From Candidatus Nomurabacteria bacterium (GTDB lineage: Bacteria > Patescibacteriota > Minisyncoccia > Phycocordibacterales > UBA9973): a stretch of DNA of 64,000 bases. The stretch covers positions 196,141 to 260,140 of the forward strand of contig CP064958.1 in NCBI GenBank assembly GCA_016699085.1, in the 5' to 3' direction. This document shows, piece by piece, positions 1 to 64,000 of this stretch. The notes under the pieces were generated by a model, which was not told where the DNA came from, searched no databases, and saw nothing but the letters and a program-made list of their open reading frames with translations. Position 1 is the first letter of the stretch; every line of letters starts with the position of its first letter. The position numbers were made by a program, and so were the translations under genes.

Positions 1-346
1 CTCTATTTTCTATATCATTAGATTCTTCCCAATTTCCTTTGGCAATAAGAATATCTCCTTTTTCTAAAATTTCAATTTTTTTATTTATATACGTTGCAAT
101 ACCATAACGCTCCTCTAGTACATCACAAAATTCATAATTATGATTTTCTAGAGAATTTCTAATTTGCTCAAAAAGATCATATTTTACTTCCCGACCTGAA
201 ACCTGAACAAATGCTTGAGAATTTTGGTTCTGCTTATAAATTTCTTGAAAACAAAAGATATCTATCTCATTTTTTCTACTTTCGATAAAGTTCTTTAGTT
301 CAGGCCAGACTCTTCCACCCCATGCATTAAGTGTAATAAGTTTCAT
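1..346 (-). CDS. Endonuclease/exonuclease/phosphatase (EEP) family hydrolase, partial (N-terminal part only; continues off the window)
   Basis: Reverse-strand translation from the ATG at 344-346 gives MKLITLNAWGGRVWPELKNFIESRKNEIDIFCFQEIYK..., with the EEP-type N-terminus and D-x-x-CFQE motif. The ATG overlaps the ileS stop (ATGA). Not in the ORF track because it runs off the window edge. Confidence 0.5.
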   Translation of the reverse strand, partial: MKLITLNAWGGRVWPELKNFIESRKNEIDIFCFQEIYKQNQNSQAFVQVSGREVKYDLFEQIRNSLENHNYEFCDVLEERYGIATYINKKIEILEKGDILIAKGNWEESNDIENR

Positions 347-3300
347 CACTCTATGTTAATCGAAATAATAATTTCTCCAATACTTACTTCTTGTCCATTA
401 TTATCTGCAAACATGACTTCGCCTGCTAATACAGTCTTTTTGAAATCATTCATAAACGGCGTCACGAGTGATTCCGCCTCTGGAGAAATAGTAAGTATAA
501 TGACATCACTTGGTGTAAGACCAGCTTGTTTGCGCAAATCTTGTACTGCTCGGACAAATTCACGATACTCTCCTTCAAGTTTTAACTCCGGCGTAATGCG
601 CTCATCGAAAACAATCACTGGACCTTTCTCAACTGCTTTGACATTAAGCTCATCTTTGATAAGTTCTTTGTATTCATCCGCAAGATCTTCGGTGACGAAG
701 AAGAACGCGAGCGGCTGGCGCACGGGAATATTGGCTTTCTTTCTAAGTGCATTGCCAACCGTGCACAAATCCCGAACTATACCCATATTTTGCAAAATTA
801 CGGGATTAGGTTCTCCAGCTTTTTCTGGCCAATTAGAAAGATGTACACTTTCTACGTCTGCCTCATGTCGTAATCGTTGCCATATATCTTCCGAAGCAAA
901 TGGTGCAAATGGCGCCATCACTTGAGCGAGAGTTTTTAATACTGTATATAATGTTTGCTTCGCATCAACATCACCATCTTTGATGCGATCCCTCGAACGA
1001 CGCAAATACCATGTAGATAGGTCTCCAATAAAGTCTCGAATTGCCCGTACAGGCTCTAGTGCTTTGTATACATCCATCTTTTCTGTCGTAAGTCCCACAA
1101 CTTCATCAAGCCGAGCCAGTATCCATGCATCCAAAACATTTTTAGTCTGTTCACTATTTACTGTTCGCTGTTCACTTTCTGTATCTCTATACAATTCATA
1201 GAATGATAAAATATTGTACAGGAGCCCAAATACTTGCCGTTGGAGTTCCCCCACTGTTCGCTCATCGAAATTCTTGGATTCACCCGGCTGGTTGACTGAG
1301 TACATCCAAAGTCTCAGCGTATCCACACCGTATTTGTTAATCACAGTCCAAGGATCCACAACGTTCCCGATTGATTTCGACATTTTCTTGCCGTCTTTAT
1401 CGAGAATATGCCCGAGACAAATAACATTCTTGTATGCGGTGCCTCGATCCATAAGTACACCTACAGCGAGGAGTGTATAGAACCAACCGCGTGTCTGATC
1501 AATAGCTTCTGAAATAAAATCAGCTGGATAACCTGGACCTTCGACGAAGTCTTTATTCTCAAATGGATAATGATCCTGCGCGAATGGCATAGCACCTGAA
1601 TCAAACCAGACATCCATGACTTCTTTTACCCGGCGGAATTCCTTGCCCTCGTGTTCCAGTACGATTTCATCGATAAATGGCCGATGTGGATCAAGTTCAT
1701 AATTTTCATTGTGAGGAAGTGGTACAAACGGCAAGTCCCTCACCTCAGCATTGTCAAAACGTTTAAATTCTTGGACAAACACGTGAGAATTTGCCGGCTG
1801 GTATTCTTTATTTGTAGGAATAAATAACCCCGCATTCACAAAGAGTGCCCATGCTGGACCACCGTGCGTCACAATTAAAATATTTTTGTTTGTATAGGTT
1901 TTCTCTAAGTCATACAGTACCTTACCTGTACGTCTACCGACATCCTGGAGAGATTCACCACCCGGAATTTTTTCATCAAACCAGCTCTTTCCCTTTTGTA
2001 AAATATACTGGTGATATTCATCCCAGTTTTTGCCATCGAAATCTCCGCCGTCAATTTCGTGCAATTCATCGATATAAATAACCTGATTATTTGAAAGGCC
2101 GAGCTTTTCACGTAATATTTCTGCGGTTTCTTTCGTACGGATAAATGGCGAAGAAACAATGAGATCGATCCTTTTGTCTACTAAGCCTTGAGCCGTGGTT
2201 GCAACTTGCTTTTTACCTTCTACTGTTAAGTGATCATTTTCTTGATTTTTGAAGCTAATCACACCTTCAATATTACCTTCTGTGCCACCATGACGCATGA
2301 CAAAATATTGGTTTCCGGATTTCTTTGTATACTTTTTTAATGTTTCATACGAATCAACTACGAGACTCTCTCCATCGTCCGCAATCCAGATAGGCAGTGG
2401 TGTTCCCCAGTAACGCTCACGAGAAATCGCCCAATCTTTCACTTCACGGATCCACTCACCAAAGCGTCCTTCTTTAGTATGATCCGGCTCCCAATTAATC
2501 TTTTTATTTTCAGCAACCAGCGTATCTCGCAATTCTGACATGCGAATATACCAAGAATCGCGAGCATAGTAGATAAGCGCTGTTTTACATCGCCAACAAT
2601 GCGGATATGAGTGGGTATATTTTTCTTTCTTAAAAAGTAATCCTCGGTGTGCCAAATCTTTGATAACATCGACGGCCGTCTCTTCATCTTTCACAAATTT
2701 ACCCTCAAGAAAATCCGTACCTTTGATAAAATGCCCCGCTTCATCGACAAGGTGGAATTTTGGTAGTCCTACTTTCGTACCAAGCTCGAAGTCTTCTTGC
2801 CCGTACATAACTGCCGTATGCACAATACCCGTACCATCGGTCGTCGTCACAAAATCTGCAGGATACACTTTGTAGGCATTTACTATTTTTTCATCACCAG
2901 CATCAAGATTTTGAAGATATGGGTAGAGAGGTTCATATTGCATGCCAACCATTTCGCTACCCGTATGCTCTGCAACAATTTCATATGGCTCGGCAATAAC
3001 AGATAGACGTTCTTTTGCTAATACCAATATTTCATCTCCGACTTTTGCTTCTACATAGACCACATCTTTACCTACCGCCAAACCAACGTTGCCTGGCAAT
3101 GTCCACGGAGTCGTTGTCCATGCTAGAAAATACCCATTCTCTGTTCCGACAATTTTAAACTTTGCGGTGACTGAAAGATCTGTATCATCTTGATACCCTT
3201 GGGCAAGCTCGTGCGACGAAAGTGCTGTCCCACAGCGAGGACACCATGGTACGACTTTGTAATCTTTATAGAGCAAGCCTTTGTCATTTACTTTCGAAAC

Positions 3301-3828
3301 AATATTCCAAATTGATTCAATAAAATCACTCTTGTAGGTGATGTACGGATTCTTGTGATCTACCCAATACCCGGATCGATCAGTAAATCGTTCCCATTCA
3401 TCGATATACTTCCACACACTTTCACGGCATTTATCATTGAATGCGGCAATACCGTACGATTCGATTTCTTTTTTGGATTTAAGTCCCAATTCTTTTTCGA
3501 CTTGGAGCTCAACAGGCAATCCATGCGTATCCCAGCCACCTTTCCTGCGCACATGGAATCCCCGCATTGTTTTGTACCGTGGAAATGCATCTTTGAAACA
3601 CCGAGGTTCTAGATGGTGAATACCAGGCTTGCCATTGGCTGTCGGCGGACCATCATAGAAAACAAACTCACCTTTTGGAGAATCTTTATCGAGCGATTTT
3701 TGGAAAATAGTATTATCTTTCCAAAACTGCAAAACAGCTTCTTCCCTGCCCGCCGTAGCAGATTTTTCTGCACTGGAGGGACGAAGCGCTGCATCTGATT
3801 TATCCCCTTGTTCATTATCCTCTAACAT
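346..3828 (-). CDS. ileS: Isoleucyl-tRNA synthetase (type 2-like) with an inserted histidine-phosphatase (PGAM-like) domain
   Basis: HIGH-type motif PPTANGKPGIHH, CP1 editing motif TTPWTLPGN, YPHCWRCKTALIY, WAISRERYWGTPLPIW, DVWFDSG, KMSKS. About 175 extra residues (aa ~505-680) carry RHGGTEGN and VTHGGP motifs between the WG-PLPIW and DVWFDSG blocks. Confidence 0.9.
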   Translation of the reverse strand: MLEDNEQGDKSDAALRPSSAEKSATAGREEAVLQFWKDNTIFQKSLDKDSPKGEFVFYDGPPTANGKPGIHHLEPRCFKDAFPRYKTMRGFHVRRKGGWDTHGLPVELQVEKELGLKSKKEIESYGIAAFNDKCRESVWKYIDEWERFTDRSGYWVDHKNPYITYKSDFIESIWNIVSKVNDKGLLYKDYKVVPWCPRCGTALSSHELAQGYQDDTDLSVTAKFKIVGTENGYFLAWTTTPWTLPGNVGLAVGKDVVYVEAKVGDEILVLAKERLSVIAEPYEIVAEHTGSEMVGMQYEPLYPYLQNLDAGDEKIVNAYKVYPADFVTTTDGTGIVHTAVMYGQEDFELGTKVGLPKFHLVDEAGHFIKGTDFLEGKFVKDEETAVDVIKDLAHRGLLFKKEKYTHSYPHCWRCKTALIYYARDSWYIRMSELRDTLVAENKKINWEPDHTKEGRFGEWIREVKDWAISRERYWGTPLPIWIADDGESLVVDSYETLKKYTKKSGNQYFVMRHGGTEGNIEGVISFKNQENDHLTVEGKKQVATTAQGLVDKRIDLIVSSPFIRTKETAEILREKLGLSNNQVIYIDELHEIDGGDFDGKNWDEYHQYILQKGKSWFDEKIPGGESLQDVGRRTGKVLYDLEKTYTNKNILIVTHGGPAWALFVNAGLFIPTNKEYQPANSHVFVQEFKRFDNAEVRDLPFVPLPHNENYELDPHRPFIDEIVLEHEGKEFRRVKEVMDVWFDSGAMPFAQDHYPFENKDFVEGPGYPADFISEAIDQTRGWFYTLLAVGVLMDRGTAYKNVICLGHILDKDGKKMSKSIGNVVDPWTVINKYGVDTLRLWMYSVNQPGESKNFDERTVGELQRQVFGLLYNILSFYELYRDTESEQRTVNSEQTKNVLDAWILARLDEVVGLTTEKMDVYKALEPVRAIRDFIGDLSTWYLRRSRDRIKDGDVDAKQTLYTVLKTLAQVMAPFAPFASEDIWQRLRHEADVESVHLSNWPEKAGEPNPVILQNMGIVRDLCTVGNALRKKANIPVRQPLAFFFVTEDLADEYKELIKDELNVKAVEKGPVIVFDERITPELKLEGEYREFVRAVQDLRKQAGLTPSDVIILTISPEAESLVTPFMNDFKKTVLAGEVMFADNNGQEVSIGEIIISINIE

Positions 3829-4059
3829 ATTGACATTTTGTTAAAACTAATATAAAATATAAAAAATAATTAGAAATGGAAAACCAAATAATTATTCTAC
3901 TTTGGAGCATAATATGTATTTGTTACACAGGTATAGGATACCTTGTAACTCTTAAACTTATTATTTCTTCAAATCGCACTCCCGATCGCTTTACCAGATT
4001 CATAACAATTTTCCTATGGCCTTTTATGGGGCTACTAGCAATTGTTGCCCCAAAATCTA

Positions 4060-4300
4060 AGTAGAAAAACTCGTCCACGAATCACGAAAAAAAAATCATG
4101 ATTCAAGGACGAGTTTCTTTTTTATACAAGAAATCGTGGTACCACCTTAATTACTTCTCCTTTACCGCTATAACGGGCTTACCCGTCAGGTTCTACAGCC
4201 GTTCGGCTTTCTTCCTGAAGCTGTCCACCTAACGGAGGACTAAGGAATGATATGTCCTTAGTAGCTTGTAACTTCATCATAAGATACTTCAAATAAAAAG
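4060..4300 (-). promoter_or_regulatory. T-box riboswitch leader of ileS (specifier candidate AUC)
   Basis: Minus-sense sequence contains AATTAAGGTGGTACCACG, matching the T-box consensus AAUUAGGGUGGNACCGCG. An F-box-like CCCGUUAU lies upstream of it. A hairpin loop presents ACAUCAUU (AUC = Ile codon). A terminator hairpin (4064-4113) lies immediately 3' of the T-box sequence. About 250 nt of leader precede the ileS start. Confidence 0.65.
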
Positions 4301-4336
4301 CAAGAAAAAAACAAAACCCCGATAATTGGGGTTTAA
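4300..4336 (-). terminator. Rho-independent terminator after the membrane-protein gene
   Basis: Minus-sense CCCCAATTATCGGGG hairpin followed by TTTTGTTTTTTT. Confidence 0.55.
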
Positions 4337-4338
4337 CT

Positions 4339-4857
4339 TTAGAAAATATAGTTGTAATACTTCGAGGATTCATTCCTTAAATTCTCATACATTTTTGCAC
4401 ATTTGGGATCATTTCTGATCAGAGTGTATGCATACGTAGTTGGCTTGATATCGCTTATGCCAATGAACATGCCATCAATCTTGTTTTTCGTGCTCGAGTA
4501 CATATTGTGTTGACCGATCAAAATTAGGAGATCACTCCAGCGTGGATCTAGTTCGGGTTTCGAGTTTATATGTTGACTATCCACAAAGAAGATTTTCTCG
4601 CATAAATCTTCAATTTGCTCCTCTTTTCTATGGCGGATGCGAGATCTGCCAATCCTGTGATATATACATATCGCCAGGAGTACGGGCAAAACTATGACCA
4701 TAGTACCGATGGTTAGCGGGGTGTTGATAAAAATAACTAAAATATACAATTCCAGGATAGCCAGAGGAGAGACAATGAAAATTAATCCAACCAAATCTTT
4801 CTTCTCTGACCATGTCATAGGAAGAGAAGGGTATGTAAGAACGATTCGCGTTTCCAT
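4339..4857 (-). CDS. Membrane protein with conserved C-terminal soluble domain (paralog of 6195-6785)
   Basis: N-terminal hydrophobic helices. C-terminal block KPELDPRWSDLLILIGQHN...KIDG...LIRNDPKCAKM aligns with KPERHPEWEQLLFLIGSYN...KING...LIEHDPHCAQI of the 6195-6785 ORF. Confidence 0.5.
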   Translation of the reverse strand: METRIVLTYPSLPMTWSEKKDLVGLIFIVSPLAILELYILVIFINTPLTIGTMVIVLPVLLAICIYHRIGRSRIRHRKEEQIEDLCEKIFFVDSQHINSKPELDPRWSDLLILIGQHNMYSSTKNKIDGMFIGISDIKPTTYAYTLIRNDPKCAKMYENLRNESSKYYNYIF

Positions 4858-4948
4858 AAGCTTTATTTTCTTGCTTTATACCATATGCAAAACAAAATGT
4901 CTATAAATTCTTGAAAACCTATCCAAGGCAGTATGCTACAATATTTCC

Positions 4949-5191
4949 ATGGATCTCTCATCATTCGGACATACCATCCTTCTTACTATCACTAATATTC
5001 ACAATTTAACTATTGGCTTTTGGATTCTAGTTGCCTTAGTTGTCTTTATTTCTTTTATTTTGATCTCCAATTTCCGCTCATACGGTGAGAATTATTTAAT
5101 TGGATTTTTATTCTATACGTTCTACGGTTTTGGAGTATTTACCTTGCTTACTAATATTTACGGACAGCTCCAAATCATCGCTTCATTATGA
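4949..5191 (+). CDS. Small hydrophobic membrane protein
   Basis: 80-aa ORF with two hydrophobic helices, just upstream of the YdbT-like gene (its stop codon at 5189-5191 overlaps that gene's start at 5188 by 4 nt, ATGA). Confidence 0.35.
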   Translation: MDLSSFGHTILLTITNIHNLTIGFWILVALVVFISFILISNFRSYGENYLIGFLFYTFYGFGVFTLLTNIYGQLQIIASL

Positions 5192-5718
5192 CCTTACACC
5201 CAGGTGAAACTAAAATAGCAGTCTATCGCAGACACTGGTTCTATTTTGTCACTGAGACACTCCTCTTTGGATTGCTTGCTGTTTTCCCTCTTGTTGCAGG
5301 CACCATACTGCCGACCTATATACCATTTCAAATTCCCTCATATGTGTCAATTTTATTTCATTTTCTCTATACGCTCTGGCTTTTATTTGTTTGGATAACC
5401 TTTTTTATTTCCTACACCAATTATATTCTCGACCTTTGGATTCTGACTTCAGAGAGACTCGTCAATGTCGAGCAAATCGGCATATTCTCACGTGAGGTTT
5501 CAACTCTACAGATTGAGAAAGTTCAAGACATCACCGTTACAAGAAGTGGACTACTCGATGAGCTCTTAGGCACTGGCAGCCTTCTCGTCGAAAGCGCTGG
5601 TGCTGATAAAAAGTTTTTCATGTCGAAAATTGCTAATGCAGAACGCGTCAAAGAGCATATTCTCAAAATCGTCGAGGCAAAAACTCATGAAGTGAAGACC
5701 GTGCGAATCGAAAAGTAA
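5188..5718 (+). CDS. bPH_2 (YdbT/YdbS-like bacterial PH domain) membrane protein
   Basis: Multiple N-terminal TM helices, then VEQIGIFSREVSTLQIEKVQDITVTRSGLLDELLGTGSLLVESAGADKKFF, typical of the DUF304/bPH_2 fold. Confidence 0.5.
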   Translation: MTLHPGETKIAVYRRHWFYFVTETLLFGLLAVFPLVAGTILPTYIPFQIPSYVSILFHFLYTLWLLFVWITFFISYTNYILDLWILTSERLVNVEQIGIFSREVSTLQIEKVQDITVTRSGLLDELLGTGSLLVESAGADKKFFMSKIANAERVKEHILKIVEAKTHEVKTVRIEK

Positions 5719-6138
5719 TTACGCCGCTTTTTGTCGCCTTCCTTCTTCTCTTGCTTTCTTTTTTGCTAACTCTTCTCGCAGAAACCTGGGCATATCTTCC
5801 TCTTTCATTGTAAATATATTTTGTGCTTCGAAATCTGCAGTTGTTTTACAGTTCTCACAAAGCGAGACACCTGCCTTACCCCCAAAAGCAATATAAACGT
5901 CACGTGTTTTGGGATCAATACCAACAACTGGGCCATATTCTCGCATGGGCCAGCCTTGCTGCACATAGTCACCAGGCTTAAATGCAATACCTCCAAATGA
6001 CTCGGGATTAGTATCAAGCCAGATTTTATCTTGATTCCAATTACTCACAACAAACTCCTTGAGATGTGGGTTGTTTGGATGTTCCTGTAAAGGCTCCCCG
6101 ATATATTTGTTTTTCTCAGGAAAGTCATTTTCTATCAT
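5719..6138 (-). CDS. Hypothetical protein with basic C-terminal tail
   Basis: ORF 5719-6222, trimmed to the internal Met (MIENDF...) to avoid overlap with the upstream gene. Ends in ELAKKKAREEGRRQKAA. No recognisable family. Confidence 0.35.
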   Translation of the reverse strand: MIENDFPEKNKYIGEPLQEHPNNPHLKEFVVSNWNQDKIWLDTNPESFGGIAFKPGDYVQQGWPMREYGPVVGIDPKTRDVYIAFGGKAGVSLCENCKTTADFEAQNIFTMKEEDMPRFLREELAKKKAREEGRRQKAA

Positions 6139-6194
6139 AGGTGGATTGTAGCGCTTTCGTATAAAAAGAAAAGCCCAGAATGTCTGGGCTTTTA

Positions 6195-6785
6195 TTAGGT
6201 GAGATACGTATAGCAATCCCAATCGCCATTTTCTTTTACTTTAGAAATAATCTGCGCACAATGTGGATCGTGCTCTATCAGTGAACAGTGGTAACCCTTG
6301 GGTTTCTCAGCATGCTTGGCAAAGACAACAAGAATACCATTAATTTTCGCCTTATCTCCCACGAGCTGGTTGTATGAACCAATGAGAAATAGCAACTGTT
6401 CCCACTCTGGATGTCTTTCCGGTTTAGTTTTAACAGGATGATTGTTCATTAAAAATATTTGATCTTTCAATGCGTCAATCCGGCCCCTCTTTGTGCGTGC
6501 TTCATTAGCAATAAGGGAATTTTGAAGCGAAATTTTTGCAAGTACGCAAAGCGGAAACAATGCAATAATTCCTACAATGCCGCGAACGTCATTAAATTGA
6601 AAAAGTACTTTTAGATCAAAAGCAGCAATCAGCAATGAAACCACCATAAGTACAGAGTACATGCATTCACGAGATGTCATTGGAAGCTGATCATCATGTG
6701 CAACAAGTTGATTTTCCATAAAATGAATTTTTATTATTGTACCATATAATTTTTCACCTGTCGATGCAAAAGAAAAACCCACCAT
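6195..6785 (-). CDS. Membrane protein, paralog of 4339-4857
   Basis: TM segments plus a C-terminal domain alignable with the 4339-4857 product. Confidence 0.5.
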   Translation of the reverse strand: MVGFSFASTGEKLYGTIIKIHFMENQLVAHDDQLPMTSRECMYSVLMVVSLLIAAFDLKVLFQFNDVRGIVGIIALFPLCVLAKISLQNSLIANEARTKRGRIDALKDQIFLMNNHPVKTKPERHPEWEQLLFLIGSYNQLVGDKAKINGILVVFAKHAEKPKGYHCSLIEHDPHCAQIISKVKENGDWDCYTYLT

Positions 6786-6793
6786 TATGGGGG

Positions 6794-7150
6794 TTATTTT
6801 CTGTAAATAAATGCTTTAATACTGAGGTGTTTTAGTGCTTCACTGGGCCACTTTTTATAAATGAGTCCACATAACTCATCTACATTTTTCGATTTTGATT
6901 CATATAACACGTTACTCTCGTCAGTTAATATCTTTTCATATTTATCAAGGAATTTATTCAGTTCTTTATTGGCCTCTTCAAATGAGCCTGCTTGGGTCAC
7001 TTTCCATCGAGCCAATTCATAATCACTTTTTTCCTTGGTAGATTTTTTAATTTGCAAAATGAACATTACAAAGCCAGAAAAAACTGAATGTATTTTTTGC
7101 GTCATATTTTTCTTTTTACTATAGCATATATGACTACATTTGTCTAGCAA
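6794..7150 (-). CDS. Hypothetical protein
   Basis: 118-aa ORF, Lys/Glu-rich, no recognisable motif. Confidence 0.3.
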   Translation of the reverse strand: MLDKCSHICYSKKKNMTQKIHSVFSGFVMFILQIKKSTKEKSDYELARWKVTQAGSFEEANKELNKFLDKYEKILTDESNVLYESKSKNVDELCGLIYKKWPSEALKHLSIKAFIYRK

Positions 7151-7159
7151 TACTAAAGA

Positions 7160-8872
7160 CTACATTTTTTCTGGGACTTGTATGCCCAAGAGCCCTAGCC
7201 CATTTTTCATGACTATTGTAAAAGATTTTGTTAGAGCGATTTTGTATGGTGAATATTCATCAGTAGTATCGACAATCGGTGTTTCTGCATAAAAGCTATT
7301 AAACGCACTCGCAAGCTCTATCAGATACGTCGCTATGTGGTGTGGCGCATAACTCTCCCCTGCACGTACAACAATTTCAGGAAAACGATAGAGCAAGTGT
7401 TCGAGTAAACTAACTTGGCTTGGTGCTTGGCCTGCATCGATTGCAATCCCCTCTGCTTCAGCTTTCCGCAAAACTGACTTGGCGCGCGTCGCACTGTATT
7501 GAAGATAGGGTCCTGAATCACCCTCAAAAGAAATCGACTTGTCGAAATCATAGACTATATCGCCACCAATAGCCGAACGCAGAATCGCATATTTGATTGC
7601 CGCAACCGCCACTTGCGTGACGACTTCCTCGCGCTCAAATGCAGTAAATGCCCGCCCCTGAACACGCTCAAGGATCACCTGCATTGCTTCATTGAGTAAC
7701 GACTCACCGGTAACCACATTACCTTTACGTGAGGCCATTTTGCCTGATACGAGGCGCATCATGCCGTTGGTGATATGCATCGTTCTATCTGCCCACAATG
7801 GCTCAATTTGGCGCATAGCCTCTTTGACCACTTTCATATATTCACCTTGCTCAACAGCTGTCGTAACAATAGAGAGATCAGGGTTTTCATACGCAAATTT
7901 CTGCTTAGTCAAACCAAGCTCTTTGGTCTCATAGGTTGGTAGCCCTTGAGAGTTCACGAATACGCGTGTGTGAAGCGCTGGGTTATATTTCTCACCGTGA
8001 AAGACAACTGCTCCATCACTTTTCTCAAAAATTCCTTTCTCGAGATATTCATTCACTATCGCAAGACCGATCGGCGCCATCTCACTTTCAAAAAAAGAAT
8101 AATCAAACTTTGTTCCGAGTATTGTGTAGAGTGATTCAAATGCAGCAAGTGTTACACCTCTGCCCCAGTCATAAAGCTCGTTGATTTTGTCTTCACTTCG
8201 ATCGTAGATTTTTTTATTAATCGCATCTATTTCTTTTTTAGCTTCAACATCATTTTCGTATGCATCGTTACCTTTGGCATAGCATTCGCCGATATAGAGT
8301 GCTTGCGCCGATATAGCTTCGAGTTCAGCTGGCGTAGGATTTTTCATGAGACCATATATCGCTTTCGCTACGTGTGGTCCGACGTCACCTTGGTAGTTGG
8401 CACGGATTACTTTGGCACCGTGGTATTCGACAATTCGTGAAATGGATTCACCAATCGCATTCGTCATTAAATGTCCAATATGAAATGGCTTAAATGGGTT
8501 CGGTTGCGTATACTCAACCATGACTTTTTTCCCAGAAAGTATTTCGTTTTTACCATAGTTTTCATGTGCCTTGAGTATTGCCGCAACTTCATTTGTAAAA
8601 AATTCTCTACTCAAGTAGAAATTAATAAATCCAGGACCTGCAATTTCGATTTTCTCGATTTCTGGCAGTTTAGTTTTCTCAAGTTCAGTAAGTATAAGCT
8701 TGGCAACGTCTTGTGGAGATTTGCCGAGTGGTTTTGCAAGTGCGAGTGCAACATTGGTCGAGTAGTCACCATGAGCAAAATCCCCGGGGTGGTCGAGTTT
8801 TATCTCTGATTCGCCAAGGTCAAGAGCTGTGAGGGCGGATTGTATAAAGGTTTTAATAGTGTCAGCAACCAT
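7160..8872 (-). CDS. argS: Arginyl-tRNA synthetase
   Basis: Class I HIGH variant PNPFKPFHIGHLMTNAIGES and overall ArgRS architecture at 570 aa. Confidence 0.9.
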   Translation of the reverse strand: MVADTIKTFIQSALTALDLGESEIKLDHPGDFAHGDYSTNVALALAKPLGKSPQDVAKLILTELEKTKLPEIEKIEIAGPGFINFYLSREFFTNEVAAILKAHENYGKNEILSGKKVMVEYTQPNPFKPFHIGHLMTNAIGESISRIVEYHGAKVIRANYQGDVGPHVAKAIYGLMKNPTPAELEAISAQALYIGECYAKGNDAYENDVEAKKEIDAINKKIYDRSEDKINELYDWGRGVTLAAFESLYTILGTKFDYSFFESEMAPIGLAIVNEYLEKGIFEKSDGAVVFHGEKYNPALHTRVFVNSQGLPTYETKELGLTKQKFAYENPDLSIVTTAVEQGEYMKVVKEAMRQIEPLWADRTMHITNGMMRLVSGKMASRKGNVVTGESLLNEAMQVILERVQGRAFTAFEREEVVTQVAVAAIKYAILRSAIGGDIVYDFDKSISFEGDSGPYLQYSATRAKSVLRKAEAEGIAIDAGQAPSQVSLLEHLLYRFPEIVVRAGESYAPHHIATYLIELASAFNSFYAETPIVDTTDEYSPYKIALTKSFTIVMKNGLGLLGIQVPEKM

Positions 8873-8931
8873 AATGCACAGTCTAGCATATAAAAACCCC
8901 TTTGTTATAGGAGTTTTTATTACATTTTATT

Positions 8932-10107
8932 TTATTTTTGTCGTAATACTTTATCGATCTTCCTCGCTATAGTTAGCATATCTTTTTCTTTTTTGCCTCT
9001 AGTTGTCTCAGCTGGAGTACCGAGTCGTATGCCTGAAGGATCCATCACACCACGAGGATCTTGAGGAATGGTATTCATGTTCACAATAATACCTGCACGT
9101 TCGAGGCGATTACTAGCGTCTTTACCTGAAACCCCCTCACCATTCATCCACGTATCCATGAGAATAAGATGTGAATCTGTTCCTCCTGAAATTATCCGCC
9201 AGCCGAGTTTTTGAAGTTCTTTAGCAAGTGCAGCCGCATTTTTAACAACTTGCTTGGCATACTTTTTATATTCAGGTGTCATGGCTTCTTTGAGTGCAAC
9301 TGCAACACCTGCAATATTATTCTCATGCGGACCACCCTGAAGACCTGGGATAATAACCTTATCGATTTTCTTATCAAATTCTCGCGCATCGCGCTTTACG
9401 AATATCATCGCCGAGCGCGGTCCACGAAGCGTCTTGTGTGTCGTCGTTGTGACAATATCTGCATATGGAAATGGTGATGGATATACCCGACCTGCTACGA
9501 GTCCTGCAAAGTGGGACATGTCGACCATAAGAAGTGCATCTGAAGCATCAGCAATCTCACGGAATTTCTTGAAATCAACGATTCGCGGATATGCAGTAAA
9601 ACCCGCAACGATAATATTTGGCTTTTCTGCGATAGCGATTTTCTTCAGTTCTCCGTAATTCAATAATTCAGTTTTCGGATCTACTTCATACGGCACCTGC
9701 TTCCAGAATTTACCTGTCATTGAGACACTCTGTCCGTGGGTCAAATGTCCACCGGAGGAGAGCTTCATACCCATGATCTTGCCACCTGGTGGTACAAGTG
9801 CAGCATAGACAGCAAAGTTTGCTGGTGATCCAGAAAGCGGTTGTACATTCACATGCCATTTTTCTGGTGTAAGTCCAAAAAGTTTGAGTGCTCGTTCGAT
9901 CGTCAAACTTTCAACTTGGTCAATAATACTATTGCCGCCATAGTAGCGTCGTCCTGGATACCCTTCAGCATACTTATTGGTAAGCTCTGAACCCAATGCT
10001 TCGAGCACATCTTTGGAGACATAGTTTTCTGAGGCAATCAAATTAATCACGCTTTTTTGGCGCTTTTTCTCCGCATCGATTAATTTTTTGATTTGAATGT
10101 CTTTCAT
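8932..10107 (-). CDS. glyA: Serine hydroxymethyltransferase
   Basis: LIASENYVS, TTTTHKTLRGPR, PLP-lysine context. 391 aa. Confidence 0.92.
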   Translation of the reverse strand: MKDIQIKKLIDAEKKRQKSVINLIASENYVSKDVLEALGSELTNKYAEGYPGRRYYGGNSIIDQVESLTIERALKLFGLTPEKWHVNVQPLSGSPANFAVYAALVPPGGKIMGMKLSSGGHLTHGQSVSMTGKFWKQVPYEVDPKTELLNYGELKKIAIAEKPNIIVAGFTAYPRIVDFKKFREIADASDALLMVDMSHFAGLVAGRVYPSPFPYADIVTTTTHKTLRGPRSAMIFVKRDAREFDKKIDKVIIPGLQGGPHENNIAGVAVALKEAMTPEYKKYAKQVVKNAAALAKELQKLGWRIISGGTDSHLILMDTWMNGEGVSGKDASNRLERAGIIVNMNTIPQDPRGVMDPSGIRLGTPAETTRGKKEKDMLTIARKIDKVLRQK

Positions 10108-10527
10108 TTATTTTCCAGTGCTCCCAAACCTGCCTTCACCTCGAACAGATTCAGAGAGTGCATCAGCTTCTTCCAATGTTGCAATCGTAACAGGGAAAAG
10201 TATAAGCTGAGCTATTTTATCTCCTATCTCTACGGTATATGCTTCCTTGCCTACATTCATAAGCTGGACGTTGTATTCGCCTCGATATCCAGCATCATAC
10301 ACTCCACCCATGGTGTGGAGACCTTTCTTGGCCATACCGCTTTTATCTTTAACGATGGCAGCATACCCTTCTGGAAACTCTAATGCAAATCCAACAAAAA
10401 ATATGTGCTGATCGCCTGGTAATAAAGTCATTGATTCCCGAGAATACATATCAAGACCAACATCTCCAGGATGACTATAGCTTGGTAACTTAGTATCCGA
10501 ATATAGTTTTTTTATTTTTAATAACAT
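10108..10527 (-). CDS. dut: dUTP pyrophosphatase (trimeric dUTPase)
   Basis: GDVGLDMYS, KSGMAKKG, GVYDAGYRGE and C-terminal RGEGRFGSTG motifs. Confidence 0.9.
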   Translation of the reverse strand: MLLKIKKLYSDTKLPSYSHPGDVGLDMYSRESMTLLPGDQHIFFVGFALEFPEGYAAIVKDKSGMAKKGLHTMGGVYDAGYRGEYNVQLMNVGKEAYTVEIGDKIAQLILFPVTIATLEEADALSESVRGEGRFGSTGK

Positions 10528-10565
10528 AGCTTAATCTTAACAAAAAAGTTGAAATAGTAAGATTT

Positions 10566-10595
10566 GACAAGTTATTTTTTAAAGTGTAAGGTGAA
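10566..10595 (+). promoter_or_regulatory. Candidate sigma70-like promoter for the thyX-like gene
   Basis: TTGACA, 17 nt spacer, TAAGGT, located upstream of the 10611 ATG in the divergent dut/thyX intergenic region. Confidence 0.25.
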
Positions 10596-10610
10596 GACAA
10601 ATTTAAAAAC

Positions 10611-12053
10611 ATGAATAACGAAACAAGTGACAATTCTTTTGTTGTAAATCTTGAAGCAAACGCACTTCACCGAAAAAATGCAATCGAGTTTGCAATAAAA
10701 CACATTTCAACTGATAAACGGATTATAGTTGTTGATGGTCTTGATCCTCAAGACAATGCAATGATTCAGGCAGTTTTATCTCGTGACCCAAAAAGTGTTC
10801 TCCCTCATCTAGAGAAACTCAAAAAGGAAGGTTCTGGAAAAATTATGGGACTCTTTTATGTAGGTTATGGCCATGGATCAATAGGTCAATGCGGACATAC
10901 AACAATCTTCTTTGAAAATGTCTCAATGCTGGTTGCGAAAGCTGTGCAAGATTCAATAATGTATATTGGGCAAGAATCAAGTACTCGTTATCTAAATATG
11001 TCATTGCAGGCAACAAAAAATCCCGCCGGAACAATCTTCGGAGAAAATCTGCAAAAAGAAAGCATGGATTTCTATGAACAAATTCTTGCTGATCTTATTC
11101 CAGAGCTTACTGCACGTTTCCCAATGCCTGAACATAACGAAACTGATGTAGACAAAATACAGAGAAAAGTAACAGACTACAAAAAGAGTATCAAAGCAAA
11201 AGCATTTGATATTGCGCGAGGTTTCTTGCCAGCTGGAGTAACTACATATGTTAGTTGGCATACTAGCCTTCAAAATGCTAAGAAGCAATTGGATTACTTA
11301 ACGCAACATCCTGTGGCTGAAGTATCTGTACTTGCAACACAAGCTATGCAAGCAATGAAAGAAGTGTACCCAGAAAGTTTTGGACACAAAGAACATCCAG
11401 AACAAACTGTCTATCTTGCTCATCTTGCTGGGAAATATGCTTATTGGGATTTAAAATATGATTCATTTTCTATTTTAAAGAATACGCTGAGCCCACATGA
11501 ATTATGTCAATATGAAGAATTAATGACGAAACGACCTGAGTACGCCGAATTACCTTCTTTCTTAAATGAATGCGGACAAATTCGTGCAACATTCCCACTT
11601 GATTTTGGATCATTCCGGGATATGCAGCGGCATAGACCATGGGTAAATAAAATGCCTTTGCTGCATACTGATTTCGGATTTTTTGAATGGTATTTGGAAC
11701 AGCTACCACAAGTACTTCGTAATAGAGCCGAAAAACATTTGGAGAAATTCGAAGCAAATCTCCAGGAAATAAAACTATCCCGAGAAGAGCTACAGAATTA
11801 CATACTTATGGGTTATACGGTGCAAACACAAACAACTGGCGGATTGCCACAATATGTGTATGTTTGCGAATTACGTACAAAGCAAACAGTACATCCAACT
11901 TTCAGAAAACCTGAACAACAAATGGCCACATACCTACAAGAGTGGTTTAAGGAAAACGTTGGATTTGATCTCCCATTATATGTAAACATGGATACGGATG
12001 AATTCAGTACGAAACGCGGAACACAGGATATTGTGAAGAAAGAAGTTATATAG
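10611..12053 (+). CDS. thyX: Flavin-dependent thymidylate synthase ThyX-like, tandem two-domain (pseudo-dimer) form
   Basis: N-half has GHGSIGQCGHTTIFFENVS and ESSTRY (matching the ThyX S-x-RY part) but lacks RHR. C-half has SFRDMQRHRPW (RHR present, serine part absent). 480 aa is about twice a canonical ThyX. Confidence 0.6.
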   Translation: MNNETSDNSFVVNLEANALHRKNAIEFAIKHISTDKRIIVVDGLDPQDNAMIQAVLSRDPKSVLPHLEKLKKEGSGKIMGLFYVGYGHGSIGQCGHTTIFFENVSMLVAKAVQDSIMYIGQESSTRYLNMSLQATKNPAGTIFGENLQKESMDFYEQILADLIPELTARFPMPEHNETDVDKIQRKVTDYKKSIKAKAFDIARGFLPAGVTTYVSWHTSLQNAKKQLDYLTQHPVAEVSVLATQAMQAMKEVYPESFGHKEHPEQTVYLAHLAGKYAYWDLKYDSFSILKNTLSPHELCQYEELMTKRPEYAELPSFLNECGQIRATFPLDFGSFRDMQRHRPWVNKMPLLHTDFGFFEWYLEQLPQVLRNRAEKHLEKFEANLQEIKLSREELQNYILMGYTVQTQTTGGLPQYVYVCELRTKQTVHPTFRKPEQQMATYLQEWFKENVGFDLPLYVNMDTDEFSTKRGTQDIVKKEVI

Positions 12054-12059
12054 AAAACA

Positions 12060-12094
12060 CCCGGGATCAACTGATCCCGGGATTTTTATTTTTC
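12060..12094 (+). terminator. Rho-independent terminator (possibly bidirectional)
   Basis: CCCGGGATCAACTGATCCCGGG hairpin followed by ATTTTTATTTTT. Confidence 0.6.
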
Positions 12095-12099
12095 TGTCT

Positions 12100-12696
12100 C
12101 TATTTGTTTTCTTCAATTAAAATAAGTGCGAAAAGTGCATAATTAGCTATATCCATATAATTTTGGTCGATCCCTTCTGAGCTACCCGACCCATTAGATT
12201 CCATTTGTCGAATACGGATAATCTTTACCAAAATTTCGTCTGTTATACTCGGTATTCTCATCTGTCGCCACGCTTCACCATAATCATGATTTTTCTTTTG
12301 CATTAATTCGAGGATTGCTTGGCGATATTTTTTAAATGAAGCTAGTATCTTTTCCTTACTAACTGACTCAGGAATGATTGTGTTACCAATTTCAAGCTGC
12401 ATTAAACTACAGATAGCATAATTAAGAATACCTTGAAATTCATCTTTGATCGAATTCCCTTTTCCTTCAACCAATTGCTCTTTCTGTATTTGCAATGACC
12501 GGATTCGATTGGCTTTAATAAACAATTTATCAGTTAAAGATGAAGGCCGGTACCAAAGAAATGATGCATTATAGTCACCTAATTTTGATTCAAAAATACT
12601 TTGAGCAAGGTCAAATTGTTCCTTGTACTGAGCATCCGTATTAGTTTTCATAAAAACAGTTTCACTAACATTATCTTGTTCAATGCAAAAAGTCAA
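12100..12696 (-). CDS. Hypothetical all-alpha protein, possibly a nucleotide pyrophosphohydrolase-like (DUF1599-like) protein
   Basis: 198 aa, motif HDYGEAWRQMRIPSITDEILVKIIRIRQME. Sits between thyX-like and dCTP-deaminase-like genes. Assignment is by weak recollection only. Confidence 0.25.
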   Translation of the reverse strand: MTFCIEQDNVSETVFMKTNTDAQYKEQFDLAQSIFESKLGDYNASFLWYRPSSLTDKLFIKANRIRSLQIQKEQLVEGKGNSIKDEFQGILNYAICSLMQLEIGNTIIPESVSKEKILASFKKYRQAILELMQKKNHDYGEAWRQMRIPSITDEILVKIIRIRQMESNGSGSSEGIDQNYMDIANYALFALILIEENK

Positions 12697-12699
12697 AAC

Positions 12700-12730
12700 C
12701 CGACCTTTTGGTCGGGTTTTACTCTAAAAA
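12700..12730 (-). terminator. Rho-independent terminator
   Basis: Minus-sense AAACCCGACCAAAAGGTCGGGTTTT. Confidence 0.55.
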
Positions 12731-12733
12731 AGT

Positions 12734-13879
12734 TTAGAGTATGAATTGTTTTGCGAGTCTGGCACCAATCTGCTTTGCATATGTTCCGCTTGTTTGAGCA
12801 TATAATTGGCTTGGAATATCCGCCATTTGCTCAAATTGCAATGATACAATTGGTTGTCCGTGATATAAACAGGTTTTCTCATAGACTCTAACTTCCAAAG
12901 TCATAGTATTACCCAATGTTTGATCATCAAAGCAATATCCAAATCCAGGATCAAAAAAACCAGCATAATGAGTTCTAAACTCCCCAAATCGTTCATCGAT
13001 TGCTTTTACTTCTGCGGCAAATCCAGGCGGAATCGAAATACGCTCAGGTGTGGAAAGGATGTAGAATTTATCTGGGTCAAGTTCAATATATTTTGCTTTT
13101 TTAATTGGCTCAAAATATTTTTCCCATGACAAACAACTTATACCTCCCAAAGGAACTTCTGTTTTTGCTTTCTTTGCTTCATACCCAATAATATCTGTTT
13201 CATCATGACCCAAGCAATCAACCGAGAAAAGAATGTACCCATGATCTCCACCGCCTGTAAGAAAACCTCCATCAAGCACTGGTTCATCGTACTGATTTTT
13301 CAGCATGTGAAATTTAAACTGCAGTGACATAATCTCAAGCTCTGAGAGTCGAGTATCACTTGTCATTATACGCAACTGACTAGCTGAATCCTTGCCTGGT
13401 ACATATGATATTGGAAATACTTGGGGTCGTAATAAATTCCAATGCTGACCAGACCACCCATGTGGAATTGAATCATATTGAGCAACACTATCTGCAAGTA
13501 ATCTGGCATGAAGAAATGTTCTGCCGGTTGTAGACTTAGGATTTGCATATCCGTAAATCTGACTTGGAAAATTAAACATTTCTTCATGTAACACTAGATA
13601 CTTTTCCCCTGGAATAAGCGTGCCACCTTTATGACGTACACCACCCATTTCATTTTTTATAAGCTTGTACACACTTTCTCCTGGCTTAGGAAATATTACT
13701 CTTTTGATTTTATAGCACTCTTCACTTAATACCAGATCAAGAGATGCTGGCCCAGGTGTTACTTTTGAATTTCGTATGAAATATGCTTCTTTCATTGCAT
13801 TTATAGTCTGGTACGGCAAAGCTCCATGACCATCCTCAATAAGCCTTAATTCTTTTGTTTTCATAGAATTGATTTGCAC
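12734..13879 (-). CDS. dCTP deaminase-like protein, large duplicated-barrel (DCD family-like) form
   Basis: GFFDPGFGY matches the dCTP deaminase/dUTPase motif-3 pattern G-x-[IF]DPGF-G. 381 aa length is consistent with the long DCD-type proteins. Confidence 0.5.
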   Translation of the reverse strand: MQINSMKTKELRLIEDGHGALPYQTINAMKEAYFIRNSKVTPGPASLDLVLSEECYKIKRVIFPKPGESVYKLIKNEMGGVRHKGGTLIPGEKYLVLHEEMFNFPSQIYGYANPKSTTGRTFLHARLLADSVAQYDSIPHGWSGQHWNLLRPQVFPISYVPGKDSASQLRIMTSDTRLSELEIMSLQFKFHMLKNQYDEPVLDGGFLTGGGDHGYILFSVDCLGHDETDIIGYEAKKAKTEVPLGGISCLSWEKYFEPIKKAKYIELDPDKFYILSTPERISIPPGFAAEVKAIDERFGEFRTHYAGFFDPGFGYCFDDQTLGNTMTLEVRVYEKTCLYHGQPIVSLQFEQMADIPSQLYAQTSGTYAKQIGARLAKQFIL

Positions 13880-13950
13880 TCACCCTACCAAAAAAAACAC
13901 CTAATTACAAGAAATAGAAAAACGGCATCATGTATCATGATGCCGTTTAC

Positions 13951-14397
13951 TTATTTCGTGAATCCTTCGGGGATAGGTACTTCTTTTTCTGCGAAATATT
14001 TCTCCCATATTTTATTCAATTCTTCAATTATGTGAGATACATTCGTGTAACTCACAAAAGTGTAGTTATGCCTCTTCCTCTTGTACGTCCGCACAAAGAC
14101 ACTGCGTTCACCGTAACCCGCCTCAGAAATCGCGAGGACATATTTCTGACTGGCAGCGTGCATCGTCAGCATCCCTACTTCATTTGACGGTACCGTCATA
14201 ATTGAAACAACAATGTCAGCCTTTTCGATAAGGCCGAGTTTCACTTCAATAAACTTTTCATGGTCAAACATTTCAGGCATTGCGACAAATTCATATTTCT
14301 CTTGTTGCAAGATATATTCCTTTAACTCATTAATTTTATCCTGAAACCAGGGTTCAATTTTGCTGGTTGCATGAAGAAGAAGGATTTTTATTTTCAT
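13951..14397 (-). CDS. Nucleoside 2-deoxyribosyltransferase / DNPH1(Rcl)-like protein
   Basis: ADIVVSIMTVPSNEVGMLTMHAASQKYVLAI aligns with the DNPH1 core ADVVVAEVTQPSLGVGYELGRAVALGKPIL. 148 aa Rossmann-like. Confidence 0.5.
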   Translation of the reverse strand: MKIKILLLHATSKIEPWFQDKINELKEYILQQEKYEFVAMPEMFDHEKFIEVKLGLIEKADIVVSIMTVPSNEVGMLTMHAASQKYVLAISEAGYGERSVFVRTYKRKRHNYTFVSYTNVSHIIEELNKIWEKYFAEKEVPIPEGFTK

Positions 14398-14507
14398 TTT
14401 TGAGACAATTTTGTTCGGGGACAGTATAGCACCTACAATTTTGAGTGCAAGAAACCCGAAGCCTTTGGCTTCGGGTTTCTTTGTAAACTATCCTTTCCTA
14501 AAAGGAC

Positions 14508-15464
14508 TTAATTATACTGTTCAAGCACTTGCTCCTCAACATTTGAGATTTGTAGAATGCCACCAGAAATATCAGAGACTTTGACTCCACCTATCATTGC
14601 TGTTATGCCAATTTTGTAGGTCCCATTTTCAAGGGTTGTCGGAAGGACGACATTTTCAGATTTATCCATGATGGTACTTGAGACAACGGTGGTAATTTTA
14701 CCAGTTTGTTGATTGCTCATTTGGATTGTTCCTGTACTAGTACCTGCGATATTACACGTACTCCATCCCACATAAAGACCAGCACCAGCAGACGCACTTA
14801 GGATTTGACCTGGATTTAATGAATTAATTTTGAGTTGGGGAACTGATGGCTGGCAACCAGTGGTAAAAGAGAGAATTTCTCCTTGCTTTATTGTTGAACC
14901 ATACTTTGCATAGGCTTGGAAGTAATATGTTTTGTTGTTTTGAATCAATGCTGGTCCGATAAGAAATGCAGCAGTATTCATATTGCCTACTGCATAACCG
15001 GATGTTTTATGAGACAAGTTAGTTTGTGATGTTCCCCATTGAAACCATTGCTGAGAAGGCTTGGTGCCTGCATACGTGGCATTTAAGCTAGCCCAATCAT
15101 ATCCTACACCTGATACAGCCTTAGTAACTATAGTTCCAGCCTGACCAGTACTTCCTATCTCTCCTCCAGTTGTCTGACCAGATGTTGTTCCACTTGTACC
15201 AGATCCATTAGAAATAGTGCCTGCAGAACCAGAAGTTGTAGAGCCACCTGTTGTAGCGATACCACCCGCCCAGCCATCAAGTTCAGGATCACCTCCCTCA
15301 AGAATATCTTTTTTCCAATCATTATAGACCAAACCTTCCTGATTTGCCTGACGATCAGAAATATTGATAAATATAAAATATCCTGCGATTGCAATAATGA
15401 CAATCAAGAGAAAAACTCTGACCGAACTGTATTGTGGATCTTTAAAAAAATTCATAATAAACAT
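14508..15464 (-). CDS. Membrane-anchored or secreted Gly/Thr/Ser-rich protein
   Basis: N-terminal TM/signal segment, then a long low-complexity G/T/S region and a C-terminal beta-rich domain. Confidence 0.4.
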   Translation of the reverse strand: MFIMNFFKDPQYSSVRVFLLIVIIAIAGYFIFINISDRQANQEGLVYNDWKKDILEGGDPELDGWAGGIATTGGSTTSGSAGTISNGSGTSGTTSGQTTGGEIGSTGQAGTIVTKAVSGVGYDWASLNATYAGTKPSQQWFQWGTSQTNLSHKTSGYAVGNMNTAAFLIGPALIQNNKTYYFQAYAKYGSTIKQGEILSFTTGCQPSVPQLKINSLNPGQILSASAGAGLYVGWSTCNIAGTSTGTIQMSNQQTGKITTVVSSTIMDKSENVVLPTTLENGTYKIGITAMIGGVKVSDISGGILQISNVEEQVLEQYN

Positions 15465-15591
15465 TGCTCACATATATTTATGTGAGTACTAAATTAATAA
15501 ATAAATTTCGACGAGAAACATATCGTATGAATTGTAAGATATTTTGCATCCAGAGCACAATCATCGCTGTGGATAATAAAATTATGGCAAA

Positions 15592-15630
15592 AGTAAAAAC
15601 TGCCTTTGGCAGTTTTTACTTTTGCAAATG
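15592..15630 (-). terminator. Rho-independent terminator directly after rplK
   Basis: Minus-sense GTAAAAACTGCCAAAGGCAGTTTTTAC followed by TTTTGCC. Confidence 0.6.
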
Positions 15631-15648
15631 AGTTGTTAAGCTCTATAT

Positions 15649-16074
15649 TTATTTTACAATATCGATACCTGCTGACCGAGCTGAGCCTTCAACGATTTTC
15701 ATCGCACCAGCGAGGTCTTTAGCATTCAAGTCCCTCATTTTCTTTTCAGCGATCTGCTTGACCTGCTCTTTGGTAATCTTGCCTACCTTTGAGGTATTTG
15801 GTTTGCCTGAGCCTTTCTCGATACCTGCTGCCTTCATGATAAGACCGGCCACAGGAGGTGTTTTGACGACAAAGTCATAACTGCGATCTTCATAGACGGT
15901 AATGTGAGCTGTCACAGTCTCCCCGGCAAATTCCTGAGTAACTGCATTAAATTTCTGCACAAAGTCTCCTATGTTAATACCCGCTTGGCCAAGTGTTGGG
16001 CCTAGAGGTGGTGCTGGAGTCGCTTTGGCGCCCATTGCTCGAACTTTTACTTTTTTGATGATTTTTTTAGCCAT
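15649..16074 (-). CDS. rplK: Ribosomal protein L11
   Basis: PPLGPTLGQAGINIGDFVQKFN and L11 length. Confidence 0.93.
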   Translation of the reverse strand: MAKKIIKKVKVRAMGAKATPAPPLGPTLGQAGINIGDFVQKFNAVTQEFAGETVTAHITVYEDRSYDFVVKTPPVAGLIMKAAGIEKGSGKPNTSKVGKITKEQVKQIAEKKMRDLNAKDLAGAMKIVEGSARSAGIDIVK

Positions 16075-16120
16075 ATAATTATTGCGGAATAAGAAGCATA
16101 TCCGATTGCTCTACCTTACT

Positions 16121-16669
16121 CTAAATCTTCTTGACTTGCAAGAAATCAAGTTCAACTGGGGTTTCGCGACCGAACATTGAAACAAGGACTTTAATCTTAC
16201 CTCGCTCATGGTCAATACCGTCAATTCTGCCTTCAAGCTCTTTAAACGGTCCATCATTGATACGAACGATTTCACCGACATCGAGATTGATGTTGTGTTT
16301 AGCAGTCTTGGCGCCTTCCATCTTGCCGAATAGTGCAGTAATCTCTTCTTGATTTAGTGGCACAGGATTAACACCCGCACCAACGAACCCAGTAACTCGA
16401 GGAGTATTTCTAACCACAAACCATGAGTCATCAGTCACGATCATGTCGACAAGTACATATCCTGGATAGACTTTTTCTTCAACTTCGACTCGTTTGCCGC
16501 CTTTGATCTTGATTTTCTTTTCTGTCGGCACTATAACCGCAAAAATCTTATCATGCATACCGAGTGATTCAATACGCTGCAATAAATTACGCATAACTGC
16601 GTTTTCATAGCCAGAATACGTATGTATTGCGTACCAATTGCGTGTCCCTAATGTTTCTTGTTTTGACAT
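16121..16669 (-). CDS. nusG: Transcription termination/antitermination factor NusG
   Basis: NGN domain (WYAIHTYSGYE) and KOW (GEIVRINDGPFKELEGRI). Confidence 0.9.
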   Translation of the reverse strand: MSKQETLGTRNWYAIHTYSGYENAVMRNLLQRIESLGMHDKIFAVIVPTEKKIKIKGGKRVEVEEKVYPGYVLVDMIVTDDSWFVVRNTPRVTGFVGAGVNPVPLNQEEITALFGKMEGAKTAKHNINLDVGEIVRINDGPFKELEGRIDGIDHERGKIKVLVSMFGRETPVELDFLQVKKI

Positions 16670-16673
16670 ATAG

Positions 16674-16856
16674 TTAAAATGGAAGAATTGTTTCTAATCC
16701 TTTTGAGAACAAGAAGTCAAACAAACCTAAGAGGTACGCTAAAATACCAGAGATAATGAGGACAGCAATAGTTAAGAGAATTGCCTGTTGTCTGGTTGGC
16801 CAAATAACATGTTTGAGTTCTGCTTTTGTTTCTCGTAAATAGGTGATAATTTTCAT
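16674..16856 (-). CDS. secE: Preprotein translocase subunit SecE
   Basis: ITYLRETKAELKHVIWPTRQQAILLTIAVLIISG. The ORF is trimmed to the internal Met (MKIITYL). Confidence 0.8.
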   Translation of the reverse strand: MKIITYLRETKAELKHVIWPTRQQAILLTIAVLIISGILAYLLGLFDFLFSKGLETILPF

Positions 16857-16934
16857 ATTTATTAAAAACCGCCCCGGAGGGCTTAATACATTCATAGTAG
16901 CAAGCAAGCCTTCTGAAGTCAACATGCACAAAAA

Positions 16935-16966
16935 AACCGCCCTTATGAGCGGTTTTTTTGAAATTG
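16935..16966 (-). terminator. Rho-independent terminator
   Basis: AAAAAAACCGCTCATAAGGGCGGTTTTTTT hairpin with flanking T/A runs on both strands. Confidence 0.6.
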
Positions 16967-16969
16967 CGT

Positions 16970-17758
16970 TTATCGAATTTCGTAGGTAATCGTTACGCTT
17001 GAGGTTATTTTGTTCTCACCTGCTGGCAGCTGTGGTGCCTGAGATTCATTGGCAACACTATCCATAGTCATACCTCCTTTGGCATAGTACATAGGCATTG
17101 GATAATTGCCGGATTCACTAAAACCAACTACGCCGACAATTTTTACACCTAATTCTTTGGCAAGTTCGTCGGCTTTGGCTTTAGCGTCATTGATAGCATT
17201 AGTACGAGCTTCTGCCTGAAGAGCTGTATCATCATCAATAGTAAAATTTGGACCAATTATTTCTGTCATACCTGCTCTAACCAATGCTTCAATAACATCG
17301 CCTGCTTTGCCTGTATCACGAACCTTAACTTCGAGTGTCTCTCGGATTTCATAGCCTGTAATTTTTGGATTTGAAGGACACCCCCGATCATAGTAGCCAT
17401 AGCATGTCTCATAGACTGGGTTGGCCATGTAACTTATAGTTTTAACATCAGTCGATAAAATGCCAAGCGCTTCCACTGCTGCTAAAGCTTTTTCTTCTCG
17501 TGCAGTTGCATTGCTTTGTGCGTCACTAATAGTATTTGCTTTTTCAATAACAGTAAAATCAATAGTTGCAATGTCAGGAATTGCAAATACTTCTCCAGTG
17601 CCAGAGACATTAATTGTTGTTCCTGCAACCCCGCCTACATAGTGATAAGCTTTGGCGGTATTAAGAAACTGCATAAAAAGAAACAATACCAGAGCAACAG
17701 CTCCAGCTGTAAGGATATAAAAAAGTACTTTTTGTTCTTCGTGTTTTATGGTAATCAT
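16970..17758 (-). CDS. SIMPL-domain (DUF541, YggE-like) periplasmic protein
   Basis: N-terminal TM segment. Characteristic SIMPL layout: ...ISDAQSNATAREEKALAAV...GYEIRETLEVKVRD... Confidence 0.6.
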   Translation of the reverse strand: MITIKHEEQKVLFYILTAGAVALVLFLFMQFLNTAKAYHYVGGVAGTTINVSGTGEVFAIPDIATIDFTVIEKANTISDAQSNATAREEKALAAVEALGILSTDVKTISYMANPVYETCYGYYDRGCPSNPKITGYEIRETLEVKVRDTGKAGDVIEALVRAGMTEIIGPNFTIDDDTALQAEARTNAINDAKAKADELAKELGVKIVGVVGFSESGNYPMPMYYAKGGMTMDSVANESQAPQLPAGENKITSSVTITYEIR

Positions 17759-17812
17759 ATATTTTCTATGGCGTATGGAAGAATATTTTCTTACATACTG
17801 ATTAAATAATAA

Positions 17813-18265
17813 TTATACATGCACATTGCTAACACTATCAACGGGAGCCTTAGGCTTTGTGCTTTGAAAGAATTTCTTTGTTTCTGCGTATGGATCAACT
17901 CCAAGCAAAGTTTGCACTGCACCTTCCCGTTTCGCGTGACCAGAAAGAGCTACAATAAACCGAAGCATTGTCCCAATCCCTAAAAATACATAGATGATAG
18001 TAAATATTTTAGCAGCATCAGTACTTGGTACCAATTGCCCCCCGGCGCCGACAGTTGAAAGTGTGGTAACACTAAAATATAACGCATCCAAATATTTCCA
18101 ATGCTCGACAAAATGGTAAAATATTGAGCCTGAAATTAAAAGTATAACTAAAAATGTCAGTAAGCTCCGAAGCTCTCGATCACGCAATACATCTCGCATC
18201 GTTCTCGTAAAGCGCACAATCATAAGAATAAAAGTTGCACTCATGACTGCCTTACTTAATCGCAA
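17813..18265 (-). CDS. Two-TM ion-channel (K+ channel-like) protein with atypical filter
   Basis: TM-pore-TM layout with TTLSTVGAGG in the selectivity-filter position (canonical TVGYGD). Confidence 0.5.
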   Translation of the reverse strand: MRLSKAVMSATFILMIVRFTRTMRDVLRDRELRSLLTFLVILLISGSIFYHFVEHWKYLDALYFSVTTLSTVGAGGQLVPSTDAAKIFTIIYVFLGIGTMLRFIVALSGHAKREGAVQTLLGVDPYAETKKFFQSTKPKAPVDSVSNVHV

Positions 18266-18725
18266 GCAATGTCACATCAAAAATAAGTGTAGCATTCGGA
18301 GGAATAGTCCCCGGAATACCTGACGGACCATAAGCTAAATTGCCTGGAATAACAAGCTTGCGCTCTTCACCAACTTTCATACCGGCAACACCCTCATCCC
18401 AACCTGCAATCACCTGATGCGCACCTAAAGGAAAATCAAACGCCCCTCCGTGATTGGCACTAGCGTCAAATATTGTTCCATCTTCGAGCATACCAACATA
18501 TGAAACAGAGACAGTCTGGCCGCTTGCTGCTATAGCGCCAGTGCCTTCTTTTATAATGGTATATCTAAGACCACTTGCAGTTGTTGTTTCTTGCATATCT
18601 AAAGTATTTGATTGATTGGTAGTATCCTCAATTGAGGATGAACGCTTATGCATACCAATAGCAATCGCTAAAATAATAAGAATACCCATAATAGCACACG
18701 CACTCATAATTTGCTTTTTATTCAT
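18252..18725 (-). CDS. FKBP-type peptidyl-prolyl cis-trans isomerase (membrane/secreted)
   Basis: GLRYTIIKEGTG...VSVSYVGMLEDGTIFD...FPLGAHQVIAGWDEGVAGMKVGEERKLVIP...LIFDVTLL. Confidence 0.85.
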   Translation of the reverse strand: MNKKQIMSACAIMGILIILAIAIGMHKRSSSIEDTTNQSNTLDMQETTTASGLRYTIIKEGTGAIAASGQTVSVSYVGMLEDGTIFDASANHGGAFDFPLGAHQVIAGWDEGVAGMKVGEERKLVIPGNLAYGPSGIPGTIPPNATLIFDVTLLAIK

Positions 18726-18894
18726 ATGCTCTAGTATAACGTTGCAAATTGGTAAAAGAAAGTATGCTACACTAATTCCATCTTAGGTAAAGAGATACAA
18801 ATCACTATGCTTACACAAAAAGATTTACTCACAGGTAAATCCAACAACTCATGCCAAAGAAGTCCTCAGTGATATTGAAACGCTTCGCTAATAA

Positions 18895-18930
18895 TAAAAA
18901 CCCTGCTTAGCAGGGTTTTTATTATTAGCG
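18895..18930 (-). terminator. Rho-independent terminator
   Basis: AAAAACCCTGCTAAGCAGGGTTTTTATTATT. Confidence 0.6.
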
Positions 18931-18932
18931 AA

Positions 18933-19199
18933 CTATTGAATATTAGTATTTAATTCGTCAAAATTCGTCGCATCGAGATCTTCTGATATATCATTAAGCT
19001 CATCAGAATAGGTATCATTTCCAGACTGAATTGATGCTTCTTCCTGTATGACTGTTGGTGCTTCTACTTTTTCGCGTTGCATGAAGAAGTACACGCCGCC
19101 CGCGATAATAATAGCAATGACAAGTACAATCGCAAGCGATGAACCTTTTTTGTTTTCTGGCTCCATATTTGGCAAAGTGTTAGATGTGTTTGTATCCAT
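18933..19199 (-). CDS. Small membrane-anchored acidic protein
   Basis: 88 aa with one TM segment and an acidic C-terminus. Confidence 0.35.
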   Translation of the reverse strand: MDTNTSNTLPNMEPENKKGSSLAIVLVIAIIIAGGVYFFMQREKVEAPTVIQEEASIQSGNDTYSDELNDISEDLDATNFDELNTNIQ

Positions 19200-19207
19200 A
19201 TAAATAA

Positions 19208-20020
19208 TTATTGTGTGCTAGTTGCTTGATCGAGAATAGTATTTGTTGTTGTATTGACAGGAATATCATTGGCCGTAGGTGAAATAGTCGTAGTATTTTT
19301 TACTTGCCCAGAAGTAGATCCTGAGACTCCTAAAACAGCTTTCATATTTTCAATAATCGCTGTCAGTGCTTTCTTGGCTGTAGTAATTTCTTGACGTAAT
19401 GCTTCTGCTTTGCTTTTTAGGCTGCCATCAGCATTTGTATCTGTTGTTGCTGAAGCTTGAAGCGCCGCCAAATCTCTTTCTGCAAGATCTATAGCATTGT
19501 TAGCAGTTTCCAACATAGCTTCAAATGTACTAGTATCACGGCCGGTTGCTTGTACTTTGGCAATCCTACTTTCTATCCGAGTAGCAATCTCATGTAACAT
19601 CACAATTGCATTTGTAAAGCGCTCTGTTACATTTTCTCGAACCTTAATTATCTCCCCTGCTTTTTCTTCGCCAAATTTTTGACTGAGCATATCTTTGCGC
19701 GCGGCGAGGCTTGATTTAAAAACTGCTGTATCACCTTCCATTTTTGTTACCCGTGATTGCATAAGCTTTTCTATCTCAGCCCTATTTCTAGGAACAGGCA
19801 TGGTCTTGGCCTGACTATTAGATAGGGGCAACAGTTTTGTTTTTGGTACCACTGTGTCGGTATTAGTTCCAGTATTTGTATCCATCTCAGTATTCGTCGT
19901 ACTGACACTTTGAGTTTCAAGCTTTGGTGGCATCATATTGTTACCCGGTAATCCAATCGCATGAGCACCATGGGCGGAAACCATAAAAACCATAACAAAA
20001 ATAGCTATATATGTTTTCAT
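19208..20020 (-). CDS. Secreted coiled-coil protein
   Basis: Signal peptide MKTYIAIFVMVFMVSAHGAHA, Thr/Asn-rich termini, central helical region. Confidence 0.4.
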   Translation of the reverse strand: MKTYIAIFVMVFMVSAHGAHAIGLPGNNMMPPKLETQSVSTTNTEMDTNTGTNTDTVVPKTKLLPLSNSQAKTMPVPRNRAEIEKLMQSRVTKMEGDTAVFKSSLAARKDMLSQKFGEEKAGEIIKVRENVTERFTNAIVMLHEIATRIESRIAKVQATGRDTSTFEAMLETANNAIDLAERDLAALQASATTDTNADGSLKSKAEALRQEITTAKKALTAIIENMKAVLGVSGSTSGQVKNTTTISPTANDIPVNTTTNTILDQATSTQ

Positions 20021-20098
20021 TTTTATGAAATTAAATTATAAGAGGCACTATAAGATGTGGCTTACAGATACCAGTGTAAGTATAGCAAACAAAGCAAA

Positions 20099-20875
20099 TT
20101 AGCTATCCACATCTTTAGAGTTTCGAGAAGGACTAGCGGCAAGGCCTTGCCAGACTTGTTCCCATTCTGCAAGTTCTTCACAATGTACTTTCCTATAGAG
20201 AGAGAACGCAAGGGGTGTTTCTATTTCAATACTTTTATTTTCTTTTGTTTTCATGCCAAAAAATAAGAGTGGATCAACAGCAACTATCACATCTTTCTTA
20301 CGGAACTCCATCTGGATGTGCACATGAGAAATAGTGCCATGTATATTGCCTGTCTTTCCTACGCGCCCAAGCGCGCGAGTAGCTTCAATAGGCAAAAGCG
20401 GATACGTATGGAAACTTATTTCACGCAGAAACTTCTGACGACGATTAAACTTAACCGTAAATTTTGATAAATGCATATACAGACTATACAGAACAAAACC
20501 GTCTTCTGTTTTTATTTCTGGGTGTGATAACAATACATATTTGCCATTTGTTTCGTTAAATCCAGAATATTCAAAAATACCAGATGCTATTGGATAGACC
20601 AAGGTTCCAGTGCGGTTGGGAATATCAATGCCAATATGGAAATAATTCGACTTGTGTTTGATTGGATGATAGCGAAAACCAAAATAGCCGAAATGCTTAT
20701 CAATCTCTCGACTGCCGCGTTTTATAGGAAATTGCAATCCATCTAGTCGTTTGACTATTTTGTATAATTTCTCCCAGAATTTTTTATCTTTGTCTGGAAT
20801 ATAGTGCTCAATTTTTGAAGCATAAACACCAGGGCGTTTTTGTATGTGCTTTCCAATTGGTGGCAACAAAATCAC
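20099..20875 (-). CDS. M23 (LytM-type) metallopeptidase
   Basis: HIGIDIP...GTLVYPIASG...YSLYMHLS...GNIHGTISHVHIQ, matching HxxxD and HxH M23 motifs. Confidence 0.75.
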   Translation of the reverse strand: MILLPPIGKHIQKRPGVYASKIEHYIPDKDKKFWEKLYKIVKRLDGLQFPIKRGSREIDKHFGYFGFRYHPIKHKSNYFHIGIDIPNRTGTLVYPIASGIFEYSGFNETNGKYVLLSHPEIKTEDGFVLYSLYMHLSKFTVKFNRRQKFLREISFHTYPLLPIEATRALGRVGKTGNIHGTISHVHIQMEFRKKDVIVAVDPLLFFGMKTKENKSIEIETPLAFSLYRKVHCEELAEWEQVWQGLAASPSRNSKDVDS

Positions 20876-20936
20876 GATACTTAAAGTATACTCCAGGTTT
20901 TTTGGGTTACCAACCTGCTTTCAATAAGCTACTATC

Positions 20937-21614
20937 TTAACTATTTTTCTCGATAGCAACAACTTCCCCATCGCGGAGCGTAATAATCCGATTAGCCAAA
21001 TGGGCATACTCATCTTCGTGGGTAACCATAATAATGGTCTGCCCTTCTTTGTGTAAATCTATAAAAGCATCAAGCACGGCTCGAGACGTTTCGCTGTCTA
21101 AGTTTGCAGTCGGCTCATCAGCAAAAATAATTTTTGGATTATGCGCAATCGCTCGCGCAATAGCGACTCGCTGCTGCTGACCTCCCGATAATTGTGACGG
21201 TAAACTGTGCAAGCGATTACCAAGACCAACTCGTTCAAGCGCCTGCTCGGAAGCAAGCATCGCTTCGGATGTTGCAGCACCTTGCATCAAAAGTGGTAAA
21301 CTCACATTCTCAAGTGCAGTGAGCGAAGGTAATATTGCATAGTCTTGAAAGACATAGCCCAAATGTGCAAGACGAAATTCTGTTCGCTCATGACTTGAAA
21401 GATCATTAGTGGCAATACTGTCAATAAAAATTGTGCCACTTGTTGGATGATCTAATAGTCCTAACTGATACAAGAGTGTACTTTTCCCTGATCCAGATCG
21501 GCCGGTAATAGCAATAAATTCTCCAGTCTCGACCCGAATATCAATATTTCGAAGCGCAGTAACAGGACCTGCACCACTTTGAAATGTTTTAGTTAATTGT
21601 TTTGTTTCGATCAT
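20937..21614 (-). CDS. ABC transporter ATP-binding protein (FtsE/LolD/MacB-type)
   Basis: Walker A GRSGSGKST, signature LSGGQQQRVAIARA, Walker B IIFADEPT. Start trimmed to MIETKQ. Confidence 0.85.
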   Translation of the reverse strand: MIETKQLTKTFQSGAGPVTALRNIDIRVETGEFIAITGRSGSGKSTLLYQLGLLDHPTSGTIFIDSIATNDLSSHERTEFRLAHLGYVFQDYAILPSLTALENVSLPLLMQGAATSEAMLASEQALERVGLGNRLHSLPSQLSGGQQQRVAIARAIAHNPKIIFADEPTANLDSETSRAVLDAFIDLHKEGQTIIMVTHEDEYAHLANRIITLRDGEVVAIEKNS

Positions 21615-21618
21615 ATAA

Positions 21619-22899
21619 TTATCTGCCAAGTATGGCATCAAGTGTATTTTGTTTAATGACAATTCTCGCAGGGATGTAGCCGGCAATAATAGTTGCTACA
21701 AAAAGTATAATAGCTCGCACCAGTGTCCCGGATATTGTGGCTACTAAAATACCATCTGAAAATGGAAAATCAATCGGATGTGCTGCAATAAGAGGCTTAA
21801 GAAGAAGAAAGACAATGAGCACACCAAATCCGACACCTGCCATTGAATAGAAAAGTGACTGCATAACATACGAGAATTGTATTGCTTGCCCAGAAATACC
21901 AATACCTTTCAGTATGCCAATAAATCGTCTGCGGGTAATGGCATTGACGAAAATAACAATGAATATTGTAATCGATGCTACCGCAAGACCGATCGATCCA
22001 ATAATATTTCCAATGAGTGCAAATGTGAGTTTTATATCTTTAAGAAATTTAGGCTGAGCTTCCTGCCAGGTTTGAATGCGGGCATTTTCTGCGACACCCG
22101 AAGCAACAAGCGCTGCCTTAAACTCATCGGCCATCTTTGGGTCTGCAAGCTTGATCACAATTTCATCAAGATTCAGATCGCTTCGTCCGATTAATTTCCT
22201 GATTTCTGTATCAAGCATAAAAATTCTCGAGTCAACCTCACCGACTTTGCCTTTGATAATACCCTTTACTATTACTTCACGAGAATTACCAGCAATATTG
22301 AGTCGCACCTTGGATCCGACTTCTACATTTTTGAGTGTTTGAAATCCAGGGGAATCAATCGGCGTATATTTAAAAAGTAAATCACCTCCTATTAAAATAC
22401 TGTCAGTATCACCTGGCTCTAAGTATTCCCCCTCTACAACGAGCGAACCAAGCCCAGTAACTTTATCTTCGTTAACTGGATCAATACCGGCCACTAACCC
22501 ACCAGCACTACTAATGATTTGATTTGGTTTGAGCGTCTCTTTGTAATTTGATTCAATTTTACCACCCTGCGTATAACGTCCAGTATAAGCCACAAAGCCG
22601 GGTATAGTTTTTATAATATTAATTATTTCAGAACTTTGATCGATATATGAGCGATCAGAAAAAGGTGAAATGATAATATCACTCGTATAGTGGATTTTAT
22701 TTGCCTCTTCAGAACCTTGAATGAGTCCAACGAGAATACCCGAGACAACAATGAGATTCAGAAACGTAAGTGTCATCACAAAAATAATAAGTCCTGTCGT
22801 CCATTTGTTGGCATGGATAATGTCACGATAAGCCAAAAAAGCCCCAACCTTTAGGGATATTCTGGTTTTCGCTAATTTACTCATACTCGATTTCTGCAT
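21619..22899 (-). CDS. FtsX/MacB-like ABC permease
   Basis: One N-terminal TM, large extracytoplasmic domain, C-terminal FtsX-type TM bundle. Confidence 0.75.
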   Translation of the reverse strand: MQKSSMSKLAKTRISLKVGAFLAYRDIIHANKWTTGLIIFVMTLTFLNLIVVSGILVGLIQGSEEANKIHYTSDIIISPFSDRSYIDQSSEIINIIKTIPGFVAYTGRYTQGGKIESNYKETLKPNQIISSAGGLVAGIDPVNEDKVTGLGSLVVEGEYLEPGDTDSILIGGDLLFKYTPIDSPGFQTLKNVEVGSKVRLNIAGNSREVIVKGIIKGKVGEVDSRIFMLDTEIRKLIGRSDLNLDEIVIKLADPKMADEFKAALVASGVAENARIQTWQEAQPKFLKDIKLTFALIGNIIGSIGLAVASITIFIVIFVNAITRRRFIGILKGIGISGQAIQFSYVMQSLFYSMAGVGFGVLIVFLLLKPLIAAHPIDFPFSDGILVATISGTLVRAIILFVATIIAGYIPARIVIKQNTLDAILGR

Positions 22900-22983
22900 A
22901 CAACGTACTATAGCAGAAAAAGCATGTATTCATACTAGAGAGATACTACTTACTGTTCTACACACCGTGATTGCACGAGCCAC

Positions 22984-25620
22984 TCATGAAGATATTTTAA
23001 TATGCTTATTTCTACTACTTGAATATTGAAACCATAATTTTGCAAGCTCAACAAGTGCCACATTGAGCACGAGCCACACGCCGACTACCCAGAGCCACGA
23101 GAGTGGTAGTGGTGCTATACCAAACACTTCGCGCATAAATGGTATGGTAATTGTCGCGATCAATATGAGAAATGCAATGAGAACACTCAAGTTGAGTTTT
23201 TTGTTTGAGAAAACATTGTACGAAAAAAGTGGGCGGTGCAGACTTCGAAATGAAAAGGCCACCACTAAAATATATGAAGAAAAACAAACAAAGAATATTG
23301 AGCGCGCGACCGGTACAGCAAGTCCGATCGATATAAGCCACCAATAAAGGAAGAAAAGGAGCACTGAAGTCATTACACCAATACCAAGGGAAATCACCTT
23401 GACCTCTTTTGTAAATAAATCTTTTGCAAATGAATGATGATTTTTTTCCTTATCAAGATCTTGATCAAACGCAAATGCGAGTGCTGGTAGACTACCTGTA
23501 AAAAGATTAACCCAAATAATCTGTAGCGCAGTAACAGGAAGCGCGATGCCCGCGACCAAGCTTCCACCGACCACAATGACCTCATCCAAAGAATTAGACA
23601 TCAGGTACATAAACGTTTTACGTACATTCGCAAGAATCCGTCTTCCTTCATCGATTGCCATAGTAATGGTCTGGAAATTATCATCAAGTAACACCAGATC
23701 TGCTGCACTTTTTGCTACATCACTTCCAGACCCAAGTGATACTCCAATATCCATTGCTTTCAATGCTGGGGCATCGTTTACACCATCGCCTGTCATTGCC
23801 ACCACCTCACCTAAATCCCTATAGAGCATACCCACCCGCAACTTGTCTTCTGGTGTCACGCGGGCAAAAATCTTGATGCGTGGAATAATTTCTTTCAATT
23901 CTTCGTCATTCATTGTATGAATGTCATTACCTGTAATTATTTCTGTATCCGTCACATGCCAACCAAGCGCTGTTGCTACCGCAAGCGCTGTACCTCGCAA
24001 GTCTCCCGTCATAATCACGACTCGCACACCTCGTGCCTCAATCGTGCGAATCGCTTCCGGCACCTCTTCGCGGATCGGATCATGGAAAGACAAGATACCT
24101 TTAAATTCAATGTTGGTTATTGCGTCCGGATGCATGCGCGACACTTCTTCGTGCCTGAGTGTACCGAGCGCGATCAAGCGCTCGCCGCGTGAGCTAGTCT
24201 CATGGATCCATGATTCAATACGCAAATATTCATCTTTCCCGATCGCTGCTCGTTTGAGCAACACATCGGGAGCTCCCATCACTATATACATGCGGTCATG
24301 CGAGGACACTGAAAATTTATTGGTCGAATTGAAAGGAATATGCAAAAGTGATTTTTTGGAAAGCATTGAGTCGATCGAAATGTGGTGCAGAAGGCACGCC
24401 TTTGCAATATTCACTTCAAACGGCCGTCCGATAAACTTCCATTCGCTCTCGGGTGATTGTGGATTTTCAACAACCACATCTATGTTGGAAAGTGCGAGTG
24501 TCAAAATACTTTTTTGTTCCGGAGAAAGATGCGCAAGATGTCCTGAAGTATGCGAGGGCAGAAGAAGAACCGAGACTGGATACACGCCGACAAGCTGCAT
24601 GTCGGCTTTGGTAAGTGTGCCTGTCTTGTCTGTCATGATCATCGTCGTAGATCCAAGTGTCTCAGCTGCTGCGAGTTTCCGCACCACGCCCTTCCTCGCT
24701 GCAATACGCTCGGCGCCGACCGCAAGAATCACTGTAAGCGCTATCGGCAATGCTTCCGGAACAGCACCGACGGCAACAGCAAGCGAAAGTACGAGCATAT
24801 TAAAAATTGGTTCACCTTTCAAAAGCCCCAGGACAAAAATAGCAACTACGATCAGAATCGTGATGCAAAAAATAAACCATGACAATTTCTTAATGCCAGT
24901 CTGTATCGGGGTGGGGGCGCGGTCAATCGAGCTGACGATCCCAGCTATCTTCCCGATTTCAGTATGTATGCCCGTATGCACAACGAGCGCAGTTGCAAAA
25001 CCTTCCACAACAAGCGTCCCTGCGTGGACCATGTTGATGCGGTCCGCAACCAGCACCGCTTCGGCAATCTGATCAACCTTTTTTTCGATCGGGAGCGATT
25101 CACCAGTCAGTATGGCTTCATCGATACGCAGATTGTTTACAGAAATAAGCCGTGCATCTGCCGGTACTCTCGAACCATACGATAGTTTGATAATATCTCC
25201 AGGGACCAACATCATCGAGTCGATTTCTTGTTCGATTCCCTCACGCATAACTCGCGAACGATCCTTGATGTAGGTCGCAAGCTGATCGAGCGTGTGTTCA
25301 GCGTGATACTCGCGATAAAATCCAAGTCCCACATTTACCACAACCGCGCCGATGATGACACCCATGTTGACCCATTCACCGAGCACCCCGGTAAGTACTG
25401 CCGCTCCGACGAGTATAAAAATCAGCGGACTTGCAAACTGTTTTGCAAGCAATCGCGTCACGCTTGCACGTTCGCGTCTTTGAAAATCATTACTGCCATA
25501 CTCTGCCACCCTCGTAGCTACCTCTACCTCTGTGAGGCCTTCAGGACGTGCTTCTAATTTCCGCAATAATTCATCAGCGGTTGCAAACCATGGCGCTGAA
25601 ATTGATACTTTTTTATCCAT
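22984..25620 (-). CDS. Cation-transporting P-type ATPase (P2-type, Ca2+/Mg2+-like)
   Basis: DKTGTLT phosphorylation motif, TGDGVNDAPALK, N-terminal cation-ATPase domain. 878 aa with 10 predicted TM segments. Confidence 0.9.
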   Translation of the reverse strand: MDKKVSISAPWFATADELLRKLEARPEGLTEVEVATRVAEYGSNDFQRRERASVTRLLAKQFASPLIFILVGAAVLTGVLGEWVNMGVIIGAVVVNVGLGFYREYHAEHTLDQLATYIKDRSRVMREGIEQEIDSMMLVPGDIIKLSYGSRVPADARLISVNNLRIDEAILTGESLPIEKKVDQIAEAVLVADRINMVHAGTLVVEGFATALVVHTGIHTEIGKIAGIVSSIDRAPTPIQTGIKKLSWFIFCITILIVVAIFVLGLLKGEPIFNMLVLSLAVAVGAVPEALPIALTVILAVGAERIAARKGVVRKLAAAETLGSTTMIMTDKTGTLTKADMQLVGVYPVSVLLLPSHTSGHLAHLSPEQKSILTLALSNIDVVVENPQSPESEWKFIGRPFEVNIAKACLLHHISIDSMLSKKSLLHIPFNSTNKFSVSSHDRMYIVMGAPDVLLKRAAIGKDEYLRIESWIHETSSRGERLIALGTLRHEEVSRMHPDAITNIEFKGILSFHDPIREEVPEAIRTIEARGVRVVIMTGDLRGTALAVATALGWHVTDTEIITGNDIHTMNDEELKEIIPRIKIFARVTPEDKLRVGMLYRDLGEVVAMTGDGVNDAPALKAMDIGVSLGSGSDVAKSAADLVLLDDNFQTITMAIDEGRRILANVRKTFMYLMSNSLDEVIVVGGSLVAGIALPVTALQIIWVNLFTGSLPALAFAFDQDLDKEKNHHSFAKDLFTKEVKVISLGIGVMTSVLLFFLYWWLISIGLAVPVARSIFFVCFSSYILVVAFSFRSLHRPLFSYNVFSNKKLNLSVLIAFLILIATITIPFMREVFGIAPLPLSWLWVVGVWLVLNVALVELAKLWFQYSSSRNKHIKISS

Positions 25621-25724
25621 ACTTAGGGTAGTCTGTATTCTAAAGACTTCTCATTGGTAGTAATAATTACTATCTTACCTTATTTATGGTAAAAACTTTC
25701 AATAGTTCACTATTCAGAATTAAT

Positions 25725-27452
25725 TTACTGGCAGTATTCCCAAAAATCTTTTTTATAATTCGTTGCGCTCGCGACACCTGTCCCTATATACCCTCTGCCA
25801 CCAATACTAAAACCAGTAGCATTATTGCGAGCTATTCCCCCGAAGTCCGCTTTTTGTGTCCATGAATCAGCTATCGAATCATATTCCCAAAAATCTTTCT
25901 TGTAGCCACTTACTGCATTACCTGTCCCCACATATCCCTTGCTGCCAATAGTAAAACCCACTGCACCATCGCGTGCTACCCCACCAAAATCTGCTTTTTG
26001 AGTCCACGTGTTTAGAGTTGGATCATATTCCCAAAAATCATTCTTTTTACCCAACTCATCTTCTCCTGTTCCAAGGTATCCTTTTCCATTCAATGCAAAA
26101 CCAACCGCCCTACTTCGAGCAGTCCCCGCGAAATCAGCTTTCTGCGTCCAGGTATCCGTGGTCGGATCATATTCCCAGAAAAAATTATTATTCGGGCTAT
26201 TGATATTGTGCCCGGTGCCAATATATTCTTTAGAATTTAGTGAGGAGGCAACACTTTGATGCCAGCTAACAACATTAGCACTTGCCTTCTGTGTCCAAGT
26301 ATTCAACGCAGGATCATACTGCCACATATCATCAAACGGACCGGTCGCCCAATTTATCCCTGTCCCCACATATCCCTTGCCGCCGATCGCAAAACCGACA
26401 GCTGCCATACGAGCAGTCCCCGCGAAGTCCACTTTTTGGGTCCAGGTGTTTGTGAGTTGATCATACTGCCAAAAATCTTTACGAAATTTATTTGTTCCGC
26501 CATTATATGCGTATCCCGTTCCCACATATCCTTTGTTGTCGATAGAAAATCCTACGGCTTCATGGCGCCCCATACCCCCAAAATCTGCTTTTTGCGTCCA
26601 GGTATTTGGCGTACACGCCGCGAGCGCCACGTTTACCGTCGTCTGTGCCGATGTCGTATTCGCGGTGCCGATTGCAGTCAACTTAAAGAGTGTTGTTTGC
26701 GTAAGCGGTCCCGTGACAATAGAACCTTCAGCTATTGGTGCAGCTGCCCCCACGCCCTGATCGATCGATCCTGTATTGCAGTTTACTGTCTTCCAATTGA
26801 GCACGGTCGTCTGTCCATAGGTTACGGTTTGCGGTGTTGCATTAAAAATAGAGATCGTGCATTGCGGTGGCGGCACAACCGTCACAATCTTGGTGGCTGA
26901 TGTGGTGTTGATAGAGTTTGAGGCGGTCAGGATGAAAATGGTTGTTTGCGTAAGAGGGCCGGATGAAATAGTACCATCTACGGGAACATTGCCGGTCACA
27001 GGTGAGATAGAAACAGTCGTGCAGTTGGTGGTGTTCCACGTGAGAGTAGCAGTGGCGTTGTAAGGAATAGATGGCGGTAATGCAGTGAAAGAATTAATCA
27101 TACACGGAGTAGGAATCCCAACCGTCACTTTAGCAGTCGCAGTGATAGTATTGGTGTCTCCGACGGCAGTAAGAAGATACACTTTTGTAGAAGTGAGCGG
27201 ACCGGTACCAACTGATCCTGTAGGAAAAGGCGAGTTAATAAGAGTCGTAGAACCTTGCGTGATCGCATGGGACATGCAGCCTGTCGTGGACCAACTAAGA
27301 GTAGAGGATCCACCTGAAGCAACTGTAGCAGGCACAGCTTTAAACGAAATAATCGCACATGGAGCAAGGGTTTCATCATCCGCAGAAACCGTAAAAGGGT
27401 TGCTGTATGTAAAAGCTACAACTATAAGGACTCCCCAAAATATGTTTTTCAT
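25725..27452 (-). CDS. Secreted Ig-like plus beta-propeller repeat protein
   Basis: Signal peptide, three N-terminal Ig-like modules, then about 7 repeats of the form WTQKADFGG-AR--AVGF-IG-KGY-GTG...KDFWEYD. Confidence 0.5.
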   Translation of the reverse strand: MKNIFWGVLIVVAFTYSNPFTVSADDETLAPCAIISFKAVPATVASGGSSTLSWSTTGCMSHAITQGSTTLINSPFPTGSVGTGPLTSTKVYLLTAVGDTNTITATAKVTVGIPTPCMINSFTALPPSIPYNATATLTWNTTNCTTVSISPVTGNVPVDGTISSGPLTQTTIFILTASNSINTTSATKIVTVVPPPQCTISIFNATPQTVTYGQTTVLNWKTVNCNTGSIDQGVGAAAPIAEGSIVTGPLTQTTLFKLTAIGTANTTSAQTTVNVALAACTPNTWTQKADFGGMGRHEAVGFSIDNKGYVGTGYAYNGGTNKFRKDFWQYDQLTNTWTQKVDFAGTARMAAVGFAIGGKGYVGTGINWATGPFDDMWQYDPALNTWTQKASANVVSWHQSVASSLNSKEYIGTGHNINSPNNNFFWEYDPTTDTWTQKADFAGTARSRAVGFALNGKGYLGTGEDELGKKNDFWEYDPTLNTWTQKADFGGVARDGAVGFTIGSKGYVGTGNAVSGYKKDFWEYDSIADSWTQKADFGGIARNNATGFSIGGRGYIGTGVASATNYKKDFWEYCQ

Positions 27453-27602
27453 AAGCGCGTTATATCATATGCGTATTATTTGTCAAATACAGAGTAGTTG
27501 ACTTATTTGATAATTTAAGGTACAACGTTACCAAGCTGTTACTCGCGCCTGGACCTTTCCTTGCGGATAAAGAGCAGTTTCTTAACAAAAAAATAACAAG
27601 AG

Positions 27603-29165
27603 ATGAAAAAGATTACAACTTTTTTTCTTGCACTGACACTGTCGTGCATTGCAGTTTACTCACAATCACCACCTGTGATAGAAGAGGTTAAAAACATTGG
27701 AGGCAGCGCTAATGACTCTGCGTGCGGTTCAATTGTAACCCCGGATGGGGGCTACATTATCTTTGGCAGAACTGAGTCTGAAGATGGTGATGCTCCAAAC
27801 AATTTCGGGAAATATGATGCCTATGCAATAAAATTTAATTCTGCCGGCACCAAAGTATGGGGAAACAATTTTGGTGGCAGCCAAAATGAAATTTTTAACA
27901 ACGGTATTGCCCTTTCCGGCGGCGGATATGCATTTGTTGGTTATACATTTACTGCCAATGATAGCGATCAGGTAAAAGGTAAGCATGGAGGTGGGAGTAC
28001 TAGCGACATCTGGTTTGTTAAAACAGATGCCCAGGGCAATCTTACTCAGCAGAAATGTGTAGGCGGATCTGGTAACGACATAGGTGTTGGCCTTACTGAA
28101 TTAGCTAATGGAGGAATACTCATCTTCGGTAATACTTACTCAAACGATTTTGAGGTTTCCGAAAATTTTGGAGGATCTGATATGTGGCTAGTTGCCTTAG
28201 ATGCAAATGCAGAAAAAGCCTGGGACTTAAGCTACGGAGGAAGTGGTGATGATGCAATTAATGATATTTACGTTTCAGGCACTCAAACCAGTATCGCTGG
28301 AAAAACAAACTCTCTGGACTTCGGTTATTATTACAGTACAGGAGGTAATGATGGAGTATTTTTGAAGATCCAAAATTCTAATGGCTTGCAATTAGGTCTG
28401 ACAATTTTTGGAAGCACCTCAGATGATGAATTTATTTCTATCACTGCAGATGGAAGTACACTACTTCTTACCGGTACCACATCTGATGCAGGAACTGAAG
28501 ACTTCTGGTCCGCACGCATAGACGATAATGGTAATCTTTACTGGCAAAATCTTCAGGGAGGTTCAGGAAGTGATCAACTAAATAGTGGCTGTTTCAAGGG
28601 ACCTTTTGTGTTTACTGTAGGATCGACGAATTCCAACGATGGAGTATTTGTAAATAACCATGGTGGAACCGACGGATTTATCGACAAAAGAGTCTTACAG
28701 GAGTATGAACAGGGTGCACTTGAATGGCAAATGTTAGTCGGAGGAAGTGGTGATGATGCTATCGTATCAATTACCGATCTCGGTAGTGGAAGTTACCGTG
28801 TTGTTATGAATAGCAACTCTACTGACGGAGATCTTGCTGCTGGCAACCCAAAGGGCGGAAGTGATATTGTCATTGTAAGACTCGGAGGTGACTTTCCGAC
28901 AAATGGGGATAACATCATTGATGAACAATCAATAAATGTTTATCCAAATCCTGTTGCAGATGTTGCCACTATTTCGTTCGGTAATATTGCACCGGAAGAA
29001 TACGCAATAGTAAATATGCATGGACAGACTGTACTGTGTGGAAATTTGGTGCCTGGCACACAGAACATCATAGTTAACGGCAACGATTTGTCTACTGGTA
29101 CTTATTTCCTTTACCTTTCTATTGGTGAAGAAATAATTACAAAAGAACTCGTAGTTCAAAAATAA
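27603..29165 (+). CDS. Secreted beta-propeller (SBBP-like repeat) protein with T9SS-type C-terminal sorting domain
   Basis: Signal peptide. GGS-ND...DGGY...G-T-S-DGD repeats. C-terminus INVYPNPVADVATISFGN...YAIVNMHGQTV...GTYFLYLSIGEEIITKELVVQK matches the Por_Secre_tail pattern. Confidence 0.6.
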   Translation: MKKITTFFLALTLSCIAVYSQSPPVIEEVKNIGGSANDSACGSIVTPDGGYIIFGRTESEDGDAPNNFGKYDAYAIKFNSAGTKVWGNNFGGSQNEIFNNGIALSGGGYAFVGYTFTANDSDQVKGKHGGGSTSDIWFVKTDAQGNLTQQKCVGGSGNDIGVGLTELANGGILIFGNTYSNDFEVSENFGGSDMWLVALDANAEKAWDLSYGGSGDDAINDIYVSGTQTSIAGKTNSLDFGYYYSTGGNDGVFLKIQNSNGLQLGLTIFGSTSDDEFISITADGSTLLLTGTTSDAGTEDFWSARIDDNGNLYWQNLQGGSGSDQLNSGCFKGPFVFTVGSTNSNDGVFVNNHGGTDGFIDKRVLQEYEQGALEWQMLVGGSGDDAIVSITDLGSGSYRVVMNSNSTDGDLAAGNPKGGSDIVIVRLGGDFPTNGDNIIDEQSINVYPNPVADVATISFGNIAPEEYAIVNMHGQTVLCGNLVPGTQNIIVNGNDLSTGTYFLYLSIGEEIITKELVVQK

Positions 29166-29174
29166 AAAGAACAA

Positions 29175-29212
29175 TGAGCCTTTCCAAAACATGGAAAGGC
29201 TTTTTTATTTTG
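29175..29212 (+). terminator. Rho-independent terminator
   Basis: AGCCTTTCCAAAACATGGAAAGGCT followed by TTTTTTATTTT. Confidence 0.6.
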
Positions 29213-29243
29213 ACTTTTTATAATCCCTTAAAAATAGAGAAAC

Positions 29244-30281
29244 TTACAAGACAGGCTCTTGTACTTGCTTCTTATACCAATGGTGCTCGATCGTATATTC
29301 GTCATAGCCATGGACGAATGTTGCGATAGCAGTACCGATAAGTATGAGGTGTGGCCAGACCGCTTCTCCAAAAAAGAGAAGTGACATCGTTAGGAACGAG
29401 AGGAAGAAGAGCGACGTGAATCGTATTTCAAATCCAATCATAAAGAAAAGACCAATCAGAAGTTCAAGTGCAAATGCACCGAAAACGAGAAACATCGGAT
29501 CAAATGGAAAGTAGTTTGTTAGGTTATATTTAGCGACCGTATCAAGCGCAAGCGTGCCATGGAGAAACTTGGCGTAGCAAGAGGCAAACATAAGGGATAC
29601 ACCAAAGAGTATCCGCATAATCAGAAAGCTATACGGTCGTATATGAGCTGCCATTTGGGTCAACATAACTGACCAAGACGTAGGCTTTGAGTATATGCGA
29701 TATGCACCGCCAAAAATAACAAGGACTGTTGCTTCACCTAAGTACGTAAAGTAGCTAACCATGTAGATTCCTTTTTTGGAAAACATATAAAGAAAAAGTA
29801 ATCCAACGATAAAACTTCCAATTCGAGGAAAGAATCCAAAAAGTACTGAGACGCCCACAGCATAGACAATAAACTGAAATAAGAGTGTGTGGGCTGGGAA
29901 AAAGTAACTAAATGGTAATTCCAATCCAAAAATTGATCCATAATATGCACTTGCTATGAGCGCCAATCCGAAAGTTGCCTGTGCAATGTGACCTGCGTAT
30001 GGTTTTATTTTGAACAGTAATGGATCAATCTTGCGTTCGAGCCATTTTGAGATTGAAAGAAAAAAGACAAGCGTAATACTAATGCAAACAACGAAGCCCC
30101 AAAAAAGAAACTCATACGTATGCCCTAAAACAACTTCTCTAAAATTAAGCGCTGGGGCTTGGAGGGCACTATTTACTTCCTCACTATTTAACACATAGAC
30201 TTCATGTGCGCGAGCTATGTATGGCAATAGGATGGCACTAAGACCAGCTAGTAGGAAACCAAAACGTTTTGAGAGTTGCAT
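29244..30281 (-). CDS. Polytopic membrane protein (about 9 TM), unknown function
   Basis: Hydrophobic throughout. No diagnostic motif. Confidence 0.4.
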   Translation of the reverse strand: MQLSKRFGFLLAGLSAILLPYIARAHEVYVLNSEEVNSALQAPALNFREVVLGHTYEFLFWGFVVCISITLVFFLSISKWLERKIDPLLFKIKPYAGHIAQATFGLALIASAYYGSIFGLELPFSYFFPAHTLLFQFIVYAVGVSVLFGFFPRIGSFIVGLLFLYMFSKKGIYMVSYFTYLGEATVLVIFGGAYRIYSKPTSWSVMLTQMAAHIRPYSFLIMRILFGVSLMFASCYAKFLHGTLALDTVAKYNLTNYFPFDPMFLVFGAFALELLIGLFFMIGFEIRFTSLFFLSFLTMSLLFFGEAVWPHLILIGTAIATFVHGYDEYTIEHHWYKKQVQEPVL

Positions 30282-30424
30282 AGAAAAAGTATATCAAGAA
30301 AAAGAACTTATTTGTAATTTTTATATGCTGCAATTTCACCTTTGTGGAAAGTATTGACGACACTTTGCTGCATACTATAATACATAGAGGCCGAATTTAT
30401 TAAAGTATTGCTACTTATAATTAT

Positions 30425-30616
30425 ATGCTTAAATGGAGTGTTATTTTTCTCATCATTGCAATTATCGCGGGTTTACTAGGCTTTACGACAATCGCTGGAA
30501 CCTCAATAGCAATTGCAAAAATTCTTTTCTTTGTATTTTTAGTTATATTTATTATTACCTTGCTTATTGGAGGAGCATTATTTAAAGGTATTAAAAATAC
30601 AATTTCAAAGCAATAA
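30425..30616 (+). CDS. DUF1328 (UPF0391) small membrane protein
   Basis: [42 protein letters not shown], the classic DUF1328 sequence. Confidence 0.7.
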
Positions 30617-30637
30617 AATTCCTAATTGTTGAAATAA

Positions 30638-30666
30638 AAACTCCCGTTCCGGGAGTTTTTATTATT
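30638..30666. terminator. Bidirectional terminator between convergent genes
   Basis: AAAAACTCCCGTTCCGGGAGTTTTTATT. Confidence 0.6.
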
Positions 30667-32448
30667 TTATACGCGTTCTCCTATTTGCTGACGCCACATG
30701 GCAAAGTAGAGACCTTTTTTGTCTAACAGCTCATCATGATTTCCGACTTCGACTATGTTGCCTTTTTCTAATACATAGATACGGTCAGCATGCATAATGG
30801 TTGAGAGTCGGTGAGCAATAAGTACAGAAATTCTTTCATTGCCTACTGATACATCACGAATAGTTTTAGTAATTTCTTCTTCAGTAATTGAATCAAGTGA
30901 TGATGTTGCCTCGTCAAAAATAAGAATAGTTGGTTTGCGTAATAATGCTCTGGCAACAGACAGGCGCTGTTTTTCGCCTCCTGAAACCTTTACCCCACCT
31001 TCACCAATAACGGTATCGAGCCCTGCCCCACCGCGCGCAAGCAAGTTCTGACATTGTGCAGAAGCAAGTGCACCTAGGCATTCATCGTCAGTTGCATACG
31101 GATTCACAAAGAGAAGATTTTCTCGTATCGTGCCAGCAAAAAGTTGAGTATCTTGTGTGACAAATCCAAACTGTCCTCGCAATACATTCATATCTAATGC
31201 ATGCATCGGAATGTCATTAAAAGTTATCTCCCCTGATTTTGGTGTATATAATCCAACCAATAACTTAACTAAACTAGTTTTTCCTGAGCCTGAGGGACCG
31301 ACGAAAGCAATCGTCTCCCCCTGAGTTACTTCAAATGTAATATTCTCAAGCGCTGCATTCCCTGCGCTTTTATATTTAAACGAAATATCTTTAAACGCAA
31401 CGTGTGTAATATTTGGTATCTGAGTACTATTGTCAGGTTTTGGTTCAGACGGCGCGTGCATAATCTCTTCAAAGCGTTTAAGCGCAACCTGCGCCTCTCG
31501 ATAGCTATTGATAACATTACCAAGCTCCTGGAGTGGCTGAAAAATAAAAAATGAGTATATATAGAGGGAGAAAAATTGGCCAAAGGTGACAATTTTGGCA
31601 AATACGAGATAGAGGAGGAATGCCAATATAAGGGTACGCATTAAATTAATAAGCGTTCCTTGTACAAATGAAATACTTCTAATGTAGCGGAGCTTCTTGA
31701 GCTCAAGCTTGAGTATTTTATCTGTTGTTGCATTCAGCCGATTTATTTCTTGAGTAACTAATCCCAAACTTTTCACAAGCTCAATATTTCGGAGTGACTC
31801 AGTCGTTGATCCAGCTAGTGCTGTTGTTTCAGCTAAAATAATTTTCTGAATCTTTTTCACTTTAGCTGTTAGGGCGTACGATAATCCACCAATAATAGGG
31901 ATAGTGAGCGCATATACGACAGCGACGCCCCAATAAATTTTGGCAGCGTATATTGTGACAAAAATAAACCCGATAATCGAAACAAACAAGACATTAATGA
32001 AAGCATTTATAAATGTCTCACTTGAGGTTCTCACTTTCTGCAACGTACCGAGAGTCTCACCACTGCGCTGGTCTTCAAATACTTCGTATGGCAACGCAAG
32101 AGAATGTTCAATGCCATCATTGTAAATCTTTGCACCAGTTCGTTGGGTGACAGTATTTAAATAATAGTCTTGGAAATTTTTCGCGACCCGTGATACAAAG
32201 GCCGCACCAACAGCAAGTAACAAAAGATATGATACGCCTCTAAAAAACTCAACAAAAGTAAAAGAGTCAAACTTAGTAGCATAGTCATCTATAATATGGC
32301 GAAAAATGAGCGGATCTAGGAGCGAAAAAGTCTGATTAATTGTTGCCAATAGAATAACCCCAACACAGAGCCATGTATGCTGTTTTAAATACGAAACAAG
32401 AATCTTCATGCTGTAATTTGAGGAGCTGGTGCGTCCATACCTGCCCAA
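30667..32448 (-). CDS. ABC exporter, fused permease/ATPase (MsbA-like)
   Basis: Six-TM N-terminal domain, then GPSGSGKTS and LSGGEKQRLSVARALL. Confidence 0.88.
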   Translation of the reverse strand: MGRYGRTSSSNYSMKILVSYLKQHTWLCVGVILLATINQTFSLLDPLIFRHIIDDYATKFDSFTFVEFFRGVSYLLLLAVGAAFVSRVAKNFQDYYLNTVTQRTGAKIYNDGIEHSLALPYEVFEDQRSGETLGTLQKVRTSSETFINAFINVLFVSIIGFIFVTIYAAKIYWGVAVVYALTIPIIGGLSYALTAKVKKIQKIILAETTALAGSTTESLRNIELVKSLGLVTQEINRLNATTDKILKLELKKLRYIRSISFVQGTLINLMRTLILAFLLYLVFAKIVTFGQFFSLYIYSFFIFQPLQELGNVINSYREAQVALKRFEEIMHAPSEPKPDNSTQIPNITHVAFKDISFKYKSAGNAALENITFEVTQGETIAFVGPSGSGKTSLVKLLVGLYTPKSGEITFNDIPMHALDMNVLRGQFGFVTQDTQLFAGTIRENLLFVNPYATDDECLGALASAQCQNLLARGGAGLDTVIGEGGVKVSGGEKQRLSVARALLRKPTILIFDEATSSLDSITEEEITKTIRDVSVGNERISVLIAHRLSTIMHADRIYVLEKGNIVEVGNHDELLDKKGLYFAMWRQQIGERV

Positions 32449-32906
32449 AGATTAATCGTGCCAATCGAAGCATCACTACTTGCTTTGATATACAAGAACA
32501 GCTGCATTTTATATGCTGTTATCATTTTTAACGCATCTAAAATAAAAAATCTTTTCTCTGCAGTCCTGCCCCAGAGTGAGAGTGCTTTTCCTAGTTCAGC
32601 ATCATCAAATTTCTCATATAGCTCTTTCATTTCTATCTCTTGTTTGTCCATCATTACGGCAAAATTCTCTAGTGTTATTCCTTCTGACTCTGTGATATAG
32701 CCAGTAAAACCTTCAGCTCTCTCTTCGAGCACTGCTCGGAACACTCCTTTGCCCATTCTTGCTATGTACTGCATAAGCTCAAGTGTTGTTCTTTGTTTTT
32801 CTGTTGGCCTATGATCAAGCCCATCTGGTGATATTTTCTCTCCTAAATGTTTAATAATTCTTATTTCATTGCTAAACGATGACCAGATTTCTTCTTTTGT
32901 ATACAT
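32406..32906 (-). CDS. Hypothetical helical protein (possibly DinB-like)
   Basis: 166 aa, no confident motif. Overlaps the ABC gene start by about 40 nt. Confidence 0.3.
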   Translation of the reverse strand: MYTKEEIWSSFSNEIRIIKHLGEKISPDGLDHRPTEKQRTTLELMQYIARMGKGVFRAVLEERAEGFTGYITESEGITLENFAVMMDKQEIEMKELYEKFDDAELGKALSLWGRTAEKRFFILDALKMITAYKMQLFLYIKASSDASIGTINLWAGMDAPAPQITA

Positions 32907-33064
32907 GTGAATAAAATGATTAATAAGTCCCGCAAGTATAGCAAACTATGCTAAATAGAAAAACCACTCAAAATAAAAACTTAACTTGCCTTAAGTTGTT
33001 CATATTCAAAGCATACACACTTAAAACTTACACGGGCAATACATTGTCTGATAAAACATTTATT

Positions 33065-33850
33065 TTAGGCAAATAAACTCAGTAAAGTAGCGATCCATGC
33101 TTGCCATCCTGCTGGCTCATCACCATGATCAACTTGATCGCGCTCTTGTACTGACTGAAGATAATAATCAATCATAGAAGGATCTATTGTCATCCCTGGA
33201 TACGGTTCTTGACTAGGAGGTACCCGATTAACAACTTTTTGCACTAATACCTTAAGTCTTATATCTGCAAGCCCATATTTTTGAAGCATAATCGTCTGTA
33301 CCTCTGGATCACCAACTTTGAATACTTCATAGACTATTTTGTCGTAATTACCAAATTGACCGATAGTAGGATCAATGTACATAAATCTGTTGTCAAAGTA
33401 GATTTCAAGCCATGCATGATCAACCATATGTTGGTCTTTTTTACTTTCTGGATTCTGAAAAGCAAAGCTGAATCGCTCAACTATTTCATGTGTATTGCCG
33501 TGATAGGTAGCACCAATTGGAAGCTCATTATTAAAGAATTTTTGGTTAAGTATTTTTGCCAACGCATAACTTGAAGGGCCACAACCCCACGATGGAATAT
33601 TATTTTCTTGAGATAAGGCTTTAACTGTTGCAATAAATTCAGGCGAAATATTATCGAGATATGCCCCTATTTCTTGAATTTTTTTATCATCATCATTTTT
33701 CCAAAAAATAATAGATTTATTATGAGTTGCAGTTGTATATATCTGCCAACCAAGTTGACCGAGAGTAAGCAAGAGTGTAAAACAAGCAATACAGAAAGTT
33801 GCCACAATCTTTCTGTTTATTTTTTTTGTTTGATTTTCCATACAGATCAT
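33065..33850 (-). CDS. Membrane-anchored transglutaminase-like cysteine peptidase fold protein
   Basis: N-terminal TM segment. WGCGPSSYALAKIL ... HAWLEIYFD ... D is the Cys/His/Asp arrangement of the TGc core. Confidence 0.45.
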   Translation of the reverse strand: MICMENQTKKINRKIVATFCIACFTLLLTLGQLGWQIYTTATHNKSIIFWKNDDDKKIQEIGAYLDNISPEFIATVKALSQENNIPSWGCGPSSYALAKILNQKFFNNELPIGATYHGNTHEIVERFSFAFQNPESKKDQHMVDHAWLEIYFDNRFMYIDPTIGQFGNYDKIVYEVFKVGDPEVQTIMLQKYGLADIRLKVLVQKVVNRVPPSQEPYPGMTIDPSMIDYYLQSVQERDQVDHGDEPAGWQAWIATLLSLFA

Positions 33851-33879
33851 TCAAAATCCAAATGTCGTATCTATAGTAA

Positions 33880-34125
33880 CTAATTATCTTTCTTGCCTGC
33901 TGATTGCGTTGTTGTATGCACATGAATAACAGATTCATCGGGCGACGCGGGAATAATGAGGATTGAGATACCATATGCAATAAGTCCCGGGATGAGGCCT
34001 GTCACAAATGACAGAAAAAGAAATACTACTCGAATAAGTACTGGATCTATTTCAAAATACTCTCCTATACCACCACAAATACCACTTACTACTCGATTTG
34101 TCTCACTTCGATAAAGTCTTTTCAT
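33880..34125 (-). CDS. PspC-domain membrane protein
   Basis: LYRSETNRVVSGICGGIGEYFEIDPVLIRVVFLFLSF. Confidence 0.7.
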   Translation of the reverse strand: MKRLYRSETNRVVSGICGGIGEYFEIDPVLIRVVFLFLSFVTGLIPGLIAYGISILIIPASPDESVIHVHTTTQSAGKKDN

Positions 34126-34149
34126 GTGGGTAGTATAGCAAGTAACAAG

Positions 34150-34192
34150 TTACCTGACCAAACAAAAAATGCCTTTGGGCATTTTTTGTTTG
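34150..34192 (-). terminator. Rho-independent terminator
   Basis: Minus-sense AAAAAATGCCCAAAGGCATTTTTTGTTTGG. Confidence 0.6.
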
Positions 34193-34195
34193 GTC

Positions 34196-36673
34196 TTATA
34201 ATTTTGGACATGTTTCTTGAGTCCAAGTAGTGTAGAGTCCTTGTGTTATCTTGCCCCAAAGGCCATCAACTTTAGTTCCGAGAATTGTTTGAGCTGTCTT
34301 AATGCCACTAAGTGATTTTGGTCCAATAATACCATCAGTCACTAGTTCCGGAGTAGCTGCATCTAGTTGATTGACTGCCTTTTGTACCACCTTTGCATCT
34401 TCACCTTTGAGTCCAATTTTAACAAGTAAAACAGGAGTTCCAGCAACTTCACATCCAAGCGCAAAGTCACTAGGATCTATTTCATTATCATCGAGGGTAC
34501 TTGTACAACCTGGATCACTCGGATAATCCATCTTGCCATCACTATCATTATCTTGTCCATCACCGCAACTGTAGGAAATATAGTTACCACCGGAGCCAGC
34601 TGGAGGAGCTGGAGTTTCTTCAACAATTACTTCTTCATCAGCTTCATTATCATCATTACTATCGGTACAACCTGGATCATCTGCATCAATAATACTGTCA
34701 CCATCATTATCAACATCATCTCCGCACTGATAGGTTACAGTATTGCCTGTTGTAAAGGTTTGATCACTAGATGTTGCTATATTGCCACTTGCATCTGTTG
34801 ATATAAGTGAAACATAGTAAAGCGTACCTGGAGTAAGGCTCTGTAGTGTAACGGAATGACTAGTAACACGAGGTAATGTGTCACTCGTACCAGTCGTTAA
34901 ACCGTAACTTGTTGTAGTGCCATAGTTTACTAGCGTCGAAGCTAATTCATCAGTTGTCCAAGTGGCTACAGCCGTAGTATCCGTAGGGGAAATTGTAATA
35001 CTTGATATTACTGGAGCAGTGATATCTGGTGTATCTGGTGTCACTTCTGTATAACTAAAGCCTGCTGAACAACCAGAGACATTACCAGAACTATCAGTTG
35101 CCGTTGCTTTAAATGTTGTTGTTGAATTGTCTGCAACTGAGACTGTGAGACCTGGGGAGGCAAATTTATTTGACGTGCCGGAAATAACAACACTTTCGGC
35201 ACATGCGCTATCTGCGTATATTTTTACTGTTGTACCACTTGGTGCTGTTCCTTTTAGTTTTGGACTATTGTTGTTTGATCCAGAAATTGGATTAGCAGAA
35301 GTGATTGTTGGAGTTACCGGTAAAACAATAGCGAGTGTTGTAAAGAAATTATCCGACGAAGCCCCAATATTCCCTGCCGCATCTTTTGATTTTACAGAAA
35401 AATGGTACAGCGTATTGGCAGCTAGTCCGGTTATTGTCACGGTATGGTTAGTCACTTTGGGGGAAATATTTGTTTCGCTTGTCGAATTAGTATATGAGGT
35501 TGTTGTACCATAATCTACACTGGATGAAGATGCTTCATTAGTAGACCAGGTAATAGTTGCTGTCGTCTGGGTAGATGTAACACCGATTGAAGAAATAACT
35601 GGATCAGTAGTATCTGGTGTCACTTCTGTATAACTAAAGCCTGCTGAACAACCAGAGACATTACCAGAACTATCAGTTGCCGTTGCTTTAAATGTTGTTG
35701 TTGAATTGTCTGCAACTGAGACTGTGAGACCTGGGGAGGCGAAAGCTGCTGCAGTTCCAGAAGTAACCGCACTGCCAGTACAGCCAGCTGTTGTATAAAG
35801 TGCAACAGTCGTGCCTGAGTCAGCAGAGCCTAGAAGCTTCGGGCTTGTATTATTCGATCCAGAAATTGGATTTGAAGAAGTTATAGTAGGCGTGACTGGA
35901 GGAATTACAACAGCTGCGTCTGTTGTAAATGTATTATCTGAAGAAGTGCCTGTATTGCCACTTGCATCTTTTGACTTCACATCAAAATGATAGGCCGTAT
36001 TTTGCGTAAGCCCAGTAATCGTAACTGAATGTTGAGTTACCATTGGCAATACATCCTCTTCAGTTGTTGTTCCGTATGAAATTGTCCTACCATATTCAAC
36101 AATAGAAGAAGCATTTTCATTAGTATTCCAGGTTATTGTGGCAGATGTTTCACCAGGATCAACCGCAATTGAAGATATAACTGGATCAGTTGTATCTGGC
36201 ACTACAATATCACTTATAACTACGGTAATTGGATCACTCTGTTCTGATGTATTACCACTTGTATCTGTAGCACTAACCGCGAAGATATAGGTGCCAGCAG
36301 AAAGACCAGTAATTGTTGCTGTATTGGTTGTTACTGTTGCAACGACATTGCTTGTTTTATCATTAATGTTATTTTGATTTGCATTTGGAGTCAGTGCACT
36401 CTTAATACTGCCACCAAAATCAACAATACTATTAACAACAGTTGAGAATGTACTTTGTTGTTTTGGTCCCGGGCCCGTGGTCGTTTCATCAACCGGCGTT
36501 GGCCGCTGCCGCACCGGGGTATCAGAGACTGGAGATGGATCTGCATCAATAACTCTAGCTACCCCAGTAAAATTTTGATTACTGTGGGTGAGTATAAAAT
36601 AACCACCGCCAATAATAACAGCGAGAAGTAACACTATTTTTGCTGCGTTGTAGTTCGGATTAGAAAAATTCAT
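34196..36673 (-). CDS. Large secreted FN3-repeat protein with C-terminal peptidoglycan-binding domain
   Basis: N-terminal TM/signal segment. Repeated about 95-aa FN3-like units (ATITWNTNE...YGTTTSY...TVTITGL). C-terminal LVTDGIIGPKSLSGIKTAQTILGTKVDGLWG (PG_binding_1-like). Confidence 0.55.
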   Translation of the reverse strand: MNFSNPNYNAAKIVLLLAVIIGGGYFILTHSNQNFTGVARVIDADPSPVSDTPVRQRPTPVDETTTGPGPKQQSTFSTVVNSIVDFGGSIKSALTPNANQNNINDKTSNVVATVTTNTATITGLSAGTYIFAVSATDTSGNTSEQSDPITVVISDIVVPDTTDPVISSIAVDPGETSATITWNTNENASSIVEYGRTISYGTTTEEDVLPMVTQHSVTITGLTQNTAYHFDVKSKDASGNTGTSSDNTFTTDAAVVIPPVTPTITSSNPISGSNNTSPKLLGSADSGTTVALYTTAGCTGSAVTSGTAAAFASPGLTVSVADNSTTTFKATATDSSGNVSGCSAGFSYTEVTPDTTDPVISSIGVTSTQTTATITWSTNEASSSSVDYGTTTSYTNSTSETNISPKVTNHTVTITGLAANTLYHFSVKSKDAAGNIGASSDNFFTTLAIVLPVTPTITSANPISGSNNNSPKLKGTAPSGTTVKIYADSACAESVVISGTSNKFASPGLTVSVADNSTTTFKATATDSSGNVSGCSAGFSYTEVTPDTPDITAPVISSITISPTDTTAVATWTTDELASTLVNYGTTTSYGLTTGTSDTLPRVTSHSVTLQSLTPGTLYYVSLISTDASGNIATSSDQTFTTGNTVTYQCGDDVDNDGDSIIDADDPGCTDSNDDNEADEEVIVEETPAPPAGSGGNYISYSCGDGQDNDSDGKMDYPSDPGCTSTLDDNEIDPSDFALGCEVAGTPVLLVKIGLKGEDAKVVQKAVNQLDAATPELVTDGIIGPKSLSGIKTAQTILGTKVDGLWGKITQGLYTTWTQETCPKL
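35030..35739. repeat. Intragenic direct repeat: 131 bp identical at 35030-35160 and 35609-35739 (period about 579 bp)
   Basis: Both copies of GTATCTGGTGTCACTTCTGTATAACTAAAGCCTGCTGAACAACCAGAGAC...GAGACCTGGGGAGGC can be read directly in the sequence. Confidence 0.85.
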
Positions 36674-36744
36674 ATTGGTTTTAATTTTAACATACTAATA
36701 CGATTAAGTTAATTACTACTCGATGCATAACATTCCATGTACAG

Positions 36745-39561
36745 TTAATTTAAAATTTTTGTAATATTACTATAGCTTTGTGGGCAACCACCTACAATAA
36801 CATCAGTATATAGTTTTGAAAAAATATCCGGAATAATCTCATCAGCATGCCCTACTTTATGACCCGTATCAGGCCAATGGGTAAATGTTGATGGAATAAC
36901 AGTCATAATCTGATCAAAAGCACTTTTAACCAATGTGTAGTCAAGTGTAGCATCATCTTCACCATGATAATCATGCATTGGTCCATCGTTCGCATCAAGA
37001 AATGTATTAAGCATTGTCATAGTCACACCTCCTGGATGTCCAGCAGCAGAACAAATCCATGATGGTTCACTCATATTACTCAAACTCACTCGCGCATCGC
37101 TTGTAATCGCTACATTATTCATGTTATTACCAAGCATATCAGCCGTAAATGAAGTAAGTCCACCTGCCGAGGTACCTGTTGCCACAATTCGATTTTTATC
37201 AAAATTATAAAGTCCAGCATTCGCGCGAGCCCATCGCACCGCAGCTGCAAGATCGGTGCCTGCTAAAATTTGATTGGCATTATTAAAATTACCGCCACCT
37301 GCACCTCGATAGTTTATCGATGCACATGCCCAACCTCGCATGGTGAAATCCTTGCACCAACCACTGTCAGCCTTATCTCCCCCGCCACCATGTAGATTAA
37401 ATGCAAGTGGTAATCGTTCGTTGGATTCATTTGGTGGTAAATATAAATCAAGTTTTAAATCAGAATTATCATTATCTGGAGCTGATGCGTATTGAATATT
37501 AGCTATTTTAGTTACCTCTGCAAATTCATATATTTCATTACAATAACGAATTGACCCGGTATCATTAGTATTACTTGTTACACAATTTGTCGATCCTCCT
37601 ATTCCTACATCATTTTGCCCTTCTTCATTGCCGTCTTCATCAATAATCTGATACACCGTATACTCTTCTATCTCACCACTATTATCTATTGATGGATCCC
37701 ATGTAAGTGTCACGCTAGATGGTGACTGTTCGGTTACTTCAATATCTGTAGGTGGAGTCGGTGGAACTTTATCTTCAATTGATAGCTCTTCACTATCTAG
37801 GCCTTCGATCCTGGTAATACTAAATGGCCTGAGCACTACAGCACTTGTACCGGAAAAAGAAACCGAATCCCCATCAATAATTGGAGTAAAGGCATCGGTA
37901 TTGCGCTCATCGGCACGTCCGTATGTAGAAGAGAGTTTTTGTCCATAGACTTCAGTCAGTGTAATATTCGCACCCGGATCGTTTATTGCCACACCGTCAA
38001 ATGAAATTGCTGAAAGCGGAATACTTTTATTTGACCAGTTAAATATAAAGTAGAGATTTTCACCACTATTTAAATCCGTAAATCCATAAAGTTGCGCCTG
38101 ACCGATCGGTACATCAGCTGGGAAAGTTGGCACCACATCGAGCACATCATGGAATCCGTCGAAGACTGGTTTTATAAGTTTATAAGTAAGACCTACTGCA
38201 TTTAATTTAAGTGCATTTTTTGTGTAATATGAACCATACAGTTCGTCAACAGGAATGGTACTGTCATTGGTATTTGGTTTTGTTTTCGAGACAAGATTTT
38301 TTAAACTACCACTAAAACTCATAAGTGAAGCGCTTTTTACCGCATTGTTGTGGTCATCATTAAATTCAGCGATTTTAAATAGCATTTCTCCCATAGTTGC
38401 AGCATTTGCGAACGTATTCTCAAATGCAGCCGTTGAAAATTCAGGATTGATAGTACTTTGATCATAATTATTTATATTGATCTGCGTGGCACGAAATCCG
38501 CGAGCTGGTCCGAAGTACGAGGTATATGCATCGAGTACATTGGGCACATGCACGTCGAGCATTTCACGTGCACGGTCTCGAAAGCAGGCAAATATATCAA
38601 ATCCTGTCACCTCAGGATTATTGACTGGATCACATACCTCGTCAGTATTTACAAATCCATCGGTCCACAAATACGCACCAATGTCTAGTTTGTCGATATC
38701 AGCAAACGCAGTCCGGATTGCAGCATTCCAATTCGAACTTACACCATAGTCAGCCTGATTTGGATTAGGCACTACTGTGTGAAGTTGAATACGGATATCA
38801 GGATAGTTCTGTTGAATTGCGAGTGCGATTGGATGAACACGAGCAATGAAATGATCAACGTCAGGAAATGCAACTTGGCCGTTTTCTCGTGATGGAGCAT
38901 TGGGGCCACATTCAGAACAAAGCTGGACTCCCTCCACGACAATTCCTTGATCAATAAGTCCCTGGATAGCAGAGAGGCTCTCACTAATTGCAAGATTGAT
39001 ACTTGCCGAATCAACAGGCACTGGTGCTGTCAAACCAACCGCACTTTGTGTAACAACGTTCAAACTATACGTCACCACTGGACGGCGAATATTTTGGGCG
39101 AGATCAATGTATTTATCATAGAAGCGAGTAAACGGATTCCCATTGCTACCATTAAATGTGGTTGAGTAAGACATTTCCGTATCCTTAGTGCCATCGCTAT
39201 TCCAAAATTCGTTTTCTTCAAAAATAAGTCCCATACCTGGTCCGTCGTGGTGAGCGTAGTTAGAAGTTACGCCTGGATGGATACGGAGCATGTTAATACC
39301 AGTATCAGAAAAAATCTTTCGGATATCAGTATTGGAAGTATCAAAAAGCGTGCCCGCGCCCGTATCAAATCCAGTAGAGAGGAGTGACGGCAATACTGCA
39401 CCTTCTTCAATTGGACCTCCAAGATCAATCACCTGAGCACGGTTAAAAAAATTCCTTATACTAGTGTTGAAAACTATAAAAATCCCAAGAGCAACAACAG
39501 CAAGAACTAGTAAAGTAAACTTGATGGCATCGTTATGATGATTTTTTAAAAAGGTAAGCAT
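36745..39561 (-). CDS. Secreted multidomain protein: N-terminal TM anchor, glycoside-hydrolase-like barrel region, FN3, C-terminal alpha/beta-hydrolase (esterase)
   Basis: C-terminal LAFNLHGGGGDKADSGW...YRGAGGG...GTSAGGLTS (HGGG oxyanion and GxSxG). FN3 TDIEVTEQSPSSVTLTWDPSIDNSGEIEEYTVYQ. Start trimmed to MLTFLKN to avoid overlap with the upstream paralog. Confidence 0.5.
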   Translation of the reverse strand: MLTFLKNHHNDAIKFTLLVLAVVALGIFIVFNTSIRNFFNRAQVIDLGGPIEEGAVLPSLLSTGFDTGAGTLFDTSNTDIRKIFSDTGINMLRIHPGVTSNYAHHDGPGMGLIFEENEFWNSDGTKDTEMSYSTTFNGSNGNPFTRFYDKYIDLAQNIRRPVVTYSLNVVTQSAVGLTAPVPVDSASINLAISESLSAIQGLIDQGIVVEGVQLCSECGPNAPSRENGQVAFPDVDHFIARVHPIALAIQQNYPDIRIQLHTVVPNPNQADYGVSSNWNAAIRTAFADIDKLDIGAYLWTDGFVNTDEVCDPVNNPEVTGFDIFACFRDRAREMLDVHVPNVLDAYTSYFGPARGFRATQININNYDQSTINPEFSTAAFENTFANAATMGEMLFKIAEFNDDHNNAVKSASLMSFSGSLKNLVSKTKPNTNDSTIPVDELYGSYYTKNALKLNAVGLTYKLIKPVFDGFHDVLDVVPTFPADVPIGQAQLYGFTDLNSGENLYFIFNWSNKSIPLSAISFDGVAINDPGANITLTEVYGQKLSSTYGRADERNTDAFTPIIDGDSVSFSGTSAVVLRPFSITRIEGLDSEELSIEDKVPPTPPTDIEVTEQSPSSVTLTWDPSIDNSGEIEEYTVYQIIDEDGNEEGQNDVGIGGSTNCVTSNTNDTGSIRYCNEIYEFAEVTKIANIQYASAPDNDNSDLKLDLYLPPNESNERLPLAFNLHGGGGDKADSGWCKDFTMRGWACASINYRGAGGGNFNNANQILAGTDLAAAVRWARANAGLYNFDKNRIVATGTSAGGLTSFTADMLGNNMNNVAITSDARVSLSNMSEPSWICSAAGHPGGVTMTMLNTFLDANDGPMHDYHGEDDATLDYTLVKSAFDQIMTVIPSTFTHWPDTGHKVGHADEIIPDIFSKLYTDVIVGGCPQSYSNITKILN

Positions 39562-39613
39562 GTATTGATAGTATAGCAGTTTCTTATTTTTTTTCGCTAT
39601 AGCAACGCTTGTC

Positions 39614-40783
39614 CTAGTCAATAATATGGGAAAGATTGCTATAACTTTGAGGACAGCTCTCAACTATAAGTTCTTTGTATGCAGTGGGTATCACTATTTT
39701 ATCCATTGCAGCATCTTCTCCTAGTCCATGCCCTGAATCATCAAAACATTTGAAATAACTTGGGATACCAAAGCTTTGCATAATTCCAAGCGCTTCATCA
39801 CCATCATCATTTTGTGAATCATCTGGATCTGAACAGTGCCAACCATGAGTCGTATCTTCACCTCCCAAGAAAAACACAGATGGCGGATCATTGGCATCAA
39901 TATAGTCATAAGCAAAAGGTGCAAGTGGTCCAGACGTACTCGTCACCATACAACTCCATGATGGGACAATACTACTTTGATACATTTGGTTATCTCTGTT
40001 AACTAGTGCATCACTTGATGGGTAAAAAGATGCATCATTAGCCGTAGCCGCAGCGAGCATCGAAGTGATTCCTCCAGCAGAAGTCCCCGCTAGTAGTATT
40101 TTATTTGGGTCAATGCCATATTCACTAGCATGAATTCGGGCAAATCGTATAAGTGCAAGCATATCTGAGGCTGCATGCTTCTGCTCTGACATGGTAAAAC
40201 CCATATTTGTGTGATCAGTTCGATAGTCACCTGAGATGCAAACATAGCCAAGACGGGCAGCTTCATTGCATGGCGCTGCTCCACCTTCAGCTTCTCCTCC
40301 ACCTCCATGCATAAATATTTTAAGTGGACGGTTAGTTACAATATCGGAAAGCGGTGGTGTATACAGATCAAAACTCAAATTATAAGTTTCTGAAAACTCT
40401 CTTGAAATTGGATCTGGTATCTCTGATTGGTCAAAAATCTCATTGCAGTAGCGGAGTGTACCTGGAGTACCAGCCACATCTGGATCACAAATTGGAATTT
40501 CCTCTTCATCTTCGCCAGTAATTTGGTATACCGTATATTCTGCTACATCACCACTATCATCGGATGAAGGATCCCATGAGAGAGTGGCTGATGATGACGT
40601 TGTTGATTGAACAGCAAGATTGGTAGGGATGGATGGTGCAATCAAATCAATCACCTGAGCTGGATTAAAATTATTCCTAAGATTCGTATTAAAAACGATA
40701 AAAACTCCAAGCGCAATAATGGCAACTATAAAGAAAAAGAGTTTAACGACATCGTATTGGGGATTTCGTAGAAAATAAAACAT
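39614..40783 (-). CDS. Secreted FN3 plus alpha/beta-hydrolase (esterase), paralog of the 3' half of 36745-39561
   Basis: Shares the N-terminal anchor (LGVFIVFNTNLRNNFNPAQVIDL), the FN3 (ATLSWDPSSDDSGDVAEYTVYQ), HGGGGEAEGG, GTSAGGITS and the C-terminal CPQSYSN motif with the larger neighbour. Confidence 0.55.
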   Translation of the reverse strand: MFYFLRNPQYDVVKLFFFIVAIIALGVFIVFNTNLRNNFNPAQVIDLIAPSIPTNLAVQSTTSSSATLSWDPSSDDSGDVAEYTVYQITGEDEEEIPICDPDVAGTPGTLRYCNEIFDQSEIPDPISREFSETYNLSFDLYTPPLSDIVTNRPLKIFMHGGGGEAEGGAAPCNEAARLGYVCISGDYRTDHTNMGFTMSEQKHAASDMLALIRFARIHASEYGIDPNKILLAGTSAGGITSMLAAATANDASFYPSSDALVNRDNQMYQSSIVPSWSCMVTSTSGPLAPFAYDYIDANDPPSVFFLGGEDTTHGWHCSDPDDSQNDDGDEALGIMQSFGIPSYFKCFDDSGHGLGEDAAMDKIVIPTAYKELIVESCPQSYSNLSHIID

Positions 40784-40850
40784 CGTAGCTAATGGTATAG
40801 TAGCAAATTAGAAAATGACAAGCAAAAACACGTTACTATACATAGCTATT

Positions 40851-41558
40851 TTATTTTTTCTGATTTTTGTATGAGATATTTTTTTTGATCAGTGATTTTG
40901 CTGACGATGAATGAAGCAATCGCGCATTTGGAATAATACAGTGGCCGCCGATTGGTCCATCGATATGTTTCAAATATGGTCGCAATACTTCGTGTCTGCC
41001 TAATTTTATATAGCCTTCATTGTAGGTTTGATTACCGAGGCGATAGACAACATCGGCATCTAAACCAAGTGCTTTACAATACGTATAGATTTCCTTCTCA
41101 AGTGCAATCAGCACACCATACTGCGTCGTATCCCAAAGTTTCAATGCTTCAGTCGTTTCAGAAAGTGCAGTTGTATAGACATTGATACCTCTATTTTTAA
41201 ATAGCTTGGCTGCCTGCTTCGCATCTTTGCCGCCAAAAAATTTCACAAATGTCTTTATGCCTTTTGCTATATGAGGATGAACTCCTCGCACAGGCGAATG
41301 CACAGCAGCGAGTTTGCGCGATGTACCAACAGAAACAGATGAGTGAATAATCGTTAACGTTGGTTTAAATAATTTCTGATAACTTTTAACATGTCGTATA
41401 AATGTAGGGGTATATGGGATAGCAATATGCATGACATCGTAGTGTTTCCTAGGTGCAACCATATGCTTGTATGGGTCATGGCAATCGCAGGCTAAAACCT
41501 CTTTTAGTGCTTGCCCAACTTCCCCGTATCCAATGACGACTTGAGATCTATATGCCAT
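40851..41558 (-). CDS. NAD(P)-binding Rossmann-fold oxidoreductase, unassigned
   Basis: N-terminal VIGYGEVGQAL glycine-rich loop. 235 aa. Confidence 0.35.
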   Translation of the reverse strand: MAYRSQVVIGYGEVGQALKEVLACDCHDPYKHMVAPRKHYDVMHIAIPYTPTFIRHVKSYQKLFKPTLTIIHSSVSVGTSRKLAAVHSPVRGVHPHIAKGIKTFVKFFGGKDAKQAAKLFKNRGINVYTTALSETTEALKLWDTTQYGVLIALEKEIYTYCKALGLDADVVYRLGNQTYNEGYIKLGRHEVLRPYLKHIDGPIGGHCIIPNARLLHSSSAKSLIKKNISYKNQKK

Positions 41559-41656
41559 AGCAAAAGTATACTATAGTTTTTCTTGCCTGATTACCGAACT
41601 TACCATTGGGTCCACAGACTATATATTCCCTTAGAATAGCTTTTATAGTAAACTTT

Positions 41657-42064
41657 AAAGCAGTAATGGATACATCATTAGATACAAGAAAAATCTTAAT
41701 TGTTGAGGATGAAGAAATCATGCTTAATCTTTTGGGCGATGCACTTGAAAAAAAGGGCTGCGTGGTCTTTAGAGCAAACAATGGTGAGGATGGATTAAAA
41801 CTTGCCTTGAGTGAGAGCCCTGATTTAATTTTGCTCGATATCCTTTTGCCAAAAATTGACGGACTTCAAGTTTTAAAGAAAATCCGTGAAGGAGCTGAAG
41901 CTATAAAGGATGTTCCAGTCATACTCCTAACTAATTTGAATCCTGACAAGGAAGAGATAAACCAAACAATCACCCAAACCTACCCTGCCTACTACCTTGT
42001 CAAGTCCAATTGGAACGTTGATGACGTCATTGATAAAGTCCGCGAGCGACTATCTCGTAAATAA
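41657..42064 (+). CDS. Stand-alone response-regulator receiver domain (CheY-like)
   Basis: KILIVEDEEIM...DLILLDILLPKIDGLQVLKKIR...PVILLT. Start trimmed to MDTSLD. Confidence 0.8.
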   Translation, partial: KAVMDTSLDTRKILIVEDEEIMLNLLGDALEKKGCVVFRANNGEDGLKLALSESPDLILLDILLPKIDGLQVLKKIREGAEAIKDVPVILLTNLNPDKEEINQTITQTYPAYYLVKSNWNVDDVIDKVRERLSRK

Positions 42065-42079
42065 ATATAGTAATTAACT

Positions 42080-42280
42080 CTACTCAGTCGTCGTAGCTTC
42101 AAATGCAGTAACCTCTGCATTTTCTACTTCATAGCTAATGTCGATTGGATGGCAGCAAACTTCACAATCCTCAATATAACTTTGACTACCAGCTGAAAGA
42201 TCTAAAATCACTGATATTTCTTCTCCGCAGTATGGGCAATTAAAAAAGTGCTCTTTGGTTTCCATTCTTGTAGTATACAA
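42080..42280 (-). CDS. CPXCG-motif zinc-ribbon protein
   Basis: FFNCPYCGEEISV...EDCEVCCHPIDI. Confidence 0.55.
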   Translation of the reverse strand: MYTTRMETKEHFFNCPYCGEEISVILDLSAGSQSYIEDCEVCCHPIDISYEVENAEVTAFEATTTE

Positions 42281-42340
42281 TTGATTGCGCAGACAATGTC
42301 ACATTATTGACTTCTGATTCGTCTATTTTAATATAAATCT

Positions 42341-43555
42341 ATGAGCAAATCTTCAAAAAATTTTTCTATAGCATTTTCTTTTGTCGTAATAATACTTACG
42401 CTTTTTGGTATATCACAAACGAGCTTTGCAGCGACTACACAAGCAAAACCATTTGAAGTCACCGGCTGGATTCCCTACTGGAGTATAACTGCAGGCACAA
42501 CCGTAGCAAATAAAAATTTAACTACTTTAACCTCGATATTTCCTTTCGGCTACGGTGTCAACACTGACGGCACCCTTACTGATCTCGCCAAACTCGCTAC
42601 ATCACCTACCTGGGCAAGTCTTAAGATTAATGCCAAGGCTAAACAAGTAAAGTTCATCCCAACTATTACCTGGACTGATGGTACGGCAATCAATCAAATC
42701 CTTTCTGATAAAACCCTTCGAACAAAACATATCGATACTATTGTTTCAATGGTAGAAAATGGCAAATTTGATGGTGTCGATATTGACTATGAGAAGAAGT
42801 TAGCTATAACCAAAGATAACTTCTCTGCGTTTCTAACGGAGCTCAAAACAAAACTTGGCAGTAAAACTCTCGTATGCTCGATCGAAGCACGCACGCCGCT
42901 ATCTTCACTATATCGTGTCATTCCAACAAACATCCAATACGCCAATGACTACAAAGCTATCGGCAAAGCATGCGACAGAGTCGCCATACTCGCCTATGAT
43001 CAAGGCCGCGCAGATTTCGTTTTGAATAATGCCAAAGCTGGCGCACCATATAATCCGATCGCTGATGCTGAGTGGGTAAGAAAAGTAGCAATGCTTGCGA
43101 GTGAATCAATTCCAAAAGAGAAAATTCTTCTCGGTGTTCCAACGTACGGATTTAACTATGAAGTAACGATCGCACCGAACTGGTTCAAGGGTTACAAAAA
43201 GGTCTCTTCTGCTACCGCTTCCTACGCTACTAAAACTGCAACACTCTTTGGCATCACCCCTACTCGCAATAAATCCGGCGAGATGAGTTACTCATTTGCT
43301 TCTGGATCTACACCAAAAGAAGTCGCGACTTATAAGCTACCAAGCACGCTCACCACTGATACCTTTGCCAACCGTGCACTCGCCTATGCTAATGCTACTG
43401 GCAAAACGTTTACCTTTAACACTGTCTGGTGGAGTGATGCTGATGCTATCAAACAGAAAGTAACTCTCGCCAAAGAATTAGGCCTCGCTGGTATCTCTCT
43501 ATTTAAAATCGACGGCAATGAAGATCCAAATATCTGGACTATGCTTGCAAAATAA
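42341..43555 (+). CDS. Secreted glycoside hydrolase family 18-like protein (YaaH/YdhD-type peptidoglycan or chitin hydrolase)
   Basis: Signal peptide. DGVDIDYEKK in the position of the GH18 catalytic motif DGxDxDWE. C-terminal ...[18 protein letters not shown] typical of this subgroup. Confidence 0.55.
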   Translation: MSKSSKNFSIAFSFVVIILTLFGISQTSFAATTQAKPFEVTGWIPYWSITAGTTVANKNLTTLTSIFPFGYGVNTDGTLTDLAKLATSPTWASLKINAKAKQVKFIPTITWTDGTAINQILSDKTLRTKHIDTIVSMVENGKFDGVDIDYEKKLAITKDNFSAFLTELKTKLGSKTLVCSIEARTPLSSLYRVIPTNIQYANDYKAIGKACDRVAILAYDQGRADFVLNNAKAGAPYNPIADAEWVRKVAMLASESIPKEKILLGVPTYGFNYEVTIAPNWFKGYKKVSSATASYATKTATLFGITPTRNKSGEMSYSFASGSTPKEVATYKLPSTLTTDTFANRALAYANATGKTFTFNTVWWSDADAIKQKVTLAKELGLAGISLFKIDGNEDPNIWTMLAK

Positions 43556-43599
43556 TAGCTAGAAGAAAAATGTACTAAATTTTTTACGTATAGGTTTTG

Positions 43600-44148
43600 T
43601 CAAGATTTTTGTTTTATATACACCATCGTGTCATAACCGTGAGTTACTTGATCATTCAGATCAACTCCAAGACTAACCAGAAAATTAAAAAGTTCTTTTT
43701 GCACTATTTCTGCATCAACATCTTCATCCATAATTTTCTCTGCTTCTATAAATGAACCCAGGTCTCTGACTTCATCTAAACAAATTTCGATATCTTGATA
43801 TGTTGTTTTGATTCTCTCTTTGTGAATATAGACTACTTCTTTGTATCCCATGACGAGGAGTGCTGCCTTGAATTCCACAGGGTCAGCTATTTCTGTTTCG
43901 TGCTCTATTGCATCAAATTCATTCTTATTGGGTTGCTTGAGGGTAAAGATAAATTTCCCGTTTGATTCTCGAATTCGTAATATATTTTTACCTGTCTGAA
44001 ATTCATCATACGCACCATAGTTTTGATCTACAAAAGTAATGTCATCTTGGACAACTGGCGCAGATAACGTGCACCCAAGCTCTGTAAGCTTTTCTATAAT
44101 TTTCTCTTTATCTTTTAATTTTGCTTTGACTTCAATTTCTTTTCGCAT
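43600..44148 (-). CDS. CYTH-domain protein (CyaB/thiamine-triphosphatase-like)
   Basis: EIEVKAKL...LRIRE...FTLK...HETEI acidic beta-strand pattern of CYTH. Confidence 0.55.
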   Translation of the reverse strand: MRKEIEVKAKLKDKEKIIEKLTELGCTLSAPVVQDDITFVDQNYGAYDEFQTGKNILRIRESNGKFIFTLKQPNKNEFDAIEHETEIADPVEFKAALLVMGYKEVVYIHKERIKTTYQDIEICLDEVRDLGSFIEAEKIMDEDVDAEIVQKELFNFLVSLGVDLNDQVTHGYDTMVYIKQKS

Positions 44149-44159
44149 ATATTGTTTTT

Positions 44160-44229
44160 GGGATGCCTATTGAGATTTCCCGCGACTCAAAGTTCGTCGC
44201 CACTCATTTTAGTCTAGATACCAGCTCGT
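44160..44229. repeat. Repeat B copy 1: degenerate tRNA-His 3'-end fragment plus 51-bp conserved box
   Basis: GGGATGCCTATTGAGATTT followed by CCCGCGACTCAAAGTTCGTCGCCACTCATTTTAGTCTAGATACCAGCTCGT. The box is identical to 49945-49995. Confidence 0.8.
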
Positions 44230-44247
44230 TTATTTCTGTATTGAAAA

Positions 44248-45504
44248 TTATTTGTTGTTTATAATATCTTCGATTTCCATAAGTCTATTATATTTGCAGA
44301 CTCTCTCAGCACGAACAAGTGATCCCGACTTAATATAGTCACTGGCAAGTCCAACTGCAAGATCGGCAATAAACGTATCTGTCGTGTCACCGGATCGATG
44401 GGATACAAACGGAGACCAGCCCTGCTTTTTTGTCAGCTGAATCGCCTCTATAGTTTCAGTCAACGTGCCAATTTGATTTGGTTTGATAAGCACAGCATTG
44501 ATCGCCTGTTTGTCGATAGCAACTTGTATTCTTTTACTATTTGTCACCGTGAGATCGTCGCCAACGATTTTTATCTTGTCGCCCAATCTTTTTCTCATTT
44601 CGACAAAACCCTCCCAGTCGTCCTCTGCTAGACCATCCTCGATAGAAATAATTGGATGTCTTTCGATCAATTCCTCATACCAATCAATTACTTGATTGGT
44701 TGTTCTATCTGCGCTTTCTCCTGCAATTTTCAATCGGTATATACCATTCTTATAGAAACTCGATGCAGCCGCGTCTATTGCGATCTTAACCTGGTCTAAT
44801 GTGTAGTTAGCAGCTACAATCGCCTCTTCAATAAGTTCCAATGCCTCTTCAGAGGTTGTGAGTCTTGGCGCAAAACCACCTTCGTCGCCGACACTTGTTG
44901 TATAACCCTTAGATTTCAATATCTTTTTCAATGACAAAATGATTTCCCCCGTAGCTTGCACTTTCCGACGGAAAGAATCAAAACCAATGGGAGCAAGCAT
45001 GAATTCCTGAATATCTAAGCCACTATCAGCATGCTTGCCACCATTAATAACATTAAACATTGGTTGTGGAAGTTTAAAGGTCATGGTACTCCCCAGTCCC
45101 CCCAAATATTCGTACAGCTCAACCTTTTGCTCTTCTGCACAAGCACGGGCAAAAGCCAAGGAGACTCCGAGAAGTGCATTTGCACCGAGGCGTGATTTGT
45201 TTTCCGTACCATCTCGCTGAATTAGAGCCATATCGAGACTAGTCTGATCAAAGTCTTTATCTTTGATAGACTCATAAATTTCTGTATTTACATTTTCGAT
45301 AGCTCTAAGTACGCCGAGTCCTCCGTATCTGCTCTGATCGTGATCACGCAATTCAAGAACCTCATGAACTCCAGTACTTGCTCCGGAGGGGACAGATGCC
45401 TTTGCCATCACACCACCGCGCGAGAGTGTACAGCAAACCTCTAACGTTGGATTGCCACGGGAATCGATAATCTCTTTTGCTGTAACTGATTGTATCTTTG
45501 CCAT
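44248..45504 (-). CDS. eno: Enolase
   Basis: MAKIQSVTAKEIIDSRGNPTLEV and full-length enolase signature regions. Confidence 0.93.
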   Translation of the reverse strand: MAKIQSVTAKEIIDSRGNPTLEVCCTLSRGGVMAKASVPSGASTGVHEVLELRDHDQSRYGGLGVLRAIENVNTEIYESIKDKDFDQTSLDMALIQRDGTENKSRLGANALLGVSLAFARACAEEQKVELYEYLGGLGSTMTFKLPQPMFNVINGGKHADSGLDIQEFMLAPIGFDSFRRKVQATGEIILSLKKILKSKGYTTSVGDEGGFAPRLTTSEEALELIEEAIVAANYTLDQVKIAIDAAASSFYKNGIYRLKIAGESADRTTNQVIDWYEELIERHPIISIEDGLAEDDWEGFVEMRKRLGDKIKIVGDDLTVTNSKRIQVAIDKQAINAVLIKPNQIGTLTETIEAIQLTKKQGWSPFVSHRSGDTTDTFIADLAVGLASDYIKSGSLVRAERVCKYNRLMEIEDIINNK

Positions 45505-45505
45505 A

Positions 45506-46318
45506 TTATATGCTTTTCAGTTGGTTAAAAGTGACACTACCAGAGAGATGTTTCTCTGCTTCAATAATAATTTTCTCCATCATTATTACCGCTTCGACTG
45601 GATACTTACCTTTTGCTGTTTCGTCCGAAAGCATAACTGCATCAGCACCCTCGAGTATGGCAGTAGCCACATCGGTCACTTCCGCCCGAGACGGTGTAAG
45701 GTTTTCTACCATAGAAAGAAGCATCTGGGTAGCGACGATGACAGGTTTGCCTGCTTTTCGTGCTTTTTTGATTATCCGATCTTGTATAAACGGTATCTGT
45801 TCGAGAGGCACCTCATTGCCGAGATCGCCACGGGCTATCATAACAGCATCAGCTTCGGCAATAATCTGTTCGAGTGACAGAAGTGCTATAGCTCTTTCTA
45901 TTTTTGCTATTACCATCTGCCTACCTCCAAAACCATGCACCAATCCTCTACATTTTTTTATATCCTCCGGACCAGCGACGAAAGAAACAGCTACGTAGTC
46001 AACAGCATGAAGAGCAGCAAATTTTATGAACTCCTCATCATTGCTCGTAATCGATGAGAGCGCTCGAGAGTCATACGTATGACTCTCATTTTCCTGGACC
46101 CGAGGACCAGGTAAGTCGATGATAATCGGAATTCGCCGACCACATTCTTTTTCGAGTTGTCGTATAAAAGTGATTTGTTCTGCCCATAAGGCGAGATCGC
46201 CCCAGGAAAAGTTAAGTCTCACCACATCTAGCTGGTGACTCACCATCGCCCTTAGGATGTCTGCTTTTTCTGACACCGGACCGAGTGTGACTACAATTTG
46301 TGCTTTGGAATTTGTCAT
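45506..46318 (-). CDS. pyk: Minimal pyruvate kinase (A-domain barrel only; B lid and C-terminal domains absent)
   Basis: KAQIVVTLGP, VRLNFSWG, MIARGDLG, ATQMLLSM, MLSDETAKGKYP. Only 270 aa. The B-domain position is filled by a short linker. Confidence 0.65.
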   Translation of the reverse strand: MTNSKAQIVVTLGPVSEKADILRAMVSHQLDVVRLNFSWGDLALWAEQITFIRQLEKECGRRIPIIIDLPGPRVQENESHTYDSRALSSITSNDEEFIKFAALHAVDYVAVSFVAGPEDIKKCRGLVHGFGGRQMVIAKIERAIALLSLEQIIAEADAVMIARGDLGNEVPLEQIPFIQDRIIKKARKAGKPVIVATQMLLSMVENLTPSRAEVTDVATAILEGADAVMLSDETAKGKYPVEAVIMMEKIIIEAEKHLSGSVTFNQLKSI

Positions 46319-46947
46319 GAGGGTACTTGTGATTCAGTCTGGCGAATCTCCTTGTGTATCATATGGCCAGTCTCGTCAATATCATAAATAAGAATCGAGC
46401 CAAAGGGTATCTCGATATCTGCTATATTCTCGTCGGAAATGTTCTCAATATATTTGACGAGCGTGCGAAGTGAATTACCATGCGCTACGACCAGTATATT
46501 TTTATTTTCCATAACTCGTGGCAAGATTTTTTCTAAAAAATAAGGGACCGCGCGATCATAGACCATCTTAAGCGATTCGCCATTGGGTATGGGATATTCC
46601 CAGCCTCGTCGGAGTTTCTTAAATTCTTCTTCGCCGAGAATCTTCTCCATTTCCCATTTATTCTTTCCTGTATAGTCACCATAATCGCGTTCATTCAAAG
46701 CGGCAGCGTGTTCCGTTGGTACTTTGTATCGCTTACATACATTGAGCATGCATGAAAGTGTCTCAATAGAACGTACGAGCATCGAAGCAAAGGCATAGTC
46801 GATCTCGATATCCTGTATGAGGGATCCCATATCTTCGGATTTATTGAATCCATATTGGTCCAAATGGCGATCACGCAAACCCGTCCATTTGCCGAGCTTG
46901 TTCCATTCTGATTCGTGATGTCGTACCAAGAGAAGTTTGCTTGTCAT
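46315..46947 (-). CDS. gpmA: 2,3-bisphosphoglycerate-dependent phosphoglycerate mutase (histidine phosphatase family)
   Basis: LLLVRHHESEWN (RHG-type variant) and VVAHGNSLR second-His motif. Confidence 0.8.
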   Translation of the reverse strand: MTSKLLLVRHHESEWNKLGKWTGLRDRHLDQYGFNKSEDMGSLIQDIEIDYAFASMLVRSIETLSCMLNVCKRYKVPTEHAAALNERDYGDYTGKNKWEMEKILGEEEFKKLRRGWEYPIPNGESLKMVYDRAVPYFLEKILPRVMENKNILVVAHGNSLRTLVKYIENISDENIADIEIPFGSILIYDIDETGHMIHKEIRQTESQVPS

Positions 46948-46950
46948 AGT

Positions 46951-47925
46951 TTAAGGATTAACAATATTCTCTGGAGTTCTGCCTTCAAAGAAGCTAATAA
47001 TATTGCGAGCTACAATTTCAGCCATCTGGTTTCGAGCCCCAATACTTGCGGAGGCGATATGTGGAGTCAGAATAATATTTTGTAATCTGAGAAGTCCCGG
47101 AACGGTTTTGGGTTCAAATTCGAAAACATCGAGAGCTGCACCGCTAATACTTTTTTCTCTCAAAGCCACCTCAAGAGCCTTCTCATCAATAATTGGACCA
47201 CGTGAAGTATTGATGAGAAAAGCAGATGGTTTCATAAGTCGAAGGCGTGCTTCATTTATCAGATGCCTTGTCGAATCAAGGAGTGGTACATGCAGACTCG
47301 TGACATCCGCCTGGGGTAAAAGCGTCTCAATTGTACTACAGTATGTCGCACCACATTCTTTTTCGATACGATCATTTCTAGCCACGTCAGTGTAGATAAT
47401 TTTCATACCAAGACCCTTAGCGTAATAAGCAACTCTCTCACCGATCCGACCGGCCCCAACAAGACCAAGTGTGCTCCCAAGAATGTCTGTACCGATAAAC
47501 TGCATCGGCGCCCAGCCTTTATACTTTCCTCGCCTGACAAACTCATCAGCTTCGACAATCCTCGCCGCAAGAGCAAGCATGAGAGCTATTGTGTGTTCTG
47601 CAACAGCTTCAGTGGAGAGAGGAGTGGGGGCATTTGTTACTGTTATTCCAAGTTTTTTTGCTTCTGTCACATCTATATTGTCGAAACCAGTAGCATAGTT
47701 GGCATATAGCTTTATATTTGGCACATGATGAAACACCTTTGCGTCTATACTGTCAGTCAAAAGGACGAGTACGGCATCATATGGTTTCTTTTTCAAAAAT
47801 GAAATGAGTTTTTTTTGAGAAAGTGGAGAATCGTTTGGATTGATATCCACCGTATATCCTTTTTGCTTCAGCATATTAATTCCAATATTAGGAATTTGTC
47901 GAGTTACAAAAATATTCTTTGACAT
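46951..47925 (-). CDS. D-isomer-specific 2-hydroxyacid dehydrogenase (glycerate dehydrogenase/hydroxypyruvate reductase-like)
   Basis: GLVGAGRIG NAD-binding loop and conserved catalytic R/E/H layout. Confidence 0.8.
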   Translation of the reverse strand: MSKNIFVTRQIPNIGINMLKQKGYTVDINPNDSPLSQKKLISFLKKKPYDAVLVLLTDSIDAKVFHHVPNIKLYANYATGFDNIDVTEAKKLGITVTNAPTPLSTEAVAEHTIALMLALAARIVEADEFVRRGKYKGWAPMQFIGTDILGSTLGLVGAGRIGERVAYYAKGLGMKIIYTDVARNDRIEKECGATYCSTIETLLPQADVTSLHVPLLDSTRHLINEARLRLMKPSAFLINTSRGPIIDEKALEVALREKSISGAALDVFEFEPKTVPGLLRLQNIILTPHIASASIGARNQMAEIVARNIISFFEGRTPENIVNP

Positions 47926-48012
47926 ACCTATATCTTAGCAGGTATCTACACAAATTGCTGACTTACACAAGGGAAGCTAGTAAATGGTATTGTGTTTTCC
48001 TAAAGAAACAAT

Positions 48013-48083
48013 CTGCACTGTTCAAATCTGAGCGCGAGTGAACCATTTCACTCGCTTATTCACCACTCGCCTTGCTCGTGGGT
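48013..48083. repeat. Repeat A copy 1 (71 bp, contains a 9-bp perfect inverted repeat; ends in GGGT)
   Basis: CTGCACTGTTCAAATCTGAGCGCGAGTGAACCATTTCACTCGCTTATTCACCACTCGCCTTGCTCGTGGGT. Identical except one base to 50021-50091. Confidence 0.85.
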
Positions 48084-48319
48084 CCTTCCAAATTAAAATT
48101 AAGAACCATATTCCGATAAAGCCAATAGTACCAGGGTTTAGGGTTTCCAGAAATGGCAAATCTAATGGTACCACAGGGACAATAGGCCGAATACTGTATT
48201 GGCATAGAGTTGAAAATGACCTGTATACCCTTTCGAATATTATGAAGGAGTATATGGGAAAGGTGCAGAAGAAGACTGATAAGACTGACTTCTTTTCACA
48301 GTTTGATGAACCTGTTTAG

Positions 48320-48468
48320 GATTGATGTCTGGGAAGCAAGATTTGCTGATGCTATCAAGCAGAAAGTAACTCTCGCTAAAGAATTAGGCCTTGCAGGCAT
48401 TTCTCTATTTAAAATAGATGGCAATGAAGATCCAAATATTTGGACTATGCTTTCTACTGCAAAGTAAA
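48320..48468 (+). pseudogene. Decayed duplicate of the 3' end of a GH18 gene (paralog of the 3' end of 42341-43555)
   Basis: Translates in frame to [48 protein letters not shown]. About 88% nucleotide identity to 43436-43555. No upstream ORF continuity. Confidence 0.7.
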
Positions 48469-48493
48469 TAGATTATATTTTTGTCGAATTTTT

Positions 48494-49873
48494 TCATATA
48501 TATTTCTCTATCAACTCACTCAATTTACCACTGGCAAGCATTACTCCAATTTCATCATCGATAAGATTTTTTAGTGAGAGATCGTCTTTCTTGAAAACAA
48601 AAGTGTTTTCATATATGCGAATAGGGTCGCTTGTTGCTTGAACCAATTTTTTCTGTTTTGTTTTTGTAAAAATTTCCATCAGATTAATTTCTGCAAATGT
48701 CATATCTCCCTTTCCGTCAGTAACAAACTGTAGTAACTCTTGCGGGTCTGAAAGCTGCGGCACAAACACTAGTCGTGCATTTGGAAAATCAGCTTTTGCG
48801 ATCGAATGAGATATATCGTTTTCTTTTACCACCACTCTCAATTCGGGGCTGTTCTTTAGTTTTTCATATTCAATGCCTGGCAATGTCCATGGATATGCAT
48901 TACTCGTGTATATAGATTTTGAAAAAGATGCTTTCTCCTTTCGTTCAGGCGTCGGCCAAACAGTACTTCCAAATAAGTCAAAACGATTATGGTCCAAACC
49001 ATCGATCACAACACCATATCCAGTTTCTTCACTCCACTTGATCTGCCATTCATGCTTCTTTGCTATAGCAGTAATAATCTCATAGAAAATACCCGAGAAA
49101 GTGTCGGTTTCGTGATTATAAAATAGTGCAGGTGGATAATTGGTGAAAGCTACACGTAGCGTCTTTGTCTTTTCTACGCGATCAAGAGCGGAAGTATAAC
49201 TTCCATTCTCATTATCTTCATCGCCCCACACAGAACGATACGTCTCCCAAGGATTTTCCATCAGCAGAAAATCGACACTATCTTTTGACTTTCCGTCGTA
49301 CTTTCCTGCGATATAGTTTTCATAGACCGGCCAGTTTTTGTGATAAATGTAGACCACTTTTTCAGCACCTAAAAACCCCGGCGCAAAATCAAGAAACGCG
49401 AATTCTGATAGTAAGTAGTGAACTGCTGTTTTTACCGCAACAGCTACATCTGCGATTTCTTTCTTCGATCCTGTAATAACACCTTTTGTGGTCTCATTCG
49501 CATCGTACTCAAACTGTTTGTTTGATTCGTATAGCTGTCGAATATACTCATAGGACTTTTTATAATTCTCATTTGGCTCTATTTCATTTTCCCAATCTAT
49601 GATTCTCACTTGGTCTTTTGTATATCCAAGTTGGACGACGGCTCGCTCAGTTCTATTCTTCAGGAGATTTCCTTGTGGCAGGGCCTTATCGCGCCGCGCG
49701 CGATTTTCAGGATATCCAAGGGCAATATAAGTCGAGATAGCGGGAATATCAGCGATCATAACAGCAACTTTTCCATAGCGGTCAATGGCCGTCTTGAGGA
49801 GGTATTTAATCTCTTCATCCTTGAAGTAGCTATTGCCGGGACTCATACCGATGATTGGATATATATTCTGCAT
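48494..49873 (-). CDS. Cyclodipeptide synthase (tRNA-dependent CDPS) fused to a C-terminal SBP_bac_3-like (type-2 periplasmic-binding-fold) domain
   Basis: N-half: IIGMSPGNSYFKDEEIKYLL (CDPS catalytic-Ser motif, as in GISPFNSRFS/ISAGNSYFS), NRTERAV, HYLLSEFAFL (Y-x3-E catalytic pair), YHKNWP. C-half: LRVAFTNYPP...GIFYEIITAIAK...ERKEKASFSKSIYTS aligns along its length with GlnH-type solute-binding proteins. No TM or signal segment. Confidence 0.7.
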   Translation of the reverse strand: MQNIYPIIGMSPGNSYFKDEEIKYLLKTAIDRYGKVAVMIADIPAISTYIALGYPENRARRDKALPQGNLLKNRTERAVVQLGYTKDQVRIIDWENEIEPNENYKKSYEYIRQLYESNKQFEYDANETTKGVITGSKKEIADVAVAVKTAVHYLLSEFAFLDFAPGFLGAEKVVYIYHKNWPVYENYIAGKYDGKSKDSVDFLLMENPWETYRSVWGDEDNENGSYTSALDRVEKTKTLRVAFTNYPPALFYNHETDTFSGIFYEIITAIAKKHEWQIKWSEETGYGVVIDGLDHNRFDLFGSTVWPTPERKEKASFSKSIYTSNAYPWTLPGIEYEKLKNSPELRVVVKENDISHSIAKADFPNARLVFVPQLSDPQELLQFVTDGKGDMTFAEINLMEIFTKTKQKKLVQATSDPIRIYENTFVFKKDDLSLKNLIDDEIGVMLASGKLSELIEKYI

Positions 49874-49925
49874 ATTTTTAATTCACGTTGTTTTAGTGAT
49901 TACTTAAACTCATTTAGTTTTGATT

Positions 49926-49995
49926 GGGTGCCTATCGGGATTTTCCCGCGACTCAAAGTTCGTCGCCACTCATTTTAGTCTAGATACCAGCTCGT
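49926..49995. repeat. Repeat B copy 2: exact 18-nt tRNA-His 3'-end copy plus conserved box
   Basis: GGGTGCCTATCGGGATTT is identical to the tRNA-His 3' end at 50088-50105. It is followed by the same box as at 44179-44229. Confidence 0.85.
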
Positions 49996-50020
49996 CATTT
50001 TTTCTGCTGAAAAAATATTA

Positions 50021-50091
50021 CTGCACTTTTCAAATCTGAGCGCGAGTGAACCATTTCACTCGCTTATTCACCACTCGCCTTGCTCGTGGGT
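50021..50091. repeat. Repeat A copy 2, abutting and overlapping the last 4 nt of tRNA-His
   Basis: Same 71-bp sequence as 48013-48083. Its final GGGT is the tRNA-His 3' terminus. Confidence 0.85.
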
Positions 50092-50161
50092 GCCTATCGG
50101 GATTTGAACCCGAACTGAGAGTTCCACAAACTCTAGTGCTAACCATTACACTATAGGCACC
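50088..50161 (-). tRNA. tRNA-His (GTG) with encoded G-1
   Basis: Minus-sense GGTGCCTATAGTGTAATGGTTAGCACTAGAGTTTGTGGAACTCTCAGTTCGGGTTCAAATCCCGATAGGCACCC. Cloverleaf fits with anticodon loop TTGTGGA. Confidence 0.85.
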
Positions 50162-50275
50162 ATATTACTTGTTTGTAATTCTTAGTTTTTCTCCTTATCC
50201 AAAAACTACAAACTAGTCCCTGTTATAGCAAAATTTGCCTGAAAAATCTAGCTTTTTGAAATTACTACTACGTTC

Positions 50276-50833
50276 TTAGCTATACGTTGGGACTTGTTCA
50301 CCTTTGTCTTCTATGTGATTAACTAATCGTGCCAAGGCATAGAGAACAGATGATAGCCGGTTAAGGTAACGAAGTGTTTCAGCGTCGACGAGATTGTTTT
50401 CTTCTTGATATGCCACAATGAGCCGCTCGAGACGCCTTGCTACCGTTCGAGTAACATCAAATCTCGCACCTGCTTCAGTTGCCCCGGGAATAAAAAAAGT
50501 TTTGATCGGCGGCAAAATATTTTCGATAGTTGTCGTAAGTGTTTCGAGGTGGACTATTTTTTCTGACTGGATCTTCATGTCTGCACCAGCGATTTCAGCT
50601 TGGATGATAAACATATCCTGCTGCAAATCCAAAACAGCATCAGACAGTAATTTCCCATCTGGCAATGCGTACTTTTTTTCATTAACTGAAGCTCTTGCAA
50701 GACCAAGAAACGAATTGAGCTCATCAAGTGTACCCAAGACTTCAAAGACGAGTGCACTTTTAGAAACTCGAACTCCCTTTTCAGTATTAAAAAGTTTGCT
50801 TGTTCCCTGATCACCTTTGCCTGTATAGAGCAT
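50276..50833 (-). CDS. ATP:cob(I)alamin adenosyltransferase, PduO-type
   Basis: MLYTGKGDQGTSKL...GTLDELNSFLGLA, matching the PduO/MMAB N-terminus. Confidence 0.7.
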   Translation of the reverse strand: MLYTGKGDQGTSKLFNTEKGVRVSKSALVFEVLGTLDELNSFLGLARASVNEKKYALPDGKLLSDAVLDLQQDMFIIQAEIAGADMKIQSEKIVHLETLTTTIENILPPIKTFFIPGATEAGARFDVTRTVARRLERLIVAYQEENNLVDAETLRYLNRLSSVLYALARLVNHIEDKGEQVPTYS

Positions 50834-50834
50834 A

Positions 50835-51833
50835 TTATTTTTTTGCTACGTAGATATAGTCATAGAGTTGACTACCAATGATCGCAAGCACGAGTAGCGT
50901 GAGATAGAAAACAATAAGCGTTGCAAATGAAAAAGACACATTACGAAGTGCCCCAAGTACAAACGTAAAGTACCACGTGGTGATCGATATAGCGCCGAGC
51001 GCATATGAGAGATGACGAAGCCTATGCAGCTCACCAGGCTTGTGCGGATGCGGTTCACCAAAGGTAATATGCACAAGCTTCGGTGCAATAATGATATTAA
51101 GGAGAAATCCGTTGACGATCAGTACTACTACCGCTATCATCTTGATCAAGAATTTCGAAGACTCGGCAAGTGTGTCTGCTTGTGGCAAATAAAGCCCAAC
51201 ACCACTTGCAACCAGTATACCTAGCGCACACCAAATGACATGTGAAAGCGTATTCATTATGTCTGATTCTTCTTCAGATATTCTATAGTCTCGTAAGAAC
51301 TTAAAGAAAAAGATATCAGTAATCGTTGCTGCACCAACACCTATCGCCATGCCGAACAAATGAAATATCGTTATGATTCGTTTGTGCTCAAGCAAAAACG
51401 GCGTGATATTGATCGGTATACTCGTCACCGTCAATAGAAAAATAACCGTACATAGGAATGCCGAGAAGAGACACCAGGTACACCACTGCTTGAGAACGAA
51501 AGCTTGAATAGATACTAAATACAGGGAGAACAAGAATGAAAAGAAAGAAATAACGAGCACCACGAACGAAAACCACCCTGGGGTACCATTCTTGTAAGCC
51601 AATAAGAAAAGGTGGGATACAGCAATGAGCGCATAGTAGGCAAGACCAAACAGTTCTACAGGCACGCCAAGAAATTTTGAGTAGTTACTATGAACGACAC
51701 TTTCGCAACTCGAACGAAGCGGACAGACGAGTGGCTGTTTAGCTTTCTTCTTGGTATGAATATAGAACGCTAAAATAAATCCGCAAAAGCCTGCCAATAT
51801 TAAGAAAAGTTGAGTTAGTGTCTCTGGTATCAT
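50835..51833 (-). CDS. Vitamin K epoxide reductase (VKOR) family membrane protein with extra C-terminal TM domain
   Basis: CPLRSSCESVVHSNYSKFLGVPVELFGLAYY loop Cys pair and CTWC redox motif. Confidence 0.7.
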   Translation of the reverse strand: MIPETLTQLFLILAGFCGFILAFYIHTKKKAKQPLVCPLRSSCESVVHSNYSKFLGVPVELFGLAYYALIAVSHLFLLAYKNGTPGWFSFVVLVISFFSFLFSLYLVSIQAFVLKQWCTWCLFSAFLCTVIFLLTVTSIPINITPFLLEHKRIITIFHLFGMAIGVGAATITDIFFFKFLRDYRISEEESDIMNTLSHVIWCALGILVASGVGLYLPQADTLAESSKFLIKMIAVVVLIVNGFLLNIIIAPKLVHITFGEPHPHKPGELHRLRHLSYALGAISITTWYFTFVLGALRNVSFSFATLIVFYLTLLVLAIIGSQLYDYIYVAKK

Positions 51834-52168
51834 ACACGATGCATACTATCATCAATCTTGGCAGCTACAATAAAATCATTTTCAGTGAGCTCACCGATTG
51901 AGTGCGTTGAGAGTGTCAAAGTAACTTTATTATATTCAATCATAATATCAGGATGGTGCCCTTCGCCTTCGGCAATATCAGCAACCATATCGACGAAATT
52001 CACCGCACCGATAAAGTCCTTGAACTCAAACATTCGAGATATACTTTTGCCATCTTTGGCAAGGGCCCAGTGGTGTACCTCATCGAGAAAATCCTGCAAA
52101 TCCGCCTGGGCAATACCCTTGGTTTTTTTGTCTTCACACGGTTTACATTTTTTTCGAGCGAGCTCCAT
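51830..52168 (-). CDS. Pterin-4a-carbinolamine dehydratase (PCD/DCoH)
   Basis: EGEGHHPDIMIEYNKVTLTLSTHSIGELTENDF. Confidence 0.8.
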   Translation of the reverse strand: MELARKKCKPCEDKKTKGIAQADLQDFLDEVHHWALAKDGKSISRMFEFKDFIGAVNFVDMVADIAEGEGHHPDIMIEYNKVTLTLSTHSIGELTENDFIVAAKIDDSMHRV

Positions 52169-52331
52169 ATTAATAGCTACCTGCTTCTACATTGGCAATA
52201 CTAACTTGAAGCGCAATTGCCTGAACATTACGAGTAAAAAATACGGCAAAGAGGATAAGCGCGATCCCCACGATGAGCAGTGTCCCACTACTAGCTTTTG
52301 ATTGAAATTGTTTCATATAAATACATGCTAA

Positions 52332-53087
52332 TTATAAAGTTGTAAAACTGAGTATATCACCATTTAAACGCTGATTGTTTTCAGGTTTGGGTGTTGCGTT
52401 AAAATCAAGCACTGCTTTGTAATAATATGTTGTATGTGGCTGCAAATTGATTAAAGGACTCGAAAACGGCCCAATAACCCGAAAGGAAATGCCTCCAGTT
52501 GAGGTAAAATTTAAACTTTCCTTTGAAGTGCCATATAAAAAATGAGGTAGATTTGCCGGAGGTATAGTATTGGCAGTATTTGTAATAATCCCATTTAAAA
52601 TTACTGACGTTTCTGTTACATTTGTTGCTGTCATGGTTGCGACTGAATAATTTTCAATTTTATTAGCTGTCTCTCTTCCTTCTTGCATTCTTTTTTCTCC
52701 ATAGCCTTGCCCATAGAGTCGCTGCTCTTCCTTTATGCTATTTTTATGTTGGATATAATCTACAAATGGTTGCCTGCACAAAACTAGAACAGGAACAATA
52801 AAGCTCACTACAAACATAATCGGAAAATAGGATAGCGTCGAATATTTTTTTATCGGCACAAGCCAAATAAGAAACAAAAGAATAGGTGGAGCAAAAATTA
52901 CAAAGATAAAAAAATATGCCAAATATGCCACTGGTACAATTGAAGGCGCAAAAGCTAAAGCAGAGAAAAAGAAAAGCAGAATAACAATAGACAAAATTTG
53001 TGCCAACGGAATCAAGAAAGTCCATTTACTAATAATTTTTCTCTTTTCAATGGGCTGACTATTTGCAACTTGATTTTCAATTTCCAT
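52332..53087 (-). CDS. Membrane protein with C-terminal extracytoplasmic domain, unknown function
   Basis: Three to four TM helices, then a beta-rich C-terminus. Confidence 0.35.
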   Translation of the reverse strand: MEIENQVANSQPIEKRKIISKWTFLIPLAQILSIVILLFFFSALAFAPSIVPVAYLAYFFIFVIFAPPILLFLIWLVPIKKYSTLSYFPIMFVVSFIVPVLVLCRQPFVDYIQHKNSIKEEQRLYGQGYGEKRMQEGRETANKIENYSVATMTATNVTETSVILNGIITNTANTIPPANLPHFLYGTSKESLNFTSTGGISFRVIGPFSSPLINLQPHTTYYYKAVLDFNATPKPENNQRLNGDILSFTTL

Positions 53088-53133
53088 AATAACAATAGTA
53101 TATCAATTTTCTTATATTTTTAAGAGAATATTG

Positions 53134-53217
53134 TGCGCGGGAGAAGATTTGAACTTCCATTCCCTTGCGGGAGCTACCACCTCAAGGTAGTGCGTCTACC
53201 AATTTCGCCACCCGCGC
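53134..53217 (-). tRNA. tRNA-Leu (GAG)
   Basis: Minus-sense GCGCGGGTGGCGAAATTGGTAGACGCACTACCTTGAGGTGGTAG...long variable arm...GTTCAAATCTTCTCCCGCGCA. Anticodon loop TTGAGGT. Confidence 0.85.
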
Positions 53218-53289
53218 ATGGACGTTACTATACAGAAAAGACTCTTTCTTTTCAACTAAAACAAAACATCCCGATATATGCGAGATGTT

Positions 53290-53685
53290 TTATACTGCTG
53301 TTTCGTCTTTTGTTTCTTCGTCAGTAATGTAGGTTTTGGCTGTCTTCATTTTACGGCGAATATCACGGACTGCTTTCTCACGGATATAGTAAAGCTTACT
53401 GCGTCGTGCTCGAGTCTTCTTGACGATCTCGATCTTGTCGATCATTGGAGAATAGAGGGGGAAAATACGTTCAACACCCACACCACTTGCAACTTTGCGG
53501 ACCGTAAAGGTTGCGCCAGCTTCATTGCCATGCTTCCTCGCGAGCACCATACCTTCAAATGCCTGGAGACGAAACTTGCCCTTATCGAGAATTTTTGACC
53601 AAACTTTGACCGTATCTCCAGACGAAAAAGCAAGCTTGGTTCGCTCGTCGACTGATACAGGAGTTTGATTTGCTTTGACCTTCAT
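53290..53685 (-). CDS. rplS: Ribosomal protein L19
   Basis: GDTVKVWSKI...RLQAFEGMVLARK...TFTVRKVASGVGVERIFPLYSPMIDKIEIV...RRSKLYYIR. Confidence 0.88.
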   Translation of the reverse strand: MKVKANQTPVSVDERTKLAFSSGDTVKVWSKILDKGKFRLQAFEGMVLARKHGNEAGATFTVRKVASGVGVERIFPLYSPMIDKIEIVKKTRARRSKLYYIREKAVRDIRRKMKTAKTYITDEETKDETAV

Positions 53686-53714
53686 AATGGGATTACCTTA
53701 CCATACTTACCTTT

Positions 53715-53752
53715 TTCCTGCAAGAATACAAAAACCCCTCTCCGTTAGGAAA
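53715..53752 (-). terminator. Rho-independent terminator after purL
   Basis: Minus-sense CCCCTTTCCTAACGGAGAGGGG followed by TTTTTGTATT. Confidence 0.55.
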
Positions 53753-53763
53753 GGGGTTAGCTC

Positions 53764-56700
53764 TTACATATGACTAACAAGCCACTGACGAGCATTTTCT
53801 ACTAATTTAATATATGGGCTTACTTTCATGCCTTTTGCGTACCCTTCTTTCCAGCTAAAATTAAGCATAGAAAGAGCACGTTCTGGGTGTGGCATAAGCC
53901 CAAGGAACCGTCCATCTTCAGAAACACAACCAGCAAAACCATATGGCGAACCATTAGGATTGTCTGGATACGTTTCAGTTAATTGACCATTATGATCAAC
54001 AAAGCGAATAGGCGATAATCCTTTGTCACGGAATTTCTCTGCACATTGCACATCTTTAAAGGTATACTTACCTTCACCATGAGCTACAGGAATCGGAAGC
54101 TTTGCGCCTTCAAAGCCAACAAGCCATGGTGAATTGCTTTTAAGAAAGCTCACCGTTGGTTCCCTTGCCTCAAATTTACCAGAGATATTATGCAGAAGTC
54201 TTGGTCGCTCATCCAATGGAATGCTCGGAAACATAAAGTGTAAATAACGATCAAGCAAAGAAAAAGCTTGATTACCATTACAAACCCCAAGCCCCATAAC
54301 ATCAAGACGAGCAAAATGTCTCGTAACTTCTGCAAATAAAACTGGATGCTCGACAATGCCAGCTACCCATCCAACCGCACTTCCAAAGACATCGCCAAAT
54401 GACCATCCTCCGACCCACGCTGTCATGCGAAAATCATCGAGAGTGGCCTGTTTGTTTCGAAGCATATCCATTGACACACTGTGTGGATGAAGTCCCCCTG
54501 CTTTGAGATATGCAGCCATCTCTGGCACACCATTACTTCCCTCTTCAAAAAGGATTGCGACTTTTGGATCAGTACCGTGTCGCTGCCTGCTATAACTAGT
54601 AAATGGCACAACATATGGCGTAGGTGATTTCTCCTTAGTAAGTACCTCAAATTCAGTCATTGCAAGTGCGGGTCCAATTTTACTTTTGTTAATCTCAGAA
54701 GAAGTCCGTTCAATCATTTGCAATAACTCAGTCGTCGTAAAACTTTCACTGCTTGCATTCTGATTAACGTACAGATTTGTGTCTTCACTGTCAGTTATGC
54801 AAATTGTATTGAATGAAACTCCATATATACGCACCTGTCTCTCAATCTCATCAAAAGATTCTTCAGTGTACTCCACAAGCATGCCTGGTGCTTCCGAGAA
54901 AGCGAACTTCAGGAATTCATTCTCTCGATTCGAATACGTCTGTCCTCCACTACAACCAGCAACCAGCATTTCAGTAAGTGCAATCAGAAGTCCGTCACCA
55001 ACCCGATCATGGCACGCAGTAATTAATTTGCGACGTTTCAGTTCCATCACAAAACGAAGTCCTTGCATAAATTGTTTCGGATCCACTTTTGGATATGTCT
55101 TACCGATCTCACCGTGGGCTTGAGCCAATGCTGAACCTGCAAGCGATATATCACCAGCTGCAAAATCCACCAATCCAATCATGCTTTTGCCAGGATTTTT
55201 AACATATGGGGTCATTGCACTTCGAACATCCGGGACAGCAGCGTATGCAACCATTGCAAGTGTATCGAGTGATTTCACAAACTCTTCCATCACTTTCGTC
55301 TTCATTTTAAGGGAATCTTTCCCTCCATTTATATGAAGACCACAAGCAATGAGAAACTCTGACACAATTTTCACTGATCGATACATTCTTTCATTCTCAT
55401 CAGGATCTCCGGTGGAATACATTTCATTTACCAGGAAAGCAATGTCAGATAATTCAAGTGACGACGGCGCTCCTGCTATCAAGTTTGAAAGCGCCTCAAC
55501 AATTGTCTGTATTGATCCACCTTCCGCATCAGCCAAAAGGGTGTTGGGTTTATACCCAATCCCTAGGCAAATGCCACTATAGTCATCAGGATGAACGCTC
55601 ATTTTAATAATTGCACAATCGTTCACCGTCATACCAAGTGGTCCACTAAATTGATGCTGCACCGTACGTCCGCCGACTGTCTGATCCATTTTGTTTACTA
55701 TCCATCGTTTCGATCCAACTGCTAGTTGGGCAAATGTTATTTCGAGCGCTTTCTTAAGCGATAGGTCACTTGGTGGAACAAATTCTCTTCTTGATTGATC
55801 AATGCGTGATGCAACAATTACTTTTTCCTCCGCACGATCAAATGCACTGAGTCGCATATCCATAAGCGTCTGACCAGTCACTCCATCTATCATTTTGATT
55901 CTCCCTGTATCAACAATTTCACCAAGTATTTCCGGAACGATGCCTGTCTGACGACCAAGGACATTGAGAGCATTAAGATTTTGCTTTTTGATGATAAGGA
56001 TGAATCGCTCCTGTGACTCACATAACCATTTCTGCGTATTCGACATGTCTGCACCCACATGTACTTTGCTTAGGTCTACTTCACCACCGACTGAACCAAT
56101 AGCTTCGAGAAGTGCATTGCAAATACCTGCAGCACCTTGATCATTTGCAAGATCAATTATTTGCTGACCAGAAACAATTCTTAAATTAACACAACTTACT
56201 ATCAAATCATGTACGTTTCTCGCCATGAGTGCATCACCCCGCTGAACCGAATTTTTATCCTTATCTTCCGATTGTGTTCCATGTGCGAGTGATGATGCCA
56301 GTCCCCCTCCAAAACCAATAGGATAAACTGGGCCACCAATACCTATAATAAGCATGCCGGGTTCTGGGTTTGATTTCTTGATATTGTCATGCGGCATAAT
56401 ACCGACACCACCAACATATACAACAGGCTTCAAATTTTCCCACCGTTTACCATCAGGAAGTATAAAAATACTTGATGACAAACTTCCAGCAATACCTGGT
56501 GTTCCATGTGGATTACCATAATCGCAAATACCATCTGATCCTTGTGACAGAATTGGGAACGGACGTGCACATGTTTTCGGATACACCAAATTTAAACCTT
56601 GGCCAGGAATTACATAGTCACCCAGATCTAGCGCACCAACTCCTAATATATTAAATGATCCAAAGAGAAATCCTCCTTGGCCATTGATATACACATCTCT

Positions 56701-57597
56701 CATCAGTCCTCCTAACCCAGTTTCAGCACCAGGCTTGGGTGAAATACCCGTTGGGTGATTGTGAGTTTCAGCTTTCATAACTGCGTCCATATCGGTCATT
56801 AAATACTCAAATGGATGCATGTTATTTTTCTCTACAGGAAGCAAGTGAGGAACCTGGAATCCTCGAATTGCACTTGCGTTATCATGAAATGCAATAACTG
56901 ATTTTCCTGGATTTATTTTCCACGAAGCTTTTACTACATTCATAAGAGGCTCATGGCCAACACCGTCAATTCTATGAATACTCGTGAAATGTGGATGTTT
57001 AGAATGTTCAGTATAACCATAGAGTGGCGTCATAACTTCCAATATTCTCGCATTTCTTTTTTCTTCGTTCACAAAATAGTCATACCAATATTCTGCCACT
57101 ACTTGCTTCATACCCAGATCAGTAAGATTCTTGATTCCATCACTTTTTCGAATTCCCAAAAGCTTTATTTCTTCTGGAAATGAAATGTAGGATGTGCCAA
57201 TTTCTTCAGCAAAAATTGCTTCAGCTTCATAGACACACTCCTGCATGGAGTCGAAATCAGGAAGTGTTTCAAGGAAATTTTCTGTTGATATGTTCACGTC
57301 AACAAAATAGCGTCTGGCTTCTTCGCATCGCAATACACCATCAATACCAATGTGTCCAAACTGACGCAATGCTTTAGATGACCGAGGTGATGCATATTCA
57401 AGGATTGGACGAATTTCAACAACTCGCTTACCTTCTCTAATTTGAGCAGGTACGTAACTTACGGGGTAAAGACCGTGTTGTGAAAAGTGTAATCGCTCTA
57501 ATGTTTGCAGATTATTTTCAGTAAAATTTTCGTTAACATGAAGTATGAAGCATACTTCATGTGTACGGCGTAGAGAATACATTCTAATCGTTTTCAT
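53764..57597 (-). CDS. purL: Phosphoribosylformylglycinamidine (FGAM) synthase, large single-chain form with C-terminal glutaminase domain
   Basis: 1277 aa. C-terminal class-I GATase GVCNGNQAFSLL. KVAILFEEGSNGVPEMAAYLKAGGL. Central AIR-synthase-related domains. Confidence 0.85.
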   Translation of the reverse strand: MKTIRMYSLRRTHEVCFILHVNENFTENNLQTLERLHFSQHGLYPVSYVPAQIREGKRVVEIRPILEYASPRSSKALRQFGHIGIDGVLRCEEARRYFVDVNISTENFLETLPDFDSMQECVYEAEAIFAEEIGTSYISFPEEIKLLGIRKSDGIKNLTDLGMKQVVAEYWYDYFVNEEKRNARILEVMTPLYGYTEHSKHPHFTSIHRIDGVGHEPLMNVVKASWKINPGKSVIAFHDNASAIRGFQVPHLLPVEKNNMHPFEYLMTDMDAVMKAETHNHPTGISPKPGAETGLGGLMRDVYINGQGGFLFGSFNILGVGALDLGDYVIPGQGLNLVYPKTCARPFPILSQGSDGICDYGNPHGTPGIAGSLSSSIFILPDGKRWENLKPVVYVGGVGIMPHDNIKKSNPEPGMLIIGIGGPVYPIGFGGGLASSLAHGTQSEDKDKNSVQRGDALMARNVHDLIVSCVNLRIVSGQQIIDLANDQGAAGICNALLEAIGSVGGEVDLSKVHVGADMSNTQKWLCESQERFILIIKKQNLNALNVLGRQTGIVPEILGEIVDTGRIKMIDGVTGQTLMDMRLSAFDRAEEKVIVASRIDQSRREFVPPSDLSLKKALEITFAQLAVGSKRWIVNKMDQTVGGRTVQHQFSGPLGMTVNDCAIIKMSVHPDDYSGICLGIGYKPNTLLADAEGGSIQTIVEALSNLIAGAPSSLELSDIAFLVNEMYSTGDPDENERMYRSVKIVSEFLIACGLHINGGKDSLKMKTKVMEEFVKSLDTLAMVAYAAVPDVRSAMTPYVKNPGKSMIGLVDFAAGDISLAGSALAQAHGEIGKTYPKVDPKQFMQGLRFVMELKRRKLITACHDRVGDGLLIALTEMLVAGCSGGQTYSNRENEFLKFAFSEAPGMLVEYTEESFDEIERQVRIYGVSFNTICITDSEDTNLYVNQNASSESFTTTELLQMIERTSSEINKSKIGPALAMTEFEVLTKEKSPTPYVVPFTSYSRQRHGTDPKVAILFEEGSNGVPEMAAYLKAGGLHPHSVSMDMLRNKQATLDDFRMTAWVGGWSFGDVFGSAVGWVAGIVEHPVLFAEVTRHFARLDVMGLGVCNGNQAFSLLDRYLHFMFPSIPLDERPRLLHNISGKFEAREPTVSFLKSNSPWLVGFEGAKLPIPVAHGEGKYTFKDVQCAEKFRDKGLSPIRFVDHNGQLTETYPDNPNGSPYGFAGCVSEDGRFLGLMPHPERALSMLNFSWKEGYAKGMKVSPYIKLVENARQWLVSHM

Positions 57598-57689
57598 GGG
57601 CTGTTATTTAGTTTAAAATATACGCTTTGTTTCCAAACTACAGTAATAAAATACCGCTGTCAACGACAGCGGTATTTTATTACTTTTTC

Positions 57690-58426
57690 TTATTTTACAT
57701 ACTTCTGGAACAACTCAGGCAGAGGCGCTTGGACAGATAGTTGCTCACCATCAGGTTTGGTAAAGGTGAGTACGTACGCATGGAGCGCCAGGCGGTCAAA
57801 ACCAAGCATGTAGGGCTTCTTGGAAGCATAGAGACTATCTCCAACGATAGGATGATTCCTGTACGCCAGATGCACACGGATCTGGTGCGTGCGACCTGTC
57901 TTCGGATGGACCTCGAGATAGCTAAATGCCGTATCTGCTTCTTCAAAGTAGCGAAGGACATAGAATTGCGTAACCGCATCACGAGTCTCTCCTCTAATAC
58001 CTCGCCCTGCATGCCACTTACGAAAGTCACTAGCACTTCTGCCGATCGGAGCAGTGATCGTGCCACTTGAGTCTTTCATGGTACCCCACGCTATCGCATG
58101 GTAAGTTTTTTTGATTTTGTGTTCTTGAAATTGTTTTTTAATGAAAAGAAATGTTGGCTGATCTTTTGCAATCAAAAGTACACCTGAAGTTTCTTTGTCG
58201 AGCCGATGGACGATACCTGGCCGTGGCACCTTAATCACTTCACCCTTTAGTGTCATTTCGACTGGTTCGCCAATAGTTTCCAATTCTGGATACACTTCCA
58301 AAATATACTCGGACAGAGTTTTTTCTTTTGATCTACCATCGCCGTGCACCATGAGCCCCGAAGGCTTATTGATGACGAAGAGGTGTTCATCTTCGTAGAG
58401 TATGCTTTTTTTGAGATTGAATTTCA
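57690..58426 (-). CDS. RluA-family pseudouridine synthase
   Basis: HRLDKETSGVLLIAK catalytic-Asp motif. ORF trimmed to the GTG start (VKFNLKK) just 3' of tRNA-Val. Confidence 0.75.
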
Positions 58427-58431
58427 CGCTG

Positions 58432-58504
58432 TGCGCGATGAGGGACTCGAACCCCCGACCTTCCCAGTGTAAATGGGTTGCTCTACCAACTGAGCTAATC
58501 GCGC
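58432..58504 (-). tRNA. tRNA-Val (TAC)
   Basis: Minus-sense GCGCGATTAGCTCAGTTGGTAGAGCAACCCATTTACACTGGGAAGGTCGGGGGTTCGAGTCCCTCATCGCGCA. Confidence 0.8.
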
Positions 58505-58651
58505 ATATATTCATACTTTCATGGTCACAACTCTCGATTCGCCGTCGCTCATCTCGGTCACGACCCTGCCTCGCGGTTTTATCTGCTGATAAAACATCGT
58601 TCCGGCTCACAAAGCCGCAAAATTGCCATGCAATTTTAAAATTCGGCTTTG

Positions 58652-58723
58652 TGCCCCTGGTAGGAATCGAACCTACATCGACGGCTTAGAAGTCCGCAGT
58701 TCTATCCATTGAACTACAGGGGC
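58652..58723 (-). tRNA. tRNA-Arg (TCT)
   Basis: Minus-sense GCCCCTGTAGTTCAATGGATAGAACTGCGGACTTCTAAGCCGTCGATGTAGGTTCGATTCCTACCAGGGGCA. There is one A-G mismatch at the base of the anticodon stem. Confidence 0.75.
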
Positions 58724-58795
58724 AATGCAGGACGAGGCAGTAGAAACATTATCGAAAAGCTTCTAGACTATAGCAGTCAAAATTCGCTTGGTCAA

Positions 58796-59098
58796 TTATT
58801 TAGCTGGATCAGGCAGTATGACAGTCGAAGTTTCTATCGCTTTGGTTTTTTCTGCGCGCTTGGCAAAAAATGAGAGTACTTGTTCGAGCTCGTTGCGCTT
58901 AATAATGTCTATTGGCACTGTTTCTTCTGGTGCCTTAGTCAAAAAGTAATCATTGCTAATTCGAACAAAATAAAGTGCGCTCAATGCCAATATGATAAGA
59001 AAAGCGACAGCACAGCCACCTATCATCAAAAGCCATGATGAAAAATGATGTTTTTTTGAATGAGTATTTCTTTTGAAATGTGGAAATGTAATAGACAT
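58796..59098 (-). CDS. Small membrane protein downstream of pilO
   Basis: 100 aa with a single TM segment. Confidence 0.35.
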   Translation of the reverse strand: MSITFPHFKRNTHSKKHHFSSWLLMIGGCAVAFLIILALSALYFVRISNDYFLTKAPEETVPIDIIKRNELEQVLSFFAKRAEKTKAIETSTVILPDPAK

Positions 59099-59099
59099 A

Positions 59100-59639
59100 T
59101 TATTTTGATACGTAGCTTGTTAATTCAATTTGAATATCAGCCTCCCACAATTTTGAAGGATTTTCTGGTGTCGATGCTGGGTCGTCTCGTGTGGCAAGGG
59201 AAAGAGTTTTTACTTCTGTCGCATACGGCACTTGTTCAATGAGCTGAAGAAAACGAAATACGTTCCCAAAATCTCCTACTGATGATAGAGCAACAGACAA
59301 TTTCTTATCCTCCGTATTCTGTATGACAGAAGAAATTTTTACATCAGTACCAGATGTAGCACCTAATGCTTCGAGATTTTCCAGAAAAATAACAATGGTA
59401 TCATCAGTGACAAAGTATGAGGATAATGTCTGACGATCTTCTTCACTTGTTGAGATAGTTTTCTTCAGGGTAACTAATTCTTGGTTTTTCTCTTCGGCTT
59501 TATCAACCTCAGCGAGAATAGTACTTGTTTCTTCGACAACTGATGTAATCGTGAAATACATAAAGAAATACCCGAGACCACCAACACAAAAGAGTGCTAT
59601 TGCAATACAAAATAGAAGAATGTTTTTTTTGATTTGCAT
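59100..59639 (-). CDS. pilO: Type IV pilus assembly protein PilO-like
   Basis: Single N-terminal TM and a coiled-coil region. Position after pilM-pilN. Confidence 0.5.
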   Translation of the reverse strand: MQIKKNILLFCIAIALFCVGGLGYFFMYFTITSVVEETSTILAEVDKAEEKNQELVTLKKTISTSEEDRQTLSSYFVTDDTIVIFLENLEALGATSGTDVKISSVIQNTEDKKLSVALSSVGDFGNVFRFLQLIEQVPYATEVKTLSLATRDDPASTPENPSKLWEADIQIELTSYVSK

Positions 59640-59640
59640 A

Positions 59641-60177
59641 CTATTCTTTGACAGAGAAACTGATAGTGTATGGAATATTTTTGCCAGAGACATACTCAGA
59701 CAAAGGTACAGAAACATCTTGTATATGTGGCAATTGCTCTAACGCCTGGGTAAATGATAGCAACGTTGCTCTGTTTTCGGATACACCAGTAATTTGGACA
59801 ACTGTTCCTTCTTTTTCTTTGGTTATAGCCATAGACGAAATCACAAGAAGTGGAGGTTTAGTCATAACGACGGGCTCGACAATCTCCTCACTATACAGAT
59901 GACTATCATCAGGCGAGCCAATCTTCTGCACTTTTGCATTAATATCATTGATGATTGTATTTAATGTTTCATCATTCTTGAAACCTTCGGATGATTTGAT
60001 GGCATCTAGTTTGCCTTGCGCAATATCACGTTTTGTCTCTGCAATCATATATGATGGCAACAAAAGCAAAATACCTACAATGCAAAGTGTTGTGAGGAGC
60101 ATCAGCGCAACAGAAAGCATACGGAATGTATGTCCGCGTTTGATGCGCTGCTTTTCTTCTGGAATTAAAAGATTAAT
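59641..60177 (-). CDS. pilN: Type IV pilus assembly protein PilN
   Basis: MINLLIPEEK start, single TM, periplasmic domain. Translationally coupled to pilM. Confidence 0.6.
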   Translation of the reverse strand: MNLLIPEEKQRIKRGHTFRMLSVALMLLTTLCIVGILLLLPSYMIAETKRDIAQGKLDAIKSSEGFKNDETLNTIINDINAKVQKIGSPDDSHLYSEEIVEPVVMTKPPLLVISSMAITKEKEGTVVQITGVSENRATLLSFTQALEQLPHIQDVSVPLSEYVSGKNIPYTISFSVKE

Positions 60178-61255
60178 CATTTTCGAAATGACCGAGTACA
60201 AGCCCGATCGCTGTTGCGTAGCCCAAAGCTTCGCGCTTATTCATGTCAGGTACTTCATCGGTATAGCCATCAACATTAATCCATGTATTCCCGAGTTCAA
60301 CCGGAAATCGCAAACTCTGACTCAAGTAGTCTCCGACCCCATACATGTTGGCATTGCCGCCACAGAGGAAAATCTTCTGGATAGGACTCCGATCACCACC
60401 ATTATCATCTTTGTGGGTTTGCCAGTATATAAAGTGTTTATTGATTTCATCACGCAACACACCGACACCATCAGTCATAATTTTGAACAATTCTTGACTA
60501 GACTGACTACTCTCTAAACTAAATGTTCGCTTCATTTTTTCTGCTTCTTCAAAAGGTATTGAGTATTTTTTCTCAATCATTTTAGTAATAGCATAGCCAC
60601 CGATTTCAACTGTTGAACTAAAGAGCGTGACGCCGTTGGCAACGATTGAGATACCCGTCCTGGTTTCACCGAAATCCACTATCATATAAGTATTAAGGTC
60701 GCCCTTTTTAATAAGTGCGCGGGCAAGTGCCGTACCTTCTAACTCAAAGGATAATGGGTATAATCCCGCTTCTGCAAACACATCCATATAGTTTTGAATA
60801 AGGACTGTTTGTGCTGCACAGACTTGGACATTGTAAGCATTACCTGTTTGAGAAATAACAGCAAAATCAAAAGTTGCTTCGGCCGCTGCGATAGGAATAT
60901 GCTCTTCGAGTGAAAATTCAATAGTATTTCGTAGCTCTTTTTCAGTCACATCAGTAAGTGTCAATCGAAAAGAATACACCTGCTCTTCAGGTAATGACAC
61001 TCGCACGTAAGAAATATTCTTATCTTTTTTAAGTGCCGCCAAAATCGGCACTAATTTCTCTTGGTCAACAATCTTTCCTGAAGCAATAATCCCAAGCGGG
61101 ATCGACACATGGCCGTAGTGTCCTAAAACCAAACCGCGCGGCTTGGCTACAAGCTCGACAAATTTTATCGATTGATCTGACACGTCGAGCCCGATAGCCG
61201 GCAATGTGATGTATGCCGGTTCAGGAAATAATCGTAATAGTGATTTGGTACTCAT
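60173..61255 (-). CDS. pilM: Type IV pilus assembly protein PilM (actin-like ATPase fold)
   Basis: AIGLDVSDQSIKFVEL..., MIVDFGETRTGISIV, and overall 360-aa PilM architecture. Confidence 0.75.
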   Translation of the reverse strand: MSTKSLLRLFPEPAYITLPAIGLDVSDQSIKFVELVAKPRGLVLGHYGHVSIPLGIIASGKIVDQEKLVPILAALKKDKNISYVRVSLPEEQVYSFRLTLTDVTEKELRNTIEFSLEEHIPIAAAEATFDFAVISQTGNAYNVQVCAAQTVLIQNYMDVFAEAGLYPLSFELEGTALARALIKKGDLNTYMIVDFGETRTGISIVANGVTLFSSTVEIGGYAITKMIEKKYSIPFEEAEKMKRTFSLESSQSSQELFKIMTDGVGVLRDEINKHFIYWQTHKDDNGGDRSPIQKIFLCGGNANMYGVGDYLSQSLRFPVELGNTWINVDGYTDEVPDMNKREALGYATAIGLVLGHFEND

Positions 61256-61295
61256 CGTATACTAGTATACGTGATTTCAATAAATACCGAAAGAC

Positions 61296-61634
61296 TTATT
61301 GAGCTTTTGTGCCTGGTGGAATCGTTTGATTTGGTTCAAGTAGTGAGAATGCACCATCTCCAGTCGAGAGTGCGAATAACATACCGTTTGATTCATGACC
61401 TTTGATCAAGCGAGGTTCCAAATTTGTCACAAACATACAGGTTTTGCCCACAAGCATACCTGGATCAGGAAAATACATCGCTATACCTGAGATAATTTGC
61501 CGAACACCTAGTCCTTCCCCACTACCAAAATCTACCGATAGCTTCAGTAGCTTATCAGTATCAGGAATCTTCTCCGCACTTAGAACTTTGCCTGCTCGAA
61601 TTTCTACTTTTGCAAAATCATCGTAGGTAATCAT
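61296..61634 (-). CDS. tRNA-binding domain protein (CsaA/Trbp111/EMAP-like OB fold)
   Basis: DFAKVEIRAGKVLSAEKIPDTDKLLKLSVDFG...RQIISGI. Confidence 0.7.
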   Translation of the reverse strand: MITYDDFAKVEIRAGKVLSAEKIPDTDKLLKLSVDFGSGEGLGVRQIISGIAMYFPDPGMLVGKTCMFVTNLEPRLIKGHESNGMLFALSTGDGAFSLLEPNQTIPPGTKAQ

Positions 61635-61658
61635 AGGATAGTAAATAGTTAATACATT

Positions 61659-62081
61659 TTAAAGATTAATTTTATCTAAATATCGCTGCAAAATAAGTGC
61701 AGCGGCCTTATCATCTGTTGGTCGTTGTTTTTCTTGCTTATTCTTTCGCGCATGCAAGCTTTTCTTCCCTTCTAAACTTCGTCTTGCTTCAACTGACGTA
61801 AAAGACTCATTCATGAGTATAACCTTTCCACCGACAGCATCCTCCAAAATTTTTTTGAATTCTACAATAACATGCATGACAGTATTTTCTTCACCTTTGG
61901 TATCTACTGATGAACCGAGAACAATATCCTTGCCATTAGTCTCGTCAATAATGGTAACAATTTCTACAAGAGCACTTGGAGTATTTTGAATAATTCTAAA
62001 TGGAAAAGCAATCCTGCCACCTTCGTCAGAGACTGCAATGCCTATTCGTTTTGTACCATAGTCGATACCAAGATATTTCAT
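61659..62081 (-). CDS. ruvX: Holliday-junction resolvase-like YqgF/RuvX
   Basis: MKYLGIDYGTKRIGIAVSD...ILMNESFTSVEA. Confidence 0.85.
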   Translation of the reverse strand: MKYLGIDYGTKRIGIAVSDEGGRIAFPFRIIQNTPSALVEIVTIIDETNGKDIVLGSSVDTKGEENTVMHVIVEFKKILEDAVGGKVILMNESFTSVEARRSLEGKKSLHARKNKQEKQRPTDDKAAALILQRYLDKINL

Positions 62082-62084
62082 TTG

Positions 62085-62171
62085 CGGAGGCGGTGAGATT
62101 CGAACTCACGATGCAGTTTCCCACATGACAGTTTTCAAGACTGTTGCCTTCAACCACTCAGCCACGCCTCC
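62085..62171 (-). tRNA. tRNA-Ser (TGA)
   Basis: Minus-sense GGAGGCGTGGCTGAGTGGTTGAAGGCAACAGTCTTGAAAACTGTC...long variable arm...GTTCGAATCTCACCGCCTCCG. Confidence 0.85.
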
Positions 62172-62290
62172 GTAATGTATTCCCACCTTACCTTAAAACA
62201 GCTTTTTTTTCAATGATTGTTTGCCCTAAACCACAAATTACAGGGGCATTTTATTGCTCTTATCACAAAAACCTATATGATACGTAATAT

Positions 62291-62872
62291 ATGACGAAGT
62301 GGCTAGATAATACCGAATCTGGAGATGACCCACAGGAGCTTTTGCGTAGAGCAAAAGCAGGCGACGAAGAGTCGTATGGCTTACTCTATAAGCTGTATTA
62401 CACTCCTATATATCGTTACCTATTTTTTAGGACGAAAGACAAGACTGAAGCAGAAGACCTAACGCAGGGTGTTTTTGTGAAAGTTTTCCAGGCACTCCCT
62501 AATGTTGAAGCAGGCATGAAGGAGCCAATTGCCTATTTTTATACCGTCGCGAGGAATATGCTCATCGACCATTACCGTAAACAGAAAGTGCGCCAGACAG
62601 TAAGTGAGGACGATATGGAAGATGTTCCCGACACCCGAGAAGATATTGCAGTGTCACTTGACATCATATTTACAACCGATAAAGTAAAGGAGACGTTGAA
62701 ATCTCTTACTGCCGAGCAACAAGAAGTTATTATATTAAAATTTGTGAACGAGCTCTCTAATAAAGAAATCGCTACTGTGCTCGGTAAAAACGAAGACGCA
62801 GTTCGTCAGCTTCAATCTCGTGCACTAAAACTTCTCCGACAAAAATTATTGTATTTACGTGAAAGTATGTAA
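62291..62872 (+). CDS. ECF-type RNA polymerase sigma-70 factor
   Basis: Region 2 (YKLYYTPIYRYLFFRT...EDLTQGVFVKV) and region 4 HTH (LSNKEIATVLGKNEDAVRQLQSRALKKL). Confidence 0.85.
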   Translation: MTKWLDNTESGDDPQELLRRAKAGDEESYGLLYKLYYTPIYRYLFFRTKDKTEAEDLTQGVFVKVFQALPNVEAGMKEPIAYFYTVARNMLIDHYRKQKVRQTVSEDDMEDVPDTREDIAVSLDIIFTTDKVKETLKSLTAEQQEVIILKFVNELSNKEIATVLGKNEDAVRQLQSRALKLLRQKLLYLRESM

Positions 62873-62879
62873 AATTTTT

Positions 62880-63395
62880 ATGAAAGACACCAGCCTACAA
62901 CATATAGAAAACTTTACTCATGCGCGCGGCGCCGGTACTTCAGCTCGGGAATTTTTAAATAAGCTCACCCTGGAAGAACAGCAAGAATTGTGCGACACGA
63001 TACTTTTTATTGAAGCTTTACAACAAGAGCGAGACAGTCTTGATGCCAAAGCCACGTTCAGTAAAGTATTCGCTACACTGCCTACACCAGCACAAGTACA
63101 CACAACAACAGCAAAAACTGCACCTAAAAAACGTTCAGTATCATGGTCCTTTATTGGCATGTTCGCTATCCCTGGTGCATTTATTGCTCTTATTGTCTTT
63201 ATTTCCAACACATCGTTAATGAACCTTTCTTTATCAAAAAGTATCCGGGGTGACGTTGCCGCCGTTAATACTATTGTTGTAAGCACCGATATAGATACTA
63301 GTTTATTCAATGAGGAAGACATGGCAAACAAGGCTGCTATTGAAACTGACTATAGCAATGACTTTACTGCAACATATTATGATGATGAACTCTAA
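62880..63395 (+). CDS. Putative membrane-anchored anti-sigma factor
   Basis: Immediately downstream of, and overlapping, the ECF sigma gene. Cytoplasmic N-terminal domain, single TM (FIGMFAIPGAFIALIVFI), external C-terminus. Confidence 0.45.
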   Translation: MKDTSLQHIENFTHARGAGTSAREFLNKLTLEEQQELCDTILFIEALQQERDSLDAKATFSKVFATLPTPAQVHTTTAKTAPKKRSVSWSFIGMFAIPGAFIALIVFISNTSLMNLSLSKSIRGDVAAVNTIVVSTDIDTSLFNEEDMANKAAIETDYSNDFTATYYDDEL

Positions 63396-64000
63396 ACAAT
63401 TCGCTACAGCATTTCTCGTATTGGCAGTAAGTGTCGGGCAATTTGCTTTTGTTCCTAATGCTTTTGCTGTGAATGAAGCAACGTTTTGCACGAACATTGA
63501 TGCAGCAATAACTAAAATCAAAACAACATTTGACGAACGACAAGCTCAATTCCAAGCAAAGGAGAAAGGTCAGCTCAGTACTCTTCAAGCAAGGTGGACT
63601 GACATAGACCAGAAACGAAGCAACGATAACAGTGCTACAGATAAGAAACGTGACGAAGTATTTGCAAAACTTGAAGCAAAAGTGGTGACAGAAGAACAGC
63701 GCACTGCGGTAACAATATTTGAAACAGCGATCCGATCCGCGGTAAATGCCCACCGCACGAGTATTAGAGAGGCAGTAGCAATGCACCGCGCGAGTGTGAC
63801 CAAACTTCTTACAGATGCTGCTACTCCAAACGATAAGTTGGTCAACAATTTAAAAAATGATTTTGATACAGCAATCCGTAAAGCTAAAGCAGACTGTGCC
63901 AATGGTATTGCACCTCAAACAATAAAAAATGAGTTACGCGATAGTTTAAAAATTGCCAAAGAATCACTCCAACAAAATATCAAAAATGATACTATAAATA
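63387..64000 (+). CDS. Secreted helical protein, partial (runs off the window end)
   Basis: MMMNSKQFATAFLVLAVSVGQFAFVPNAFA signal peptide, then an open frame to the window edge. Confidence 0.4.

Follow-up and report, generated by a model that had tools for sequence, protein, structure and literature searches.

Our comparative analyses show that the two repeats found around the tRNA-His gene of this Candidatus Nomurabacteria bacterium, A and B, together make up one contiguous element of about 150 nt with a predicted fold, A being its 5' half and B its 3' half; one intact copy lies on the minus strand (Table 1). This element is a member of a large family in Patescibacteria, found just 3' of tRNA and tmRNA genes and on the strand of these genes. 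Within the window, that is, the whole stretch of 64 kb of DNA analysed, the locus probably comprises one intact member of this family and a second, split one. The hp2 apical loop of the second unit holds a 3.8-kb operon and, therefore, its halves appear as the separate repeats A1 and B1.

Table 1. Features of the tRNA-His locus and related elements in the 64-kb window (tRNA sense is the minus strand).
Feature	Position	Strand	Evidence
tRNA-His (GUG)	50088..50160	-	ARAGORN; Rfam tRNA 63 bits
Intact tRNA-trailing unit (A2 + B2 + fragment)	49925..50087	-	R1 126 bits, E=2.5e-35, full length
Intact unit: spacer with degenerate anti-acceptor GGUGAAUA	50065-50072	-	
Intact unit: hp1	50042-50063	-	
Intact unit: anti-T segment GCUCAGAUUUGAA	50029-50041	-	
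Intact unit: P3/hp2	about 49989-50028	-	
Intact unit: P4/hp3	about 49947-49988	-	
Intact unit: direct copy of tRNA-His 3' end	49925-49943	-	
A1, 5' half of second His-type unit: spacer, hp1 (48034-48055), anti-T, P3 5' strand, hp2 5' strand UUGUUUCU	48004..48083	-	70/71 identity to A2; R1
B1, 3' half of split unit: hp2 3' strand AGAAAUAA, P3', P4/hp3, degenerate tRNA-His 3'-end copy (44160-44178)	44160..44247	-	R1; 54-nt exact block in common with B2
Cargo in hp2 loop of split unit	44248..48003	-	Pfam
Cargo: leader of about 80 nt ahead of dehydrogenase gene		-	
Cargo: 2-hydroxyacid/D-glycerate dehydrogenase	46951-47925	-	Pfam
Cargo: phosphoglycerate-mutase-like His_Phos_1 (gpmA)	46315-46947	-	Pfam
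Cargo: short pyruvate kinase (pyk)	45506-46318	-	Pfam
Cargo: enolase (eno)	44248-45504	-	Pfam
Cyclodipeptide synthase (CDPS) fused to SBP_bac_3 domain	48494..49873	-	Pfam PF16715 + PF00497
GH18 3'-end duplicate (last 37 codons)	48344..48454	+	92% nt identity; tblastn 36/37 aa
Third, degenerate family member in tRNA-Arg(UCU)-tRNA-Val(UAC) spacer	58506..58643	-	R1 48 bits, E=1.5e-12

The repeats are real and far beyond chance. The 40-nt cores of A and B occur exactly twice each in the window, with 0 occurrences expected (100 shuffles), and all the repeats named in the preliminary description of this DNA were found at, or within 1–3 nt of, the coordinates given there. The two copies of A (48013–48083 and 50021–50091) are identical at 70 of 71 positions (63 exact, one mismatch, 7 exact) and contain an internal 9-bp inverted repeat (GCGAGTGAA-N4-TTCACTCGC; hp1 in Table 1), the second copy overlapping the final 4 nt of tRNA-His. 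The exact block of B measures 54 nt (44176–44229 and 49942–49995), not 51, and similarity of about 90% continues beyond it up to 44247/50013, so that what had been described as a 25-nt spacer between A2 and B2 contains only about 7 nt of non-similar sequence. Likewise, the exact copy of the tRNA-His 3' end, which takes in its last 19 nt and one base beyond, is genuine but extends over 19 nt (49925–49943, identical to 50087–50105) and not 18, and the degenerate fragment in B1 is also significant (0/500 shuffles).

R1, a covariance model built from 10 sequences, matches the intact unit, both halves of the split unit and a third unit in the window. Since the intact unit is one of these 10 sequences, its own R1 score is partly circular, and the independent evidence for the family comes from the matches elsewhere. 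A1 is matched at 47991–48067 (36.6 bits, with 85 internal model positions skipped) and B1 at 44175–44259 (model positions 46–135, 35.6 bits). B1 starts directly after the eno stop codon, and the cargo boundaries fall within the hp2 loop, the separated strands of which are still complementary. On its left side, A1 is preceded by just ACCCA of the tRNA end, without any significant tRNA remnant beyond. The CDPS gene is located between the intact and split units, outside the repeat element, next to a 111-nt duplicate of a GH18 gene (source gene at 42341–43555) that is absent from the preliminary description; tblastn revealed nothing GH18-like upstream of this fragment. The third member has kept the 3' domain (P3/hp2 and P4/hp3) and lost hp1, the anti-T segment and the direct repeat, and the same tRNA-Arg position is occupied by units in three other loci (L165, L204, L131). 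Neither this third member nor the ACCCA-only flank of A1 had been noticed before.

In the tRNA sense, the canonical unit consists of the tRNA, a spacer often containing a terminator-like hairpin, the reverse complement of the acceptor 3' strand, the 9-bp hp1, the reverse complement of the T-stem/T-loop, a three-way junction with invariant joining nucleotides and rapidly covarying hp2 and hp3, and a direct copy of the last 14–19 nt of the tRNA, which closes the fold by pairing with the antisense segments. This copy matches the local tRNA each time across many different tRNAs, with at least 15 tRNA identities, each matched by its own unit. The tRNA 3' fragment, first taken for the scar of an integration event, is thus the 3' closing strand of every unit; being integral to each unit and matched to the local tRNA, it is not by itself an integration scar here. 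A and B are contiguous in dozens of other genomes, and blastn searches with the whole unit produced alignments running from A through B (L010, L017, L032, L058, L101), which led us to reject their interpretation as two independent att-like families or att arms. The 150-bp unit viewed as the empty counterpart of a filled one is the native form, the filled 3.9-kb unit being the exception, and a family of intergenic repeat elements, one of three options initially considered, proves to be the correct one.

A search with the hp1 pattern retrieved more than 120 loci, and most of the 60 that were scanned, mainly from Patescibacteria, are preceded, at a distance of 14–60 nt and on the same strand, by a tRNA or tmRNA gene. 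Of 142 tRNAs forming an unbiased set, 30 are followed within 160 nt by an antisense T-arm copy and 16 by a direct repeat (1 in the control in both cases), and 18 of the 20 R1 matches in this set immediately follow the 3' end of a same-strand tRNA. Numerous as the copies are, essentially all of them sit at tRNA 3' ends and not at dozens of unrelated intergenic sites. Units, mostly 120–390 nt in size, occur at about a fifth of the sampled tRNA genes and patchily among orthologous tRNA sites. The family has no match in Rfam 15, nor does the unit match ARAGORN or the Rfam tRNA, tmRNA and mascRNA models.

Covariation supports the fold. RNAalifold predicted 42 pairs from the 10-sequence alignment, 23 of them with compensatory changes, and double changes occur in 39 of the 42 in an alignment of 32 units. 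In the latter, which was fitted to the model and on which these figures rest, 93.9% of the paired cells can pair as opposed to 70.8% in shuffles, and the covariation score is 0.606 compared with 0.196 for shuffles and no more than 0.12 after sliding the partners. In the orthologous His units of L165 and L158, junction nucleotides are invariant and numerous compensatory changes distinguish the hp1, hp2, hp3 and P4 stems. Single-sequence MFE folds recovered the closing stem, hp1 and both hairpin domains in L158, L032, L097 and L066, and a similar structure with a weaker closing stem in L017, but did not recover this stem in L069. The intact window unit folds, closing stem included, at −46.7 kcal/mol (z −2.4) in the tRNA sense versus −38.9 on the opposite strand. 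G-U/U-G pairs outnumber A-C/C-A pairs by 38 to 20 in the tRNA sense, a modest excess among related sequences in an alignment fitted by a model that favours G-U. In L165, L098 and L122, the upstream tRNA is a better match to the antisense arm than the unit's own direct repeat is, implying that the closing stem P1 is not always maintained. Moreover, this helix covers the discriminator and the next base and is, therefore, not a faithful mimic of a tRNA acceptor.

Concerning its function and spread, the unit would be either a structured RNA transcribed together with tRNAs or a non-autonomous DNA element directed at tRNA genes, readings that are not mutually exclusive. We tentatively consider the first as the most likely mode of action: the unit would be transcribed on the tRNA strand, within the tRNA transcript, and fold into the covariation-supported structure, its tRNA-derived closing helix serving as a handle for excision or stabilisation, and the split copy would represent a disrupted gene. 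The unit inside the tRNA-Arg–tRNA-Val spacer speaks for this strand. At many loci, terminator-like hairpins bracket the unit and leave no room for a promoter of its own, which argues against simple co-transcription, and a pure RNA-gene model leaves the tRNA-matched arms of each copy unexplained. Alternatively, with a lower but still appreciable likelihood, the unit might be a non-autonomous DNA element that targets the segment from the T-loop to the 3' end of tRNAs. Direct repeats beginning within the T-loop, a tmRNA target (L089), tandem arrays (L099, L022, L102), patchy occupancy and a rearrangement exactly at a unit boundary (L029) do look like traits of mobile or integrative DNA.

As to the history of the duplication in this genome, which we infer from two genomes only, the second His-type unit may have arisen by duplication in tandem or close by, in the manner of the tandem arrays at other loci. 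Ordinary rearrangement would later have inserted the operon and, independently of it, the CDPS segment, and the homologous halves would since have been homogenised by gene conversion, or would have been copied recently. The four-gene operon, made of conserved housekeeping genes with native composition, exists without flanking half-units in more distant relatives (L128/L129 and L130). The filled arrangement also occurs in a same-species contig (L031) that shares 97% identity with the window along the operon but just about 87% within A, versus 99% between A1 and A2. A less likely origin, which we regard as doubtful, is a Campbell-type crossover through the 71-nt A between sibling-strain DNA, circular or linear, carrying A-B-fragment-CDPS-GH18 3' end, and a recipient chromosome already organised as tRNA-His-A-operon-B, yielding two A and two B in direct orientation. 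The gene order is indeed that of a single crossover (tRNA-His, A2, B2, fragment, CDPS, GH18 3' fragment, 260 nt, ACCCA, A1, operon, B1, fragment', CYTH, GH18), and the bare ACCCA flank, the GH18 3' end duplicated at 92% and the higher identity of A1 to A2 than to the A of the other strain all fit. However, the donor allele (tRNA-His-A-B-CDPS-GH18) was not found, exact look-ups of the CDPS protein giving no match, and 260 nt at 48084–48343 are unaccounted for. The L031 contig also breaks at the tRNA end beside A, a hint that two copies have existed for longer than the A1/A2 identity suggests.

It seems unlikely that the unit is a hairpin-dependent, non-autonomous transposable DNA element comparable to the palindrome-associated PATE/REP-like derivatives of IS200/IS605. 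A trans-acting enzyme would bind hp1 while the antisense segments, by base-pairing with the tRNA 3' end, would select the target, and in the operon copy host DNA would have been captured by the element or would have disrupted it. The succession of guide, hairpin and guide beside a matched target resembles guide-plus-hairpin ends, the stems covary as in REP-like ssDNA hairpins, genomes contain many copies (up to 5 in 7.7 kb in L017), one rearrangement falls at a unit boundary, and G-U and A-C counts are not extremely different. Modules are also shuffled, one 5' module being combined with alpha, beta, gamma and delta 3' domains, L085 being a 5' module alone and the Arg unit of the window a 3' domain alone. 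Nevertheless, no HUH or other transposase was found among the 55 ORFs scanned in the window, no near-identical copies were found at unrelated sites (L022 and L029 have a common flank and are therefore not independent insertions), and orthologous units persist across genomes in which the neighbouring PduO protein is just about 50% identical. To our knowledge, IS200/IS605 elements make no 14–19-nt direct repeats such as those observed here, and retargeting would mean changing about 19 nt of guide and direct repeat together.

More improbable still is site-specific integration at tRNA-His, in which A and B would be attL- and attR-proximal arm regions of integrative elements recombining in the T-loop-to-3'-end segment. 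The 3.9-kb A1…B1 region would be a small island with glycolytic genes and A2-B2 an integrase-less cis-mobilisable remnant, both depending for mobilisation on a tyrosine integrase that acts in trans from another locus. The direct repeats are tRNA 3'-end copies that start in the T-loop, a sublocation that Williams, in 2002, reportedly described as typical of tRNA-targeting integrases. They are usually followed by the apparent original terminator of the tRNA gene, L191 retains a direct repeat left over from another tRNA-His allele, and the tmRNA target, the tandem arrays and the patchy occupancy of orthologous tRNAs point in the same direction. By contrast, as already reported, the window contains no integrase: the 55 of its 57 ORFs of at least 110 aa scanned with Pfam had no integrase, other recombinase or transposase match, and no examined unit contains a recombinase. 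The cargo is a native housekeeping operon lying in a mid-element hairpin loop and not between two att arms. In addition, the interior is under strong covariation constraint with invariant junctions, whereas integrase arm sites behave otherwise, the at least 15 tRNA identities would each need a matching integrase specificity, and we know of no counterpart in attP sites for an antisense target copy interrupted by hp1.

Finally, an assembly artefact joining two tRNA-His strain variants (empty unit and CDPS; filled unit and CYTH) through the repeats can practically be discounted. Repeats this short could confuse an assembler, the piece of GH18 3' end looks like another copy of that flank, and short-read Logan contigs (L001, L002, L004, L005) end within A or B, as true repeats would make them do. 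However, the locus lies in one 808-kb contig, neither the sequence left of A1 nor the GH18 piece is a plain allelic copy (the latter has 111 nt at 92% and then gives way to unrelated sequence; the tRNA body is absent at A1), the B1 tRNA fragment is degenerate while B is identical, all pieces occur in one sample (SRR11674009), a Logan contig from another sample (L003) spans eno-B1-fragment-CYTH identically, and the biology of the family is independent of this assembly.

The element shares traits with several known systems. Like tRNA/tmRNA genomic islands and cis-mobilisable elements, it lies immediately 3' of a tRNA or tmRNA gene that is intact, is bounded by a direct repeat made of the last 14–19 nt of the tRNA and starting within the T-loop, and forms tandem arrays, and the region downstream of the tRNA is variable. 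Unlike those islands, with their tyrosine-integrase attL/attR of the T-loop class, it was found with no integrase in the window or the examined units, a hairpin interrupts its antisense target copy, its interior folds into a covarying three-way junction with invariant junction nucleotides, one structural family serves at least 15 tRNA identities, and the single case of cargo is a housekeeping operon in a hairpin loop. REP/BIME sequences, PATEs of IS200/IS605 and MITEs are similarly short, non-coding, multi-copy and hairpin-rich, with stems kept by compensatory change and ends forming an inverted repeat. Here, however, copies are confined to tRNA 3' ends instead of dispersed, the arms copy the local target and not a family consensus, and there are long direct repeats, a complex conserved junction and no identified transposase. 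In the mascRNA at the MALAT1 3' end, plant mitochondrial t-elements and the tRNA-like domain of tmRNA, an acceptor/T-stem helix also closes or terminates a non-tRNA RNA, and our element, adjoining tRNA genes, could putatively use tRNA-processing enzymes as well. In contrast to them, its helix reproduces the neighbouring tRNA 3' end exactly, in inverted and in direct form, includes the discriminator and next base, lacks a T-loop fold and escapes the ARAGORN and Rfam tRNA, tmRNA and mascRNA models. Like the spacer RNAs of stable-RNA operons (rRNA processing stalks, tRNA spacers), it can lie within a tRNA operon, as between tRNA-Arg and tRNA-Val, and its 5' and 3' ends pair in a long helix reminiscent of an RNase III processing stalk. 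It differs from them in that it forms a conserved fold complete in itself, has no known mature product, is frequently set apart by terminator-like hairpins and is present, with patchy distribution at orthologous sites, at about one in five of the tRNA genes sampled.

Our analyses show that A and B, the two repeats of the window, are the front and back halves of a single element. It belongs to a structured and abundant family, apparently not described before, that trails the tRNA genes of Patescibacteria. The anatomy of the locus is well supported: it contains one intact copy of the unit (A2 and B2) and another that a housekeeping operon divides in two (A1 and B1). With the window unit as query, blastn matches run continuously from A through B in several loci or contigs of other assemblies (designated here by L numbers), namely L010, L017 (in multiple copies), L032, L058, L101 and others. 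This implies that the A2-B2 arrangement, regarded in the preliminary description as an "empty" unit, is the native form, and that A1...B1 is an interrupted form. The reading of A and B as two repeat families or att-like sites is thereby largely replaced, and the duplicates of the tRNA 3' end, which had been seen as the scar of site-specific integration, belong to the tRNA-trailing units themselves. In agreement with the earlier statement that the window has no integrase, a Pfam scan that covered 55 of the 57 ORFs measuring 110 aa or more in the 64 kb detected no Phage_integrase, Resolvase, transposase or HUH domain. Most units are in any case too short to hold a recombinase gene.

The repeats themselves are confirmed with small corrections of coordinates. 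The two copies of A are identical at 70 of 71 positions and enclose the reported 9-bp inverted repeat, GCGAGTGAA-N4-TTCACTCGC. The box shared by the two copies of B is also identical, but its exact block measures 54 nt and not 51; likewise, an exact copy of the tRNA-His 3' end exists but spans 19 nt and not 18. The degenerate fragment of the same tRNA proved statistically significant. For A as for B, the 40-nt core has exactly two occurrences, and none in shuffled sequences. The independent short-read contig L003 spans the eno-B1-CYTH junction with a sequence identical to that of the window, and four other independent short-read contigs (L001, L002, L004 and L005) end within A or B, as expected for genuine repeats.

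Features of the window and of comparison loci, with their location and the basis of each assignment
Feature	Location	Basis or remark
IleRS-like (by domain content) class I tRNA synthetase with inserted His_Phos_1 histidine-phosphatase domain	346-3828 (-)	same architecture in relatives L128, L129
Kelch-repeat protein region	25725-27452	tandem DNA repeats at 25.8-26.6 kb
Fibronectin-III / BD-FAE repeat protein region	34196-39663	tandem DNA repeats at 34.9-36.2 kb
GH18 gene	42341-43555	Pfam; source of the 111-nt copy
Degenerate tRNA-His 3' fragment	44160-44178	
Repeat B, exact block	44176-44229 / 49942-49995	similarity extends to 44247 / 50013
3' half of unit at B1		covariance model, 35.6 bits, model positions 46-135
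Pyruvate kinase, short	45506-46318 (-)	Pfam; 270 aa, partial PK barrel match (positions 171-328 of 328)
CYTH, enolase, His_Phos_1 mutase, D-2-hydroxyacid dehydrogenase		Pfam
Repeat A	48013-48083 / 50021-50091	
5' half of unit at A1		covariance model, 36.6 bits
Spacers without terminator hairpin	48056-48079 / 50064-50087	CGAGCAAGGCGAGTGGTGAATAA
260 nt between A1 and the 111-nt copy	48084-48343	match nothing tested
Copy (111 nt, 92%) of the last 37 GH18 codons	48344-48454 (+)	between CDPS gene and A1
Cyclodipeptide synthase (CDPS) domain fused to C-terminal periplasmic solute-binding (SBP_bac_3) domain	48494-49873 (-)	Pfam; start ~50 nt past the tRNA-His unit
tRNA-His 3' end and its exact copy	50087-50105 / 49925-49943	
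Intact unit	49925-50075	covariance model, 126 bits
PduO-type adenosyltransferase		Pfam
Third, degenerate unit	58506-58643 (-)	covariance model, 48 bits
L022, tRNA-Gln and three tandem units	300-1120	two different 3'-domain types
L029, contig ends	1-520 and 6650-6916	unit parts joined to inverted ~190-nt flank copies
L085, tRNA-Gly and 5' module alone (hp1 and antisense T-arm)	3342-7400	HlyD/ABC/FtsX (MacAB-like) operon begins one base after the module
L165, inverted tRNA-His-like 3' end after unit	10850-10900	
L191, leftover unit 3' end after tRNA-His	10686-10760	direct repeat of L165/L158-type tRNA-His allele

Read in the sense of the tRNA, the arrangement begins with an entire tRNA gene, the identity of which is nearly unrestricted (His, Gln, Gly, Arg, Pro, Lys, Tyr, Ser, Met, Asp, Asn, Trp, Thr, Val and Leu; in L089, a tmRNA), followed by a spacer of 14-60 nt that often carries a terminator-like hairpin. 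Then come the acceptor 3' strand in reverse complement, with the discriminator and the base that follows it; the 9-bp hairpin hp1; the T-stem 3' strand and T-loop in reverse complement; helix P3 bearing the variable hairpin hp2; helix P4 (GCCCAGAC...GUCGAGGG) bearing the variable hairpin hp3; and finally a direct copy of the last 14-19 nt of the tRNA. The distance separating the tRNA end from the end of this repeat is 120-390 nt. The tRNA gene remains intact and a direct repeat of its 3' segment stands at both ends of the insert; in 24 units of other loci, the last 14 nt of the tRNA recur with at most two mismatches within the same 8-kb locus. At their ends, the units match the neighbouring tRNA and not a family consensus. 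In the window unit, the antisense T-loop reads ATTTGAA; since tRNA-His has the unusual T-loop TTCAAAT, of which this is the complement, the antisense origin is proven. In L098, L165 and L122 the antisense arm follows the tRNA and not the repeat of the unit itself. Hairpin-templated correction of a long palindrome centred on the spacer might account for the sense and antisense copies that each unit has of the 3' end of its own tRNA. Spacers devoid of a terminator hairpin, found at both A copies of the window, in L058 (CGAACGAAGTGAGTGAGCCGAAGA) and in L044, L102 and L109, repeat the 5' arm of hp1 directly, in degenerate form, and this copy could form an alternative hairpin with the 3' arm.

The unit is modular. 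Its 5' module is common to several types of 3' domain, and tandem arrays occur in L099, L091, L102 and L022. In L085, where the 5' module stands alone, a search over 4.5 kb revealed neither a 3' half nor a direct repeat. The reverse case, a 3' domain without 5' module, is provided by the third unit of the window, which occupies the spacer between tRNA-Arg(UCU) and tRNA-Val(UAC) and has kept P3 with hp2 and P4 with hp3 but nothing of hp1, of the antisense T-arm or of the direct repeat; units are present at the same tRNA-Arg position in the relatives L165, L204 and L131. The tandem DNA repeats within the Kelch and fibronectin-III / BD-FAE proteins are coding repeats with no relation to the tRNA-trailing units.

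The units, linked as they are to tRNA 3' ends, share a conserved fold. RNAalifold applied to ten units gave 42 pairs, with compensatory changes in 23 of them, and the covariance model built from the ten-unit alignment has 100 matches across 71 of the loci. In an alignment of 32 sequences, 93.9% of cells are paired (70.8% in shuffles), double changes affect 39 of the 42 pairs, and the covariation score reaches 0.606, against 0.196 in shuffles and at most 0.12 with slid partners, all figures that lean towards structure since this alignment was fitted to the model. When the units that follow tRNA-His in L165 and L158, which are orthologous, are aligned independently of the model, their junction nucleotides prove invariant and their hp1, hp2, hp3 and P4 stems rewritten through compensatory changes. 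Minimum free energy folding of single canonical units yields the closing helix, hp1 and the two hairpin domains for L158, L032, L097 and L066; the closing stem is weaker in L017 and was not recovered in L069.

The family is frequent, as seen in an unbiased sample of 80 loci retrieved through homologues of the PduO-type gene adjoining tRNA-His, many of the longer of which keep the tRNA order of the window (Ser-Arg-Val-Leu-His). In this Patescibacteria clade, 30 of 142 tRNAs have an antisense copy of their own T-arm within 160 nt downstream and 16 have the direct repeat, with one case in the control for each, and 18 of 20 model matches immediately follow the 3' end of a tRNA, in the same orientation. 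Among relatives, whose flanks have diverged too far for empty sites to be delimited, the orthologous sites after tRNA-His, Arg, Val and Leu are patchily occupied: the tRNA-His unit is present in L165, L158, L198 and L157 and absent from L204, L159, L131 and L210, and L190 has only a terminator and the anti-acceptor segment after its tRNA-His. In this clade, the DNA that follows tRNA-His is a hotspot of rearrangement. A separate scan for the A hairpin, with one genome per species, matched at least 120 loci; among the matches listed, 56 of 124 were followed by an antisense T-arm motif and many others (Chthonomonadales, Armatimonadota) were an unrelated simple repeat. The apparently invariant hp1 of that scan, taken as a sign of protein binding or of spread by transfer, was an artefact of searching with an exact pattern: in the unbiased sample hp1 varies freely in sequence and its pairing is kept by compensatory changes. 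Viral contigs scanned for hp1 and metagenomes scanned with the window-type A pattern gave no match.

The cargo of the split copy is located exactly in the apical loop of hp2. The A1 side reads ...GUGCAG-A-UUGUUUCU|UUAGGAAAAC..., the B1 side has the enolase stop codon followed by UUUUCAAUAC|AGAAAUAA-ACGAGCUGG, and the separated hp2 strands retain their complementarity. The four-gene dehydrogenase-gpmA-pyk-eno operon is conserved in relatives, with ~75% protein identity, in other contexts and without half-units beside it. Its GC content (0.42-0.44) is slightly above that of its neighbours (0.36-0.41) and similar to that of other parts of the window, and the 44-50 kb region has no marked composition anomaly. 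With a conserved operon of native-like composition, the cargo lacks the marks of foreign origin, and the glycolytic genes should not be seen as ordinary island cargo. Its short pyruvate kinase is also kept in the relatives L128, L129 and L130 (267 aa). The filled copy is older than the divergence of two strains, since it is shared by L031, a contig of the same species (97% nucleotide identity over 3.47 kb) that contains, in this order, GGCACCC (the tRNA-His end), A, the hp2 5' strand and the same operon, and that ends at that junction.

Within the window, A1 and A2, and B1 and B2, are 99-100% identical, whereas the A of L031 is ~87% identical to either of them, which by our own estimate might be roughly what neutral divergence gives at 97% genome identity. 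The tRNA-end copies beside the split unit have decayed (ACCCA on the left, 15 of 19 positions on the right), with no significant tRNA-His remnant left of A1. The simplest reading is that of an old second copy whose homologous stretches have been kept alike through gene conversion with the intact copy. Alternatively, a recent recombination through A would have imported A2, B2, the tRNA fragment and the CDPS gene together with the 111-nt piece of the GH18 3' end; the donor allele that it predicts, tRNA-His-A-B-CDPS-GH18, was not found. Upstream of the 111-nt piece no GH18 pseudogene was found. The CDPS protein had no record in exact look-ups with either of two start codons.

Two candidate natures can be considered for the unit. 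It may be an RNA encoded on the tRNA strand, as suggested by its constant orientation relative to the tRNA, the presence of one unit within a tRNA operon spacer, the better folding of the tRNA-sense strand, the excess of G-U over A-C appositions in that sense (38 vs 20) and an evolutionary pattern resembling that of RNA families. The compensatory pairs and conserved junction nucleotides are those of a structured RNA, but single-stranded DNA hairpins would give the same signal. Several features point instead to a DNA element: the direct repeats start in the T-loop, tmRNA is among the targets, units form tandem arrays with patchy occupancy, and terminator-like hairpins flank many of them, leaving no room for a promoter. 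Furthermore, the L029 breakpoints fall exactly at the spacer AAAAAAGAGTGTAGCGATTTTTT, which implies a rearrangement at the unit boundary; L022 and L029 do not represent independent insertions of a 98%-identical unit, as the flank is common to both. Scans for promoter and terminator consensus sequences gave nothing above chance.

Although improbable in our judgement, the units might constitute an undescribed class of programmable elements, guided by base pairing and restricted to tRNA and tmRNA genes. Target choice would rest with the antisense arms flanking hp1, which would recognise the final ~19 nt of a tRNA, in the gene or in its transcript. The insertion chemistry would make or keep the direct repeat, and the hp2 loop would tolerate or accept gene cargo, of which the copy with the operon would be an example. 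Such elements could be mobile DNA or RNA, or an RNA sensing tRNA 3' ends, and would occupy perhaps a fifth of tRNA genes (30/142 in one Patescibacteria clade).

The genomes of Patescibacteria are tiny, yet about one in five tRNA genes in the clade sampled bears a unit or part of one. If RNA, the units would be a new, abundant class of non-coding RNA linked to tRNA transcription units; if DNA, they would be tRNA-targeting elements without their own recombinase and with arms copied from the target. In practice, duplicates of tRNA 3' ends beside tRNA genes should not be taken in these genomes as scars of prophages or islands, and units break contigs in short-read assemblies.

We found no description of such units in the literature. 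Against the 4227 models of Rfam 15, among them those for tRNA, tmRNA, permuted tmRNA and ribozymes, at the gathering threshold and at E<=10, only the tRNAs of the window match and its units do not, and the canonical units L158 and L058 give only chance matches on terminators. A tmRNA or two-piece tmRNA, suggested by the GGAAUCGAA motif and the tRNA-like ends, is rejected because this motif is the reverse complement of the neighbouring T-loop, no tmRNA is called by ARAGORN, and every upstream gene encodes a full tRNA of ordinary type. A chargeable mimic of the acceptor minihelix, possibly linked to the CDPS, is downgraded: pairing of the antisense arm extends over the discriminator and one base beyond, this arm complements the 3' strand without copying the 5' strand, and the window helix has two mismatches. 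A group I intron can be dismissed with intact tRNAs, the introns reported in Patescibacteria tRNAs being a different feature, located in the anticodon loop (PMC13011429), and a hammerhead-like three-way junction does not fit in junction lengths and sequences, judged by eye on the RNAalifold structure.

Compared with known systems, IS110 bridge RNAs and TnpB omega-RNAs have a similar guide-hairpin-guide layout, but here both arms pair contiguously with the same strand and no IS110- or TnpB-type protein is encoded nearby. tRNA-like processing handles also have a tRNA-derived terminal helix, though no model calls the unit a tRNA mimic. Integron cassettes with attC sites would imply an IntI integrase, besides attI and R''/L''-L'/R' boxes with a GTTRRRY core; no integrase appeared among the 55 of 57 window ORFs scanned. 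REP/PATE elements, like the units, are multi-copy hairpins; instead of dispersed copies with a consensus terminal sequence, however, 18 of 20 unit matches sit at tRNA/tmRNA 3' ends. Finally, tRNA-targeting islands share with the units the direct-repeat signature, but no integrase turned up in the 55 window ORFs scanned, and the cargo of the split copy does not look foreign.

What the first reader, a model, noticed from the sequence alone, without database searches (positions are those of the whole stretch)
48494..49873. Cyclodipeptide synthase fused to a cytoplasmic SBP_bac_3-type ligand-binding domain, sitting directly beside tRNA-His
The first ~220 residues carry the three hallmark CDPS motifs. 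These are the catalytic-serine box G-M-S-P-G-N-S-Y-F, the Y-x3-E pair in HYLLSEFAFL, and the YHKNWP tyrosine. All are spaced as in AlbC/YvmC (recalled from memory). The last ~240 residues align along their length with glutamine/amino-acid-binding proteins: LRVAF..GIFYEI..AIAK...ERKEKASFSKSIYTS versus GlnH LVVAT..GFDVDL..AIAK...ERKKAIDFSDGYYKS. No signal peptide or TM segment separates the halves. I do not recognise CDPS enzymes with a fused solute-binding fold. It could act as an allosteric amino-acid sensor or a product/substrate-holding module. The gene lies about 215 nt downstream of tRNA-His on the same strand, and CDPSs use aminoacyl-tRNAs as substrates. No tailoring enzymes (oxidase, P450, methyltransferase) are adjacent.
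Basis: partly seen in the sequence, partly recalled or inferred. Interest (0 to 1): 0.85.

Follow-up and report, generated by a model that had tools for sequence, protein, structure and literature searches.

The report
Cyclodipeptide synthase fused to binding domain
This is a real, intact gene from a tiny candidate-phyla-radiation bacterium that joins a tRNA-dependent cyclic-dipeptide-making enzyme to a cytoplasmic small-molecule-binding domain; the architecture is conserved and was already noted, though never tested, in the literature, and the neighbouring tRNA-His marks a mobile-DNA insertion site rather than a substrate link.

Summary
Window 48494-49873 (-) encodes a 459-aa protein. Its N-half is an NYH-type cyclodipeptide synthase (CDPS) with all catalytic residues. 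Its C-half is an SBP_bac_3 / type-II periplasmic-binding fold with no signal peptide or TM segment. It is not a chimera: 117 of the 120 best homologue clusters, at 50-81% identity, carry both domains. All named sources but one short contig labelled 'archaeon' are Patescibacteria. The identical protein is GenBank QQR50528.1.

The novelty claim is overstated. Gondry et al. [quoted passage not shown] Neither was assayed.

The tRNA-His link is not functional. The gene lies in a 2008-nt unit bracketed by 71-nt direct repeats that start inside the tRNA's 3' end, and a 19-nt copy of that end lies upstream. In the two closest relatives the gene sits 7 kb downstream of tRNA-His, behind a large serine recombinase and defence genes. 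Other lineages sit by different tRNAs or none, and the P1 pocket lacks the known His-recognition residues.

No partner gene is conserved. The binding domain keeps an invariant Arg/Glu amino-acid clamp and aromatic residues but lacks the cyclohexadienyl dehydratase general acid. The best reading is a ligand-sensing module controlling a stand-alone CDPS (inferred). Product and ligand are unknown.

The parts
48494..49873 (-). Complete CDPS-SBP fusion gene (459 aa plus stop). Identical to GenBank QQR50528.1, Ca. Nomurabacteria.
49259..49873 (-). N-terminal NYH-type cyclodipeptide synthase domain (residues 1-205). Catalytic residues are S11, N14, Y153, E157, Y177, H178. P1 pocket is IGMAWFLY and P2 pocket is TGVGKWP. 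The N-terminus is unusually short, with only 10 residues before the catalytic Ser.
49169..49258 (-). Inter-domain segment (residues 206-235). It holds the invariant E206-N207-P208-x-E210-T211 motif, then an acidic loop of lower confidence (pLDDT 69-81).
48497..49168 (-). C-terminal SBP_bac_3 / type-II periplasmic-binding-protein fold (residues 236-459), cytoplasmic. Invariant residues are R311, W306, Y286, E282, E283 and D353; E395 is present in 110 of 111. L398 occupies the position of the cyclohexadienyl dehydratase general acid.
50088..50160 (-). tRNA-His (GTG), 214 nt upstream of the gene on the same strand. Best read as the insertion site.
50021..50091 (-). 71-nt direct repeat, copy 1. 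It begins with the last bases of tRNA-His (ACCCA) and contains the hairpin GCGAGTGAA-atgg-TTCACTCGC.
48013..48083 (-). 71-nt direct repeat, copy 2 (70 of 71 identical), 2008 nt from copy 1 and just upstream of the 2-hydroxyacid dehydrogenase gene. The two copies bracket the CDPS-SBP unit.
49925..49943 (-). Exact 19-nt duplicate of the 3' end of tRNA-His (AAATCCCGATAGGCACCCA), 51 nt upstream of the start codon. Looks like an att-type remnant.
48084..48493 (.). 410-nt stretch between the gene's stop and repeat copy 2. It holds only two short + strand ORFs (93 and 54 aa) with no family match. Probable decayed island cargo.

Best explanation
Shown:
- The gene is intact and encodes a soluble cytoplasmic protein of two domains.
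- The N-domain is an NYH-subfamily cyclodipeptide synthase with every catalytic residue in place.
- The C-domain is a Venus-flytrap amino-acid-binding (SBP_bac_3) fold that has lost its export signal.
- The fusion is a conserved Patescibacteria family. It has no conserved partner gene, so the polypeptide is the whole system.
- The gene sits in a 2-kb unit flanked by 71-nt direct repeats that start in the 3' end of tRNA-His. In the closest relatives it is cargo of a serine-recombinase island at tRNA-His.

Inferred mechanism:
- Ser11 takes the aminoacyl group of a first aa-tRNA into the hydrophobic, aromatic-lined P1 pocket. A Leu, Met or Phe-like residue is most likely, and His is unlikely.
- A second aa-tRNA gives a dipeptidyl-enzyme, which Tyr177 helps to cyclise into a 2,5-diketopiperazine.
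- The C-domain does no chemistry. It binds an amino-acid-like small molecule through the invariant Arg311/Glu395 clamp, the aromatic residues W306, Y286 and F243, and an acidic rim.
- Closure of the domain is transmitted through the invariant ENPxET linker and tunes CDPS activity. Cyclodipeptide output would then follow the intracellular, presumably host-derived, pool of that ligand.

The tRNA-His adjacency is an integration scar, not a substrate relationship.
For: Architecture and fold.

Catalytic residues: the hexad S-N-Y-E-Y-H is present in 146 of 149 fused homologues.

Family: 117 of the 120 best clusters carry both Pfam domains. Thirty-two distinct fused groups were recovered from independent assemblies. 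About 8-10 full-length representatives exist at the 50% level.

Binding site: R311 is present in 111/111, E395 in 110/111, and W306, Y286, E282 and D353 in 111/111. These align with the carboxylate-binding Arg and with Asp170 of AncCDT-1/CDT. A pocket this conserved argues for a working ligand site.

No partner: the most widely shared neighbour family occurs in only 3 of 32 groups. No Pfam or NCBIfam family recurs in more than 3 of 143 neighbours.

Precedent (established knowledge): SBP_bac_3 modules act as ligand sensors or allosteric modules in MltF, BvgS, RmcA and iGluRs. All of these appear among the structural hits.

Island: repeats; tRNA-His followed by a large serine recombinase whose 3' end overlaps the tRNA, plus defence cargo, in L001 (91% identity) and L002 (77%).

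His unlikely: ParcuCDPS needs Y55/E174/Y189 in P1, and Y55V+E174L switches it to Leu/Phe. Here those positions are M39/F160/Y175.
Against: - No experiment exists for any family member. Product, ligand and any allostery are inference only.
- The model coordinates and PAE were not available to me. I could not check whether the flytrap cleft faces the active site or whether the interface is confident.
- A clade of true stand-alone ~205-aa CDPSs, 54-60% identical to the N-half, has the same P1 pocket. So the CDPS does not need the SBP domain to exist.
- The P2 pocket differs between fused and stand-alone forms. That would also fit a substrate-related rather than a regulatory role.
- No empty tRNA-His site was found, and the window unit contains no recombinase. 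The insertion history is therefore circumstantial.
Confidence: 0.5

Rival explanations
1. The SBP domain is a cargo-handling module, not a regulator. It either captures the newly made cyclodipeptide for hand-off to an exporter or to protect the cell, or it holds a free amino acid or amine close to the active site as a co-substrate.
For: Fused proteins have a wider P2 pocket (G/A/S at position 131, G at 135) than the true stand-alone clade (E and Y at those positions), while P1 is the same. Aromatic invariant pocket residues W306, Y286 and F243 would suit a diketopiperazine or an aromatic ligand. MFS or EamA transporters sit next to the gene in some lineages.
Against: The invariant Arg311/Glu395 pair is the classic clamp for a free alpha-carboxylate and alpha-ammonium. 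A diketopiperazine ring has neither group. Transporter neighbours are not conserved: MFS_1 occurs in only 2 of 143 neighbours. Cyclodipeptides generally need no carrier (general knowledge).
Confidence: 0.2
2. The C-domain is a catalytic tailoring domain. It would be an SBP-fold enzyme like cyclohexadienyl dehydratase (CDT) that modifies the cyclodipeptide or a precursor.
For: The best sequence and structure matches include CDT and its reconstructed ancestors. CDPSs fused to tailoring domains (P450, methyltransferase) are known. No separate tailoring genes are present.
Against: The CDT general acid Glu173 aligns with Leu398. That position is L, I, T or F in all 111 family members and never Glu. 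The top hits are consensus-like ancestral binders (AncCDT-1 binds Arg/Lys/His) and ordinary amino-acid SBPs score as well. SBP-fold enzymes are rare (general knowledge).
Confidence: 0.07
3. The tRNA-His neighbour is functional. The gene would be co-transcribed with tRNA-His and the enzyme would use His-tRNA(His) to make a histidine-containing cyclodipeptide.
For: The tRNA is on the same strand, 214 nt away, with no terminator-like site between it and the gene. tRNA-His lies upstream within 7.2 kb in four lineages: the window, L001, L002 and L010. The only characterised Patescibacteria CDPS uses His. The acidic SBP pocket could suit a cationic amino acid.
Against: In L001 and L002 a recombinase and 7 kb of mobile or defence cargo lie between the tRNA and the gene. 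Other lineages sit by tRNA-Leu, Met, Glu, Ser or Gly, or by none, although their P1 pockets are near-identical. About 7 of ~53 loci have any tRNA within 1 kb; by my rough estimate that is about what chance gives at ~1 tRNA per 13 kb. P1 lacks the His-recognition residues Y55 and E174. HisRS is not a recurrent neighbour. The direct repeats and the duplicated tRNA end indicate an insertion.
Confidence: 0.07
4. The gene is defence-island cargo. The SBP domain would sense an infection-linked metabolite and the CDPS would respond by making a signal or toxic cyclodipeptide, or by draining aa-tRNA.
For: In L002 the gene is flanked by PD-T7-4 (E 1.6e-85), a SoFic-like Fic protein and an Aga-type REase. 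In L001 it is flanked by PDC-S01, a PIF1/RecD-like helicase and a defence-type reverse transcriptase. Both islands lie behind a serine recombinase at tRNA-His.
Against: The protein itself has no PADLOC match. Most of the 32 lineages place it among housekeeping genes. No homologue was found in viral contigs or plasmids. The association holds for only 2 of 32 groups.
Confidence: 0.05
5. The fusion is an assembly chimera or a gene-calling artefact.
For: None found.
Against: The ORF is uninterrupted. The same architecture occurs in more than 100 clusters from NCBI, JGI, ENA and Logan assemblies, and one member was seen on 76 contigs. The linker motif is invariant. The two-domain model is confident.
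Confidence: 0.01

Closest known systems
CDPS-'ABC transporter domain' fusions listed by Gondry et al. 2018 (Front Microbiol 9:46, PMC5816076): Ca. Kerfeldbacteria OGY85379.1 and Ca. Moranbacteria OGI43181.1
   Same: Same family. The Kerfeldbacteria protein is P0085, 56% identical over the full length with both Pfam domains. The pocket signatures match: VGLAWFLY/TAVGKWT and IGFAWFLY/TGVGKWE against IGMAWFLY/TGVGKWP here. All are in the NYH subfamily.
   Different: This is a different species and sequence. Neither published member was assayed, so they supply no function. The paper calls the extra part an 'ABC transporter domain'; it is more precisely a signal-less solute-binding (SBP_bac_3) domain with no transporter genes nearby.
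Characterised NYH cyclodipeptide synthases: YvmC/BtCDPS (cyclo-Leu-Leu), AlbC (cyclo-Phe-Leu), Rv2275 (cyclo-Tyr-Tyr)
   Different: Only 20-30% identical. The N-terminus is about 20-25 residues shorter. A 250-aa binding domain is attached. There are no cyclodipeptide oxidase, P450 or methyltransferase neighbours. The product is unknown.
ParcuCDPS (Parcubacteria RAAC4_OD1_1; cyclo-His-Pro and cyclo-His-Glu), the only characterised CDPS from this phylum
   Same: Same phylum-level origin, and both are stand-alone CDPS genes.
   Different: ParcuCDPS is in the XYP subfamily and has a single domain. It has polar P1 residues Y55/E174/Y189 for histidine. It did not match this protein in the PDB sequence search at E up to 1, although its structure 7QB8 is deposited.
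Amino-acid solute-binding proteins and cyclohexadienyl dehydratase (AncCDT-1, PaCDT, GlnH/LAO/HisJ class)
   Different: No signal peptide and no ABC permease or ATPase partner. Trp306 replaces the Ser/Thr of the GMTIT motif. The domain lacks the CDT general acid (Leu398 in place of Glu173). It is fused to an enzyme in the cytoplasm.
MltF and other enzymes or sensors carrying an SBP_bac_3 regulatory module (BvgS, RmcA, iGluR ligand-binding domains)
   Different: Those modules are periplasmic or extracellular, and their outputs are transglycosylase, kinase, EAL or channel domains. No CDPS has been shown to be regulated in this way.

Membership tests
Cyclodipeptide synthase (PF16715 / TIGR04539) | Profile HMM score above the curated cut-off | tested here: met
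   PF16715 97 bits against 27; TIGR04539 118.8 bits against 45
Cyclodipeptide synthase (PF16715 / TIGR04539) | Rossmann-type CDPS fold | tested here: met
Cyclodipeptide synthase (PF16715 / TIGR04539) | Catalytic Ser37, Tyr178, Glu182 and Tyr202 (AlbC numbering) | tested here: met
   S11, Y153, E157 and Y177 by alignment to AlbC. Conserved in 146 of 149 fused homologues
NYH subfamily of CDPS | Asn40, Tyr202 and His203 | tested here: met
   N14, Y177 and H178. Gondry 2018 lists the relatives under NYH
Cyclodipeptide synthase (PF16715 / TIGR04539) | Forms a cyclodipeptide from two aminoacyl-tRNAs | not testable with these tools
   Needs heterologous expression with LC-MS, or an in vitro assay
CDPS biosynthetic gene cluster | Adjacent tailoring enzyme (cyclodipeptide oxidase, P450, methyltransferase, prenyltransferase) | tested here: not met
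   Window neighbours are housekeeping genes. No recurrent neighbour in 32 lineages
SBP_bac_3 (PF00497) type-II periplasmic binding fold | Profile HMM above cut-off and a two-lobe hinge fold | tested here: met
ABC-importer solute-binding protein (functional class) | Signal peptide or lipobox for export | tested here: not met
   The domain starts at residue ~236, behind a cytoplasmic enzyme. There is no hydrophobic segment (max KD19 1.56) and the linker is acidic
ABC-importer solute-binding protein (functional class) | Encoded with ABC permease and ATPase genes | tested here: not met
   None among the Pfam-scanned genes flanking it in the window, 44248-53087. In the relatives' called-gene tables the only ABC-type neighbour is the FtsE/FtsX-like pair upstream in L014, and none ranks among the recurrent neighbour families
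Amino-acid-binding SBPs (LAO/HisJ/GlnH/AncCDT-1 class) | Arg that binds the alpha-carboxylate and an acidic residue that binds the alpha-ammonium | tested here: met
   R311 in 111/111. E395 in 110/111, aligned to Asp170 of AncCDT/CDT. The Ser/Thr of the GMTIT motif is replaced by an invariant Trp306
Cyclohexadienyl dehydratase | General acid Glu173 | tested here: not met
   Leu398 aligns with Glu173 of AncCDT-3 and AncCDT-5. The position is L/I/T/F in all 111 homologues. The role of Glu173 is taken from bioRxiv 10.1101/157495
tRNA-linked integrated island | Direct repeats bracketing the insert, one overlapping the tRNA 3' end, or a partial tRNA duplicate | tested here: met
   71-nt repeats at 48013-48083 and 50021-50091 (70/71 identical). 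A 19-nt tRNA-His 3' copy lies at 49925-49943. The 71-mer occurs nowhere else in the window
tRNA-linked integrated island | Integrase or recombinase inside the insert | tested here: not met
   None in the 2-kb window unit. Present next to tRNA-His in relatives L001 and L002 as a large serine recombinase

The most novel reading that the evidence does not exclude
The fused flytrap domain is not just a sensor. It delivers a free amino acid, or another amine-bearing ligand, into the widened P2 site. The aminoacyl-Ser11 intermediate would then be resolved by a non-tRNA acceptor. The family would be a one-tRNA peptide-bond-forming enzyme making a product other than a classical cyclodipeptide.

A milder version of this reading is the first ligand-gated CDPS, which would couple cyclodipeptide signalling to host-derived amino-acid supply in episymbiotic Patescibacteria.
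Probability: 0.08. Interest if true: 0.8.

Novelty: new member of a known kind. Interest (0 to 1): 0.4.

Why it matters
Cyclodipeptide synthases divert charged tRNAs into small bioactive molecules. No CDPS is known to be controlled by a built-in ligand sensor, and only one CDPS from the very large Patescibacteria radiation has been characterised.

This family is widespread there. It is compact, with one gene and no partners, and it keeps both a complete active site and a complete-looking ligand pocket. That makes it an easy system for two questions: which cyclodipeptide these reduced-genome episymbionts make, and whether amino-acid availability gates its production.

The finding is not a new architecture, because the literature already recorded it in passing. 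The tRNA-His adjacency adds nothing mechanistic. The practical value is as a well-defined target for expression and ligand screening.

Tried and rejected
1. Chimera or artefact: rejected.
2. Cyclohexadienyl-dehydratase-like catalysis: rejected, because the general acid is absent in all members.
3. Conserved operon partner: none found by all-vs-all clustering of neighbours in 32 lineages, nor by Pfam or NCBIfam scans of 143 neighbours. MetRS+MsrB recur in only 2 groups and Peptidase_S51 in 3.
4. T-box or other RNA element between the tRNA and the gene: Rfam finds only the tRNA. Promoter and terminator scans are no better than shuffles.
5. Empty tRNA-His site, or the 71-mer in relatives: not found in the 84 fetched loci.
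6. att repeats in other tRNA-adjacent loci (L010, L045, L048, L049, L025) and second tRNA-His 3' copies in L001 and L002: none.
7. Compositional anomaly of the 2-kb unit: not evident.
8. Identity of the 410-nt remnant downstream of the gene: no Pfam hit even at E up to 10, and no blastx hit to the loci. My impression that the 54-aa ORF resembles a GH18 C-terminus comes from memory and is unsupported.
9. Phage or plasmid carriage: no fused homologue in IMG/VR or PLSDB.
10. The exact protein is not in the contig index.
11. The afdb50 fold library was unavailable.
13. Product prediction: the supplement sheets with the signatures of the characterised groups were truncated. Only a qualitative prediction of a hydrophobic P1 substrate was possible.
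Full report
**Observation.** Window 48494-49873 on the minus strand is an uninterrupted 459-codon ORF with an ATG start. An in-frame TGA lies 12 nt upstream (sequence). tRNA-His(GTG) lies at 50088-50160 on the same strand, 214 nt upstream.
- Pfam places a cyclodipeptide synthase (CDPS) domain at residues 7-192 (97 bits, cut-off 27).
- Pfam places an SBP_bac_3 domain at residues 240-459 (63.7 bits, cut-off 26.4).
- NCBIfam TIGR04539 'tRNA-dependent cyclodipeptide synthase' scores 118.8 bits (cut-off 45).
- Against solved structures, the N-half matches YvmC (E 6.5e-13), BtCDPS, AlbC and Rv2275. The C-half matches AncCDT-1, cyclohexadienyl dehydratases and amino-acid-binding proteins.
- The alignment to AlbC gives S11=S37, N14=N40, Y153=Y178, E157=E182, Y177=Y202 and H178=H203.
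- An AlphaFold2 model built on 79 homologues has pLDDT 90.9 and pTM 0.82.
- There is no hydrophobic segment of TM character, and the inter-domain loop is acidic.
- Neighbouring genes are housekeeping genes with no tailoring enzyme.

**Is it real and how common is it?** The identical protein is GenBank QQR50528.1, 'tRNA-dependent cyclodipeptide synthase [Candidatus Nomurabacteria bacterium]', on an 808-kb contig.
- A search of 5.8 billion clusters returned 252 relatives. Of the best 120 (50-81% identical, mostly 445-500 aa), 117 carry both Pfam domains; the other three are fragments.
- Named sources are Nomurabacteria, Parcubacteria/Paceibacterota, Saccharibacteria, Berkelbacteria, Uhrbacteria and Kerfeldbacteria, plus one short contig labelled 'archaeon'.
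- Metagenome and genome scans gave 40 fused loci falling into 32 groups at 90% identity.
- The exhaustive representative search found about 8-10 full-length fused representatives at the 50% level. It also found stand-alone CDPSs at 35-50% identity and ordinary leader-bearing SBPs at 28-35% identity.
- The chimera caveat is therefore refuted.
- No fused homologue occurs in IMG/VR viral contigs or in PLSDB plasmids.

**Prior knowledge.** Gondry et al. [quoted passage not shown]
- Their supplementary table lists Ca. Kerfeldbacteria OGY85379.1 (P1 VGLAWFLY, P2 TAVGKWT) and Ca. Moranbacteria OGI43181.1 (IGFAWFLY, TGVGKWE). [quoted passage not shown]
- The Kerfeldbacteria protein is my hit P0085, 56% identical.
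- My independent mapping gives IGMAWFLY / TGVGKWP for the window protein. It belongs to that already-noticed but uncharacterised group.
- Full-text searches found no paper that characterises it.

**The tRNA-His neighbour.** Several results argue that it marks an insertion site rather than a substrate relationship.
- The gene lies in a 2008-nt unit bracketed by 71-nt direct repeats at 48013-48083 and 50021-50091 (70 of 71 identical).
  - The second copy begins with the last five bases of the tRNA.
  - The 71-mer occurs nowhere else in the window or in 84 related loci.
- An exact 19-nt copy of the tRNA's 3' end sits at 49925-49943, 51 nt before the start codon.
- The 410 nt between the stop codon and the distal repeat contain only two short unidentifiable ORFs.
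- In the two closest species-level relatives, tRNA-His lies about 7 kb upstream on the same strand.
  - These are L001 (91% identity) and L002 (77%).
  - The tRNA is followed immediately by a large serine recombinase whose ORF end overlaps the tRNA's 3' end.
  - The cargo that follows is variable. L001 has a PDC-S01-type AAA ATPase, a PIF1/RecD-like helicase and a defence-type reverse transcriptase. L002 has TrmB, a SoFic-like Fic protein, PD-T7-4 (E 1.6e-85) and an Aga-type REase.
- Across the family, adjacency is not conserved.
  - L010 has tRNA-His 1.7 kb upstream.
  - Other lineages sit next to tRNA-Leu(CAA) and tRNA-Met, tRNA-Glu, tRNA-Ser or tRNA-Gly. Most have no tRNA within reach.
  - About 7 of ~53 distinct loci have any tRNA within 1 kb. 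By my rough estimate that is about what the local density gives (5 tRNAs in 64 kb).
- The P1 pocket is nearly invariant across these lineages: [IV]G[LMF]AWF[LM]Y.
  - It carries M39 and F160 where the histidine-using ParcuCDPS requires Y55 and E174.
  - In that enzyme, Y55V+E174L switches specificity to Leu/Phe.
- HisRS is not a recurrent neighbour.
- Rfam finds nothing but the tRNA in the region. The promoter and terminator scan is uninformative.
- Caveats: I found no empty site. The window unit contains no recombinase. No att repeats were detected in the other loci.

**What the protein most likely does.**
- Shown:
  - A complete NYH CDPS active site is conserved in 146 of 149 fused homologues.
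  - The ENPxET linker is invariant.
  - The C-domain keeps the carboxylate-clamping Arg of amino-acid SBPs (R311, 111/111).
  - An acidic residue sits at the position of the ammonium-binding Asp (E395, 110/111, aligned with Asp170 of AncCDT/CDT).
  - Y286, W306, E282, E283 (110/111), D353 and F243 (110/111) are also invariant or nearly so.
- The cyclohexadienyl dehydratase general acid Glu173 aligns with Leu398. It is never Glu in 111 homologues, so a CDT-type enzyme is excluded.
- There is no export signal and no ABC transporter, so it is not a transport receptor.
- No neighbour family recurs in more than 3 of 32 lineages. The polypeptide therefore works alone.
- Inferred:
  - The N-domain makes a cyclodipeptide by the standard Ser-acyl ping-pong route.
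  - P1 is probably filled by a hydrophobic residue. Its pockets resemble those of the cyclo-Leu-Leu synthase YvmC, read.
  - The C-domain is a ligand-sensing flytrap for an amino-acid-like, possibly cationic, molecule that tunes synthase activity.
  - This is the same job SBP_bac_3 modules do in MltF, BvgS, RmcA and glutamate receptors. All of these appear among the matches.
- I put about 0.5 on this overall. The architecture and family membership are near certain. The regulatory role is about 0.4-0.45.

**Points that cut the other way.**
- A clade of true stand-alone ~205-aa CDPSs is 54-60% identical to the N-half and has the same short N-terminus and the same P1 pocket.
- Their P2 pocket differs: A/T-E-V-Y-R-W-P against T-[GAS]-V-G-K-W-x in fused proteins.
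- In an unsupported NJ tree this clade nests between a basal fused lineage and the rest of the fused clade. L050 and L059 look like truncated fusions.
- The SBP domain is therefore dispensable in some lineages, and its presence correlates with a wider P2 site. That keeps substrate or product handling alive as a rival (about 0.2).
- The defence-island association in L001 and L002 is noted, but it holds for only 2 of 32 groups and the protein has no PADLOC match.

**Verdict.** However, the architecture has been recorded before, the protein is routinely annotated as a CDPS, and the tRNA-His adjacency is best explained by island insertion. I rate it a new member of a known but uncharacterised kind, with interest 0.4.

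Noticed in passing
window 48013-48083 and 50021-50091; 49925-49943: 71-nt direct repeats (70/71 identical) bracket a 2008-nt unit containing the gene. One copy starts in the last 5 nt of tRNA-His. An exact 19-nt copy of the tRNA-His 3' end lies inside the unit. Together these look like att-type scars of an island insertion.
   Followed up: yes
L001 2766-15845; L002 2835-13856: In the two closest relatives, tRNA-His is followed by a large serine recombinase whose ORF end overlaps the tRNA. Then come defence-type genes (PDC-S01 ATPase, PIF1/RecD-like helicase and reverse transcriptase in L001; TrmB, SoFic-like Fic, PD-T7-4 and Aga-type REase in L002), with the CDPS-SBP gene among them. L002 also has a B12-binding radical SAM gene just downstream.
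   Followed up: partly
window 48038-48467 (+): Two short overlapping ORFs (93 and 54 aa) lie between the gene and the distal repeat. Neither has any family or locus match. They are probably decayed remnants of island cargo.
   Followed up: partly
L008 6502-10444; L021 2828-5119: In one lineage a methionyl-tRNA synthetase gene ends 3 nt before the CDPS-SBP start codon, and NUDIX and MsrB genes follow. MetRS and MsrB recur in a second group. This may be coincidence or a hint of a Met substrate.
   Followed up: partly
L044, L048, L049, L051, L052, L054-L057: There is a clade of true stand-alone ~205-aa CDPSs, 54-60% identical to the N-half, with the same P1 pocket but a different P2 pocket. Two of them start 10-18 nt after a tRNA gene: tRNA-Glu in L048 and tRNA-Ser in L049.
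   Followed up: partly
L040, L046, L047 (match regions): These distant homologues (36-41% identity) are broken into several short ORFs under genetic code 11. They are either pseudogenes or come from lineages with an alternative code, such as UGA-recoding Patescibacteria relatives.
   Followed up: no
L077 9875-14051; L080 1252-3086; L034 224-1165: Tandem stand-alone SBP genes with N-terminal extensions are the nearest non-fused relatives of the C-domain. One of them lies on the same contig as a fused gene. They are the likely evolutionary source of the fused domain.
   Followed up: no
window 45506-46318 (-): The pyruvate kinase ORF is only 270 aa. It matches the PK barrel domain in two stretches and has no C-terminal domain. 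It sits in an enolase / PK / phosphoglycerate-mutase-like / 2-hydroxyacid dehydrogenase run.
   Followed up: no
window 50835-51833 (-): A 332-aa membrane protein combines an N-terminal VKOR domain with a weak CopD-like C-terminal half. It lies between a cobalamin adenosyltransferase gene and a pterin-4a-carbinolamine dehydratase gene.
   Followed up: no
L017 6720-9404: In a 72%-identical relative, a 2-hydroxyacid dehydrogenase gene also neighbours the CDPS-SBP gene, but upstream rather than downstream as in the window.
   Followed up: no
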